In this document: one piece after another, positions 1 to 64,000 of the stretch
Layout: the number at the start of each line of letters is the position of its first letter
How positions within the stretch are numbered: the stretch's first letter is position 1
Assembly: GCA_965153455.1 (NCBI GenBank)
Contig: OZ234493.1
Location: 34,648,213-34,712,212 of the forward strand
Source: Sphagnum compactum
Taxonomy: Eukaryota
Direction: 5' to 3'
Length of the DNA stretch: 64,000 bases
The notes under the pieces: generated by a model
Told to the model about the DNA's origin: nothing
Databases searched by the model: none
The model's input: the letters and a program-made list of their open reading frames with translations, nothing else
Position numbers and translations under genes: made by a program

Positions 1-105
1 GTTGGGTTAACAATGACAATGTCCATCAAAGTTTGAAAACCATCATGGTGATAAGGATATCCACTTGTCATCAGGTGTGACGATGGAACAGGTGGGAAAC
101 CTTTG
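1..105 (-). mobile_element. Fragment of a non-LTR retrotransposon restriction-like endonuclease (RLE) C-terminal region, decayed and truncated by the window edge
   Basis: Minus-strand translation across a frameshift gives EVSHLFHRHT**QVDILIT / DGFQTLMDIVIVNP, resembling the D...D-V-x-I motif region of RLE-type non-LTR elements. Contains in-frame stops. Confidence 0.5.
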
Positions 106-851
106 ATTATTCCACTCCTTGAGATGAGCCAAAAGATCTGGAACCTTATTCCTGTCACTGTCTCTTTTGTCTTCATTAGGTTAGATTTCAATCTTCATAA
201 CCATGTTCCCATGTTTGAGAAAAAAATAATCACCATTTACACATCACCCCAAGAACATCCCCATCGCCCTGGGCTATTTAACATCACTTTGGGAGTTACC
301 TCCCATCCATGATGGATGAAAAAATTCCTCATCCCATCCAGTCCCCATAGGAGCTAATTTGATTAACCATGTTTCCGTTGTTGTTCCCTGTGGGTTCAAA
401 TGCTTTTTGGTTCACTGTGTTCCCAATGGCTGTAATCCGACGTCAGATTATGGCCATTGGCAACAAACTGAAGCAAAAAACCTCCAAATAAATCTATCTC
501 TAGTTTTCGTTTTTCTCTTAAATTTTTGGATTGTTGCAGGGTAGTATACAAATGTAAGTAACTTGTCGTCAATGCAGAGGGCTTGGGATCAAACCGCTCC
601 ACACTTGTTTTTTGGCCTTAAAATGCACAAGTGTTGCAACGCTGTCTGCAACACCCACCAACATAGGTATTGCAAAAATCTTGACCACAAAAAATTCTAA
701 GGCATGGGAACGAAACAATCAAGCTCATCCAACATCTTCTGTCCAGGTAAACATGATGGTTGTTTCCTCTCAGCCGTCTCCATTCTATTTGGGTCTCAAT
801 CAATGTTTACAACATCCGTCATACGTGGTTAATTATTCCCATCCCCACCCA

Positions 852-1288
852 TCTATCTATGAAGGAAGGTAGTTTGTTTGTTTTGTTTGTACTTATGAGA
901 TCCACCGAACCAGGATGCTTCAGATTGTGTTCTTGGTCTCTTTAGAAAGCTCTTGAGGAGGAGGGGTGCATTGGCTTGGTTCCATGACATTTGGACTTAC
1001 AGTGCAAAAGTTCTTGAATATTGAATGATTTCTTCACTGAAAATTAAATTAAATCGTAGCTGAGAATTTTGGAGGAATTGGAATGTCCTTTGGTGTTGTT
1101 GGCAAGATCTTGATGAGCAGGATTTAATGGAATTTACTTGGTAAGATTTGGATTCAGACTGTGGGAGAAATTGTTTTTAAGTGATTTCTGCTGCTGAAAA
1201 TTCAAATAAATTCCAAAAAGCCAGGATTTATAATGAAAAATCAGTTGAGGACGTGGTAACACTTGGGCCAACTGCACAGGCCACACTA
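852..1288 (+). mobile_element. Non-autonomous Helitron-like element
   Basis: Starts A|TC (atctatctatgaagg). Ends with a GC-rich subterminal sequence gggccaactgcacaggcc then cacacta|t (degenerate CTAG). No TSD. A related 5' end (tcctactattaaggcaggtagtttg) occurs inverted at 3135. Confidence 0.55.
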
Positions 1289-1916
1289 TAAACATGAAAA
1301 ATTAAGCAGCATAAAGTGAGAGGGTATCCAAATATCACCACCTGGACCAATCAGTATGACCAGCCAATCAAACACAAATCATTTCCTGGCCCTCCCGGAT
1401 GGAGGTCACTGTATCAAGGGTACAGTTACAGTCCTGAACTGACCTCCACACTATTTGAAATCTACTTCATCCAAAAAATAGTGTGTACATGTTGTTTTAC
1501 TGCTGTGGGTGCAAATAGATGCTGTTTGCTCTCACTCTGCCAATGTACCTTGCCTTAGGCAAAGGTGAAGAGTGCTCTACTGTTGCACCAACAAGTTGAT
1601 AGTTGACTACTGAGGTTAGAAGTGTCCACTGAGTGATCACCAACTTAGGAAGAGATTGCCCAAACGTTCCTAATAATTGCAATGGATAATCTATTTTGCA
1701 GTTTCTTGTTAATGTATGGCAAATGCATCCATCCGATGCAATAACAATTACCTTCTGTTCAGAGCTTTTCAAGCTTCTTTGATTGGCCCTCCTCCCATCT
1801 CTCACTGTGCATAATCCCTCCCCCTTCTTTTGTTTCTTGCATACATCATCCAGACAGAGGAGAATGGTTATGGATTTTCGTCCATGGAGAAGAAGGTTAT
1901 ATGTTTTTTCATTCAT

Positions 1917-2010
1917 AGCCATGCAGCACCTGTATAAATTTTCGTATCATCCTGTTAAGGACAAGCAAACTTATTTATATGTCAAGGGCTGGTAAGGTTT
2001 TGCGCGTTAT

Positions 2011-2043
<33 letters not shown>

Positions 2044-2075
2044 AGGCCCCCCGTCAATTCCTTTGAGTTTCAGCC
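1917..2075 (-). pseudogene. rrn18: Nuclear-inserted fragment of mitochondrial small-subunit (18S/rrn18) rRNA (NUMT)
   Basis: Reverse complement reads ggctgaaactcaaaggaattgacggggggcctgcacaagcggtggagcatgtggtttaattcgatataacgcgcaaaaccttaccagcccttgacatat...tgtccttaacaggatg...atacaggtgctgcatggc. This is the universal SSU core with plant-mitochondrial-type residues (gcctgcacaag, gcgcaaaacc, ccagcccttgac). Flanks are not rRNA. Confidence 0.85.
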
Positions 2076-2774
2076 TACAAGAAGGTTACTAAGCTTTTCA
2101 TCCACCCGCATGAGGGTTATGTGGTTGCTTTAAAACCTCTATACAAAAGATTATGTCTTGTGCCCAGCTCAAGGACACTGGTTACCGGAAATAACTTGGG
2201 CACTCTCTCACACCTCAGTTATTTCTGGTAACCGGCAGCCTCCCGCTGGTTACCTCATCCATAGTGCCAAGACAGGAATGTAAAGACCCACTCCAAAAAA
2301 TTTAGTGTACACAGAGGGCACCTTACCAAGTGCATTTTCTCCTCTAGTGTTTGTGGGGCTGTTTCAAAAAATCGAACATTTGCCAGAAACTTATTGCAAA
2401 TGAAGGGTATATTTAAGATTTCTATAAATTCTTGAATTTTCCATTGGTGGCATGAGGCATAAAACATGGTAAATGGAAAAAAAGGTGTCCATCATGTTGC
2501 ATCATTTGGTTTGTGAGACTGATACAACAACCAAAATAACATGAGAAACACATATTATGGAATATACATACTATGGCTTGTACCCTTGACCACATGATCT
2601 AATATTGAATGAATTTGGAGAGGCAAAGTGGTAGATCATCTTCTAAAACAGTGATTTGTTTTTGGGGAGAAAGATTTTTTTTTACAAAAATAATTGTGAA
2701 AGTTTTGGATAAATATGTCTTTCATGTGTAAAATCAACTAAAAGTTCTAACTTTTCAGAAAAAATTAAAATTTG

Positions 2775-3135
2775 GATTCTTGGCCAAAATTTCCAATGTC
2801 CAAAAATTCAATATCTCTCATACCTTAGATCTAAAATTACAAAATCACCTCCATAAAATTCTACTCATTGAGAGCTTTTCAAGAATATGAGGAGTGTGCC
2901 CCAATTTTCCTTTTTCTTTTTGTTTTGATTTTATTGAATTCTTGATGACAAAGTTGTCCAATATTCAATAACTCCTGCACCATATGTTTAAACATTACAA
3001 AATCACCTCATTGCACCTCTACTCATCCAGGGCTTTCCAACAACACCAAAAGTGCACAAGAGGTGTTGTGGTTTGGGAGATCTCAAGCTGACAAAACAAA
3101 ACAAAACAAGCAAACTACCTGCCTTAATAGTAGGA
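2775..3135 (-). mobile_element. Helitron-like repeat related to 852-1288 (inverted, 3' end decayed)
   Basis: Reverse complement begins tcctactattaaggcaggtagtttgcttgttttgttttg and shares internal motifs (tggtgttgttggaaagc, ttgaatattg) with 852-1288. Confidence 0.45.
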
Positions 3136-3996
3136 TTACAAAGGGTGTAACAAAGACAAAAGAACAGGAATGCAACAAGAGAGGTTGAATTCTTCAGCTG
3201 ATTGTAGGTAATCTTTGGAAGGTTAGAGTCTGAGGATTGCATTCTCACTCATATAGCATGGTTATGTGATCCATCAGTTGCATCATTTGGTGACAACTTT
3301 TTGTGGAATTATTTTGGAGGTTTCTGATTTTCCAAAGCAATTTTAACTAAATTTGTTGTTATTTTACATCTATGATTACTTTTTTGACTGCAACAAATTG
3401 AAAAAATAAAAAATAAAAAATCCCTCACTGCCAGGTAGATTTGTCATTTGTTTTGGATCCCAAATCTGCTTATTAACCTTCACATTTGATGAGCATCTTC
3501 TTCTTCTGCAGATAAGTGAGTCATTTTGCTTTGCAAATTCTAGACGCCAAAGGATTTGTGACAAGAGAAAAAACCCCTCTGTTTTCTAGCTGTCAGGGGC
3601 AAATTTGTTTTGGTCCCAGTTTCAATACAATTTGCTTCACAATGAAGGCTATTTCCAACCACATTGGTTAGAACATCTGTTGATATTGAAAAAATCTGTA
3701 AAGTTGGGTTCCTGGTCATACAATCTAATTGCAAGTTTTTCATACTGAACTCTGAGGAACTCTGTCAAAGCAAAATCTTCCTTGAAACTTCCCAAGCATG
3801 ATGCCTTTTCAAAGTGTTTTGGTTGAAACAAAGCCACAAAAGTCGTTAATATGTTCCTCATCTGATCAAAGATTTTTCTAGATGTTGTATTTAATTGTTG
3901 CATATTTTGGTTCAATTGGTTCTTTTTGCTTAGTAATATGCACAGACTGTCTTATATATATGTGAGTGGATCATCCATTTTGGCTTGTTGCCATCT

Positions 3997-5628
3997 TTAG
4001 GGTCTTGCTCTCCAATCCGGAGTCCAACTACATCTAGTTAATGAAAAAGTATCTAGACCTATATGTGTGTTACTGAGATATGGAAATTGGGATTTTGACC
4101 ATTTGTTGGAAACCAGATTATACATCACTATTGTCCCAACCTGACTGATCTCATCAAATCCAGGGACCCAAAAACACAAAGTTTGCAAACTAGCTGAACA
4201 GAAGTACTCTTTTAGGGATGTTTCACTCTGAAACAATGTCTGAAACATGCCCTTAGGCATTTTGCTTTGTAGTTTGAAACAACCAGTTGGAAATCCTCCA
4301 TCCATAACCATGACTTCATAAACTTCAATTGTGTCAGATTGTTTGGTTGATCGAGTCACTGCAAACACAGGGTCCCCGGGTTTACATTGCAACAACCTTG
4401 GAACTTGCATATCTTCCCGGGGAAGGTCATCAACACCAAGTACTTCAAAATCAACCGAGTGCCACCGTAATGTGGAACTTTGTAAAAAAAAGATCTTGTT
4501 TGCCCACAATTTGCATTCCTTGTACCGCCATAATGTGTCTTGTGGTACATTCTCAACAACGATCCCTTCTTGAAACTCTCCATCATCTTTTTTCCTGCAT
4601 TTGTCAGTCCGTACTTGGATCACTTCATTTGTTTCTTCTTGGCCTCCAAGGAAAAACCCATCTGGAAGTACAGCTAAACTTGGTTTCGCTGACTTTGAGA
4701 GGCGAGCATGTCCAACAACAGTCCCAGATATCCATGTATCAGCTCTTGAATCATAAGTCATCAAAACCAATTCATCTTGAGCACTCTGATTCAGAGTTGC
4801 TGGCTGGTGATGGGTTCCAACAACATGCAACCGGTATCTATTTCGAGCGGGTTGAGCATGAGTTGATATATTATTATCTGGTAAACTTGTTTGAGTTGGA
4901 ACTGTGATTTGCATCCAAGCTATCTTTCCATCCAAAGTCTTATTTGTATGCCTTGGGATAAACTTGATCTCTTGTGTAAGAGGATTACACACTAAGAGAA
5001 TTGATTGTTGTGGGTATAGGTTGAAGTTATAATCGTTTGCATAGGGGATTGGTGGAGTCCCAGGGTTTGTAAGCCTGGGTTGTACCCCACCATTGACACA
5101 TAAAAGTCCTCCATCCCCAGCAATCACATCCTTCACATTGTTGGGAAGAAAACTCAACTGAGGCATGCCAAACCAAGCCTTTTGGTTTGGATTGTATGCA
5201 ACAAAGTCACCATTTGATTGATTGACAATAGCTGGAAAATAGAGTTCATACGTACGCCTTTCTACATCCTTTAACATGCCAGGATGCCACATATTAACCA
5301 CACTAGTAGCCTGCTTCTTGCTTTGAACTTGTGTTCCATCAGATTTGCCATGCCGCCAGTTCTTCCAAGCAAGCTCCAAGGTATTGCTACTCAAAATTTG
5401 GGTATTGATTTTGCAAATCTCAACAGGGTCAAGTTTGTCCCATTCAAAATGGGGTCCAAGCAGTTTATTGATCCGTCTATGTAAAAGGGTTTCCTCTAAC
5501 AGCTTCGGGTGGTGTTCAGGAGATTTGAATTCTCTCAATTTGGGTGACCATGGTCTTTTTGGAGATTTGGATTCATCCACTGTTTGTGTTGCAATATCAA
5601 TAGCTTTTCGACATTTGCAGCAGAACAT
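3997..5628 (-). CDS. F-box/kelch-associated-domain-like protein (divergent), single exon, 543 aa
   Basis: Long uninterrupted ORF. First ATG at 5628 (the ORF track starts at an upstream TTG). Motifs typical of plant F-box/kelch beta-propeller proteins: AYNPNQKAW..PQLSFLP, VIAGDGGLLCVNGG, LLVCNPLTQEIKFIP, YDSRADTW, YNLVSNKWSK. No clear canonical F-box. Confidence 0.75.
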   Translation of the reverse strand: MFCCKCRKAIDIATQTVDESKSPKRPWSPKLREFKSPEHHPKLLEETLLHRRINKLLGPHFEWDKLDPVEICKINTQILSSNTLELAWKNWRHGKSDGTQVQSKKQATSVVNMWHPGMLKDVERRTYELYFPAIVNQSNGDFVAYNPNQKAWFGMPQLSFLPNNVKDVIAGDGGLLCVNGGVQPRLTNPGTPPIPYANDYNFNLYPQQSILLVCNPLTQEIKFIPRHTNKTLDGKIAWMQITVPTQTSLPDNNISTHAQPARNRYRLHVVGTHHQPATLNQSAQDELVLMTYDSRADTWISGTVVGHARLSKSAKPSLAVLPDGFFLGGQEETNEVIQVRTDKCRKKDDGEFQEGIVVENVPQDTLWRYKECKLWANKIFFLQSSTLRWHSVDFEVLGVDDLPREDMQVPRLLQCKPGDPVFAVTRSTKQSDTIEVYEVMVMDGGFPTGCFKLQSKMPKGMFQTLFQSETSLKEYFCSASLQTLCFWVPGFDEISQVGTIVMYNLVSNKWSKSQFPYLSNTHIGLDTFSLTRCSWTPDWRARP

Positions 5629-6837
5629 TGGCAAACTGTTCGACTAGTTCTTCAAACAAATTGCTCAATTTTGTTCGATTCAGAAAGTTCAAAAACTTTC
5701 TTGATCAAGGTAACCTATCTGTTACAAAAAAATCATCATGGTACAGAGTGACATTATGTTATTGGTCCATCCTTTGACACAAACACAAGTTTTGAGCATG
5801 ACCTAATTAATTAATTCATTTTTTTCATCAAAAACCCATGATCACAGCCTTCCTGAACCTGGAGTGCGAAACATTTTGACATGAGACTCATGCTTCAAAA
5901 GCTATAAGATCTCAACATTAGCATTAACCCTCTGAGAAATTGCACACAAACATGGACTCTATCCAAGGAGAAAATGAACAACTCTCAATAACAGTTTGCT
6001 TGAGCATTGCTCTATGTACAGATGATGGTGATATTATGCACAAATCCATAGTCACAAAATTGGCTTTTCATCATGAATAATTCTGAGGGCAAAGCAGAGA
6101 TATGCGTTGTCTCCCTCACGGTTTCTTCAGGGTTAACAAAATGAAGTCAAGAGTGATAGGCAGTTTTGAACCTTCTGGTTGAAGCAAACACCTTCTCAAA
6201 GTCATTCAAAGGCCGTGTCCTTTGCATCTTTGGCATTAACAGTTACTGCTCCTATGTTGGAGATCAGTAGGTTTGTGATCTATTCAATGTGGAGAGTACC
6301 CATAATAATCAAACATAAACTTTGTAAATTTTCCAGCTCAAAATGGTCTAATTTTCTGTCCTTCCGTAATCCCTACTAGATGGTTACCACTGGAAAACTA
6401 TCCCCAAACTGTTGGTCTGTATCTATGTGTATGAATCCTTAGAATCTTAGCCTCAATATCACATGAACAATATCAACAAAAGGTATTGAGAACATCCTGG
6501 GAATGTTTGGGAACAAGTATTACTATCTCCAACACAATGAGGAAACTTTGAAAATGTAATTAGGCTACCACAAACCATTCATTTGGAAAGTAGTCAGCAA
6601 CCATGGGAATGATGAAATTGGTATTGTGGGAACTTAGAAAAAGCAAACAAAAGTGTTGGCAACACTACTCAACTCAACAGTTCCCAGACCTGCAGGCCAT
6701 ACAGTTAATAATGTCATAACTAACCATAATTAAAATGAATCTTGAGAGCAGAATTAGATTATTGTGTCATTAGCTAAATCAGTTTTAGAAGGATCTGTGA
6801 GATCCAACTTGAAACTTTGGGGGGGGGGAGGTGGGGG

Positions 6838-7172
6838 GGGCAATTTAACACAGGAGATTATACTTCTCCCCCCATTGAGCTTCATGGGAATTGTTGTTTC
6901 GTGCCTTGGATGATTTTGTGAAGAATTGTGCAATTCATTTTTTGATGTTCTATGTAGAACAAAATGTTCTTAGTGAGATTCAAACCCACCATTAGCAAAG
7001 TTATTATTACTTTCTACTTGAAAAAGAATGTATTTGATTTTATTTTTTTATTTTATTTTTTTCTTAAATTTTTAGTCAAAATGATAGAGCTGCATAGGGT
7101 GTTGTAACCTTTTTCTAACACCCTAGCAAAGTTTGATGGGGGGAGGGTGTTTATGTTCTCTCAATTTAACTT
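6838..7172. mobile_element. MITE-like element with ~40 bp imperfect terminal inverted repeats
   Basis: caatttaacacaggagattatacttctccccccattgagctt at the left matches the reverse complement of aagtttgatgggggagggtgtttatgttctctcaatttaacttc at the right. Confidence 0.4.
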
Positions 7173-7458
7173 CGTACATTGGGAATAATGTACAAATATG
7201 ATGTGTTCTATCATATGATATTTGCAGAAAGTTTTTGGTAATTTGTTTTGGAATTCAAATCCAGTGTTGGGTTGTTATTAGAAACATGAAAAAACCCTTG
7301 ACAATTATGGTGGTGGTTCTTAGGTTTCATAATCATGGGTGTTAAAAAAAACCAGTTTTGATATATAACCTTAGTTCTCAAAGAAATTGAAAGGAAATAA
7401 CTCCACTATAATCATTGTGTTTTGTCATTCTCATTGTTCCTATCATTCCATGACAAGG

Positions 7459-10400
7459 AAACAACTAGAAAAACATTTCATTGACAAGGGATTTGCTAAC
7501 AAAAAATTTCTAACCAAATTTGTTTTAATGTCATAGATGAACCCATTGGACACAATGGAACAACATGTGAACATGCCCAAAGTTAGGGCAAAAAAACGCG
7601 ATGAATCAAAGCTTGACTTCTTGATGAAGTGAAGGTCATGGTACTCCTCATCAGTTTACCAAAAAGTTATCAACATCTAATCATTGCCTTGGAGTCTTTG
7701 AAGTTAGAAGATCGCACATGAAATGATGCACAAGATTGTTGAATAAAAAATCACTCTATCAATATGTCTTCAAGTTCACTATGTGCTTCATTATATTTTG
7801 AGTGAAGTTGAAAAACATTTACCATGGTGAAAGTGGTCAACCCTTTAGTAAATAAAAACTAGTTGGACAGATAGGTGAATTCATTAATAGTTAATCAAAT
7901 TCGTTAATAATTAAATCAATAATAATTAAATACGAACCTAAACTAAGCACGTAGGAACCTTCATTAAGTTCCTAACTTAAGTTAGAAACTTAATTCACCA
8001 ACTTATGGTGCAAGTGTGAAGGTTTGAACCTTTCATGTCCTTTCATCTTCACATTTCAAAAACAAGTTTTTAACCATTAACCCACTAGTTAAATGAATTT
8101 TCTTTTTGTCATCACATATTATTATGCATTTATTTTTTTAACTTCGATAATTCTTGACAATTTTATTGTAAATTATTTTAAATTATTTTATCATAGGCTA
8201 TATTCATTATTTTAGGCCATTTTATCATAGGCTATTGTTGTTATTATATGGTAAGATATTCTTGGTTATTTAAAACTATCTTATTATAGGTTATTCTTAA
8301 TTATTCTAAATTATTATACAACAAGTTATTTTTGGTTAATTTAAGTTATTTCACTGCAAACTATTTTAGGTTATTTTAGATTATTCTACTTTAGGTTATT
8401 CTGCCTTAAGTTATTATATGCAATTTTTCAATATCTTATTTTACCTTTATTTATTATATTATATTTCAAGTCATTTGAAGTTATTATACCTTGAAATAAA
8501 ATAACCTATAATAACATAGAGTAAAAATGACTTTGAATAACCTAAAGTATAGCATAAGGCTCATTAATTGGTTTAGCTTAAAATAACATAAAGGTATAGC
8601 ATAGAGTAACCTAGGGTATTTCAAACAACATAAAATAAACTTATTTACCATAATAAATTATAATAGTGAATTATGTCAATTAATTGAAACATGATGTTTA
8701 ATAGTGAACCTATAATGAAATAAGTTTAACCAAGGTGAAATCACTAACCAATGTAGTGAACATATTCAATTTTAAAGTCCCATAGTCATTTAGGCCAATG
8801 AACTACACACCATTTTCATATTAATGAATTGATGTGGAAAGAAAAAAGCAGGACTGATGAAGTAGTTTTGTTCATGCAAAAGCAATCTGATTTCAAGAAA
8901 GGTATGAAAGATAGGAGCAAAAATGTTTACAACTATTACAAGCCATTGATATAGAAATTGTAAGAAAAGAAAAATTGACATGGGGTTGACATATTGCAAA
9001 AGAAAAAGGCAAAAGAAGGAAATATTGCAAAAAACAAAAATGCATTTGTTTTTGCATTATTGGTTTCTTATGAAACAAATGCATGGTACATTGATTTTAG
9101 AACATCAATGCATATATTTGTTCATAAAAAAATGGTTTCATGATTATGAGAATATCATCTTTATAAAGGTTTACATGGGAAATAACTCAATTTAAGAGGC
9201 TATAGGAAAAGGTAATGTGGACATTACCATGGAAATAACAAAAAATGTTATCAAGAACTTTCATTAGTGGAGGTAGGCCTAAGAACTCAAAATGCAATCT
9301 GAAATTTCAGAGTGCCATGTGGTCATAAGCACCTTCACAATTTTTTGAAGATTAATACACTTTCATATCAAACCAAATGAGGACAAAACTTGAGGCCAAA
9401 AGAATGAAATGCATGTTTATGATGAATATAGTGTTAATTCAAAAGCCTACCAACTAATTGATTTTGCAATTGGAAAACTCAAGGTGAGTAGGGATGTGGT
9501 CAAGATTAATGAAGCAAAAATTTCAAGTTCAAAGTTGGATGCTATTTTAGCTCCAATCTCTAGATAGGTGTTGGGTAAAAACACCTAAGCCATGGTTGAT
9601 AACGAATTAAATCAAGATTAAAGACTTGACAAAGTTGCAAATCTCCAACATGGTGAAGCTAGTTTGAGAAATGTAGATAATGAAACTAGTGGAATTTTGG
9701 ATGTAGTTAACGTAACAATAGAAAATAATGTTGATGAAAAAGAAGGAGATGTTGTACAGAAGGGGAAGCTACTACTAAAGAGCCCCACTTGACCTTAAAG
9801 AAATTGAGCCATAATCAATGACTATCTAGGTTGCACGGACATGTGAAAATTTGCTAAGAATGAGAACATTCTACCAAACTCTGAAGAACACATGTACACA
9901 TTGCCAATAAGTATAATTGTAACATTATTGAAATCGGTGAACCACAAAAATTATTAGAGGCACTAGAAGAGGAGGATGCAAAGTTGTGGAAACAAACTAG
10001 CAATGAAAAGTACTAGTCTTTTATCAAGAATGGAACATGGGAGTTGATTAAACTTCTGAATGGTAGGAGACCTATGAATTGAAAATGTTTGGGTGAAACA
10101 CAATGTAGAAGGGGGAAATAATTGTTACAAGGCCCAATTAGTGGCAAGAGGGTTCTCACAAATTCATGGCATTGATTTTGACAAGATGCATATGAATGTA
10201 ACCAAGTTCATGTCAATTAGAACAATGCTTATGCTTGGAACAATACTGGATTTGGAAATTCACCAAGTGGATGTAAAGTGTGCATTTTTTAATGGAGAAT
10301 TATCCAAAGGAATCTATATGATGAAGCCAAAAAGGTTCAAAGTTCCAAAAACCAAACAGATCCTAGTGTGCAAGTTGAAGAAATCCATCTATGGATTGAA

Positions 10401-11522
10401 GCAATCTCAAAGAGTTTAAAACACAACAATCAATAAATTTTTCAAAAGGAATGAATTCGTTAGGTACTAGTCTGGTTATAGTGTTTATGTAGTGGCAATA
10501 GGCATTGCAAATGCCATGTTTCTAGTTTTGTACATTGATGATTTATTAATCTTCAATAAGAATGTGAGGGCATTAGAAAATGTGAAAAGGAAACTTTCTA
10601 GAAAGTTTGACATGAAAGATTTGGGGGAAATATTGTATTGTCTTGGGATGCAAATTAGATGAAACAGGGAGGAGAAGAACATCAGACTTGGTCAAAGAGG
10701 AACAATGAATACATCGTTATAAGTTTTGGAATGGAGAACTTTAGGCTTGAAAACATGCCCTAGATAACAACACAAAGCTCAACAAGGATGAGATGCCGAT
10801 GGATTAGTAAAAACTTGAAGAGAGGAAACATGTGCCATATAAACAAACTATGGGTTATTTCATGTATGCGATGGTAGAAACAAGACTAAACATCATTAAA
10901 TCTTTGGGGGATCTTAAATCAATTTATGCAAAAACCCATATTAGAACATGGGAAAGTGGTCACACATCTTGAGATACTTGCAAGGAATTAAAAAATATTG
11001 GCTTCATTATTTTGGAGTACAAAATGAATCTAATAGTGTAGTAATCATTAGTGGGTCTTATGATTTTTACTAGGGTGGTGATTGAGATTTTCAATGATCA
11101 ACAATTAGCTTCACATTCCTCTTAAACCAATGCAACTATAAGTTGGTCAAAAAAAAATAAAATCTTTTACTACATTATCAACAACAAATGTAAAAAACAT
11201 GGTTGCTTCAAGTAATGTAAGTGAAGCCATATGGTTTTTAAGAGAGCTTGGATTTTCTTAATTAGTTGTAATAGTGATAATAATTGATAATCAGGGAAGT
11301 ATTGTTTTCATAAAAAATCCTATCCACCACAATAGGACTAAACATATTGACATATGACATCATTACATAAGAAAGGTGGTAGTTGTAGGCGAAATAGAAT
11401 TTAAGTATTGTAACATTGTTGATATGTCTACATATATATTCACAAAACCATTGTTAGTAGACAAACACACATGTTGCATGCAAATGTTAGGATTGAAGAA
11501 ATTTGGTCAAGGGGGAATGTTG
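7459..11522 (+). mobile_element. Decayed Ty1/Copia LTR retrotransposon (gag-pol relic) interrupted by an AT-rich insertion at ~7750-8870
   Basis: gag-like EVKVMVLLISLPKSYQHLIIALE (~7626-7695). Integrase C-term-like RTKLEAK...YSVNSKAYQL...VSRDV (~9380-9500). RT motifs YKAQLVARGFSQIHGIDF, HQVDVKCAFFNG, LKKSIYGLKQS and LYIDDLLI (YIDD at 10531). RNase H DNQG...NPIHHNRTKHIDI (~11290-11355). Polypurine tract aagggggaa at 11509-11517 followed by TGTTG. Many stops and frameshifts. Confidence 0.9.
8160..8660. repeat. Foldback-like AT-rich repeat: ttattttaggttatt-type units, then their reverse complement
   Basis: Degenerate (t/a)aggttatt units up to ~8490, switching to aataacct/ataaccta units after ~8495. 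Confidence 0.5.
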
Positions 11523-13976
11523 TCCATGTGATCAAATTGATTTGATCCATATGCTACACATAAGCTAATTAGATAAGCAAAACAATGTTAGCCTTATCAC
11601 CACAAATCTGGAACCATAGATAGAAGTAAATTAGTAAGATAAATTAGCATAATTTCCTATAGCTGAATTTAATGATTTTTTCAGTGACCATGTTACTCTT
11701 AAAACAATAAATTAATTAAGCAATTAAAACAATTTTATGTATAAATAACACTTATGTTACAATGTATATTTTTGGTTCTTACATATTTTTTTTTTGATTT
11801 CATACTCTTGATATTCTATCTCAATTTCGATATGTTTGTACTTTCCATCATTCCATCATTAGGGATGAATTGTCAATTAACCGTTCATAATAAAATTCAT
11901 GGTAATCTTGAAATAAGATAATGTGCAAAAAAAAAAAATTCATGAATTAGAAGCATAAAATCCTACAAGCTACATGTTACTATCAAATGTTCATACGTCC
12001 TATTGTTAGCAACTAGGATTTCAATGAAAATGTTGAATGGCACGGAAATGAAAGAGGTGTGAAGAAATAGCAAGGTTGCATCTAGATGGAAGTCAATTCT
12101 GAGGTGGATACATTTGTAGGTGATGATCAAATCCAATGATTGAAATCCATGCAAATTTGTAAATCTCAACATACTAAAGACATTGGATACTTGAAAAGGA
12201 TAGGGGAAATTTAAGACAATGTCAATCAGGTATCCTATTCATCATCATACTATAATCAAGTTACATAAAACCAATTATGTGAAATCTTGTAGTTTTGATG
12301 AAATGTCGACACAAAATGAAATGACCTTCCAACAACATGTTTTTGATCAGCACCATTGCATACAGTAACAATATGAAGTTTGAATTCAAAAGAAGTGGAG
12401 CTCCTCCAACAAATAAATCAAAAGGGTATGAATTTTGATAGATTTGGTTTTGATTTGATGTGCAATGCATAAGCTTGTTCACAAGCATGTGAAAAGTGTG
12501 GGTTGACTCATGAAGGGGTAATTGAAAGTGTTGCAACACTAATGTCTTTGCAAGCAATAGCTTGGTTGATGTGTATGAAAATGTGGGAACATGGAGGACA
12601 TTTTGTTCATTTGCAATTTTTGACCAATAGAGCAAAAGCTATTAAACTTAGAATGATTTTTTTCATTGAAAATCAATCAAAAAATATAAATTTCATTTTT
12701 TCAAATCAATGAATGCTTCTTCATCATATTGACTCTTTTGTTTGCTCTTTCAAATCTCAACTAGTTTGGTTACATCACAAAATTGAAAAAAACAAACATC
12801 AGACTAATGTAATATCAATTGGAGGGCAATGTTTGAAATGTGTAATGCAACATGCAAAGTTAAAGAATTCTAAGTTTGGATTAATTATTAAAAGTTCAAA
12901 CTTTTTTTTCATTTTTGTTTATTTGATTTGCTTTGACATGCTTTTGTAAAGGGAATAGTTTGAAAAAACATAAAAAATTCTCTATGCATTTTTCCATGTG
13001 ATGTGATAGGGCAAACATAAGAACCAATATGATGAAAAGACATTAATTGGTTGAAATGGCTTAGATGTTATTTTTAAAGTGTTAATTTTTTTTTAAAAAT
13101 TAAAAAATTAATCTTCAATGAAAAGTGTCAAAAATCATTCTAAATTCAATAACATTTGCTTTGTTGGCTCAAAAAATGGAAAACAACCATTATGCACATC
13201 GCTTGGTCAATTTTTTTTTGATGATGCCAAAAAGCAGCATGAGCAGCCTGACCATTTGAGAGGGTTAAGATGTGGTCACAAACAAAACAAAAACATACAC
13301 CTATCTTAATATATAAATTCCCAGGCTTAAGGTGCTCTCCAAACACACTTAGAAAATTGGTCCAAGTGTCTTATGTAGGGAGGTCACCCCAACCTGGAGT
13401 TTTTCGGCCAAGGATGTTTAACTCCAGATTTCCAATGCTATTGGACATTCTTCCCTCTTAGAGTACGGTTAAAAGGAGGAACATTTGTACTTGGCATTTC
13501 ATAAGTGAAAAGCATACCAAGGCCATGATTCTGAATTCTTCATGGAAAAGGAATGTTCAAATAGGGGTACATCCACTTGAGTCCAATCACCCATGTGCTG
13601 GAACAGGTGAAAAAATATATTTTTTTTTCAAGTCCGGAGATGGAAGCCTGGAAAGAGTGTAAGCACCCTATGGTGCACCATGCAGTATGGATGAAGAGTG
13701 GACATGAAACACTTTTTCAATGTATTAGCCAGAGGAATACATTGAAAAAGTTCACCACATTGAAACACTTTTTCATGGTTCACCTTGAGGGTTAGCTATG
13801 TATAAGCTATCCACATGTAACTACATACCTAGTACCAACAAAGTGCTTTACTTATATACCCACCTACATAGTAACCACTTAGATTGCATACCCACCTATA
13901 CCTATGATACGTACCCACTCGTATATCTTGTTATCTAGGTAGGGTAGGAGAGAAGTAGTAGTGCTTATAGGATACA

Positions 13977-14035
13977 TTACCAAGGTGGAATAATACATAT
14001 TTTAATAATCCTATAATAATATTCCACCTTGGTAA
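13977..14035. repeat. Perfect 16-bp inverted repeat (small hairpin/MITE remnant)
   Basis: ttaccaaggtggaata ... tattccaccttggtaa. Confidence 0.7.
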
Positions 14036-15479
14036 CTCAGTTGTGATTCATCCAAAGTGAAGTGATAACAAGTTTCCATGGGATGGTATTGTCATGGGCA
14101 CTTGGTTGCATAATCCATAGAGACCCATTGTGTTGTTTGCAAGAAAGTCATTCTTTGCTTATGAACCAAATTGGGCTGTGCTTTTAAGCAAGGACTATGC
14201 CTTCATTTGGGTCTTCAACAACTTAAATGTAGCTTGGACCATGTTGTGACAAATAGGTATGTGATCTTCACACTTGTCCAACAAACTGTTTAATAACTTA
14301 GAACTAGCTTAAGATGGTTGAACTTTTGAACGCTCTGGAAGTAGGTAAGGAAAAGGCAAATCATTTGATACAATATTTATTTTCAAAGATCTATTTTAAT
14401 TTAATTGTTTGGGCATTTCATTTATTTCCCTCTTGTGTAATCTTTAGTTGGAATACATTTTCAGTGATTCTTTTTTTCAAAATTTTTGTGTTGTGCCATT
14501 GGCTAGCATCTCAAGAAAAAGTTAGCATTAAATGGCAACATGGTAGGCAGAATTATATATAATTTTTTCAAAAATCCTACCACTATTTGATGACCGGCAG
14601 GAAAATGTTTTTAAATTTAAGGAACCTAATCCAAACCTTTGCTTTTTTTACAATTTTTTTTCAAACATTCAAAAAACTAAAAATCCTTTGTAGGGTTGCA
14701 AAACCAATTATTTTTTTTAGCAATTCAGGGAAATTTTGCACAAAAAAACACCGGTTTCAATTCTTTTTATTTATGTTAAGTAACATAGTAGACCATTATG
14801 TATACAACAAATAATGTAATCTGATATGTAATTACAATTTGAAACTGAACAAAAAGAATGCTGTAAAGCATGATGATGGCATGAACCTCGTGTGTAATTT
14901 ACACCTTGAATCCTGCATTCACAACCAGGATGTTTTTGATTCTAACGTCTGACAAAGAAAGTCTCATCCAAAATAGCCAACCCAGAATCCACAAGTGTGC
15001 AAAGGAGTATCATGAACATGTAACATGATACTCAAAACCAAGCAACTTGGCTATATGTAGATATGTTCAATAGCAATGAGTGCAAAAAAATTAATAAAAT
15101 ATCGCCATGCGACAGGCGTGGGAGAACACCCCACTTTGAGCTCCCTGGCTCCTTTAAGGACAAGTACCCAAGAAAATTTCCCAGGCATTAGGGGACAATA
15201 ATTGGCAACCACGTTTCAAGCTTCTTGCTCGCCACACACAACAGCCCCAAGATAAATCCTTTGAAAATTGATTTTTTTGTGTTTTATTTTTGGTTGGGGT
15301 TTAGGCATGTTGCCTAGTTGATATAAGTGGTGAAAAACTAACTACACTACACTAAACTCTGATTTATGTTTTTATTATTATTTTTTTCTAACTGCCTTCC
15401 CCTAAGGTCGGTTTTGTCATTAAATAATTCTTTAAGTATTGAAACCAATTTTTGTTAAAGTATGAAAGCCTCACAAGTT

Positions 15480-15945
15480 CGACCTTTTTCTTTTTGCAAT
15501 GAGCCAATTTGTGGGCCCATTGCAAAAACAAAGTTGAAACTATGTTGACTCCCCAAAATAGAAAATTCTATGGAAATATAGGGTGCCTTCCCCTTTGGCC
15601 CAGCTATATAGGTGAGAAGGTGAGGACTTCAGGCAAAACATATGGGATTAAAGCAAGGTGCTATTGGGAACACCTTGGGGAACACATTGGGAACCTAGGG
15701 AACATATTGAGAACCTGATGGGAACTCATTGGGAACTTGAAGGGAACATGTTGGGAACAAAGAAAAAATGAAAAAAATGCTCCCCCCACCCCCCCCCCCC
15801 AAAACTTAAAAGAAAAAAGAACAAGGCACTTTGAGTGCATGCTGAGCCTTCCCATTGGCTGTATGAAATTTCTATTTCCAAAACTGTTCGTCACCATTTT
15901 TGGCCTGGGCTAATACCCCCATTATAAACTGGGGGTACTTATTTC
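15480..15945 (+). repeat. Dispersed repeat with internal (t)gggaac units; second copy at ~28130-28480
   Basis: Shared blocks catatggga...gtgctattgggaac...cattgggaac...tgatgggaac and gtgcatgctgagcctt...cattg...atgaaa...tcaccatttttgg..tgggctaata in both copies. Confidence 0.7.
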
Positions 15946-16406
15946 CAGGTTATGATTCAAATAATTTCACTAGGTAGAAACAACTGTAGAATTGAATATC
16001 ACGAAATAATAATAATATCGAAACTATAAGACTAAATTAATTTCTAAATGAATAATTATCCGTTTTGTCCATATGAATGCTGACCCTAGGCCAAAGTAGG
16101 TGCCTAGGTTTTTTTTCTTTTCAATTTTGTGACAACCAAACTGGGGATCATCCACAAGAAGATTTAGCCAAATCTAGCTATAGACCAGATACAGAAGTAG
16201 AAAGTATTTAAGAATCCTTTTGTATTTTGGGCAACTGATGGAACCCGTGTTGTAGAAATTTGGTGATATATATATATATATAAATTGGAAATCTTGCTAT
16301 TTAGAGCCTTTCTTTCCACAAAAATCCTTTGTAATATGTATTTTTGAAATCAAAATTTTCGGGTGGAAAAAAGTGAATACTCACCAAATAGAAAAGCAGT
16401 ACTAGG

Positions 16407-16690
16407 TAGTGTTGTTGTTTTGGTGAATTTTCGCACTGGCGAAAAAAAAAATGCTGTGCAAATTCTAGAAAGGGTTTTTCTGGAAAATATACACAAAAGT
16501 CGCCAGATTTTGAGGGGAAAAAAAGAGTTAAAAGTCACCAGATTTAGATAGTGAGTTCTTGTACGTCGCTAGAAGTAGGCAGAATTCCCAACAATTTGTA
16601 CCGTCCTGTCCAACCTCTAGCCAACTTTGGCTCAGTCCTCTGGTGAGATAGCCAGTCCACCTACCTGACAAAATTGAGAAAAAAACCCTG
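16407..16690 (-). mobile_element. hAT-type MITE with 8-bp target-site duplication
   Basis: Ends tagtgtt... and ...aaccctg, flanked by gtactagg (16399-16406) and ctactagg (16691-16698), a 7/8 match. The family core (ca.aagaggatttagccaaat.tggcta) recurs at ~16150, ~32750, ~55600, ~55920 and ~60610. Confidence 0.65.
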
Positions 16691-17798
16691 CTACTAGGTA
16701 GGTGTAAGTTGCAACTTTTAAAAACTAGGAAAAAAAAAAAAAACCAAAAACAAACAAGGCAAAAGTATCTTAAGTGTGTCACATTGTGGCCTTGCCATTT
16801 ACATTAAAAAGTATTCTTAAGGCAAAAGACGAATTATGGAAATTCAAATATTTTACCATGCAAAAATATAATCTTCAAAAGAATCCTCTTGAAGCAACCA
16901 AAATCCTTCAAGATATTATAATAACTCTATGACTAATCTCAAGTTTCAACACAAGCCAAAATATCATCTTTCAAAAGTCCTCATATAAAAATAGACCTAT
17001 TATTATTACCTAGGGGCCAAAATCCCTTAAGCTACTATACTCTATGCTGAATCTAAACACAATATCCTTGCCTTGGTAGGCAAGGCCAAAAAACAAAAAC
17101 AAAGACAAACAGAAAAACAAAAGCAAAGCGCCTCGTCGTCGTCTACCCCGAAAAGAGTCCATCAAAAAGCAGTTCACACGAGATTGCACTCCCAACCTGT
17201 GCCGTGCCGTGTGGTACTCTGTTGTGCGGATTCATCATCTCCTGCGAAGCCGACCTTTGACGACCCATGGTCGAGTGAGTATGTGATTGATTGAATGAAG
17301 AAATGAATGGCGCGAGCAAGCAAGATAGCTGAATCTTGTGAAGTTGCGATTTGCAAAACTTCATCTTCCGATTATTAAACAAGTTTTCTCTCACGCTGCA
17401 ATTGACATGATAGTGTTTGTTTTGTAGTAGAAAATTACAGTTGGTTGTTGGTTTGGTGTACACACACACACACACACACACACACATGGATCACGGACCG
17501 ACCAACCATTCTTTGCACAGTCTCGCAGTAGCTCCAAGTAAAATTATTCCAGTGCTGCTGAATCTGCAATAATTCCCCAGACCTGTTTCTAGAGAACCTG
17601 AAGAGAGATCTGGGAATGAGAAGAAGAAGAAGAAGAAGAGGAGAGTGACGGAAGTCTAGGGAGTTTTTTGAGTGTAATGGGTTTGTAGATCGCAGCGACA
17701 GAGAGGGGTGGCCGGAGTATTCGTTGTTGTTATGAGGATGATGGGAACATAACATCAACAGATTTTGGACGCTTTGGCATCATCGCATCATCTGTCAC

Positions 17799-20399
17799 AT
17801 GAAGACGACGACAAGGACGCGGGCCTTATGGCGGAGGAAGGTGGTGCGGCTGCAGGAGGAGGAGCAGAAGCGCCGCACAAGGCCCACGGATCAACTGGCC
17901 AGGAGGCTCCGCGTCTTGGACCTCATCTCTATCGGTTACATCTTTTTGAATCCTGAGCTCTGCCTGCTTGATTGACATCACAAATCTTTGAATTTGGAGA
18001 TCCTAGGAGCATTTCGTTATGCAATCAAGTGTTTTTGGAATCATGGGTCCAGGAATATGGAGTGCAATAACATAGAGAGAGATGTGCAACAATTGCAGGG
18101 GTAGGATCCACACTAGGAGCAGGGGTGTACGTTTTGGTGGGAACTGTGGCTAGGGAGCGAGCAGGGCCTGCACTCACACTGTCATTCCTCATTGCTGGAA
18201 TTGCTGCAGCTCTTGCAGCTCTGTGCTATGCAGAACTTTCCAGCCGCCTCCCTTCTGCTGGTAGTGCTTACCATTATGCCTACACATGTGTGAGCGAAGG
18301 GTACTATGTTTGATCCCTTCTTCTTCTTCTTCTTCTTCTTCTTCTTCTTCTTCTTCTGCTGATTGTTTTTCTGTTGAATCTTCTGGTGCAAAACACCAAC
18401 TAATTGCAAGCCTAGAAAAACTTGCTGGAATTGGAGACATGTCTCACCACTTCATCAAATCAATGGCGTAAGCAACTAGAAACGGCATAAGTGACGAATT
18501 CAATTTAACTAGAAAATGTCATAATTGACTAACCTAATAAAAAAGGACAAGTCATAGATTCCATGTTCTGATGAAGTACACAATTCCTTTTTGTAGTTTT
18601 TACAATTTAGGTTTAGTGGTGTGTGAAGCAACCAGAAGGTGGGTGGCTAAAGAAAATTCTGCAGAGTACTGATGGGTGTGTGTGACATGTGCAGCATAGC
18701 TTGGATAATTGGCTGGGCTCTCATCTTGGAGTACACAGTGGGTGGCTCCACTGTTGCTCGTGGCATCTCACCAAACTTGGCGATCTTTTTCGGGGGAGAA
18801 GAGCACTTGCCAGGATGGATAGCACGACAAACTTTTCCCGGGAGTGATGTTGTGGTTGATCCATGTGCTGGGCTATTGGTGCTGTTGGTCACAGCACTCC
18901 TGTGCATGGGCATTCAGGAGAGTGCAAGGGTGCAATCTATCATGGTTGTTCTCAATGTTTTAGTGCTTGTCTTTGTGGTTGGAGCAGGTTCATGGGCTGG
19001 CTTTTCTAGTGGGTGGAAAGGCTACCACCAGTCTCAAGGATACCTGCCCTATGGTGTGAATGGAATGCTTGGTGGTGCAGCAACTCTTTTCTTTGCATAC
19101 ATTGGTTTTGACACTGTTGCCAGTACAGCAGAGGAGGTGAAGAATCCGCAGCGAGACCTTCCTCTGGGCATTGGATTTTCTCTATGCATCTGTGGCAGCT
19201 TGTATATGTTGCTCTCTGCTGTGATTGTTGGGCTCGTCCCCTTCAATTTGATAGACCCAGACACACCTATGTCGTCTGCCTTTGATGAACATGGCATGCC
19301 CTGGGCCAAATACATTGTCGCAGCAGGTGCAATTGCAGCATTGTCAACAGCCCTTATGGGCTCAATTCTGCCTCAGCCCAGAATATTGATGGCAATGGCA
19401 CGTGATGGCTTGCTCCCACACTTCTTCTCCACTGTCCACCCCATCACAGCTGTGCCTGTCAACAGTACTGTGACCACAGGCGTGGTTGCAGCAGCCATGG
19501 CATTCTTCATGAATGTCGATCAGCTTTCAGGCATGGTGAGTGTTGGGACACTGATGGCGTTCACAATTGTTGCAGTCTCACTTCTCATTCTGAGATATTT
19601 ACCTCCAGATGCTTCCAAGCCAGTCATCCAAGTTTGCCCCCCTGACAAGGGTGCTCCCTCTGTGCACATTGCTCCCTCTGTGCACATTTCTCCATCAACT
19701 CCAGTTTATGCCTGTGAAGTCTCAACCCTGTTCTCACCTCTGTTGTCAATCTTTTCAGACGCATCCTTGCAAACTCTGCCTGGCTGTGGATCAATTGAAG
19801 ACTTGAATGGTGTATCATCCGTGAGCAGCAGTGGGTCTCTTCTACTACAGGATGGGACAGGTGATCAGGAGGCAAATGCAGCCCCAAATGCATCTCCTGT
19901 CAGTTCCAGATTAGTCCTTCATGAATCTTTGCTTTCTGTAGATGACACTACTACTATTTTGCCTGAATCGAATGAGAAGTTAAGGCAATGGGTGGCAGTG
20001 TTTGCCATAACTGGAGTTTTCATTGGTGTTGTTCTCATCAGCCTGGCTGCTGCCGTGGAAGAGCTTCCCATGCCCATTCGATGGATTTTTGGATTGTTGG
20101 GCACTCCATCATTTTTGGCTGCATCAACAGTTTTGTTTTTGATTGAGCAAGATGAAGGCCATCACAAGTTTGGGCAAGCAGGAGGCTTCCATTGTCCATG
20201 GGTACCAGCATTGCCACTGGGCAGCATTCTTGTGAATGTTTACTTGCTCATGAGTCTTGGTATCCCAACATTGTTCCGTGTTTCAGCCTGGTTACTTTTG
20301 GGGGTAGTGGTGTATCTGGTCTATGGAATGAGCCACAGTCAGCTTTCAAGTGAATTGCTCAAGGAGGAACAAACCCACCAGTTCCAAACTGCTACCTGA
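17799..20399 (+). CDS. CAT: Cationic amino acid transporter (APC superfamily, CAT2/3/4-like), 3 exons, 680 aa
   Basis: Exons 17799-17934, 18099-18300 and 18695-20399, all GT-AG with compatible phases, total 2043 nt. Signature motifs [86 protein letters not shown], and C-terminal [10 protein letters not shown]. An in-frame TGA lies upstream of the ATG. Confidence 0.95.
18318..18357. repeat. (TTC)n microsatellite in CAT intron 2
   Basis: Direct reading. Other SSRs: (CA)n ~17461-17485, (CT)n ~25501-25546, (GA)n ~25719-25753. Confidence 0.95.
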
Positions 20400-21068
20400 C
20401 ACACAATTTGACAACAGTTGGAGCCAGATCTATCCTTCCAATCTAATACTATTCCTGACACAAAAGTTATTATGTGGTAAACTGACATGGATTGTCACTG
20501 ATGGCTTGAATCATATGGTGCATAAGATTGAATTATGGAGTTTGTAGCCCTTTGGCAGAAACAAAAGAAAGCCTTTTAAGTTATCATGGTCTCTGAAACT
20601 ATGGCCAAGTAGAAGCAGAGTTCCATTTGTGACCCAATTGTCAGCTTGCCTACAATTGTTCAATTCTAGCAATGCCAATGATGCTGAATTTTGGCATTTT
20701 TAAAAGGATTTTCCAATACTGATCTCAAGCAGAGATATCAATGTACAATGATGGTTAGAATTGTAGCATTTTTCAAGGGATTTCCAATACTAATCTCAAG
20801 CAGAGATGTTATGATATCATGGTTGCTGCAACATGCATACTGAGATACTACTGCTTATGCAAAATGGGGATTGGTCAAAGGCTAGCATTTTATTTGCTGC
20901 CTTTTGTGGGTAACATTTTCAGGGAGTAGGTTTTGCACAATTTAAAAAACCACTGAATTAATAAGCTGCCAAAGAGATCAGCTCTGACCTGACTGTGAAT
21001 TGAAGTCCAGGTCTGCCCATGAATCAATCAAATGCAGACTTACTACAAACTTTGCACATGCAAAATTT

Positions 21069-24000
21069 TTAAGTAGTGAACCAGGGAATCAAATTGTAAG
21101 TGGGTGCAAGTGGTTGATCCTCAGCCCAGCCATATTTGTGAAGAAGAGTGAGTGCAACACCATTCGTCCAACCGAATCCAGTCTGCAAGAGTGGTCACAA
21201 CAAGCCCACTAGAATTTCAATGTCACACATCAGCACTAACAAAGGTTTCATCATGTCATACAAGATAGACTGATTCCCACTAATTGCATATTGTAAGGGG
21301 CATACTCTATGAACATTATAAGCACAAGAAATGGATAAAGTTCTGATGATAAGTCCTCAACTTGATGGGTGTAAATAGTTGGGTAGCTCATTTTAAAAGA
21401 GGAACAAAGATTGTACTACATGTGTACCTGAGTGTTGTACTCGCCTCCACCACCAACCTTTCCACAATATCTGGCATCATATTTTTCAACCATATGCCCA
21501 GTTTCCTCAAACGCCACATAATTGGACTTAAGCCAACGTCTGGAAATATCAATTGCCATCTTGTTGGCCTTTTCAGAGTTCAATGTGGCAAGTCCTTCTA
21601 TTATCATGTGCTGCAGGGGAGCCCATGCATTTGGAAAGTCCCTGGTCCATACCCACATCATTTATCACTGTATTCATTCCATTCTGGTTGCAATCTGTTT
21701 TGAACTCAAAATCAATGTCTTTTCTTCAAAGTGCAGAATGCAGCCATTGAGCACATATAATGAAACTTCTGTATTGCTTAATATTCTTGAAGTTGCGAAG
21801 CTCATTTGAGCAAGTCTTAGTATCACTACTGAATGGTACTACGTCTACAATCCCATTTTGCAGATGTCGGGATTGTAGATGTAAAGCACTAGGAGAAATT
21901 TCCTCGTGTATTTGGAGGGCACCTTATATCCATGAATATCCCCTCTTAGAGAAGATGAGAGATCTTATGCCTACTCCTTAAGAGTGGGAGGGAAATTATG
22001 CCCTATTTATGGGTGTAAGATCCCACCTACTCTTAAGGAGTAGGCAAAGAACCTTCCCCATCCTTCATGTCATGGTCTATGTAGGTTTAAGTTCATAATA
22101 GTGTTTGCCTAATGCTTTACAATGGGTAAAGCCCATGGATGGGGGACATTCCCAAAATGTGGGGCAGCTAGGTCCCCTGGGGCTTTATCCTACACATAGC
22201 AACAGCAACTTCATAAACAGGTTATGTTTGTTTTACAAGTAAGCAGGCAGACATAGGTAGCTGGATAGCTCTCTACAAACCATTGCTGCCCTGTTTCTCG
22301 AAGAGAAGTAGCTATGCCTCCTGGATGCATTAGTCCAGAATTGTTGAATGCCTCCAACACCCTTTCTATCTTTGCATCTCCTGCACAAACAAACAACATA
22401 GTTTCCTGTAAGATGACCTACCTCAGAAGCTATAGTTTTGCTGAGGTTTTTGGAAAACCAATCTGTTCCTTATACATGACATCCCAACTGCTGACATTGT
22501 CCCCTTGAATAATACCAACCATGGAGCAATTGCAGAGCTGAATTTAACCGTAGGACCATACTTGTTCCTCGACAGCTTATATGTGAAGGGGGAGAGCATT
22601 GACCTGGTGCCAATACTCCACACCAGAGAGGGATAAAATTGGAAGCAAAGATTTGCAAATTCAAGTGGCCACTATCCATGTCATAAACCACCTGCAACAG
22701 AAACAGCATAATATCAGGCTGGAGTTGTCATAGCAAACAACAGCAATTTGGAAAATCTACATTGTTTACTAAGGGTACATCTTCCTAGCACAACAGGCTC
22801 TGTGAAAAAAATCTCACTCTTTGTGAGTTGACTGATTGCAATTTGGAGTTGTTCAAAGGGAGCCAGTAGTCAAACCACTGAGACTCATCCTCATTCCAAA
22901 GGATGGTCTGGATTGCCAATCTCCGAGCATTGGCAGCCATAGTGTAGTATCTTTCTGTTGTGTCATCACCAGTAGCTCTTGCTAAAAAGGCTATGTCCAG
23001 CTCCATCTGCAAAGAGCTCACCAAGTAGTGAGAAGGCACACATTGAACTCCTGAATCAGTATCTGTTGGACAATGTTCTCCTGCTCATGCAAGTCTGAGG
23101 AAAACTTTCCCGTGTCTTGAGCACAACCCTTCTTGCAACCTCTCCTGCACTTCTTCATGGTATACATGTGATTCCACCCATCTCATCCAATCATTTTCTC
23201 CCATACTTACAATTGAAACTAGGCATTCACACACCTGAAGAAGGAAGGCATTCAAATCCACTGGGATTATGGCAGATGTACGCAGAGAGAATAAATTTTG
23301 GTGGTCCCTGTAAATCCACATCATTTGAAACAGACACAGTCAAAAGAGGAGGAAAGAAATATGCAAAAATCTGTTGTAAACCTTCAGATTCTCACTACAG
23401 AATTCTCAAACCAGAAAATATCCCAATACATTGACAGACTTACTCCATCCAGCGCGAACTGAAATCCCATCCTGACTCTGCAGCAGTGGCTATGTCATGG
23501 TATAGCTCTGCTTGATGTGCCTTACTCAATCCCTTTGCAATTGCTTCATCCTGAAAAACAGCTCACCTTCCTTCTTCAGAAGTCACAATTGAACAGAGTG
23601 AAAAAAAATATTCCACCACCAAAATTCCATGTACAAACTTCTCAAATGCCTCAAGGATTGAAAGAACATTGGGTGTTTGTTTTGGCTTACTATGATACAA
23701 GACTCAGGTCGTGGTGTGTTCCACTGGGCATAATAACGGCTCAGTCGGTGCTTGTTCTTTTGGTGGTCCTGTATCACTACTACATGAGGCTCTGCACTCA
23801 CACAATTTACTTTCAATAAAATTTCAAAGTGATCAAGCCTGGCATTAACCTGTTTATGCAGATCACCAACCCACTATTGATTTCATTCTCAAAGATGAGA
23901 AGAATCGAGTGCTGATAACAATTGCAGGCATCTGATAAAATCACACCTGTTGTCCAGAATTTGTGCTCCTTACAAAGAATTGGCAATGCTTGTTCCACAA

Positions 24001-25361
24001 GGGTAAGGTTGGCTGCTTCCAAATGAATTGCACAGACCATCATGCTGAGAAGCGGAGGCTGGCTTACTTGGGGATCAACATACAACAAAACACAATCCCC
24101 AGGAATTGCCTTGTTCTTAGATACCTTGTGACCTGGATTTTCTGAGCAAATTTTCAGCAATTGCTTGAGCAACAACCCAACAATGAAGCTGTAATGCGTT
24201 GGGATCTCTCACCTGCGATTCTGATAGTATGTTCGAGCTCCATTTGCCACGAATCCATGCTTTCCTGCAAGTGCCAACAAGTTCTGCACCATGCCTTTTG
24301 CTGTCTCCAACATCTTACTCACAAGTAGACCCCTGCTCAAAAATTCAAAACAAACTTGTTTCCATCAAATGGCGAGGTCATGCGGCATCAGCATAATAAG
24401 CACCTCCAGAGTTTGCTCCTGCAAGAACAAACAGGCTAAAATTGTGCATTTTTCCATTAACAACAACAACAACAATGATGATGCACAATGTCTGCACATG
24501 AAGAACCATATGTGCACACAGAGAACTGAAATTGTACCGGATGATCCAGTAGCTGTCCCAGTAGTACACTTCTCGGAAGCGCTCTCCAGGCACAATGACA
24601 GGATGTTGGAGAGGCAGCAAGGTATGCTGGTTGGGTTCCTCCTTCACACAGTCTGCGACTTGACGGGCAAGAAGTAACCACAGTGAATGAATCTTCAAAG
24701 CCCACCTTCGTGCTTCAGGATTGTACACACCAGGCAGGAAGTCTACAGGCTCTGGAGTGTAATCTTGTGGCCTACAGGCTACGAGATCACTCCCAGGTAT
24801 GCCGAAATTCTCCTCCAGGAAGCGTTGCAATGTATCTGCATCACCATACACATGCTCCAAATCACCACCCACCACACAGGCACACAAGTACACTCTGGAC
24901 TCAAAGACTCGGCTTCCCATATCGCCCATTCTTAGCTATAGACTCCATGCGCAGTTTCCACAACTCAAAGAAAGAAACAAAGAGAGAGAAAGAGAGAGAG
25001 ACACACGCGCGCGCGCGCGCGCGCACGCACACACGCACACACGCATACGCATACAGAGAGGGGTCTGTGACAAGATCTTGACACACAAGGGCTTCACAGA
25101 GAGAACTGAAGAAACCATGCCTGACGAGATTATGCCGCTAGGCAAAGTTCGTGGCAACGAAGCGAATGCCTCCGCTGTAGTGTCCACGGGATACTTCAGC
25201 GGCAAGTCCACGTAGTACTTGGGATCGAAATCTGGGCCTCCTCCCAAGGACGCAAGCGACGCTGCTTGGATGGCAATCAGCAGTTGGAGAAGCTGTATGC
25301 CAGGAGGTGATGACGACCCATTGAAAGCCTCCAGGACACGAGTCTCTGGAAGCTGACCCAT
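21069..25361 (-). CDS. TRE1: Trehalase (GH37), 12 exons, 586 aa
   Basis: Exons 25361-25121, 24835-24538, 24332-24213, 24062-23947, 23791-23691, 23550-23444, 23307-23235, 23006-22818, 22691-22604, 22380-22281, 21641-21428 and 21182-21069 total 1761 nt with consistent phases. Trehalase signatures: DPKYYVDL, PGERFREVYYWDSY, NGARTYYQNRSQPPLL, PRPES, AAESGWDFSSRW, PVDLNAFL, QQWDFPNAWAPLQ, EKY...GGGGEYNTQTGFGWTNGV. Intron 1 is GC-AG. Confidence 0.95.
21963..22050. repeat. Near-perfect ~88 nt hairpin in trehalase intron 10
   Basis: tcttatgcctactccttaagagtgggaggga pairs with tcccacctactcttaaggagtaggcaaaga. The inner ttatgccc/gggtgtaa also pairs. Confidence 0.75.
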
Positions 25362-25411
25362 CCGGGGGTTCCCAGTTGGCACCCACCTCAGGCTCCCTCT
25401 GCGTGCAGTCC

Positions 25412-25474
25412 TTAGCAGCAGTAATCGGTCCTCGCAACTCGGTCGAGCTTCCCGTCTGACTGTCTTGCTCTCAT
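25412..25474 (-). promoter_or_regulatory. Upstream ORF (MRARQSDGKLDRVARTDYCC*) in the trehalase leader
   Basis: ATG at 25474, TAA at 25414-25412. Out of frame with the main ATG at 25361 and ends 50 nt before it. Lies downstream of the (GA)n tract typical of 5'UTRs. Confidence 0.5.
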
Positions 25475-25498
25475 GACCTCTGTCTGCCTGTCTGTAAG

Positions 25499-25548
<50 letters not shown>

Positions 25549-25715
25549 GGGTCTATTTTCGAATCCCGAATTTGTGGCGATCTGATTTGAAGGGTGAGTC
25601 TAGCTGCCTACTACTGATCGTCGTTCTCGGGAATTCTTCAGTTCTTGAAGCGACAAATGCGTTGGATCACCGCCCACTACTTCCATACATCAAATCTCGA
25701 TCCCACGAAGGAAAC

Positions 25716-25757
<42 letters not shown>

Positions 25758-26391
25758 AAAGGGGGAAAAAATCAGAAGAAAAAATAACACAAACAGTTCG
25801 CCCTAGAATTTTCATCTGGTTTTTCATCTCAAGGAGCATCTGAATTGAGCTCAGACAACAGCAAGCTCTCGACTTGGTAAGATCCCGATGTAAAATGCAG
25901 TTTGGTGAGTCTCGAATCCCCTTGTCCTCCTCCGAGTGTTCTTAATCATCATTGAAGTCGGAGCATGATTGGAAGTCTTGTTGCATTTGGCCGGTTTGCT
26001 CAACGTACAAGAATCTGGCGGGATTTTGAGCTTGACACGAGGCTCGTTGCCCCCGATTCGCACGTAATATTGCGGGATTTGCGTAGATCGCTTAGTCAAT
26101 TGTACTTCGTTCGCCGTTTCGCCAGCCCCAACTTGGCTTCTTAGAACGGGCCGCGTGCAGGCGAGGTTTGATTGCCGGCAAGGACGACACAGGACACCTT
26201 ATTACGTAAACTCCTGACCTAATTTTTCCTTTGTATTCCTTGGAGGCTACCTTATAATTTACATTTTATACTGAAAAATACCCGAAATCACTTTTTTTTT
26301 TTTAATTTCTAATTTAGCTTCCCAGTGATATATCGCCAATAAAAAAACTTCCAAAAAAGGCTGCGTACACGTCAGAGAGGGGGGCATTTCG

Positions 26392-26499
26392 TGTAGGAGA
26401 AGGGTCTGAAAATAGACCCTTTCAGATTTGAGATCCCGGCCCGGCAGAGGGAACGGGTCGAAAATCCGAAAGGGTCTATTTTCAGACCCTTCCCCTACG
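26392..26499. repeat. Hairpin/MITE with GTAGGAGAA-type termini; related element at 49111-49314
   Basis: gtaggagaagggtctgaaaatagaccctttcagattt ... aaatccgaaagggtctattttcagacccttcccctac. Each arm is itself palindromic (agggtct...agaccct). Confidence 0.7.
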
Positions 26500-29393
26500 T
26501 AAAGACCAGGGGTGAGTTTTCTTTCCGCTTCCCTGTGTATATAAAGACAAAAACTGATAAAATGTGAAAAACGATGCAAATATGCAAAAGACAGATTACT
26601 GAATTTGAAAACTGGGCCTTCCACCTTTCGCCAGGTACAGTTTTTATGCCATGCAATAATGCCCTTGGGGGCAGGCTTTATTGGATTTTGGCCTTGCCTT
26701 CAACTCTGTTTCACAGGGCCCTTCTTCCAGTAAAGCTTGCCCGCCCCCTCGAGCCTTTTACCTTGCACGCAAAGACAAGTGTTGTTTAGTTCTTGATTTC
26801 AAAAGGAATCTTCGATCTTTGGTTTTTAACTTTTTCTTTTTTTTTCTTTTTTTTGTTTTTGTTTTAAAAATGAAACTTTCGATATGGTTTTGAGAATGAT
26901 TTTTTGAATTTTGAGTTTTTAAATTTGCTCATTTTTGGAAAGAATTTAAAACCAATTTAATTTAAGATCATGTTCAATTTCATCTCGATTATACACAACC
27001 AAAATAAATTAAAATATTATGATATTACTTTGTTCACTTAGAGCACACAATTCAAAATAAAGATTTATAATATTAAATATGTGCAACTACTTAAATTTAG
27101 TAACTTGCTTAAGATGTAAGGTCAAGATTATATGTTTTTCTTCTAAAGTTTTACTTGATTATTTAGAGATTCTGAATTTGTTTAAAATGAGATAGCACTC
27201 TTGACTCAATTCAAGTTCTAAGTCAATTTTGAAAAGAGGTCAATTATTTAGTTAGATTTCAATAGTGATGCCAACAAGACTCAAAACCTCTATATTGGAG
27301 ACCCTAGAACTTGTCCTATAGCCTCAACCTCCTTAAATTCGAGAACCTACCAACACTATATCAACCAGCCAAAATTTTACCATTGCATTTGGACAACACA
27401 TTCTAAAACAAAAATTGAACTCCAAGAGATGCTACAGCCTTCCATTTTCAAGAACAACCCTTGTGCTATAGGGAGATATAGGGAGGTATCTCCTATTTTT
27501 TCCACAAGGATTTATTTTTTAACCTTGTAGATGATTCAACTTGCGATTTCTTCAATGATCCCATCAGTTCAAAAATTCCAAGAAGTCTTTATGTTTGGTA
27601 AGGCCCTCGAGATCAAGGGTATTATCAAAAGTGGGGTTCACACACAACTCTTGTCTTGTGTGGGCCCTTCTTTTGGCAAGGCCCTCCACCTTGGGCCTTA
27701 CCCTCCTTGAAATACATACCTATTTTGTCTGTTGCATATTTTGGGGTGCCAAGGCTTACATATGGTTTTAGACACAACTTTTATGCAAGTGTAAGTAGCA
27801 AACTTATTTACATTCTTTGTACATGTAATAGTTGTCGTTCACATTTGTGTAAATGTAAATGCCTAATCTCGAATGTGTAAGTGTACAATCATGTAAATCT
27901 ATTTTAAATTGTGTAAAATATGTAAATGTTAAATAATTTTCATTTACTCACCATGTAAATCCATGCAATTCTTTTGAAACAACCTCCAATATTTTGATGG
28001 ATGGTTAAGAAAATAGAATAAAGAACTAGCTCCTATTCCAAGTACCCATTGTTGCTTCTATTAATTAGTAATGTGGTTCACCCAAAGAATATTTTTCAAT
28101 TTTTCAAGAGCCACTTTGATTCATCCACATTTTTTTGGAAACATTGGACACTCCCCAAAACAAAAAGCATAGAGATGTTTCCATTTAACCTTCCTTTATA
28201 GTTTATAACCATATACAAAAGTTCAACTTTGGGCAAGACATATGGGACGAAGTGTGGTGCAATTAGAGAACACCTATAGAAACACATTGGGAACTTGATG
28301 GGAACATAGTGAGACATATGGGGAAAGCAAAAACTCCCCTACCACCAAACCCAAAAGAAAAGAGATTGGGTCTTCCAAGGTGCATGTTGAGCCTTCTCAT
28401 TGACCACATGAAAATTATGGTCCTAAAATTATGTTTCACCATTTTTGGTTTGGGCTAATAATACCCATACCTAACAAAATGGGTAGCTATTGGCTTGTCT
28501 AGTTTTCTTCTTTTTTTCCCATGATACTTGTTGAGTAGGGTAAATAGGCTAGTCATAGTACACTTAAAAATTCAGAGGAAATTTGTGATCTCTTTCGGCA
28601 ATGCCTTCGAGGTCTGAAGATGGATTGTAGAGGAGCTTTGGGTGCACATGCTGCCCTTTAGAGCACTGGATTTGGACAAGGGATGCAAAAGTCATGGCTT
28701 CCAAAGGTCTTGGCCTCATTGCTTAAAAAAAGCTTTGACCAAACAACTTTTGCCCTTATCAGCAAACAATCTAACATCTATTAACGCACATATCATGCCT
28801 GACACATGTACAACATCCAAGATATCACCAAACAATCTCCTACTCAAATGTACACCCTCCATTGGATATAACGAACATGTTTATTCAACGGTCAAGATTA
28901 AAACCTCAAAATTGACAAAAACATGTTTGGTGATCAACGCCTTAATGTGTAGTTAAACCCTAATTTATAAACACTTCCAACGCGACACTGCTCCAAAACC
29001 CACCACCCCAACACCTAGTTTGTTTGCACTCCTCCCATCCATTTTGAATCCCTCTTGCTCGTGGCCCTTTTGTTGTTACTAAGAGTTTTATTCATTGTGT
29101 AGATTTTTGTGATAGTTTTCATGGTGTTCATCGTGCTTTCAAGGCATTCTCCTAAGGTACAAGTAGTTGCAACTTCCCAGCTTTTCTCCTAGATGCTTAG
29201 TAACACCAAGTTGTTTGTGGGGTGTAGGTGTTAGAGTGGCCCAAAAGGGTGCATGTGTTTGTCACGCATGATCCTCTCTTGATCTTCGTGCATGTGTTTT
29301 TTGCACTTTTTTCTTGCTACTTTAAAGGTATGTATGTGTTGAACTTACTTTTCTTAGTGTTGTTCTAAGAACAACACTAAGATTGTTCTTGAT

Positions 29394-29992
29394 TCTCCTT
29401 TTGAACTTTGAACTCAATCAGTTGTCGTTATTCTTGAGCTTGGAACTTGATCAGTTGTGACTCCTCTTGAACTTCGAACTTGAATTCTTATTGTCACTCC
29501 TTTTGAACTTCAAACTTCAGCTGCTGCTCCTCTTGAGCTTGGATCTTGATTAACTATTGTCCTCTTGCACTTGGATGTTGATTAATTGTTGCTCCTCTTG
29601 AGCTTGGATGTTGATCAGCTATTGTTCTTCTTGGGCTTTGAACTTGAGTTCTTATTGCCACTACTTTTGAACTTTAAACCTCAACTATTGTTCCTTTTGA
29701 ACTTGGAAGTTGATTAGTTGTTGCTCTTCTTGAACTTGGATGTTGATTAAGTGTTACTCTTCTTGAGCTTGGAACTTGATTAATTGCCACTTCTTTTCAA
29801 CTTGGAACCTAATCAAATGTTGCATCTCTTGAACTTGGAACTTGATCACCTATTGCTCCTCTTGAATTTTGAACCTCAACTTTTGATCTTTGAACTTGGA
29901 ACTTGATTATCTAACATTCCTTTTGAATTTTGAACCTAATCAATTGTCGTTCTTTTTAAACCTGGAACCTGATCACCTATTACTCGTCTTGA
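29394..29992 (+). repeat. Minisatellite of ~18 units of 30/33/36 bp (consensus ctcctcttgaacttggaacttgatcagctgttg)
   Basis: Units read directly. Lengths are mostly multiples of three. Confidence 0.9.
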
Positions 29993-32900
29993 TATTCAAT
30001 TCTAAATTGCAACTTTGGTGTTTTTAATGATCTAGCTTTCACATTGTTGCGAAGAATATACACACCTTCACTACTATTATTCTTTCCCTCTCTCCCAACC
30101 CCCTATTGTTTTTTTTCATCATTGTCTATTTCCTTGAACAACAAACCTCACTCCTTTCCCCACTTTTTTAGTTTCAATTATTTATTCGAGTGTGTTGCAG
30201 GGATGCTGCAAATGCGCCTTTGTTTGTTGCATTTGAGCACTAGTGCACTGTTGGGCCTAATTCTTGGCATTTGTTGTGTTTCACTTAAATTGACACCCAT
30301 ATATCCATCAGGGTGAGCTTTTATCCCTTCTTTGAAATTGAGGTGAAATTTATCCATTACTTCTCTGACTATTGTGGATGACCAAATTAAGACGAAACTT
30401 GTTTAATGTTGTTTTGCAAGTACCTTTTCAGTTGTTCTTGCAGCTATGGTCACTATTGTAAGAAATTTTTTAGCTGACTTTTCTTGCCTTCCTTTTTTTC
30501 GATTTTCGTGTATTTAATCTATTGCTTCCTTATCCATTATTTTTTGTCGTATAACTTTTAGATATTCTTTTGAAGTCACAACATGGCTCTACGAATAATC
30601 GACTAAAGGTTCTTGTCCATGGGTCCTTCTTGTAAGGAATTGTGACAATGATAACAAACTCTTCCTTGTCAATGATTCTTGAGTTGAGCGCTTTGGGTTT
30701 CTGAGTATTGTTTCCACATCCAATGAACCATATGCCAAATGTTGTTGCAAATTCATGGTTATTGATTACTGAAGGCCTAAACATATTTACATAATACCTA
30801 GGCTGATTTTAATGAAGGATTTGAAGCTACTATCACTACTTGGAAGTTCTGACATGTTGATAAATGTTGCAATGTTATTTGATTTCCTGATTTATAACAT
30901 AGCCTTGTGTTTTTTTTATTGTGATGATGTTATTTTGGCGGGAATGGGGTGCACAAAATTGAGGGGAAATTAGAAGTTATTCCCTATTTAATGTATTGAT
31001 TTGAATATTCACTAGATTCTAGTGATGTTTTTATCCTTGTTGTGTGCTATTTAACATGACCTACACACCCCATCACCAAAGTAGTGTTTTGGATTTCCAA
31101 ACTTTGATTTTTGTAAAGGTGTTCCAATTCTTTATCTCAACCAAACATTAATAATAAATCTTGTTCTGCCCCTCGTGTATTGATGTTATGTTTTTGCAAT
31201 TTTAGTGTTCAATCTGATGGCCAACACCAAATTATCTTTTCCATCCCAAACATTGGGTCCTTATAAAACTAGTCTAGTTTTCTCCTTTTGCCAAACATTA
31301 TTAATACCCCCCATGTTCCTCCCTTGCAATTGAAGTTTAGCTAACCACCCATCACCAAACATTATTACACCCAAAAAAACTCAATAAATTATGTAAATAT
31401 GTGCGATTAAAGCCCTATGACTAAACCATGAAATTTATGGCTGGTCAGAATGGTGAAAAATATTAAACACCAATGTCTATCACCAATCGTTTAGTAATAA
31501 GCTAAAGTGACAACGTCCATAAGGATTTTTTTATATCCAACATAGGCCAACTCCTGCACTATATGGGTGCTCAGTAATAGGCCTGTGTTTAGTGATGGGT
31601 GTGTTTACCCTATATCACAAGGAAAAAACTTGGATTTTTTTGTGATGCTTTACATCAGGTAATGCCCTCAAAACTCCATCTTGAGTGAGCATTTATTTCA
31701 AGAACACCTCCGTCTTTGACTGTTACTCTACTCTTTCTTTGTCCACAATATGTTGTCCGCCCCCCCCCAAAAATTCTCCAAACACAGAAACAAAACAAAC
31801 CCAATAAGAAGCAACCAAAGCAACCATGGTCAATCAAAGCAAGCCAAAACAAAAAAAAAAACCAAAGGGATGATGATGGAGGCATAAAACAAACATATGG
31901 GTAAGACTTTTTAAAAAACCAACAGGGGGAAGAAGAAGCGACAAGAGAATAGGTGGGAAAAAAACATAAATATAGTGGGGTAAGGTACATACTACGTATA
32001 TTTACTACTACTCTAGTACTTTACCTCTAGCACTTTACCTCTAGCCAAAGGGGACCATCTCTTAACCCAAATTAAAATTATTTTAATAAATCCTTGGGGA
32101 TGAACTTCCAAGCCATGAAAGCCTTGGGTAATGAGTTATGACAATTTTTAAAAATAAAATGCAAGTGGGTTGGTACCCACCTGGCCAACTAACCCACTCA
32201 GCTCATGGGCATTGGCATGCAGACCTCATCTGAATTCTTGGGATTGCTGCCAATTTTGTAATTTGTAGCAGCAGTGGCGAGCCTCACAAGGCAGATTTCG
32301 ACTTAACTGGCGACAGTTTTGTACAGGACCATTAAATGTGTAGCCTATAGACAGGCCTGTGGCGACAGACTCCCCTCCCATCCCGCCCCCGTCCCCCCAC
32401 CAAACATTAAAACTGGGCGAAATCTGGCGACGCATAAGAGCATTTTCCGCCCGAAATTTGGATCAGTGTTGCCTTTTGGCGATTTTTCGCCAGGAAAAAA
32501 AACACTGCCACCGTCCCCCTTCCTCACACATGCACATGGAAAACGGCGGCTCGGCTACATAAAGGCCGTCTAATAGCCAAAGATCCCCTCTGCATAGGGG
32601 CAGTTGTGTAGGCCAAATGAATATCCACTCCCCTGGGCCCTTAACAACCCAACTTCACTCCCTCGAGCACTAACTTTATTGACTGGAGGGCATATCCAGT
32701 AAGGGTTTTTTTTTTCAATTTTGTCAAGTAGGTAGAACGGTGATCTTCCACAAGAGGAATAAGCCAAATCTGGCTAAACTAAGCATGAAAGTAGGTTTTT
32801 TTTCCAAAATCTCGTTTTGTATTGGCGACCTACATGCATGCAGTTGATTTCTGGCAGTTGCCGTTCAAAATATGACCAATTTTGCACCAAAATATCCCAA

Positions 32901-33030
32901 AAAACCCTTTGTAACATTCTCTCCTGACCCTTTTTCTCTTGGTTGGTCCTTCCTTGGTAGGCAAGGAAAGGATATTGTGTTTAGATTCATTATCGAGTAT
33001 AGTAGCTTAAGGGATTTTGGCCGCTAGGTA

Positions 33031-33371
33031 TCGTAGTACCTTTTCAGGTTCAGCATAAATTAAATTATTTTAAAATTTGTCAAACTTTTTGGATATTAAT
33101 AGTCAGTTATGACGAAAATTAAATACAGTCATGCAACCAACAAAGTTTGATCCTGAACCACTCTGCCTGGATTTTAGAGGGCATGCAGGGGCGTCATACT
33201 GATCACTTAACCACAAAACCACCAAATCTATCTTCTAGAATCATTTGGTTATAATAAATTTAATACAGAGTGCTGAAATTTTCAGAATTCAAATTTTAAT
33301 CGTCGAATTAAGAATTGAAAATTAAACTAATTATTCGGCACAGAGGTGCTGAACCTGAAAAGGTAGTACGG
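33031..33371. mobile_element. Tc1/mariner (Stowaway-like) MITE, 341 bp, TA target duplication
   Basis: TIRs tcgtagtaccttttcaggttcagca and tgctgaacctgaaaaggtagtacgg. TA at 33029-33030 and 33372-33373. The empty site is visible in the homologous segment near 17000. Confidence 0.85.
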
Positions 33372-34282
33372 TAATAGGTCTATTTTTATATGAGGATTTT
33401 GAAATGATATTTTGGCTTGTGTGTTGAAGCTTGAGATTAGTTCTATATCTTCAAGCTTTGCATGATGAAATATTTGATTTTCCATAATTCTTCTTTTGCC
33501 TTAAGATACATTTTAATGTAAATGGCAAGGTCACAGTGTGACACACCCTGTGTTTGGTCGTCATAATGTGAAAATTTGGCACAAAACAAAACACTGATCC
33601 ACCCCCCTCAGCAACTCAACTTTGCTCCCTCGAGCACTCACTTTATTGACCGGCGTGCATGTCTACCTCCCCTGAGCAACCCCACTTTACTCCCTCGAGA
33701 ACAGACTTTATAGGCTGGTGGGCAATAAACAAGCTGTTGGAGGGCCCAAATAGAGGGCTGACTGGTCCAGGAAAAAGGGCGTCAGCCCTCTGGCTAAGCC
33801 TCCACAGCAGTCACTGCTTTGTGGTTGGCCCGGGCTAACTTCTGTGCATGTGCCAGGCCTTATAGTGGAACCCTGAGAAGGGGACGCGGCCCAAAGTTTG
33901 GTGATTTTTCAAATTTACAAAGAACAACCACCCTTACATGGTGCCAACAGGTAACCCCCCTACAGAATTCCCAAAAGGCCATGCATGTGAGGAAGCTAAA
34001 AACCAAAGTTTTGGCTTGGGCCTGGGGGAAAATCATTCATACAAGATTCCTTGGCCTGGGGTCCCTGGACATGTTTTGTACCTTCTCAGTATCTTGTTCT
34101 GAGCTTCAGACCATTTCCACTTGGACCCATAGCTACCTAGGGCTATTGGGACCACATGTTGGGAACGAGCTTATAAATTAATCCTTTTTTTTTGGACATA
34201 AACATATACTACATCCAAAAAGGCCATCCATGAAGACATGATTTATTATGAATTTGGCTTAGGATTGGGGGGGACCAAAATA

Positions 34283-35765
34283 TTCTCTTGTCTTGGAGTC
34301 CTTGGGCATGTCCTAAGTCCCCCAGCCATCATGTCCAAGACCCCAAGTAACCAAGGGTCATTTTGTGTGAGCCCCAAGCCACCATGTCGTAGAGCCCCAG
34401 CTATATGTCCCAACCCCAAGCAACCTAGGATCATTCTATCCTAGGCCCTATGCCACCATATCCTACACCTCGGGCCATCTTGTCTCGGCACCTAGGTAAC
34501 CTAAGGTCCATTCCATTTTGTCATGTGGGCCCATACAATTGTGTTTTTGGCCCCAAACCACTATGTCCTGGCCCTTCGGCAATTGATGATTATTTGTCAT
34601 AGGCCCTGGTCCACTTTGTCTTCGGCCCCAAGCAATCTAAGGTCCCTTTATCATGATCCCTGGGCCACCTTTTCTTGGGCCTAGGCATCCTATTGTCATG
34701 GGCCCAAGGCCACATTGTTTCGACCCCCAAACCACTTCTTGTGATGGGTCTCAAGCACAACTAGTGGCAAAGATTGAAAGGATTTTTTTAAAAGTTGGGT
34801 TGTGGGCCTAAGAGAGAGGGCCTAGGGGTGGATTTTTTTAAGTTCTAAGAAATTGAGGTTGCTACTTCCTTTTCTCCAAAAAGTTCAAAAATCACATGTG
34901 ATTGAATGAATTTTGTAAAACTACATTTTATAAGTATAACAAAAATGCATAATGCCCCATGGAGTGAGACATTTACTTTTAGAACCTCATAATTTCCAAG
35001 GTGTTATTTAGTAAAAAAACAATGCAACTTTAAAATATCTATATGTAGAGAATTTGAACACTTTTTGATATGTTGCTTTGGCCTCAAGTTATTAATAAAA
35101 CAACGATTTTTCAAAGGGCAAGGATTTCCTGTTAAAGTTGTTTAGGCCAAGAAGCTGGAACCAAATCTTCACAATTTTCATTGTTATCATTAAAAAAAAA
35201 TTAAAGAACAGGAAAATAACAATGGGACAAAAATGGAGAGAGATGAAATGAAGGAGAAGAAAATAGGGGAGATACCAACTAAATTATTATTTCATTTAAT
35301 AAGCTTTCCAAGGACTAGTTCTTTCAATCTTATTTCATTTTAACATAGAATTTCATTTTATTGCGAGGTGTATACATGAAGCCTAGGACAACTAGGACAA
35401 GTAGCTTGGGACCCCAAACGACTTGAGCCCTAGGACAACCAACGGCTAGAGACCCATGACCAGAACTGGCTTGGGGGCCAAGGTAATGTGGCTTTGGGCC
35501 CATGACAACAGTTGACCCTAGGATGCATAGACCCGAGAAAGGGTGCCCAAAGGGCTATGATAAAGAGACGTTAGGCTGCTTGGGGCCTAAGACAAGGTGG
35601 CCCAAGGGCTAGGATAGAATGATCCTAAACTGCCCGGGATTAGGACATAACAGCCTAAGGTCTAGGACATGGTGGCTTGGGGCTCACACAAAACAACCCT
35701 TGGTCTTGTACTGATGGCCTGGGGCCCTACTTAAAACATGCCATGGGACTCCAAGCCAAGAGAAC
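34283..35765. mobile_element. Foldback/Mutator-like element with ~400-470 bp internally repetitive inverted arms and an AT-rich centre
   Basis: ccaagggtcattttgtgtgagccccaagccaccatgtc...taggatcattctatcctag (34350-34444) matches the reverse complement of ~35609-35704. ttctcttgtcttggagtcc matches the reverse complement of the right end. No clear TSD. Confidence 0.6.
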
Positions 35766-35926
35766 TGAATCCTAGCATGCTTGTTAGCTTCTTTAAACTA
35801 CCAATGCTTATCCATAGCGCACTCCTTTGCAATACCCACTTTCCACATTGAAGGTCAAGCAAGCCTTGTCTAAGAACTTCATTGCTAGTAGAGATCCCAT
35901 TGAGGTGTTGACAAGAAGGTTCAAAC

Positions 35927-38900
35927 TAGTCTTGGGCGGTTCTCATTTTTTCATCAGAATCACAAGTTTTGGTTCTTTGAAAGGGTTGAGAGAATCGCCC
36001 CAGTTCTTTTTTAAATTTCAGATTTTTATTTGTTAATAACCACCCCAATTTTCAGAAATTCCAAAAAAAATGAAACTTGGTGGTTTTCAACATAGCCGAT
36101 CCTCACAAGTTTTTGACCCACTAGTTTTCAAAGGTGGTTCTTGCAAATGATTATCACAATTGTTATTCCAAAAAATTAAGTTAAAATAAAAAAATAATCA
36201 TTTTAATAATTAAAAGCCACAAAAGGAGTATAGTTTTCAATCTCTTTCACATTGAAATCTTTCACATTCATCATTCACAATTTTCAATCTCTTCTCTTTG
36301 ACATTCTTTTTCAAATTCCTTCAATTCCTCTTCAAAGTTCTCTTCCTTTCTATAAACTCTACCAAGCTAAATGTGTCCTTACAATTTACTCTAAGATCAT
36401 TCAGCCAATTTTTGCTAACAAAAATAAACTTTTCTAGATTTCTAATTACAAACGACATCTTTTAAGGTTTGTTAAAATTTCAGCAAGCAAAAAAATACAC
36501 TTTATTTGCGGAGGTATTATTTTTACAAAAATTATAAAAAAATTGAAAGTGAAATTTAATTTACGTAAAAAAACTAACTTTGTCTTTAATAGTGTATTTA
36601 ACTTTCTTGGGCAAATTCCAACATCCATACATGCTTTGTTCCACTTTAATCTGCCCTTACCAAACTTGTTCGACCAAGTAATGCATTTTTGAATGTCATA
36701 TTGCACATTTTTAATTGACACAAATTTCATGTCTTTGTAAACTTTCTTTTCGATAGTCCCATATTGGCATGCTTTGGAAAAAGCATGTCCAAAACAACTT
36801 CCATCGAAACTTTCTTCCAACCCCAGAATATTATAGCTCACAACAAACCTTCGTGCTAAAGTCATTACATTCAAATTAGCCCCCTCATCTTTAACAAATG
36901 CAATGATTTTCTTCCTAAGGCCAAAAGAATTCAAAAGATTACTCAAGTTTACATCTCGAGCTTGCCCTATGGTTTTAGTAGCTTTAAATAACCTAATAGT
37001 CACTTGCTTAGGTTGTCAATTTGCATCTAGAAAATTAACAACCAATGCAAAAATTTCATGGGCTCTTTTAGACATCCATAAGCCAAAACTAGTAGTGGCT
37101 AACAAACACTTTACTAATTGAAGTAAGACATACAACTCTTTTGTTTTCTCCACCAAATTGGACAAAATTTCTTGGGAAAATAATTTTCCTATATGGGATG
37201 ACAACTCGAAGACATCATATATATTAATTGCCTTGTCTGTCCGTCTGTCTGTGACCACTGGACGCAGAGAAAAGTGACGGGAAAAAGATAAGAGACAGGA
37301 TCGAGCATCGGTCGACGACCGTAGGATGGAGAGCTTTCGACGAAAAGAAAAATGTACGCAGCAGCAGTAAAAAGCGCATGGGTTTTAAAATCATTGGCAA
37401 ATCCATCATTGGCAAAAATATAAAAATAAAAACAAAACATCGACGTAGCTGACAGAAAGTCTGTCCGTCTGTCTGTGACCACTGGACGCAGAGAAAAGTG
37501 ACGGGAAAAAGATAAGAGACAGGACCGTAGGATGGAGAGCTTTCGACGAAGAGAGAAATGTACGCAGCAGTGAAAAGCGCATGGGTGAACGGGGGGGGGA
37601 TCAACGGGTTAAAAAATTGGAGTGGAAAATGCGAAGGACGGGGGGGGGTCGACGGGGTAAAGAACCGGAGTGGGCAATGGGAAGGACCGGGCGGGGGGGA
37701 GCTCGACGGGTGCATTATGCACCGGGTTCACACTAGTAAATGTAAGGTAAATCATTTGGACCAAGAACTTTTCACAAATTGCATAGGAAGATGATTTTTA
37801 ACAATTAGCAAACCAAGGTCTTGTAGAAATTGTCTTTGCTACACATCATCCTTTTTAAGAGGATCTTTAGTAGAAAAAAACTTAGAGTTTTTTTTAGCAG
37901 ACACATTAGGTTTTTTCTTTGTTGGTTGTCTCTCTAAACCATTCCTCATAAGACTATTTACTTTTTCCTCAAAACATTTTTGTAAGCAATGTATGTTCTA
38001 CATCCACATGTTTTTTCAAGGTAGTTATTCCATTAGATTTAAAATATGATATAAGTATTTTTCTAAGTTTAATTCTTGAAGTAAAAATGACATGCTCACT
38101 ATGACAAATCATGCAACACATCATTTGAGCTACCTTGCCTTCTACTTATGTATTGTCATTAACAACATAAAAGGCCCAACATAATGCATTTATACCATAA
38201 GGTTTCCAAAATAATCTCTAAGCATGCAAAATTGAAGTCTTTGATTCACACTCTTCTAATCATTTTTTGGAATTGTACTCATTTGGGTTTACAACCTCTC
38301 ATTTCCTTGTGATGTTTCAAGAAAAGGTTCTTCTTCTATGGAAACATCTTTTTGGAATATTTCACAAGACTATGTTTCAATTTTCATAACATTTTCATTT
38401 TGGTTGGACTAGGCCATTACTATTTAATTTATACAATAAAAAATAATTATTAAAAAAATTACAATTATGAGACCTAAAAAGTAGATAAGGAAAAGGAATC
38501 AGGGTTTAAGGTTGAAAAATCATTTATAAAAATTTACAAATTAAAAAGCTCACTTCTAAATGTAGTTGAAATGAAAAATGTATAAAAAAAAGTTTCTTCA
38601 AAAAAATGATTTTCTTGCACCATCTAGCCACAAAAGTAAATTTTTTAAGTTTTACGGTTAAGGTTTGATTCTAATGGACAATACCAAAACAACCTAACCT
38701 TAACCCTAAAAAGTAAACAAAGAAAAAAAGACATAAGAAAAAATAAATAATTTACAAAATAGATATTTATTATAGTTTTGTTGATCAAAAGACACAAGAA
38801 ATTTGGAGAATGTAAAAGTTGATTTCAAATTTACTTCATGAAAAAAAGCTTGGAAGCTTAACCTCCACCCTGTATCAACCTTGGAATCTTGAACTTGCAA

Positions 38901-39762
38901 AAAAATAGTAAAGGGGGAAGTACGAGTTTATAGAAACAATGCATCTAGTGTAAGCCAGAGTGCAAACAAGAGCCAAAAGCAAGAAGTGAACGACAAAATC
39001 AAGAAGTGAAAGATAGAAACAAGAAACAAAATATGCATTGCGAGAAACATAAGTGAGAAATGAAGATAGAAGCAAAAAATGAAAGACAGAAATGAGAAGC
39101 AAAACACAAAAGCGAAAAGTGAAAGAAAGAAACAATCAACAAAAGCGAAAGATTGAAGCAAGAAGCGAAAAATTGAAAAGAGAGAGTAGAAGCAAGAATC
39201 AAAAGACAAAAGCGAAAGTAAAAAATGAGAAGCAAAAGACAAAAGTGAAAAAGCAAAAGACAAAAATGGAAAGTGAAAAATAGAAACGAGAAGCAAGAGT
39301 CAAAAGTGAAAGCCAAAAGTGAAAAACGAGAGACAGAAGCAAAAAGTGAGAGACAAAAATGAGAAGCAAGAGCCAAACAAAAGTTAGAAACGAAAAGCGA
39401 AAAATAGAAATGAGAGACATAAGTGAAAAACAAGAGCCAAATAAGAGCCAAAAGTGAAAAGTGAGAGATAAAAATAAGAGCCATAAGCAAGAAACAAGAG
39501 CCATGTAAGAGCCATAAGTGATAACCTATAACTTTAAAGTTGAAAATCGAAAAGGTATTGGGAGATACCTTTCCCAATTTTCAATTTTTAAAATTTTTGA
39601 ACCCAAAAGGTTTTGAGTGGGGGTGGTTTTCATCGGGATGAGAATAATTGATCAGGTTTTTAATTCGGTTTTCACCCGATCTAAAAAACAATGGGTTTCA
39701 ACTTGAAAACCAAATTGAAAACCTTGTTGGTTTTCAGTTCACCCCTAAGAACCGCCCCACTG
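35927..39762 (-). mobile_element. hAT DNA transposon with decayed transposase (element E1 of the array)
   Basis: TIRs tagtcttgggcggttct and agaaccgccccactg. Perfect 8-bp TSD GTTCAAAC at 35919-35926 and 39763-39770. Minus-strand relic: BED finger CWAFYVV...CMICH...NGITTLKKHVDVEH (~38185-37990), then TTSFGLWMSK (DLW-like), VKDEGANL, and CFGH (CxxH). Confidence 0.9.
37215..37736 (+). mobile_element. Non-autonomous Helitron (522 bp) inserted in the hAT transposase
   Basis: A|TC start, hairpin ggtgcattatgcacc (37709-37723), CTAG|T end. Removing it rejoins the transposase-like text FTLHLCLRVVIP. Contains an internal ~224 bp-spaced direct duplication and is CpG-rich (young). Confidence 0.9.
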
Positions 39763-39770
39763 GTTCAAAC

Positions 39771-40279
39771 CACTATTGGGTGGATATCATGTGGTTAATA
39801 TTCTTAGTTGGACCTTTCATGATATCACTTTGAATGATACCTTAATTGAAAACTTGATCATTGGTTTTCATTTGTGTGAAAACAGATGGTGAGAATCAGT
39901 TCAAAGAAAAAAAAATTTAATATTGAGACTTGGTTGAAATAAAACCCCCTTCTTCAAGTCAACTTTTCAAGGTATTGTGTACTTTAGGTAGTGGATTGAA
40001 ACAAACAAATAATAAGTCAAAATTAAATAATAGGTCTAAACCTTCTCATAAACAAATAATAATGGGTTTGTGAGAATCACCAAATGATAGTTGGCTCTTT
40101 CAAGTTTATGAGAATTGACATTGTGAGAATTGGTTCAATTTTTTTTAAAATATTAATATGTCGTCTTGGTGTATAATTTTTTTTAAAAATTAAAAAGTGA
40201 AAAGTGAAACCTTTCGTAAATGATTTTGGGAAAACTAAATTGATGGGTATCAAAAATATTTGATACCCACCCAACCTTG
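39771..40279. mobile_element. hAT-type MITE E2
   Basis: TIRs cactattgggtggatatca and tgatacccacccaaccttg. GTTCAAAC on both sides. Confidence 0.8.
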
Positions 40280-40287
40280 GTTCAAAC

Positions 40288-41894
40288 TAGTATTGTCCGG
40301 TTATCCAATTTCTGGAAAAAACTTCGAATATGAATAAAGAATATTCTTAGTTGTAAAAAAAAGATGGATATGTATATTTAAAATCCCACATATTTTCATA
40401 TATAAACGGTTATGTATTAAAAAAAATTATTGAATGTTAAAACTTCATGGATATGCATAAAGTATATGCATTGCCAATTTGTCATTTCTTACTTATAATG
40501 CCGACTAAGGTTGAAAGTTTTAAGTCTAAAGGGTGAATGCACAATTAAGTGTTTCAATATTGGTAGAAATTACACTTTTTATAAGCCCATACAAGATTTT
40601 TTTAAATGATTCAAATGGACATGGCTTTTACTTTTAAAAATGTTATTAGTCTAATTTTTGAATAATACGTTTTCAATCACCTACAAACCTTCCCAAATCT
40701 ATGTGAAAACTTATATTTAATGTAACTGATGTCAATTTCTAATTTGAAAGCCCTAAAAAGAAAACCCATAAAAATTTTAGGAATAATGCCCCATCTAAAA
40801 CTTTCAAAAAATATGCTTTTGGAACAAAGAAATTGAAAAACAAACAAAAAGTACAACTCATACAAACTTATGAAAATATGCTCAAATTTTAACCATTCAA
40901 AAGTCCTTAACTATCAAACGGTTAAGGTTTTCAAATAAAAGATTCCTCATATGAATTTTTCTTGTATTACATCATATATTGAGTTTCAATAACAAATTTG
41001 GAATGTGAATCAATATTATTTTTTTCATTTTGTGATGGTCCAATCAAACAACTAATCCATGTTTTTCGATTTCAAAAGTCCATTACTATTAACAAATGAA
41101 CTTTTTATCAATAAATAATCACACAATTCTTTTCATACTGAATTTGTTAGTCTAGATCCAAGTCCAAATTAATAAATCTAAGGATATATTAATCATCATA
41201 TGTATTTGAATAAAGGGTACCCATGAAGAAAACACCATTTTGTCACAATAGTGAAACACTCAATTGTGCATCTACCTTGAACGCGTATCTTCCAAACTTT
41301 AAAAAATCACAAACCCTAAATCTTCTTCTTAGATATAGTTATAAAATTTCTGGTTATGTATACCTCCCATACATAGATAATGTATTTGTTTTTTGTCAAA
41401 TTTTTGCAACATGGTGAAAAAAAGGGACTAAGGAATCCAACCAAGGATTTTTTTTTTTAAATACAAAAAATTCACCATATCTTGATGGAAAAAATCTAGA
41501 AGTCCCCAAATTTAGATAATGTGTTTTTGCAGATCATCAGAACTATGCAGAATTGCCAAAAAATACAATGTCCCTCTAAGAGAATCACCATTTACTGCTA
41601 ATTAATGTTGGGAATCCTAGCCAATACACTTACTTAAAAAAATTGAAGAAAAAAAATGTATACATAACTAGACATATGCTTAAATAATCCTTGGATATAG
41701 ATATGCATTCGGTTAATGGAAGTGTCTTCCTTCCATCCGTGGACATCAATGATTCAAAATGAGTGGTTAGTCTATATCTGGAGGATATGTATATATATTT
41801 TTTGAATTGATGTAGTTTTAGGATATACATTTATGCATAATCGAGAATTATGCATATACATAACCAGTCGACCATGTATAACCGGACAACACTA
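40288..41894. mobile_element. hAT-type non-autonomous element E3
   Basis: TIRs tagtattgtccggttat and ataaccggacaacacta. GTTCAAAC on the left, GTTCAAC on the right. Confidence 0.85.
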
Positions 41895-41901
41895 GTTCAA
41901 C

Positions 41902-42708
41902 CAATGTTGGCCAAGTACTTGGATTGTTGGTTAGGATCGACTCTTCCAAATTTGGGAACCCAAAACCTAATTGGAACATGTTTCAAGTTTTGAAATTTGG
42001 TGGGAAGATGGTAACTCAAACTGGGTGGGATTTGACCCCTTGTTCTTGATTTGTGTTTAATTGGAACTAGACTTGGGGTTTGGTAACAAATTTCCAAAAT
42101 AATTGAAACCAAATACTTGATTTTTTAAAAATCTAGTTTTGGTTTCAAATTAGGGTTTAAGTTTTTTGGGGGCTAGAGTGCAAAGTTTTTGAAGGTTCGG
42201 AATAGGGTAAAATTGGGACTCTATAAGGATTACAAGTTAGAAGAGGCCATTCAAGGCGTTGAGTACAATTTTGGAAGCCTTAGACATGGAACCACATGCC
42301 AATTATCAAAATAAAAGAAGTTTTGATCCTTTTGAGACATTTAGTGTGGATTAGGGCTTCAAGTTTAGAATGGGCTATTTTGTATTAGTTTAAGATTTAA
42401 AAGACGCTACAATAATTCTTTTTTCATTGAGATTTTATTTTATTTTTAATTTTTGCATTGTTCATTTTGATATTTTGGATGGCGGAGCCGGAATTGGAGG
42501 TTACTAGAAACTAGATGTTAAAGAATCAAGAACCAAAATAGAAAAAAGAATTGCAATTGGAACCACCCCCTAAACCCCCAAAAAAAATCAAACTCAAATC
42601 CCATACTTGAAAAAATAATATTGAAACCAAACTAAAATTAATCTTTTAAAAAAATTTACAAATTGGAACCGATAGGTCCCCCTAGAATTGGGGAATTGGC
42701 CAACACTG
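41902..42708. mobile_element. hAT-type MITE E4
   Basis: TIRs caatgttggccaa and ttggccaacactg. GTTCAAC on the left, GTTCAAAC on the right. Confidence 0.8.
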
Positions 42709-42716
42709 GTTCAAAC

Positions 42717-43812
42717 CAATGTTGGTCAATTAGTACCTTTTTTCAATAATTGGTTGAGAACATTATCAATTGTATTTTTGAAATTTCCTTATAAAAATAA
42801 TACCTTTGATGATTAATTTACTTGGTTAATAACTATGAGCTATGCATAATAGTTGGTTTTCAAATATAGCAAACCCCCTTTATAATCACACCAATTTTAG
42901 TCACATTTTTGTTTGTGTCACACAATTTTCAGTAACCATCTGTTTTAGTTAGAAACACCATTTTTTAGCAGTATCACACTTGTTAGTAACACAAAATATT
43001 TGTAAAGCTTTCTTTGTAAATATGATTATAATGGGGGAAATCTAGGACAAATATTAGGGTTTTGTAAATTGTTTGGCAATGTTAATGTTGCTTTGTGTTC
43101 AAGTTGTGCAAACTAATAACAATGAATCCAATTAAAGAAACAAAGAATAACTTTTTAGTGTAGGCAAACAAAAGATATGCAAACTTGCCAAGAAAGTAAA
43201 AAATCTTAATTGAAAAAATCTAGTTGACAAAATATACAAGCTAATAGTTAAGAAGTTCATACTCAAGGGAAATTGTCACATTAAATTAGGCCAAAATCAC
43301 AACCTTCTTAAAGTCTAATTTAGAATACCCATGTAAGAAATTTAAACAATTAACACCATTATTTTAGCACAAAAGGATTGTTTTATAAGGTTTTTTTGCT
43401 TATAATCACAATCTTGTATGGGTTTATATGGAAAATGATTGTACACATTTAAATCATAATTCGTTAGTGTCACAAAAAAAAGTGGTCACAAGTGCATGAT
43501 TATAAAGGGGGTTTATTGTAATCACCATGAAAATTACTAGTTATATTGCCTAAGTAGGGTAGGTCATAATTTTTTTAAAAATGTTTTTTTAAGGGGTGTC
43601 TTCTACATATTGTAAATATGTGTAACATTTTAAGATTCATAACTTATTAGGGAAAAAATTCAATCATTCGAATCAGTTATTAAATTTAACAAAATCAATA
43701 ACCAATGGTTAGGTTATCAACTCAATTATCAACAAATAAATAATTGACTATTAAATTATCAATAAACATGATGATAAATGGGTGTTTTTTCAATATTAGC
43801 TCGCCAACACTG
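42717..43812. mobile_element. hAT-type MITE E5
   Basis: TIRs caatgttggtcaattagta and tattagctcgccaacactg. GTTCAAAC on both sides (42709-42716, 43813-43820). Confidence 0.8.
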
Positions 43813-45889
43813 GTTCAAACCATAACAAAAACACAATGAAACTATGCATCACATTGAGTGGCTGCATAGGATAAGAGAAACCTCCTACATGCAAACACAA
43901 TGAACCAGCATGTGAGTGAACTAGCACCCACTAGTACAACATGCACAAATGGTGTTTGGACAAGAAATATTTTTCATTGTATTCCAATCGCATATCTAAC
44001 AGTTACTATGGTTAGATATGTATTATGCATCCATACGCATCTGCCTATTTAGTAGTCACTAAATGCCTTGCTAATTTACTTGCCTCCATTAGTATCCAAT
44101 TACATTCCCTACCTATTCGTTTACATTATTTACCCACTTACAAGGTTAGTGTTGGGTGGTTCTTGACTCATATGAAGAACCTCCAGTTCTAGTTCTAAAA
44201 AATGAAATTAGAGCAGTTTTGATTCTGATTTGCAAAAAATAATAATTTGGAGTCTGGTTCCAAGTTAGGTTCATTTAAACAACAAAATCAGGATTTGGAT
44301 TTTAGGTCAATTTCTAAAACTCAAACCTGCTTCTAGTTTGGTTCTATGTAACCTAGACCAAAACTAGCAATTAATTATCAATAAACCTCTGGTTAGCCCT
44401 TGGTTCTAGTCCTTTTAAAATTAAAAAGAAGTCTTTAATCCAATTTCCATTTTGGTTCTTAATAAATGAAGATCTTGGTTCCAGTCCGATCTTTGTTTTT
44501 ACAAAATGAAAAACCTATGTGACGCAAAGCTAGTGTTAAAACATTTTCTATGGATGTGTATGAAAGAAGGGAATCAACCCTAATACATGATGATACAAGA
44601 CGCCAAAATAACAAACAACTGTTCATCATGAATTTTGAGGGCCCTAAAAGCCCAATGTCTATTGTTTGTTTCTGTGTTTTGGTGTGTTTTGTTTGTTTGC
44701 AGGTTTGTGGGGTTTGAAGTTTGCAATTCAATGGAGATGGGTTTTTGAGTTGGCTTTGGTGATGGAACACGTTTACTACTGCAACTGGGGTGACTTTTGA
44801 ATGAGCCATGCAGTTCACGTTGTGCATGACTGGTTGGTGTTGGGTTAAGGTGATGGAGCTGAGAGGAAGCGGGATGGATATAAATCAAGGAGTTCAAGTC
44901 ATCAAAGGCAGCTAAGTTTTCCTTTCAGAATTGATGTTAGACAACAGAAATGTGTGTTGGAGTGTATTTGGATAGAAAAGGAAGAATGCCTTTCTGTTTT
45001 GTGTTTTCTTCTAGTCTAAAGCTATCACTTTCCACTGCGTTGTAGTCTTCAAGAAATAGAAGGTTAATCTATGTTAGATGTAGGGACTAAGTTAGGGGAG
45101 GTGATGACAATGTCAAGGGATTTCAAAGCGATCCATGTGAAGTGTTTATGGGTTTGGGTGTCGATTGGGAATCCCGAGAAAACCTACTGGTTTGACTGAA
45201 TTTGGGAGAGAGAGAACTTGCTGAATTGTGGGAGTTCTAAAGAGAAAAAGGTTTCAAGTCTGTTATGGGTGCCAAGTGAAGAACTAAGTTTCTGGGATCC
45301 AATCTATCTTTTTGTCCAACTCCTTTGCTGAGTGATTCTGGTGGAAAGGGCATGGGTGCATGACGTCAATGTTTATCTGTGAACATCCATGAGACCAGTG
45401 GGCTCTCTCAGAGGAATCTAAGGAGAGTTCTAATCCCTTGAAGTCTTTAGTTTATGGTCTAAACATGGTTGAGAAGAGGAATAGGGGAAGTTGGTGGTTA
45501 CTGTTAAAATAATGAGCTTGATGCAACCACTGTTGCAAAGTTGATATTGATACTATAATCCAATAACAGAAAAAAGATTATCCCCTTCTTTGGTGACACC
45601 TAAAATTAGATCTGATTCTAATTTTATTTTTATATTAATCGAAATTGAAACGAGCAATTCTAACCTGCCAAACTAGACACTCGCCCAACATTGATAATTA
45701 CATAGGTCTTACAAGATTGGTTATTATGGTGGAACCTCACCTGAGTTACAATTCATCCACTACAAAGCATGATAATGGAGTCTTGTTCTCTGGACCAAAC
45801 TACCTATTAGGAAGAGTTTTGGGGTTCGGCTTCATAATTATCTTTGCTAGACAATGATATTGTACAATTGTCTTAGGTAGAGGATTAAA

Positions 45890-46542
45890 GGGTGACTTTA
45901 GACAAGGGTCCAAGGTCCAGGGACCAATGAATTCAAGCAATCTTATTGGTCAAAGGCTTTAAATTGGTCCCAAGGCCTTTAGTCAACGGTCCAACACCAA
46001 AAAATGACAAATTGAGGCTAAACCTACATGGCACCTGTTTGGAGGGAAAATCAATTGGTTTGTACCAAAAGATTATTAAAAGAAGAGCTCCTGATTTGAA
46101 GAACCGAGAGTCAGGCTAGGCACCAAGGCAGAGTCGAACTCAAGGATTCAATTTGCTTCAAATCAGTCCAAATTGGTTCTTAGGAAATTGGACCCTGGAC
46201 CCTAGACCCTCATCTAAAGTGGGCCCAAATAGGGTCCAATTTCCTAAGAACCAATTTGGATTAATTTGAAGGAAATTGAATCCCTGAGTCAGATTATACC
46301 TTGGTCCCTAGCCTGATTCTTGGTTCTCCAAATGAGGAGCTCTCCTTTTTAGCATTTATTTTTTGGTCTGAACCAATTGATTTTCCTTCCAAAATAGATG
46401 CCATGTAGGTTTAGCCTCAATTTGCCACTTTGTGGTCTTGGACCCTCATCTAATGGCCTTGGGACTAATTTAAAGCTTTCTACCAATAAGATTGCTTGAA
46501 TTCGTTGGTCCTTGGACCTTGGACCCTTGTCTAAAGTCACCT
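45890..46542. mobile_element. Two inverted copies of a PIF/Harbinger (Tourist-like) MITE forming a ~650 bp palindrome
   Basis: Copy 1 spans 45890-46226 (gggtgactttagacaagggtc...gaccctcatctaaagtgggccc) and is flanked by AAA/AAA. Copy 2 at 46231-46542 is its reverse complement, missing one end. Confidence 0.8.
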
Positions 46543-49500
46543 GTAAGAATCCTTTTGGGTTTCATAGTGATTTTTAGTGGACAACAAGTTATGGAATTGC
46601 CATAGGCAAAAGGGCTCAAAATGCTTTATGGGGTTCATAGTAATCTTTACTGGACAGCAAGTTACTTAATTGTCTTAGACCAAAAAAAAAGACAAAAAGG
46701 AAAAAAAAAGACCAAGAGTCTAGACTCCATATGTTCATGATCATCTTTACTTAATAACTAGCAAAATTTTCTTAGCTAAAGAAAAAATAATAAATAGTTG
46801 GTTTCATACTTATCAATGAACTCAAGTAAAAGGGAGAAAAAGCTGATTTTGTACATAAATTCATTTTTGTATTATGTATATTTGTGTCACCCAGGAACTT
46901 CTCTACTACACTTATGATATGCAATCATATGACAAAATTTGCCATGAGAAGATATAGCTCAAACTCACCTCATAAACATGGATCTTCAACTAAACATGAT
47001 TTAGGGCCATTTCAATCCATTTTACTTTTGGCATGATATCTTGAAATTTGTATCACATTTTGAAGTGCTAAATAATTTTAAGAAAAATATTTGTGGGTGT
47101 TGATATGAAGAACTATTTTTGGGTGATCTCTTGCAACACATGGTTGGTTTGAAACACATATCTACACCTATTACCCATGGAGCTTACAACCATATTACTT
47201 GAAATGGGGAGCTATCCATATGTCTTCCTTCTTGGGTTGTGTGGATTCAGCTGTGAGTCCATTCAATTGAAGACGATGAAGAAACATTGCATACGTAAAC
47301 AACCTTTCAAGCTTTTAGACACACCAACTTGAATAAAGACAAATTGTACTATTTTATAGGCTTTAATTATTCCTTTTTGTTGTGTTTATCGGATTATCAG
47401 GTTTCAATCCATTGACTTATTCAAAAAATGATCCACACAAAAGAGATCAAGCTCACTCTGTGGCCAAAAGACAGGGGAAATAAAGTATTCCCCTTGCATC
47501 ATCAAGTTCAGCCCCATGAACACAACTTAAGCCAACTTCACAATTCAGAATGTGACAATCAAATTAATTCCTAGAGTCAAACCAACAACTATTCTGATTT
47601 CTACAAAAAGAACTCTATGAGTTTAAGGGGGTTAGATCACTTTGATTGTTCTCTCATAAGCCTCAATTGACATTGTTTGGCAAAAAATTATAGATTCCCA
47701 GATCTCAAGAGCACCATTAAACACAAAACCTTGACACTATATGGAGGCCGAACAAATCCAAGAGATGATGCACATAATTTAGACAACAGATAAGGTAGTA
47801 ATTTGCATTCAAGATATGCAATCCTCCAGAGGATTATCAAATGAAACCCATCAACCCTTACTGGAATCCCAAATGAAAACCCACAACAATAAATGCATTA
47901 TGTATGTATGGAGATTTCAACAGAACTAAGCATTCTCTCCCTTCATAATTGTAGATATAGAAACCTAAACACTTAGATTCATATCCCACATGAAACATAT
48001 ATTTGCCAAACTTTGTCATTTGTAAGATCCCTAGTGATCTTCATCATTCCCCCTATCCACGGACTCCTACACTTGGTGTTCGACTACATCATTCAAAAAG
48101 GCATAAGTGCAATGGAGACAACTTATCCTTCAAAAATATGATAATTTACACCTTCAGGCATTCATCCTTCCAGTGCCACTAGGTACTGCAATCTGTCTAC
48201 AACACAAATACACACACCTCCAAAACCAATAGAAATCATTGAAAACTTAGCTTCTTTGTCCTCATCTCTAGACCCCAAAAAAAAACCTCCTCATTGTAGA
48301 ACTGCCATCCTTCAAATATGCGCAACTCTTCATCCTTCCGTAATCCAAAGCACCAATCTGAGCCAAATTCTAACAAGAGTTCATGAAGAACAAAAACCAA
48401 CATATATGAACTTGCAAGCTCACAAACTAAATCAAGAGAAACAGAGCGCCCACCTTCTCCTTCCTCCATGAATGCACAACCTACAAACATAAAAAACACA
48501 AAACAAACAACATACTATTCCGAGCACCATATGGTTAGCCTGCTCATAACAATTACTGTTTTCTATCAACTGTCGTTTTAGGGCAGTACCTTGACAAACC
48601 TTTTTCACTTTAGGCCTCTTTTTAGGCCACAACTCCTTTCAAATTCAACTATGGCTTTCAATAGGTGGCCCAAAACGTTGAGACTGAGACATGGAAAATT
48701 CGAGGAAAACTCATTCCTTACATGCATGTAAAGTCCAGCTCAATTTTCCGTAGTGTATTTTCAGGTCCCTTACCTGCACGAATTTCTCACTATACATTTT
48801 GAATTTCGGAAGGTACAGTAGAGTCTGTTGCTGGGCCTTCGGAATTCTGGAAGGTACATTTTTTAATTCATCTTTTTGTTTTTTTCATCATATTTTCTGT
48901 GCTCCTCTTCAATGAAGATGGCCCTATACTGCCTGTCAGTGTTGTCCTTGTGCCTCGGGAGATCCACTCCATTGCCATGATAATGCATTGGGTGTCTCAG
49001 GAGATACACTCCTAGCTTTGATTGCCGATAGAGACATAAAGGAGAAAAGAGAGGAACTATGGTGGAAAGAGCCAAAACAAATTAGAAAGAAAAATTGAGC
49101 TGGATTTCAAGTAGGAGAACATTTCGTAATTGGTACCTTTCGGATTTTGGACCCCTTACTTCGGCCTACCGGTCTCAGGAGAGAACCTCAAATCCGAAAG
49201 TTACCGGTTACAAAACCTTCTCAACCTGTATGTTTCAGATTTTTGGCCCCTCCCCTCTGCCTACAGAGATGGGACTTCAAATTCGAAAGGTACAGTTATG
49301 AAACTTTCTCCTACACCAAACCCCCACATATTAGCCAACCGTATTTGGGTGGTTCTTTAGCTTCACAACCACAGCTCTCAAAAAAAATTGAGTACCAGGC
49401 ACATACCAGGAGGCTTTTGATAAATGCCACGGTTCTCAAACAATGTGAAGCATTAAAATAACCACCCAGAAAACCACCTGTTCTTTCATTCAACCGATGA

Positions 49501-52240
49501 GTGTTTGAAATAACTGGAACCAGTCTTTAATTCTGAAAAACATTCCCCAACAAAATACCTTGAACCAATGGTTTGTTGATTCTCAAATACTAAAATAACT
49601 GGAACTGGCAGCTATTAACAAAATCATATACGCACCCAACACCGGTTACAAGACTAAGCAAATAAAAGAACAATTGCTCTCTTTTTCAGCTATGCAGGCT
49701 GCACTCGCTGCAAAGCTTATGCAAACCAACATTGGTGGCAAGGAAGGTGACAAGGAAGCATTAAAGGTATTGCACATTGGGGAAATAACAATCGCCATCA
49801 CCAACTTCAGTTAGGTGAACAAATTAGTCCTTCGTGGTTGTGGCATGGAGATCCACTATCATGATATTCAGCATTCGTTTGACAATATTGCATTGTTGCC
49901 ACATTTTAAGACGACATCACTCAAATCTCATGTGAAATTTGTCACATTAATCATGTGCTTGTCAAGAAGCTTGCAAACTCATATCTCACTGCATCTGCAG
50001 CTGTGAATGAAAGAACCTGTGATGCTAAATACCACAAAACTTTCTGGACATCAAGAATTTGCATGGCATTTTTTGCTTTGGATTCTACACTAACTGATGG
50101 TTCAAGCAGTTGACACTCTAAACGAGAAAAACATGTTAAAACAATGTTACATGATCTAGGGACAGTGCATATCCTGACCTGTAGTTTGTTGTATTAGTAG
50201 TTGAAGACATGAGAAATCAGCTTGAATGTTTGATTGCTCCCATGACAAATTCCAAATTTTAAGGCCCCTCTACTACAAATGGTGATCAAGTAGGACCATG
50301 AAGGCTTTCAAAGCATAGGGAATTAATTCGTCACAACTAAGCATCATGAGAACAATTAATCTGACCATCTGGAAGCTGAGTATGTTGAAATGATGAGTGG
50401 ATTATATGTTACCTACACAAGCATTTGAGCTCCATGTTGCTATGCACTACCAGTGATGATCAACTATTTTGATTTTTTCTTATGTTTCATATATTTATGT
50501 CAATGTCAAATTTAATTTTTAAATTAATATATATTTCATGGACATGAAATACATGTCTTAATTTATATTTTTATATCCATGTTGGTGGATAGGAAAAAAG
50601 AGAATGAGATAGTTATTTTTTAATTGTCTTTGGAATAGTTGAGGGATGACCATATGACCGGAATGGTCATGTAGAACATACAAAACTTTTTGCAAAGACC
50701 CATATAAACCAATTTTTGTGTCATTGGAATTAATTAAGATAATTACTGAGTTTTGTGCCCATACTTAATAACAATTCATGATTGATTATGGTAATTATCA
50801 TCTTTGCACAGTTGCATCTTGTTGCCCTGAGCCTCTGTCCTTCATCTTCTTTAAGAGCTATCTTTCAGGGCTAGAAGTTGACTCTCCAATACATTGGCGG
50901 GTTGGAGGCATGGGGGGGGGGGGGTGTGCATGTTCACATTTCTGTAACCTGAAAAATATGATTTTGACACTTACAAAAGGATTTAGTGGAAAAAATAGGC
51001 CCTAATAAAGCAGATTTCAAATTTTTTAAAGAAAAGAATTGCCAGATTTCTACAATAAGTTCCAGCAAATAGCCAAAATATAAATTAGCATTATTGAATT
51101 TTTCAATTTCATGTGTGGTCTGTACCCAAAATTTGCTAAATCTTCTTATGTAGGATGGCCAGTATGGCTGCAGTGCAAAATTGGAAAAAAAAAAACCAGT
51201 GTTGGGCAGTAATTACAAACAGGAACCATAGACCCCCAGCAGTTATCAGAGCAGTTTTTAGGATTCATAACCATGGTTCTCAAAAAATTTGAAAAGAATC
51301 AAATAACTGGCCAGAAAACCATTGGTTGTGTATGCCAGTCCTTTCATGAAAACCACATGTTCATTGAGATCTTTGAAACCTGCTATGAGTCACAGGCATA
51401 ATATAAGTTCGAGTGATGTGGATTGGGTCTTGTGGCTCTTTGCAATGTAACTCGTGTTTTGGAGGGCTTCATTTGAAGTGCACCTGAGTCTATATGGGCT
51501 TGCACAATGCAGACTTGGATTTCGGGATTCAGCACAAAAGGGGAGCACAAGCTGAACCTTTGCAAGTACAAGGGGTTCTTACCACTGCGCACTAGAGTTC
51601 ATGTACATGATGTCACAGTTATCACCACCCTTACCTCTGTTGATAATTTTCAAACTCATTGCACTTTTGCCCAGAGAGGGTTTTAACAGCTCCAAATTCA
51701 TTTCATACCAGATATTCACTCGCTTCTGTCATGATACATGCATGTAACTGGTGCTTCAGTCATCTCAAGCAAAGCCAGCCTGCAATCAATTTTCAGCAGA
51801 AAGACAATCCAGGTCCTATGGTAAAGAATAGACCTATCCTGACACAAAGAAATAGAAGGTAAGGCTGACATTGCAAGAGAAGAATGCGCAGTATTCCCAC
51901 CAAGGTTGGTAAAACATGGCAATCTTAATAGCTTTGAAATTTGTGACCTGCTTGAAGGAAGGAGTGGAAGAAAGAATTAGAGCTTTTGAGCCCTTTGTCT
52001 TTCTGGTGGAATCAAGTTTGAACAAGGAATTCAAGTATAGATTGACAAAGTTACCTGCAATATTATAAGTCTGCGACTGTGAATGATAGGATGCTCCATG
52101 ATGGTCTAGTAATTTGGGTCCATTTCCAGAAGACTGTCAATGGTATGTTGCAGATGACAAATTCCACTATCCTGCAATGTATACGAGGCACAAAGGATTG
52201 ATGAATTGGCAGATGCAGCAGCAGACATCATACTGGGTTC

Positions 52241-53906
52241 TTAATGACCTGGAGTGTCAGTGCAGACTGCCTCCTCAGCTGGAGCTGCTGCTTTTGCTGC
52301 AGAGGAATCGAGGCCAAGTGCCTCAAGAATAGCCACATTGGTGAGGTGGGCAGCAAAATGCTCCTGACGGAAATCAAGTAGCATCTCACCACCCTTAGCA
52401 AAGATAAATGTGCCTCCAAGTTGCCTGTAGGACAATGACCAAGAATCCCATAAAAATTCACATAAATCAGCAGGCATCATTGCAATTTACTTTTAGTCTA
52501 AGAGCCTTGCTGGTCTCTCCAACCAACAAGTACATGTCTCTTTCACCCTAACAGCTGCTGCCTGAGCATTGTAAACACATTCTAACCTGGGTTCAACATT
52601 ATTCCACAAACTCAATGCCCTTACAGCTGCACATTTTGATTTACTTGCTGACTCCAGAATCCTCAAGACCTAAAACTTGGAGCATTTGATTCCACAGACC
52701 CGTGCAAGGTGAGAATGACTTGTAACTGCATGATACTTGCTATCCATGCAACAGATAACAGTTCAGAGTGTTACAAACCTGCCATCACCCTTGATGTTGC
52801 CTGGAGTGTCCTTGGTCTGCTTCAGTGCATCTTTCACAGCTTGATTGGTGAGCAGCATCTTGACTGTACCCAATATGCCCACTGATTTTATGTCTAGTGC
52901 CTTGTGGATCTTCTTCCCATTGTCTACGTACAACTCACCCTTCCAGAAACCCCCCTGCTGGAACTCCTCCAAACCCAGCTTCTCAAGACCTTCACCCAAG
53001 GCCACACAGTGCTCAGTCAAATTCAGGGGCTAAATTGTTTCAAAAGAAAAAAGAACCTTGTTGCCTTACTTGCTGGACATTACCATGAAAACTCAACAAT
53101 TCATATGTGCCTTACCAACTCCAACTATTCGAACACCACTGGCCTCCAACTGAGGGAAGATTTTCCCCATTTCCACAGCAGCGGCACGGCAAATCTGACA
53201 TCCAAATCTCCTTAGGAGATGAACAATCACAGGCTGCACACATACAATAGCATGTACTTTATGACCAACCTTCATAGCCCTCCAGAAAGCCATACTGGAA
53301 GGGCCAATCCTCCAAGAACCCCTCCACTTGTTGAAGAGCAAAATCCCCCATATGATCTTCCACATGTAAGGTCAGCCTGAACACTACTAGTCCTCTGCTT
53401 TCTGAATTAAGTCTGGAACATATGAACTGGAGGAAAGTTAGAGCTGGGACATTACACTCAAGCCTATATTCTTCTCAGATTGCTAAACTGAGCTTGTGGA
53501 TACCCAGGCATGTATATGTCTTTTTTGATGTCACAGAAATAAATTTATTTGTAGAAGAACATGTGGATGCTAGCTAGATAGTACAGACTTGTCACCAGTT
53601 GAGTTAATCCTTATGGTCACTCTGTCTTATGAAACATATTATGCGACTGAGCAAATACACAAAGATTGGACAAATCCAAGCTGAAGTGCATGACTTGGGA
53701 CACATTTGATTAGGGGGACAGAATGCAGACTTTCCGGTGAGGTGGAAATTTCTTTGCTTTTGAAAATGGAGGAAGCATGTGCACACCTGATCCTGCCAGA
53801 ATGAACTCAATTTCACATTCTTGGCATCACCAGGGCCTACAATTCTTTCGACTTCAACGTCCCCTATCGTCTTTGCCACAGTAAAAGTACCTTGCTCTGT
53901 CCCCAT
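52241..53906 (-). CDS. Peroxiredoxin-like 2 (AhpC/TSA_2 family; PRXL2B/FAM213B prostamide/prostaglandin F synthase-like) protein, 4 coding exons, 210 aa
   Basis: Exons 53906-53787, 53233-53116, 52989-52779 and 52424-52241 total 633 nt with consistent phases. Motifs LSSFWQDQPVIVHLLRRFGCQICR (CxxC), GVRIVGVGLEKLGLEEF, GELYVD, GDGRQLGGTFIF. A probable non-coding first exon ends at 55180 (cagag|gtgagt). Confidence 0.9.
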
Positions 53907-54366
53907 TCTGCATGCACATGTCAGATCGTGAGTCATGTTCTTATGAATGTGACGTCCTTACTTCCCACTGACTTTATCAGCTCCCGCCTGTGATCCCTTC
54001 CTCAGAGCTAAAAAACATCGTAATACATCGCACAAACCAAGTTCTGAATTTCCCTTTCTTTCTTCTTTAGGACTCAGAACCAGAATGATAATACTCCTCC
54101 TTACACCACCTTCTAAAACCCGGATTTGAACTTCTTTTTTGCACATGTTTCGACACTAATCCTCCCAAACCCATACGTAGCACTCAAACCTCCCAAAATG
54201 AAACATCAGCGGAGAGTTTTCGAGCACACATCGTGGCGTCTCTGGTGTCCTTCCAGTGTATAACATGCGGCTCTCGAGTCTCATCGCAGTTTTCCACACT
54301 TCTATTACAAGTTTGCTACCGCATGCTCGTTTTGTTTTGGAAAAGAACAAAAGTTTCTCAGACACA

Positions 54367-55095
54367 CCGATTCGCTTCTAAAATTTTTGGTTCCAGAAAG
54401 AAGATGATGCATAGAAGATGTAACATGCTCCCAAAAAGGTCGAAAACCACACAAGAGCGGGCCTTCTCATCTCATTCATCGCATGACATGTTAAAGAACA
54501 ACGACAAACAGGTTGTCTAAGACTAAGCCGGGCTACAAAGAGCAAGTTCCAATATAAAACCGAGAAAATTCATAGCATTGCACACTCATAACAACAACAA
54601 CAACAACAACAGAAAATCCTTCAACGAATTCTCCATATTACCATATACTCAAACACTCAATCTTTGACAACAAAAGACATATAGAACAACAGCAGTTTGC
54701 AAACCCAGAAGTCGCAACGAGCTATTATTCCGATTCGCTTCTAAACTTTTGTTTCCAGAGAGGTGATGCAGACAAGATGTAGCATGTGCTCCCAAAAAAG
54801 ATCCAATAACAGAGAAGAGCGCCGGGCCTTCTCAACTCTGACAAATGTTAGAGAACAACAACAAACGGGCTGTCTAAAACCAAGCAGCCTGGCTACGAAG
54901 GGCAAGTTCCAATATAAAACCGAGAAAATTCATACCAATTGTGCACAACAATTACAACAACGACAGCAGTTCAACTCCGTCAACGAAATTCTCTTTCTCG
55001 ATCTGTTATCGTACACTCAAGTTCACTCAAATCTTTGAAAACACAAAAGAAATTGAAAAAACAAAACCGACAACGCACTTCCAGAAAGTCACAAG
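54367..55095. repeat. Diverged tandem duplication (~363 bp x2) in the 5'UTR intron of the PRXL2-like gene
   Basis: ccgattcgcttctaaa at 54367 and 54730. gcaagttccaatataaaaccgagaaaattcata occurs in both copies. Confidence 0.85.
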
Positions 55096-55330
55096 AACAG
55101 GTAATATTGCCATCATCATCATCATCATCATCATCAACTGTACATGAAATCGGAGCTTCTTGATCCGGCTCTCACTCACCTCTGAAAGCTTGCAAGCGAC
55201 CTCAGAATCAGGAAGCGGCGCGGTTGCGAAGCAGACAAACAAGTGCGTGCGTGCGACGCGCAGCAGCAGCAGCAATAGCAAACAAACGGAACACGGGGAA
55301 ATACAGATACTTGAGACTTGGCGGGGGGTT

Positions 55331-55428
55331 ACTAATTTCTTTGCCCGAGATGCCTGCCCGAGATACCCAGAGAGAGCATCTCGGGCAAAGCTCAGTACTC
55401 GGGCATTTCGGGCAAAGTAATTATTAGT
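55331..55428. repeat. Palindromic mini-element with repeated TGCCCGAGAT motifs just upstream of the PRXL2-like first exon
   Basis: actaatttctttgcccgagatgc ... gcatttcgggcaaagtaattattagt. Two forward and three reverse GCCCGA copies. Confidence 0.7.
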
Positions 55429-56736
55429 GGAAAAAAAAAACCCTCACAAGAATTTGTTTTCAAATTCTACTTTGCTTTTGCAAAAAAATAATTCTCTGAA
55501 AAGGGGGTCATGTAGCCTAATCAGTGGGGTTTTCTTTTTTCTTTATTTTTTATTTTTATTTTTAAATTGTGAGGTAGGTAGGTTGGTGATCATTCAAAGG
55601 AGGACTTAGCCAAATTTTGGCTATAGGTTAGAGAGGAAAGTAGAAAAGTTTAGGAAATCCTGCTATATGTTGGTGACATGCTAGAGCTTATTGTATAAAT
55701 ATGGTGAATTCAAAAAAATAATTCCTCATAATGTGTGACAATGTGAAAGAAAAAAATTCCAAAAAAGCCTTTATACTTATTGCAAGGGATTTTTTTTATG
55801 TCCACAAAATGCAAAAAATTGCAAAGAATAATAGAAACATTGCATCTAATAAGTCACTCAATCACAATATACAGGGTTTTTTTTCGCAATTTTTTTATGT
55901 AGCCACATTGGCTATCATCTACAAGAGGAGGAATTTGCCAAGTTTGGCTACAAGTCAGAGAGGAAAGTCAAAATTTCTAAAAGTAATCCTGCTATATTTT
56001 GGCTACTGGAACCTATTGTCTAAATATGGCAATTTTCATACTAGTTACTTTGGTGCATTTCACAAAAATCCTTTGCACACTAAACCCTAACCCTGGGCCT
56101 GGGCCCACCCCCCCAAAAAAAAAAAAAAAAAAAGCTTCACAAAGAAAAAGCCTGTCTAAAAAAACGAGGGGCCTAAATTTCTCTTTTTCAAATGAGTTTC
56201 ATACCCAGTTCTTAGATTCACCTTCTTATCAGGTACTTGTGATTTCACTTGGCCCTGGGTTCCACTTCTGCTTATAAAAAATTCTTCACAAAATCAAATA
56301 TTGTGAGCACCAATCAAAGCCTGAAGTGACTATACCTTGGTTCACTAAATGGGTACCTAAAAATTTCTCATTTGCTTTCTTATTTCACCCAATTGGGAAA
56401 TTTGCAACAAGGCTTTGAACACCAAACTAGAGTCCAAAGGCAAAGTGACTTTCAAGATGAACTTCAATATGTCGATTAATCACATCATAAATAAATAAAT
56501 AAATAACAAAGCATAGACATTATTATCATATAACATGTAATAATAAGAAGTTAGAATTGGACTTAGAAATTTTCTTTTCTTTTCATAGGTATACCTGAAT
56601 TATACCTGAGTTTAGTTTTTCTCCCTTTTGTATTTATAGCAGCCACTCTCTATATATATATAGCTTAAAGTTTTCCTTTGCATTCCCATGTATACTTTAC
56701 TTAAATTTGTCCTTTGTGTTTATTTATAGGGGGTAT

Positions 56737-57736
56737 TCTATATAGTAAAGGACGTCGTGGTCGTGAAGCTTCGGGATGAAATGAAGCTTTCCATCCAGAC
56801 GTCGGGATGAAATGAAGCTTTCCATTCAGACATTGGGATGAAATGAAGCTTTCCATCCATCCGTCATCCATCCCGTCATCCATCCAAACAGAACAAATAT
56901 ATATTTTAAAAAGGAAAAAAACTAGAAAAAAAATTAAAACGAAAAAACACTTTAACAATTAGAAACTTTTTGTAAACACTTAAACATGAAACAAAAAAGG
57001 GAAATACAGTAAAATAATCTTAAACGAAAATTAAAAATAGATGACAAAAAATAAGAAACAAAACAGAGAGCAAAAGAAAGAGAAAAAAACCATACTTGAA
57101 AAAAAAAAATGAGGTTTGTCTTCTTTTTCCAAACTTCAAACCTGCATCTAATCAAACAAAAATAAAAAAGTTTTTTTTAAAATATTTTTATTATAAAACA
57201 TTTTAGAAAAACTAAAATTTTTTTGGAAAAGAAAATAGAAACTAAATAAATAAATAAACGCATAAAAATAGAAAAAAATGAAGATAGACAAAATAAGAAT
57301 AGAAAAAATTAAAACATGAAACAAACATAAACAAAAAAAAGTAAAAACACAAATTCTATAAAAAAGGAATGGAAACAAATGAAACAAGGAAAGGGAAATA
57401 CAGTAAAATCATTTTAAAAGAAAAAAATTACACAAAAAAAGAAACCAAATAAAGAGTAGAAATAAGAAAAAATAAAACTTATAATAATGAAGAAAAACCC
57501 TACTCGAAAAAGAATGAGGTGTGTCTTCTTTCTCCAAACTTCAAAACTTGCATCCAAATAAACAAAAATACAAAAGTGAAAAAGAAACACTTTATTTTTA
57601 TTATACAAAATAATAATAAAAACAGAAAACACATAAAAATAAAAAAATAAAAAAATAAAAGTTTTTTAAAAAACTAACATGAACCAAACATTGTTGAAAT
57701 AACACACCTGTGCATTAGGCAGGGGGTTCAAACTAG
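56737..57736 (+). mobile_element. Non-autonomous Helitron A (A-rich)
   Basis: Starts TC (tctatatagtaaaggacgtcgtgg). Ends with hairpin cctgtgcattaggcagggg then ttcaaaCTAG|T. Near-identical to 58817-59814. Confidence 0.8.
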
Positions 57737-58122
57737 TACTTAGTGGTGAAAAAATTTACCCGAAATTTTGGAAGAAAATCCATGCCTCTCCTTAGGAATT
57801 ACCTTGGGAAAAGTATCTTCACCTCCTTAACAGTGGTCTTCCTCACCAAAATATTGGTTAGAGAAGGGGGGTGGCGGGGGAAGGGGGACCCTTCTATTTC
57901 CAGAATTTGCAGAAACCTCCCATTTACGAACCCGAGTGCACATTCTGGTCAGTGGAGAGGTTACAGACAGTCGGGGAACCGCCACGTGCTAGACGGCCAT
58001 GCATGCGAGAACAACAGTGAGTTGGCCAAGTGTGAACGGGGAGTTAGCGGCAATGGCTGACTGCTAAGCCGTCACAGCGGCTAATAAGTTTTGAGACATG
58101 GAACGTGCCGCAGTAGCGAGCG

Positions 58123-58436
58123 AGGTCCTGGTGGGTTTGTCACCTGGGAAAAGGACCTGAGAAAAGGCCGTTTCCTGTGACGCAAGTTTTGAGCAGCAAC
58201 AGGCGAGCCAGGTCCTGGTTGGGTTGTCACGTGGAAAAAAAAGGACCTGAGAAAAGGGGTCCTTGTTTCGGTCCTACTGGGTGGTTGTCACCTGGAAAAA
58301 GGACCTAAGAAAAGACCTTGGCTTTGGTCCGGGTGGTTGGTTGTCACCTGCAAAAAGCACCTGACGAAAGCAAGGGGTCTCTTGGCTTTGGTCCTGGTGG
58401 TTGGTTTGTCACCTGGAAAAGGGACCTGAGAAAAGG
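58123..58436 (+). repeat. Five-copy array of a ~44 bp motif (ggtcctggtgg..ttgtcacctggaaaaggacctgagaaaagg) with variable linkers
   Basis: Copies start at 58124, 58211, 58270, 58326 and 58390. Confidence 0.85.
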
Positions 58437-58469
58437 TCTTGGGTATTTTTAAATTTTTTCGGGCAGGGC

Positions 58470-58730
58470 AGTCCAGGGACGAACAGTCCGTCGTTCGGTC
58501 CGTCGGTCGTCGCCTTGACGACACAAGCAAGCTTGGCTGCCCAGAGCTTCTTCCCCCATCGCTCCTTCCTCGTATCTAATCTCTCTCTCTCCCTCCGTCT
58601 CTCCCTCCCCCACTCTCTCTCTCACTCTCGTCGTGTCTTCACGCTTCCCAGAGAAAGAGAAGAGGAAAATTCCCTCTTGTCTACAATCGGACTACAATCT
58701 CTCTGACTCCTGTTGGAAAGTTTGCTCTTT
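58470..58730 (+). promoter_or_regulatory. Probable promoter/first non-coding exon of a + strand gene whose CDS is not in the window
   Basis: CpG-retaining GC-rich island followed by a CT-rich tract, like the leaders of the other genes here. No coding exon found downstream within the window. Confidence 0.4.
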
Positions 58731-58816
58731 TTGGAAGTTTCTCTGGGTGGTTCTTGCAGCTTCTGAAGCTTCTTCGCTCTCGTTTTTGCTTTGCGTTTTC
58801 CCCCCAGAAAACTTTG

Positions 58817-60267
58817 CTTAAATTTGTCCTTTGTGTTTATTTATAGGGGGTAAAAATGAAGCTTTGGGATGAAATGAAGCTTTCCATCCAGACGTCGGGA
58901 TGAAATGAAGCTTTCCATCCATCCGTCCGTCATCCATCTCGTCATCCGTCCTGTCATCCATCCAAACAGAACAAATATATATTTTAAAAAGGGAAAAAAC
59001 TAGAAAAAAAATAAAAACAGAAAAACACTTTAACAATTAGAAACCTTTTGTAAACACTTAAACATGAAACAAAAAAGGGAAATACTGTAAAATAATCTTT
59101 AAAAAAAAAAAAATAGATGACAAAAAATAAGAAACAAAACAGAGTGCAAAAGAAAGAGAAAAAAAACCATACTTGAAAAAAAAAAGAGGTTTGTCTTCTT
59201 TTTCCAAACTTCAAACCTGCATCTAATCAAACAAAAATAAAAAAGTTTTTTTTTAAATATTTTTATTATAAAACATATTAGAAAAACTAGAATTATTTTG
59301 GAAATGAAAATAGAAACTAAATAAATAAATAAACGCGTAAAAATAGAAAAAAAATGAAGATAGACAAAATAAGAATAGAAAAAATTAAAACATGAAACAA
59401 ACATAAACAAAAAAAAGTAAAAACACAAAAACTATTAAAAAGGAATGGAAACAAATGAAACAAGGAAAGAGAAATACAGTAAAATCATTTTAAAAGAAAA
59501 AAATTACAAAAAAGAAGAAACCAAATAAAGAGTAAAAAATAAGAAAAAATAAAACTTATAATAATGAAGAAAAACCCTACTTGAAAAAGAATGAGGTGTG
59601 TCTTCTTTCTCCAAACTTCAAACTTTGCATCCAAATAAACAAAAATACAAAAGTGAAAAAGAAACACTTTATTTTTACAATAAAAAATAATAATAATAAC
59701 AGAAAACACATAAAAATAAAAAATAAAAAAGATAAAAGTTTAAAAAAAAAACTAAAACATGAACCAAACATTGTTGAAATAACACACCTGTGCATTAGGC
59801 ACGGGGTATTCTAGTAACATAAAGTAAAGGACGTCGTGGTCGTGAAGCTTTTTCCATCCATCCATCCGTCTCGTCATCCATCCAGTCCAGCTGAAGGTAT
59901 CTTGTGACTCCCCATCCTGCAGTAGCAATCTCCTTCACAAATGCAACAGAACTCAATATGTACATTTCTATGGTCACATCTTGCATTTGGATTTTTCCAC
60001 ATCTACTTGATTGCTGAGAGGCAAGTGTGTACATGCATCAAATTTGTGTTTGGCAACATGTCAGATTGGGCAAGGAAAAAGCCTGAGTTATGAATGGAGA
60101 AGTTGCTCATATGGGAGAGGTGTAGAGGAAAGGGGAGAGAGGGGATTGATGATGTAATTTTTTTGTGTAATTTAGAGAGGTTTTGGAAATGTAGTTTGTA
60201 GTTGTAATTTTGTTATATGTACCGTCAAATACACACACCTGTGCATTAGGCACGGGGTTCAAACTAG
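58817..60267 (+). mobile_element. Head-to-tail Helitron pair: B (to CTAG at 59811-59814) and C (~59815-60267)
   Basis: B duplicates 56700-57736. C restarts the same 5' motif (agtaaaggacgtcgtggtcgtgaagctt) and ends cacctgtgcattaggcacggggttcaaaCTAG|T, but has a different interior. Confidence 0.8.
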
Positions 60268-61089
60268 TACCTAACAAAGGAGAACCCTTCTCTTCAGTGT
60301 TTTTTTAAGGAATTTTTGTTTCTAGTTCTCTTCAGTGTTTTTTTAAGGAATTTTTATTTCTAGTCAAAGTGGCCATTGGTGGTGTGTTTTGACAGATTTA
60401 TCGTCTTCTCTTCTTTTTTTTTGGGGGGTGATAAGTTAATTTTCATTTTGCATTTCACTGTGATGGGCATTCTAACAAATGTATTTCATATAACGTATTC
60501 ACCAAAAAAATTACATTGAAGAAGAGCCTTTATACTTATTGCAAGGCTTCTTATTGCCAAAACATAGCCTTGGTGGCAATAGAAAGATGTAGAAAAATGA
60601 TGATAATCTCTAAGAAGATTTAGCCAAACATGGCTATAAACCGTATGCAAAAATACAAAACTTTAATCATCCTTCTATATTTTTGGCTACACGTGGAAAA
60701 CCAAATATAGAAATCTGCCAGACTTTTATTAATTTTGTCCCCTTCACTTCTTGTGATTGAAAACCTTCAAAATCGCTAATTTTTAGAATAATTTCTCTTT
60801 TTTAATTTCTCTTTTTAGCAAATTTTTTTCAATATAAAAAACCGTTGCTTCTCTCAGCTTATCAAACATCTTAAGAAATTTCCTTTACATTTACATATAT
60901 AGCTCATATGTAGAACTTTGTTCTTATGAGACATCTTAGTGCAAAACCTTCTTCTTCTGCCAATGCTTTACACCAAGTTGTTTTTGTTGAGATTTTCATT
61001 AACACTTAATTGTTAAAGAATAAGTGTTCAGTGTTCGCCCTTTTTCTTTACAGTTTTAGGTGGTGTGTCGTGGCCAAGGCATGGCCTTC

Positions 61090-61425
61090 GAGCATCTCCA
61101 GCGGTGCTCAGTATGTGATCCTGCACAGTAAAAATGGATGAAGAAAATCCAACCTGTACCGGTTTGACTCAGGAAAATGGTTTCGGCTCAACATAATCGC
61201 GCACGTCGCCGTGGCTGGTACGAGGCGCAGCTGCAGAAAATAATGATATAAATCTGATTGGCCCATCATATGATTGGTCCATGTGGTTTGCTATTAGTAG
61301 TCCCCCACCTATTTGTTAGCACCAGTTTCAGTTTTATTGGTGAGGTTGCCAAAGAGTACATAACTAAACTTGGATATGAAAAATATTTTCGCAGGGTCAC
61401 ATACTGAGCACCGCTGGAGATGCAC
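61090..61425. mobile_element. PIF/Harbinger Tourist-like MITE
   Basis: ~35 bp TIRs gagcatctccagcggtgctcagtatgtgatcctgc and gcagggtcacatactgagcaccgctggagatgcac. Flanks are TTC/TTA. Confidence 0.85.
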
Positions 61426-61448
61426 TTAGAGTGCCAAGTCACAACGTA

Positions 61449-61752
61449 GAGCATCTCCACCCTCCGAAAACTGTAAACAACTCCTTTATTTTAATATAGA
61501 ATAGTGTTTAATGACTACTATCCCCACCCACAGCCGTCATAAAAGTCCCTTTAAACACTCAAAGACCATGTATGTCTTTACATCTGGACGAGTAATTGTC
61601 ACTTTCCACGTCCATAGTAGAAAAAAGATCGTAAAGGAGTTAAAATGACACCTGCAAAATGGACATTGTTACAGGAGCAATGCAGGATTTACGGTAACGT
61701 GCTGCAAGATTTAATGAAAAGGGCTGTTTGCAGGTGTGGGGTGGAGATGCTC
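61449..61752. mobile_element. Second Tourist-like MITE
   Basis: Perfect 14-bp TIRs gagcatctccaccc and gggtggagatgctc. Flanks are GTA/CTA. Confidence 0.8.
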
Positions 61753-62387
61753 CTAGCTTCCACATATTGATGTGGTGGAAGCATGGTCTGAAATTTTGTG
61801 CAAATTCTTTCACAAGTATGTGTTCAGTGCTTGCTCTTCCACCACCACATTGCTTTTACTTTTCTGTGTTTTGAGGATTGGATATGACCAAAACATGGGT
61901 TTAAAATCAATTCACAAATTCAATGCTTTATTCAAGATATAGCTACTCCAGCAGTAAAGGAAGGGTATATCGTGCTAATATCATAAGGAGAAAAGGAACT
62001 CAAGTCTCACACATGCCCAGCTTTCCACTAGCTTCTTTATTTTCATTTTCCAAAAATTTCTTGCCATGTGCAGAATACCATTTGCCCATGCAAGCCGTGT
62101 CTACTTTGTGTAGATTCATTCCACTCCAGATGGTTAAAAACAATTCATTCTCCTTTACCTTCCACTCCAGACGGTTCAAAACAATTCATTCTCTTTTACA
62201 TTCAAGTGAACTTTTTTCAAAGAACAAAATTTTGAAAAGGAAAATGAAGAATTTTTTGAAATTGTCTGTTTTTTTTTTTTTCATAATGGAATTTCAAATT
62301 TAATTAATTATTCAATAAGCATGTGCTGAAGGTGCCCTTGTACTACCTAGTTCATAGCAATTATCAAAAGAATTAAGACTACTTATC

Positions 62388-63340
62388 AGTGTTGGGTGGT
62401 TAGTTGTGCATGTAGATGGTTTAGGACTTACATTCCAAGTAAGTGTAAATTTCACAAAGAAATTTATTTACAATTCGTGGAAGTGTAAGTGTTTAATATT
62501 CATCTATGTTTGTGTAGGTGTAAATGTAAAACATGAAACCTATAAATGTAACTATAAAATTGTGTAAAGTTATTTTATATTGTGTAAAACAATGTAAATG
62601 TAAACATAAATACATTTATATGGTTTTACATGATTGTGCAAGTGTAAAACAAATATATTTATATGATTTTACACAATCATGTAAAATAGTGTAAGTATAT
62701 AACAATGTAATAAATGTGATTTTTACTTGGGGAGGGGAGGATTTCATAATGTTTTTGACGATGGACCAACCAAATGACCCCAAAGAATATATATATAATC
62801 AAAACATTTGTGCTTTGGGATACACCACAACTAATTTAATAAATGAATCACAATAAGTACAATAAATACCTAAGCTCTTATAAAAGCTACAATAAGTAGT
62901 ACTAGTAATAAAAGTTATACTCAAGCAATGGTGGGGGAAAATGTTCATTTACAATATTTCTTGGAATAACACAACCATAATCCCATATTGGTAGAAAATG
63001 TGAATGTTTGGGGAGTATCAAAGTATCATTATTTTTGTGAAGGACAAATCAAAATGGTTCATTGTAATAAATAAAAAAAAAGCTTTGAAATGCACCCACA
63101 ACCAACTAATATGGATTTGCAAGAAAGTATTGTCATTAAATGCATATAATATATTCACTTTCATTTACATGCCCCAAAACATTTACACAAGGTTGTGTAA
63201 ATGTATTTGACAAACATTTACATTGCCTTATATAGCCTCGTGTAAATGTAAAAAAATTATGTGGAAATGTAAATGATTTACATTTACATGGGATTTACAT
63301 AATGTATATGTAATTATTGGCACTTACACGCACAACATTA
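62388..63340. repeat. Dispersed repeat rich in tgtaaa(t) units (hAT-like left end cagtgttggg); related tract at ~27780-27960
   Basis: Dense tgtaaa/tttaca motifs read directly. Confidence 0.5.
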
Positions 63341-64000
63341 GTGATTACTTGGTTTTGTCAATTAGAACTTCCAATTTTAATTACCAAGTACATTCACAAT
63401 TGGGGTACACAAAGGGAATGTCTCGTTCCAAAATCACTCTCAAACCACTATTTTGAATGACCACTACACTTATGATATAATTTCTTTGATAGAATTTTTT
63501 TTTTCATTAGATACTCATATACTTCTTGATTAAAATGGTGATGATGTTTTGTGATTTGAATGATTAAAACATGTCCTTGAGTGTCTTGAAAGATGATTCA
63601 AAAACTACATGTCCCAATACGTAATTTTATCAAAAAGGACTCAACAAAACTAACAATATTTATTCAAATTGCTCCATGTTTTGACCACAAATAGAATAAA
63701 ATATGTTCTATATGATGCCACAAATTTTTAGTATGATAAATCACCAAATTTTGTGGAATTGATGTTGGAATCTTGGATTTTTTCATATAACAAATGCATT
63801 GATAAAGACAATCAAATTAATTTTGTTAATTACAAATTTACATTCCAAAGGTTTGGAAAGAAGTATAGGAAATGTGGGTGCAAAAATCAAAACAATATTT
63901 GATGTTTTTAATAGGGTTTTGGCATTTCAAATGAAAGTATATCATTTTGGAATGTCAAAGTAGTCTTGCATTCCTTTTTGGTTTATACTTGAATAGGACA

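Follow-up and report, generated by a model that had tools for sequence, protein, structure and literature searches.

Five mutually unrelated hAT-type elements chained at one 8-mer in Sphagnum compactum

How do five transposable elements without detectable homology to one another come to stand end to end, each boundary marked by one and the same short sequence? The arrangement lies in a stretch of 64,000 nucleotides of Sphagnum compactum DNA (assembly GCA_965153455.1, contig OZ234493.1, positions 34,648,213 to 34,712,212, forward strand), which we call the window. The original prediction was that five different hAT-like elements with terminal inverted repeats (TIRs) had inserted here one after another, each duplicating one and the same 8-bp target. 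Our analysis bears this out, with no tandem duplication involved. We consider it quite probable that the array grew by serial, in-register insertion at one regenerated 8-bp target, re-used by virtue of a preference for GT(T)nn(A)AC.

Layout of the array

Five segments, E1 to E5, lie between six target sites (Table 1), and all predicted coordinates of elements and target copies were reproduced on re-checking. Five of the sites are exact copies of the 8-mer GTTCAAAC, and the sixth is one A shorter. Across both strands of the window GTTCAAAC occurs 10 times against 4.43 expected, and 10 or more occurrences arose in 1 of 100 shuffles; the real signal beyond chance is that five 8-mers and the 7-mer stand exactly at six consecutive TIR boundaries. 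These copies bound the elements as 8-bp target-site duplications of the hAT kind, and the same 8-mer at six boundaries, with a single 1-base loss, is what such duplication predicts under in-register re-insertion. Its second base being T and its seventh A, GTTCAAAC also agrees with the hAT target consensus nTnnnnAn, as given in the portions of the literature consulted (PMC2803484, PMC3276498).

Table 1. Target copies, elements and nested repeats, in window positions
Feature	Position	Strand	Remarks
8-mer copy 1, GTTCAAAC	35919..35926	+	left array border; G directly before
E1	35927-39762	-	3836 bp; deleted, non-autonomous hAT element; transposase remnant on minus strand
hAT transposase remnant, three pieces	36572..38211	-	38211-37993, 37931-37761, 37174-36572; tblastn
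GC-rich high-copy repeat in E1	37242..37738	+	contig depth, loose ends, homology gap; borders approximate
8-mer copy 2, GTTCAAAC	39763..39770	+	E1/E2 junction
E2	39771-40279	.	509 bp; non-coding TIR element; TIR 15/20
8-mer copy 3, GTTCAAAC	40280..40287	+	E2/E3 junction
E3	40288-41894	.	1607 bp TIR element; TIR 18/20
High-copy TIR element of another family in E3	40532..41276	.	38-nt arms, 82% complementary; contig depth
7-mer GTTCAAC (8-mer minus one A)	41895..41901		E3/E4 junction
E4	41902-42708	.	807 bp; non-coding TIR element; near-consensus ends CAATGTTGGCCAA / CAGTGTTGGCCAA
8-mer copy 5, GTTCAAAC	42709..42716	+	E4/E5 junction
E5	42717-43812	.	1096 bp TIR element; TIR 13/20
High-copy TIR element of another family in E5	42871..43513	.	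depth, loose ends at 42871; borders approximate
8-mer copy 6, GTTCAAAC	43813..43820	+	right array border; C directly after

A YAGTGTTGG-like word opens all ten element ends. The TIRs of hAT elements are short and have a YARNG-like start, and such a start is found at seven of the ten (CAGTG three times, CAATG twice, TAGTG and CAAGG once each), the other three (TAGTC, CACTA, TAGTA) being off by one or two bases. Each element has a TIR pair of its own, as had been predicted, and the pairs are imperfect: about 12 of the first 13 bases match in E4, and the TIRs of E1 pair only if a 2-base gap is allowed. When E1 to E5 were compared with the window by blastn (word 9, E<=1e-3), no match between different segments was found, in agreement with the view that they are five distinct families and not a tandem duplication. 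Second copies of E1 to E5 were found neither in the window by blastn nor in the contigs of relatives.

Coding remnants are confined to E1; E2 to E5 are non-coding. The reading frames of E1 gave no match to Pfam, and by phmmer they matched 1012 proteins at E<=1e-3, with Pfam Dimer_Tnp_hAT present in the long matches. By tblastn the remnant pieces match residues 51-423 of one such homologue, 763 aa in length and with a Dimer_Tnp_hAT domain, and E1 has no counterpart of the C-terminal ~340 aa of this homologue, the dimerisation domain included. Judged from these alignments, homology of the predicted product to hAT transposase appears clear. E1 had been described as holding a decayed BED-hAT transposase; the hAT homology and the decay, here a truncation, stand, but Pfam found zf-BED neither in the E1 reading frame nor in the nearest full-length homologue, whose UniRef name, 'BED-type domain-containing protein', is a source name only.

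The elements are not wholly uninterrupted, as high-copy repeats of other families lie inside E1, E3 and E5. The repeat in E1 splits the transposase remnant and has at its end a hairpin, then CTAG and T, which we take to be a Helitron-like 3' end. Helitrons have neither TIRs nor target duplications and end in a 3' hairpin plus CTRR; the array units themselves were considered as Helitrons and rejected on the presence of TIRs and 8-bp duplications. Helitron-like ends are also present elsewhere in the window, and GGTTCAAACTAGT stands at two such 3' ends.

Integrity and age of the array

A row of this kind could arise as an artefact, by mis-assembly, tandem duplication or unequal crossover of a single element. 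We found no point in favour of this, and give it practically no chance. In Logan contigs of runs X1 and X3, from two studies, all six junctions are covered with 0 differences. Among the pieces listed, run X8, from a third study, covers the left junction, E1/E2, E2/E3, E3/E4 and E5/flank, while run X9, which bears another organism label, covers the left junction, E2/E3, E3/E4, E4/E5 and E5/flank, with borderline coverage of E1/E2; the listed X9 pieces are ~3-9% different from the window. Mis-assembly, a concern raised with the original prediction, and tandem duplication are refuted by these bridging contigs together with the lack of homology between segments. Since the junctions are bridged in three studies and under a second species label, the array cannot be put down to mis-assembly or to a recent event: it is real and old. 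It is also apparently fixed; the Logan contigs showed neither an empty allele nor a shorter one, and none of the 15 joints listed (119 more exist) skips exactly one element.

Might the 8-mer belong to the elements themselves, as an extended terminus, as the sign of another superfamily with a shorter duplication, or as part of a site-specific recombination cassette? In keeping with this, GTTCAAAC is close to a palindrome (GTT..AAC), at each junction the 8-mer and the TIRs together make up a long inverted repeat, and the Helitron-like 3' ends in the window that carry GGTTCAAACTAGT could be read the same way. However, the first base of E3, T in the window, is C in runs X8 and X9, so that its agreement with the Helitron word is a derived state. 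Both outer borders of the array retain the whole 8-mer beside unrelated flanks, and in relatives related termini are flanked by dozens of different 8-mers, which places the 8-mer outside the termini, as had been supposed. No recombinase gene was found, the sole coding remnant being that of a hAT transposase. We regard this reading as largely refuted and very improbable.

Target preference and chaining in relatives

If one target was struck repeatedly, elements of the same group may show a taste for such targets elsewhere. We scanned metagenome contigs of relatives for a right end, 8 bases and a left end, which yielded at least 120 stretches; 87 of the 120 listed are low-GC contigs that have repeats in common with the window at 65-90% identity. 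De-duplication left at least 39 distinct end-to-end junctions of related elements. Among the matches listed, 17 of the 39 fit GTNNNNAC (background 0.31%), 8 fit GTTNNAAC (background 0.042%), 26 fit NTNNNNAN, and 3 carry GTTCAAAC or its complement. GT(T)nn(A)AC thus emerges as the palindromic consensus of the junctions in relatives; GTTCAAAC matches it in full, and chaining is seen to recur. The same contigs hold complete elements with an exact 8-bp duplication, 8 against 0 in a reversed-sequence control (7 after de-duplication, and 6 once an element read on both strands is merged), and these duplications are GTTnnnAC-like.

Other chains of elements with the same 8-mer, which the original prediction had proposed to look for, were found in these contigs. 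One (L011) reads (GTT)CAAAC, a 403-bp element, GTTCAAAC, a 416-bp element, GTTCAAAC and unrelated flank, and is an independent GTTCAAAC chain. Left and right neighbours share no match of at least 60 bases in 36 of the 46 loci compared, and only scattered repeats in the other 10. With closure defined by a TIR of at least 12 of 22 and at most 1 mismatch, the same 8-mer closes the far end of the abutting element at only 15 of the 87 low-GC loci listed, and for most junctions in relatives same-8-mer closure does not establish double insertion.

Some of these junctions hint at composite mobilisation or other histories. Part of the chain could have been built at another GTTCAAAC site and moved here as a macrotransposon through the outer ends of two neighbours, with fewer than five insertions at this locus. 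In relatives the same abutting pair does recur with an altered 8-mer (L034 versus L069), the same 8-mer and right element recur beside different left neighbours (L001 versus L056), and GTTCAAAC is frequent enough among junctions, at the 3 of 39 listed, that a composite with this 8-mer inside could find an identical target to enter. Yet the internal 8-mer would have to equal the new target every time, no second copy of any pair of E1 to E5 was seen in the window or in the relatives' loci, and the recurrences may simply represent orthologous loci, the samples having come from different host species. We hold this history to be decidedly improbable.

Serial insertion, by our preferred reading, would have begun with a first hAT-type element entering GGTTCAAACC, where a staggered 8-bp cut would have left GTTCAAAC duplicated on either side. 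Four more elements, unrelated, non-autonomous and all within the same broad hAT group, would later have entered existing copies in register, each insertion adding one copy, so that n elements would come with n+1 8-mers. The target would have been re-used because GTTCAAAC fully matches the palindromic preference of the group; the element ends (C...G) would also preserve the preferred neighbours of the 8-mer, G on its left and C on its right, and each regenerated copy would thereby remain a good target. The array would have no function of its own. We infer that the five insertions were independent, the order in which they came, and that re-use is driven by sequence preference alone.

An estimate speaks against the last of these. 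A few-percent re-use rate would, by rough estimate, give well under one five-member chain per genome, which suggests that sequence preference alone may be insufficient. Tethering or homing might act on top of it, if transposase bound to resident ends or subterminal repeats recruited the incoming transpososome, in which case an 8-mer beside a resident end would be struck at a much higher rate than a free site of the same quality. The chain of five is far longer than anything at the 39 distinct junctions listed from relatives, where at most 3 sites of one 8-mer were seen together in the contigs examined, and a perfect GGTTCAAACC at 8022 (minus strand) of the same window is empty while the array site took five elements. 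The word common to the ten ends suggests that one transposase could bind them all, and the Hermes octamer is described, in the section of the source consulted, as binding one transposon end through several BED domains (PMC10368747). A single empty site is, however, without statistical weight. Moreover, good free sites are themselves occupied: a hAT-like end lies on one side of 14 of 255 GTTNNAAC sites, compared with 3282 of 608,190 positions overall. Outside the ascertained junctions, another end lies directly beside only 4 of 67 exact ends, 3 of these 4 being in contigs of a different, palindromic-repeat kind. The two shares are of the same order, so dimers need no tethering, and we think it unlikely that tethering shaped the array.

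Relation to known arrays

The comparisons below draw on portions of the cited papers. Tandems of the P element result from double insertion and retain the 8-bp duplication at their junction, and P and hobo tandem junctions have motifs nearer the family target consensus than single insertions do (PMC5932611). A hobo array in Drosophila has one 8-mer throughout, and the longer hobo array is an expansion of one dimer (McGurk & Barbash 2018, PMC5932611). Our array is like these tandems in being head-to-tail with exactly one target-site duplication between elements, with a motif that matches the target consensus, and hobo is itself a hAT element with an 8-bp duplication (PMC5932611). P and hobo tandems, in contrast, join two copies of the same family, (PMC5932611), whereas here five elements with unrelated interiors would each need an insertion of their own, and this array is old and apparently fixed.

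Arrays of unrelated elements are known from SaTars, linear and non-nested multimers of non-autonomous MULEs in guayule and rice (Valdes Franco et al. 2018, PMC5907723). In both cases unrelated small TIR elements stand end to end, with the same short sequence at the joints, and do not interrupt one another (PMC5907723). SaTars are Mutator-like, with 10-bp duplications outside microsatellites, whereas the array has a hAT remnant and hAT-type features; they are joined at microsatellites whose length varies and which simple cut-and-paste often fails to explain, so that the authors invoke other mechanisms (PMC5907723), whereas the joint here is a complex 8-mer of exact length, fully consistent with ordinary transposition.

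The preference GT(T)nn(A)AC resembles the published hobo target motif, GTNCGNAC, which is palindromic and 14 bp long (PMC3276498). The hobo motif and the Hermes target, NTNNNNAN (PMC2803484), share with it an 8-bp duplication, T at position 2, A at position 7, outer G/C and palindromy beyond the duplication (PMC3276498, PMC2803484). The group in the window and its relatives differ in also favouring T as the third base and A as the sixth (GTTnnAAC), in small samples of 39 listed junctions and 7 (6 merged) elements. The original prediction had argued for a specificity much stricter than usual for hAT elements. The palindromic preference is indeed stronger than nTnnnnAn, and GTTCAAAC recurs at other chained loci, but the preference is close to the published hobo motif and double insertion is already in print.

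A likeness to CRISPR and integron arrays had also been drawn, and as architecture it holds. Integron and CRISPR arrays grow by repeated integration at the same site, with the target repeat kept between units. Tandem casposons do likewise (PMC4779613), and repeated same-site integration is also cited for R1 tandems in rDNA and bacterial IS dimers (in PMC5932611). All of these have a dedicated site-specific enzyme and an attachment or leader site, whereas here there is the degenerate palindromic preference of an ordinary transposase; neither a dedicated integrase nor a leader is implied. No integrase or Cas1-Cas2 was found in window reading frames of at least 110 aa (24 of 40 frames scanned), the sole matches in these frames being a reverse transcriptase, an amino-acid permease and a trehalase. 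The suggestion that the target resembles a Pol III B-box and so guides insertion gained no support: ARAGORN at default settings found no tRNA across the in-silico empty site, and Rfam found no family in the window. There is thus no sign that the target, as for transposons that home on small-RNA genes, falls within a tRNA, snRNA or SINE promoter. The sole ARAGORN prediction, at 46172-46254, is a long palindrome.

Double insertion at one site, as in P and hobo, and non-nested arrays of unrelated elements, as in MULEs at microsatellites, are published. What is new relative to these cases is that five mutually unrelated hAT-type elements are chained at one exact 8-mer. The array is a striking yet explicable extension of the known double-insertion effect.

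Anatomy of the array

The array at 35919..43820 consists of five segments (E1-E5) set between copies of one 8-mer, GTTCAAAC, and both its coordinates and the 8-mer positions are present in the sequence as originally described. Each segment has an imperfect terminal inverted repeat (TIR) pair particular to it (see table), and a YAGTGTTGG-like word starts all 10 ends. When E1-E5 were compared with the window by blastn (word 9, E≤1e-3), we found no cross-segment match and no second copy of any segment; a tandem duplication thus fails as an explanation, and E1-E5 are distinct elements, as had been proposed. In the window the 8-mer has 10 occurrences where 4.43 are expected, a count that 1 of 100 shuffles reached, but the decisive point over this plain count is its placement at six consecutive TIR boundaries. 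One alternative reading would make GTT and AAC part of the termini and the duplication correspondingly shorter. It is excluded by the complete 8-mer at both outer borders of the array, where it adjoins unrelated flanks.

Coordinates of the array and of other features of the window
Feature	Position	Strand	Remarks
8-mer GTTCAAAC	35919, 39763, 40280, 42709, 43813
7-base GTTCAAC	41895
E1	35927-39762		3836 bp; TIRs match only with a 2-base gap
E2	39771-40279		509 bp; TIRs 15/20
E3	40288-41894		1607 bp; TIRs 18/20
E4	41902-42708		807 bp; TIRs match at about 12 of first 13 bases
E5	42717-43812		1096 bp; TIRs 13/20
Transposase frame in E1	36446-37015	-
GC-rich nested repeat in E1	37242-37738		high-copy; limits approximate in depth profile
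A/G-rich degenerate repeats in E1	38950-39520		about 570 bp
Nested repeat in E3	40532-41276		high-copy
Nested repeat in E5	~42871-43513		high-copy
Solo end, TAGTGTTGGGTGGTTCTTGAC...	44147-44292		327 bp right of array
ARAGORN tRNA-Leu call	46172-46254		long near-perfect palindrome
Perfect GGTTCAAACC site	8022		empty, no element there
Copia-type reverse-transcriptase fragment	10078-10416	+	open frame (Pfam); gene context
Amino-acid permease domains	18651-20396	+	open frame (Pfam); gene context
Trehalase segment/exon	24381-24935	-	open frame (Pfam); gene context
GC-rich hairpin repeat ends	57700-57735, 59780-59812, 60230-60268

E1 had been predicted to carry a decayed BED-hAT transposase, and the hAT half of that assignment holds. 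The minus-strand frame has 1012 protein matches at E≤1e-3, three long ones with Pfam Dimer_Tnp_hAT, and by tblastn residues 51-125, 147-202 and 224-423 of a 763-aa Ceratodon purpureus homologue map to 38211-36572. As E1 has no counterpart for the homologue's C-terminal ~340 residues, dimerisation domain included, and its remnant is also divided by the nested GC-rich repeat, its sequence identifies it as a deleted hAT element. The BED half is less well supported: Pfam finds zf-BED neither in E1 nor in the homologue, and UniRef names the homologue 'BED-type domain-containing'. Pfam gave no match on the E1 reading frames, and a homologous-protein search using longer lengths likewise returned none. 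E2-E5 are non-coding. A YARNG-like terminal word is the hAT consensus, and 7 of the 10 array ends start in this way; the 8-bp duplication, the YARNG-like ends and the target T2/A7 are all consistent with hAT.

E1 also contains repeats of other kinds. Its A/G-rich stretch is built of units of about 20 bases, with 18 copies in one family. The GC-rich repeat that interrupts the transposase remnant is very high-copy, with contig depths that sum to as much as 37,401 where unique sequence has about 35 in one public sequencing run (X1), and it has internal direct repeats and a hairpin-plus-CTAG end (GGGTTCACACTAG) like the window's other repeat ends.

Assembly, age and surroundings

The stretch or part of it is present in twenty public runs, and we compared contigs of four with the window at 90% likeness. 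All six junctions lie within contigs of X1 and X3, which come from two studies and show zero differences there; those of X8, from a third study, cover 5 of 6 among the listed pieces. The listed pieces of X9, which carries another organism label, are about 3-9% divergent and cover the left junction, E2/E3, E3/E4, E4/E5 and E5/flank at single-copy depth. On this coverage the array is real and no mis-assembly, and it is older than the split of the two organism labels. No shorter allele was seen: none of the 15 listed joints (there were 119 further) removes exactly one element, and those listed have short sides (21-59 bases) and are located at repeats. By contig depth, the high-copy parts of the array are the repeats nested in E1, E3 and E5, and the ends of E1, E2 and E4 stand at 1-3x single-copy depth; the families of these three elements are low-copy or old.

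Beyond the array itself, strict and relaxed scans of the window for TIRs with target duplications brought up no complete element. The 12 pairs inside the array are combinations of its own ends, and weak pairs outside numbered 2, against 3 when the sequence was reversed as a control. Further YARTRTTGG-like ends are more frequent than expected (16 versus 7.5), and no partners were found when we tried to pair them within the window. The solo end to the right of the array matches, at 73-93%, a terminus family frequent at junctions in relatives (metagenome loci L015, L021, L066, L101, L103 and L117); its flanking 8-mer is off consensus, and no partner end was found for it. The rest of the window looks like plant nuclear DNA.

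Three repeat ends in the window share a GC-rich hairpin (CCTGTGC...GCACGGG) followed after about 8 bases by CTAG|T, an arrangement we take to be Helitron-like. The array target word, as GGTTCAAAC, lies within two of the three, and the third has GGTATTC. The word GGTTCAAACTAGT stands at two of these 3' ends (57725 and 60256). A Helitron link through this word was rejected, as the array units bear both TIRs and duplications and two other runs read C where the window has T as the first base of E3; we treat the word's presence there as an unexplained coincidence.

The suggested tRNA or Pol III B-box targeting cue finds no support, since no tRNA or Rfam family is present at the array site or across the in-silico empty site. 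Rfam shows no tRNA at the single ARAGORN call in the window either, which is probably a foldback or MITE-like hairpin. The proposed comparison with CRISPR or integron arrays is apt as architecture and does not extend beyond it.

Junctions in relatives

As the window holds no other complete element, we scanned metagenome contigs for right ends followed, after any 8 bases, by a left end, which gave at least 120 stretches. Among the matches listed, we left out 34 junctions in contigs of GC > 0.45 (other organisms), 14 of them with GCCATGGC. The latter were rejected as hAT chains, being an unrelated palindromic repeat of other organisms caught by the scan pattern; the same 9-base inverted words surround GCCATGGC in 14 contigs of GC-rich organisms (GC > 0.5; e.g. 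L007, L012, L035, L047 and L068). The 87 low-GC loci among the matches listed have repeats in common with the window (65-90% identity) and are host DNA of relatives, not of the window's own species. After removal of 7 junctions with inverted-repeat (palindromic) flanks and 2 near a contig end with incomplete flanks, merging of near-identical contexts left 39 distinct junctions among the matches listed, about 10 of which look like other organisms or chance and are still counted (e.g. L014, L029, L037, L040 and L046, with L053, L060, L071, L090 and L098 also doubtful).

Among the matches listed, 17 of the 39 junctions fit GTNNNNAC (background 0.31%), 8 fit GTTNNAAC (background 0.042%), 26 fit NTNNNNAN, and three are GTTCAAAC or its complement (L011, L038=L113 and L074=L086). 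L011 is an independent same-8-mer chain: (GTT)CAAAC, a 403-bp element, GTTCAAAC, a 416-bp element, GTTCAAAC and an unrelated flank. L074 has a 7-base partial copy directly after the second 8-mer, consistent with the footprint of an excision. Eight complete elements in the relatives' contigs are flanked by exact, GTTnnnAC-like 8-bp duplications; de-duplication reduces them to 7, and to 6 once two that are opposite-strand readings of a single element are merged. The reversed control gave 0. Since ends of one terminus family adjoin very different 8-mers from one locus to the next, the 8-mer is target and not terminus, as originally held. G lies just outside the duplication at 19 of 37 single ends, an enrichment within a noisy set.

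The two elements that abut at a junction are not homologous. No match of at least 60 bases joins the two sides of the junction in 36 of the 46 loci compared, and the other 10 have scattered repeats only (among the matches listed). Circular hAT episomes with joined ends have been described (PMC2803484), and an origin from them was rejected because abutting elements, in the array as in the relatives, are mutually unrelated. When E1-E5 were compared by blastn with the 120 loci listed, the matches were confined to the transposase part, to nested repeats and to short ends.

In only 15 of the 87 low-GC loci (among the matches listed) does an abutting element have the junction's 8-mer at its far end too, and a partner search blind to the duplication gave mostly weak partners; for most of the relatives' junctions double insertion is no more than a possible origin. 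Junctions are uncommon outside the ascertained set: of 67 exact ends, just 4 adjoin another end, and 3 of these 4 are on contigs of a different kind. About 5% of GTTNNAAC sites bear an end (14 of 255), compared with 0.54% of all positions.

Some junctions recur. L034 and L069 have the same abutting pair with the 8-mer reverse-complemented (GTTAGAAC versus GTTCTAAC), and L001 and L056 share the 8-mer and right-hand element with different left neighbours. Such pairs may reflect orthologous loci in different hosts, or composites mobilised as units. At junction ATATATAC, L015 has, in comparison with L101, 18 additional bases immediately past the junction; these comprise the first 10 bases of an element and a near-copy of the 8-mer, and look like a lost chain member's remnant or a local duplication.

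Probable serial insertion at a regenerated target

The array is genuine and old, with five unrelated hAT-type elements chained at a single optimal palindromic target. Repeated insertion into a duplication that is regenerated each time best explains its origin. In this simplest account every hAT insertion would duplicate the 8-mer, so that at a site fitting the preference well, n insertions would leave n+1 equally good copies. The site context in the window is G-GTTCAAAC-C, and the element ends, with C first and G last, preserve the flanking bases at each regenerated copy.

Plain sequence preference may be supplemented by extra heat at the array site or by attraction by resident ends. At a few-percent re-use per site we would expect, by rough estimate, well under one five-member chain per genome, so that such a chain looks too rare, and a perfect GGTTCAAACC site in the same window is empty. 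More tentatively, and with considerable doubt, we suggest that the termini of this hAT group (C...G) rebuild the group's own extended palindromic target, G-GTTnnAAC-C, beside each copy, such that insertion begets insertion and hot 8-mers grow into rich-get-richer chains of unrelated elements, perhaps helped by transposase at resident ends, with the chains then seeding composites that move as units. If true, this would give these genomes a general, sequence-encoded path by which single insertions become transposon stacks.

PMC5932611 describes the same double-insertion process for P-element and hobo tandems, with junction motifs nearer consensus than single sites; those are same-family dimers, whereas the array joins unrelated elements. 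The target preference here is close to the hobo motif GTNCGNAC, described in PMC3276498 as palindromic over 14 bp. SaTar elements, which are Mutator-like, form linear non-nested arrays of unrelated TIR elements, but at microsatellites (PMC5907723); the array here has heterologous hAT elements at a complex 8-mer. It thus extends known double insertion and known non-nested arrays to such elements and such a target. In the literature searched, supplements aside, we found no published account of five in-register hAT target re-uses by different elements.

Different elements have re-used one hAT target in register five times here, and the locus preserves a clean natural record of this; it also offers a defined 10-bp substrate for studies of hAT target choice and of possible attraction by resident ends. 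Such chains will be mis-called by annotation pipelines that presuppose nesting or fuse neighbouring TIR elements. Together with the recurrent junctions of relatives, the array indicates that target duplication and palindromic preference can build ordered, non-nested stacks without microsatellites.
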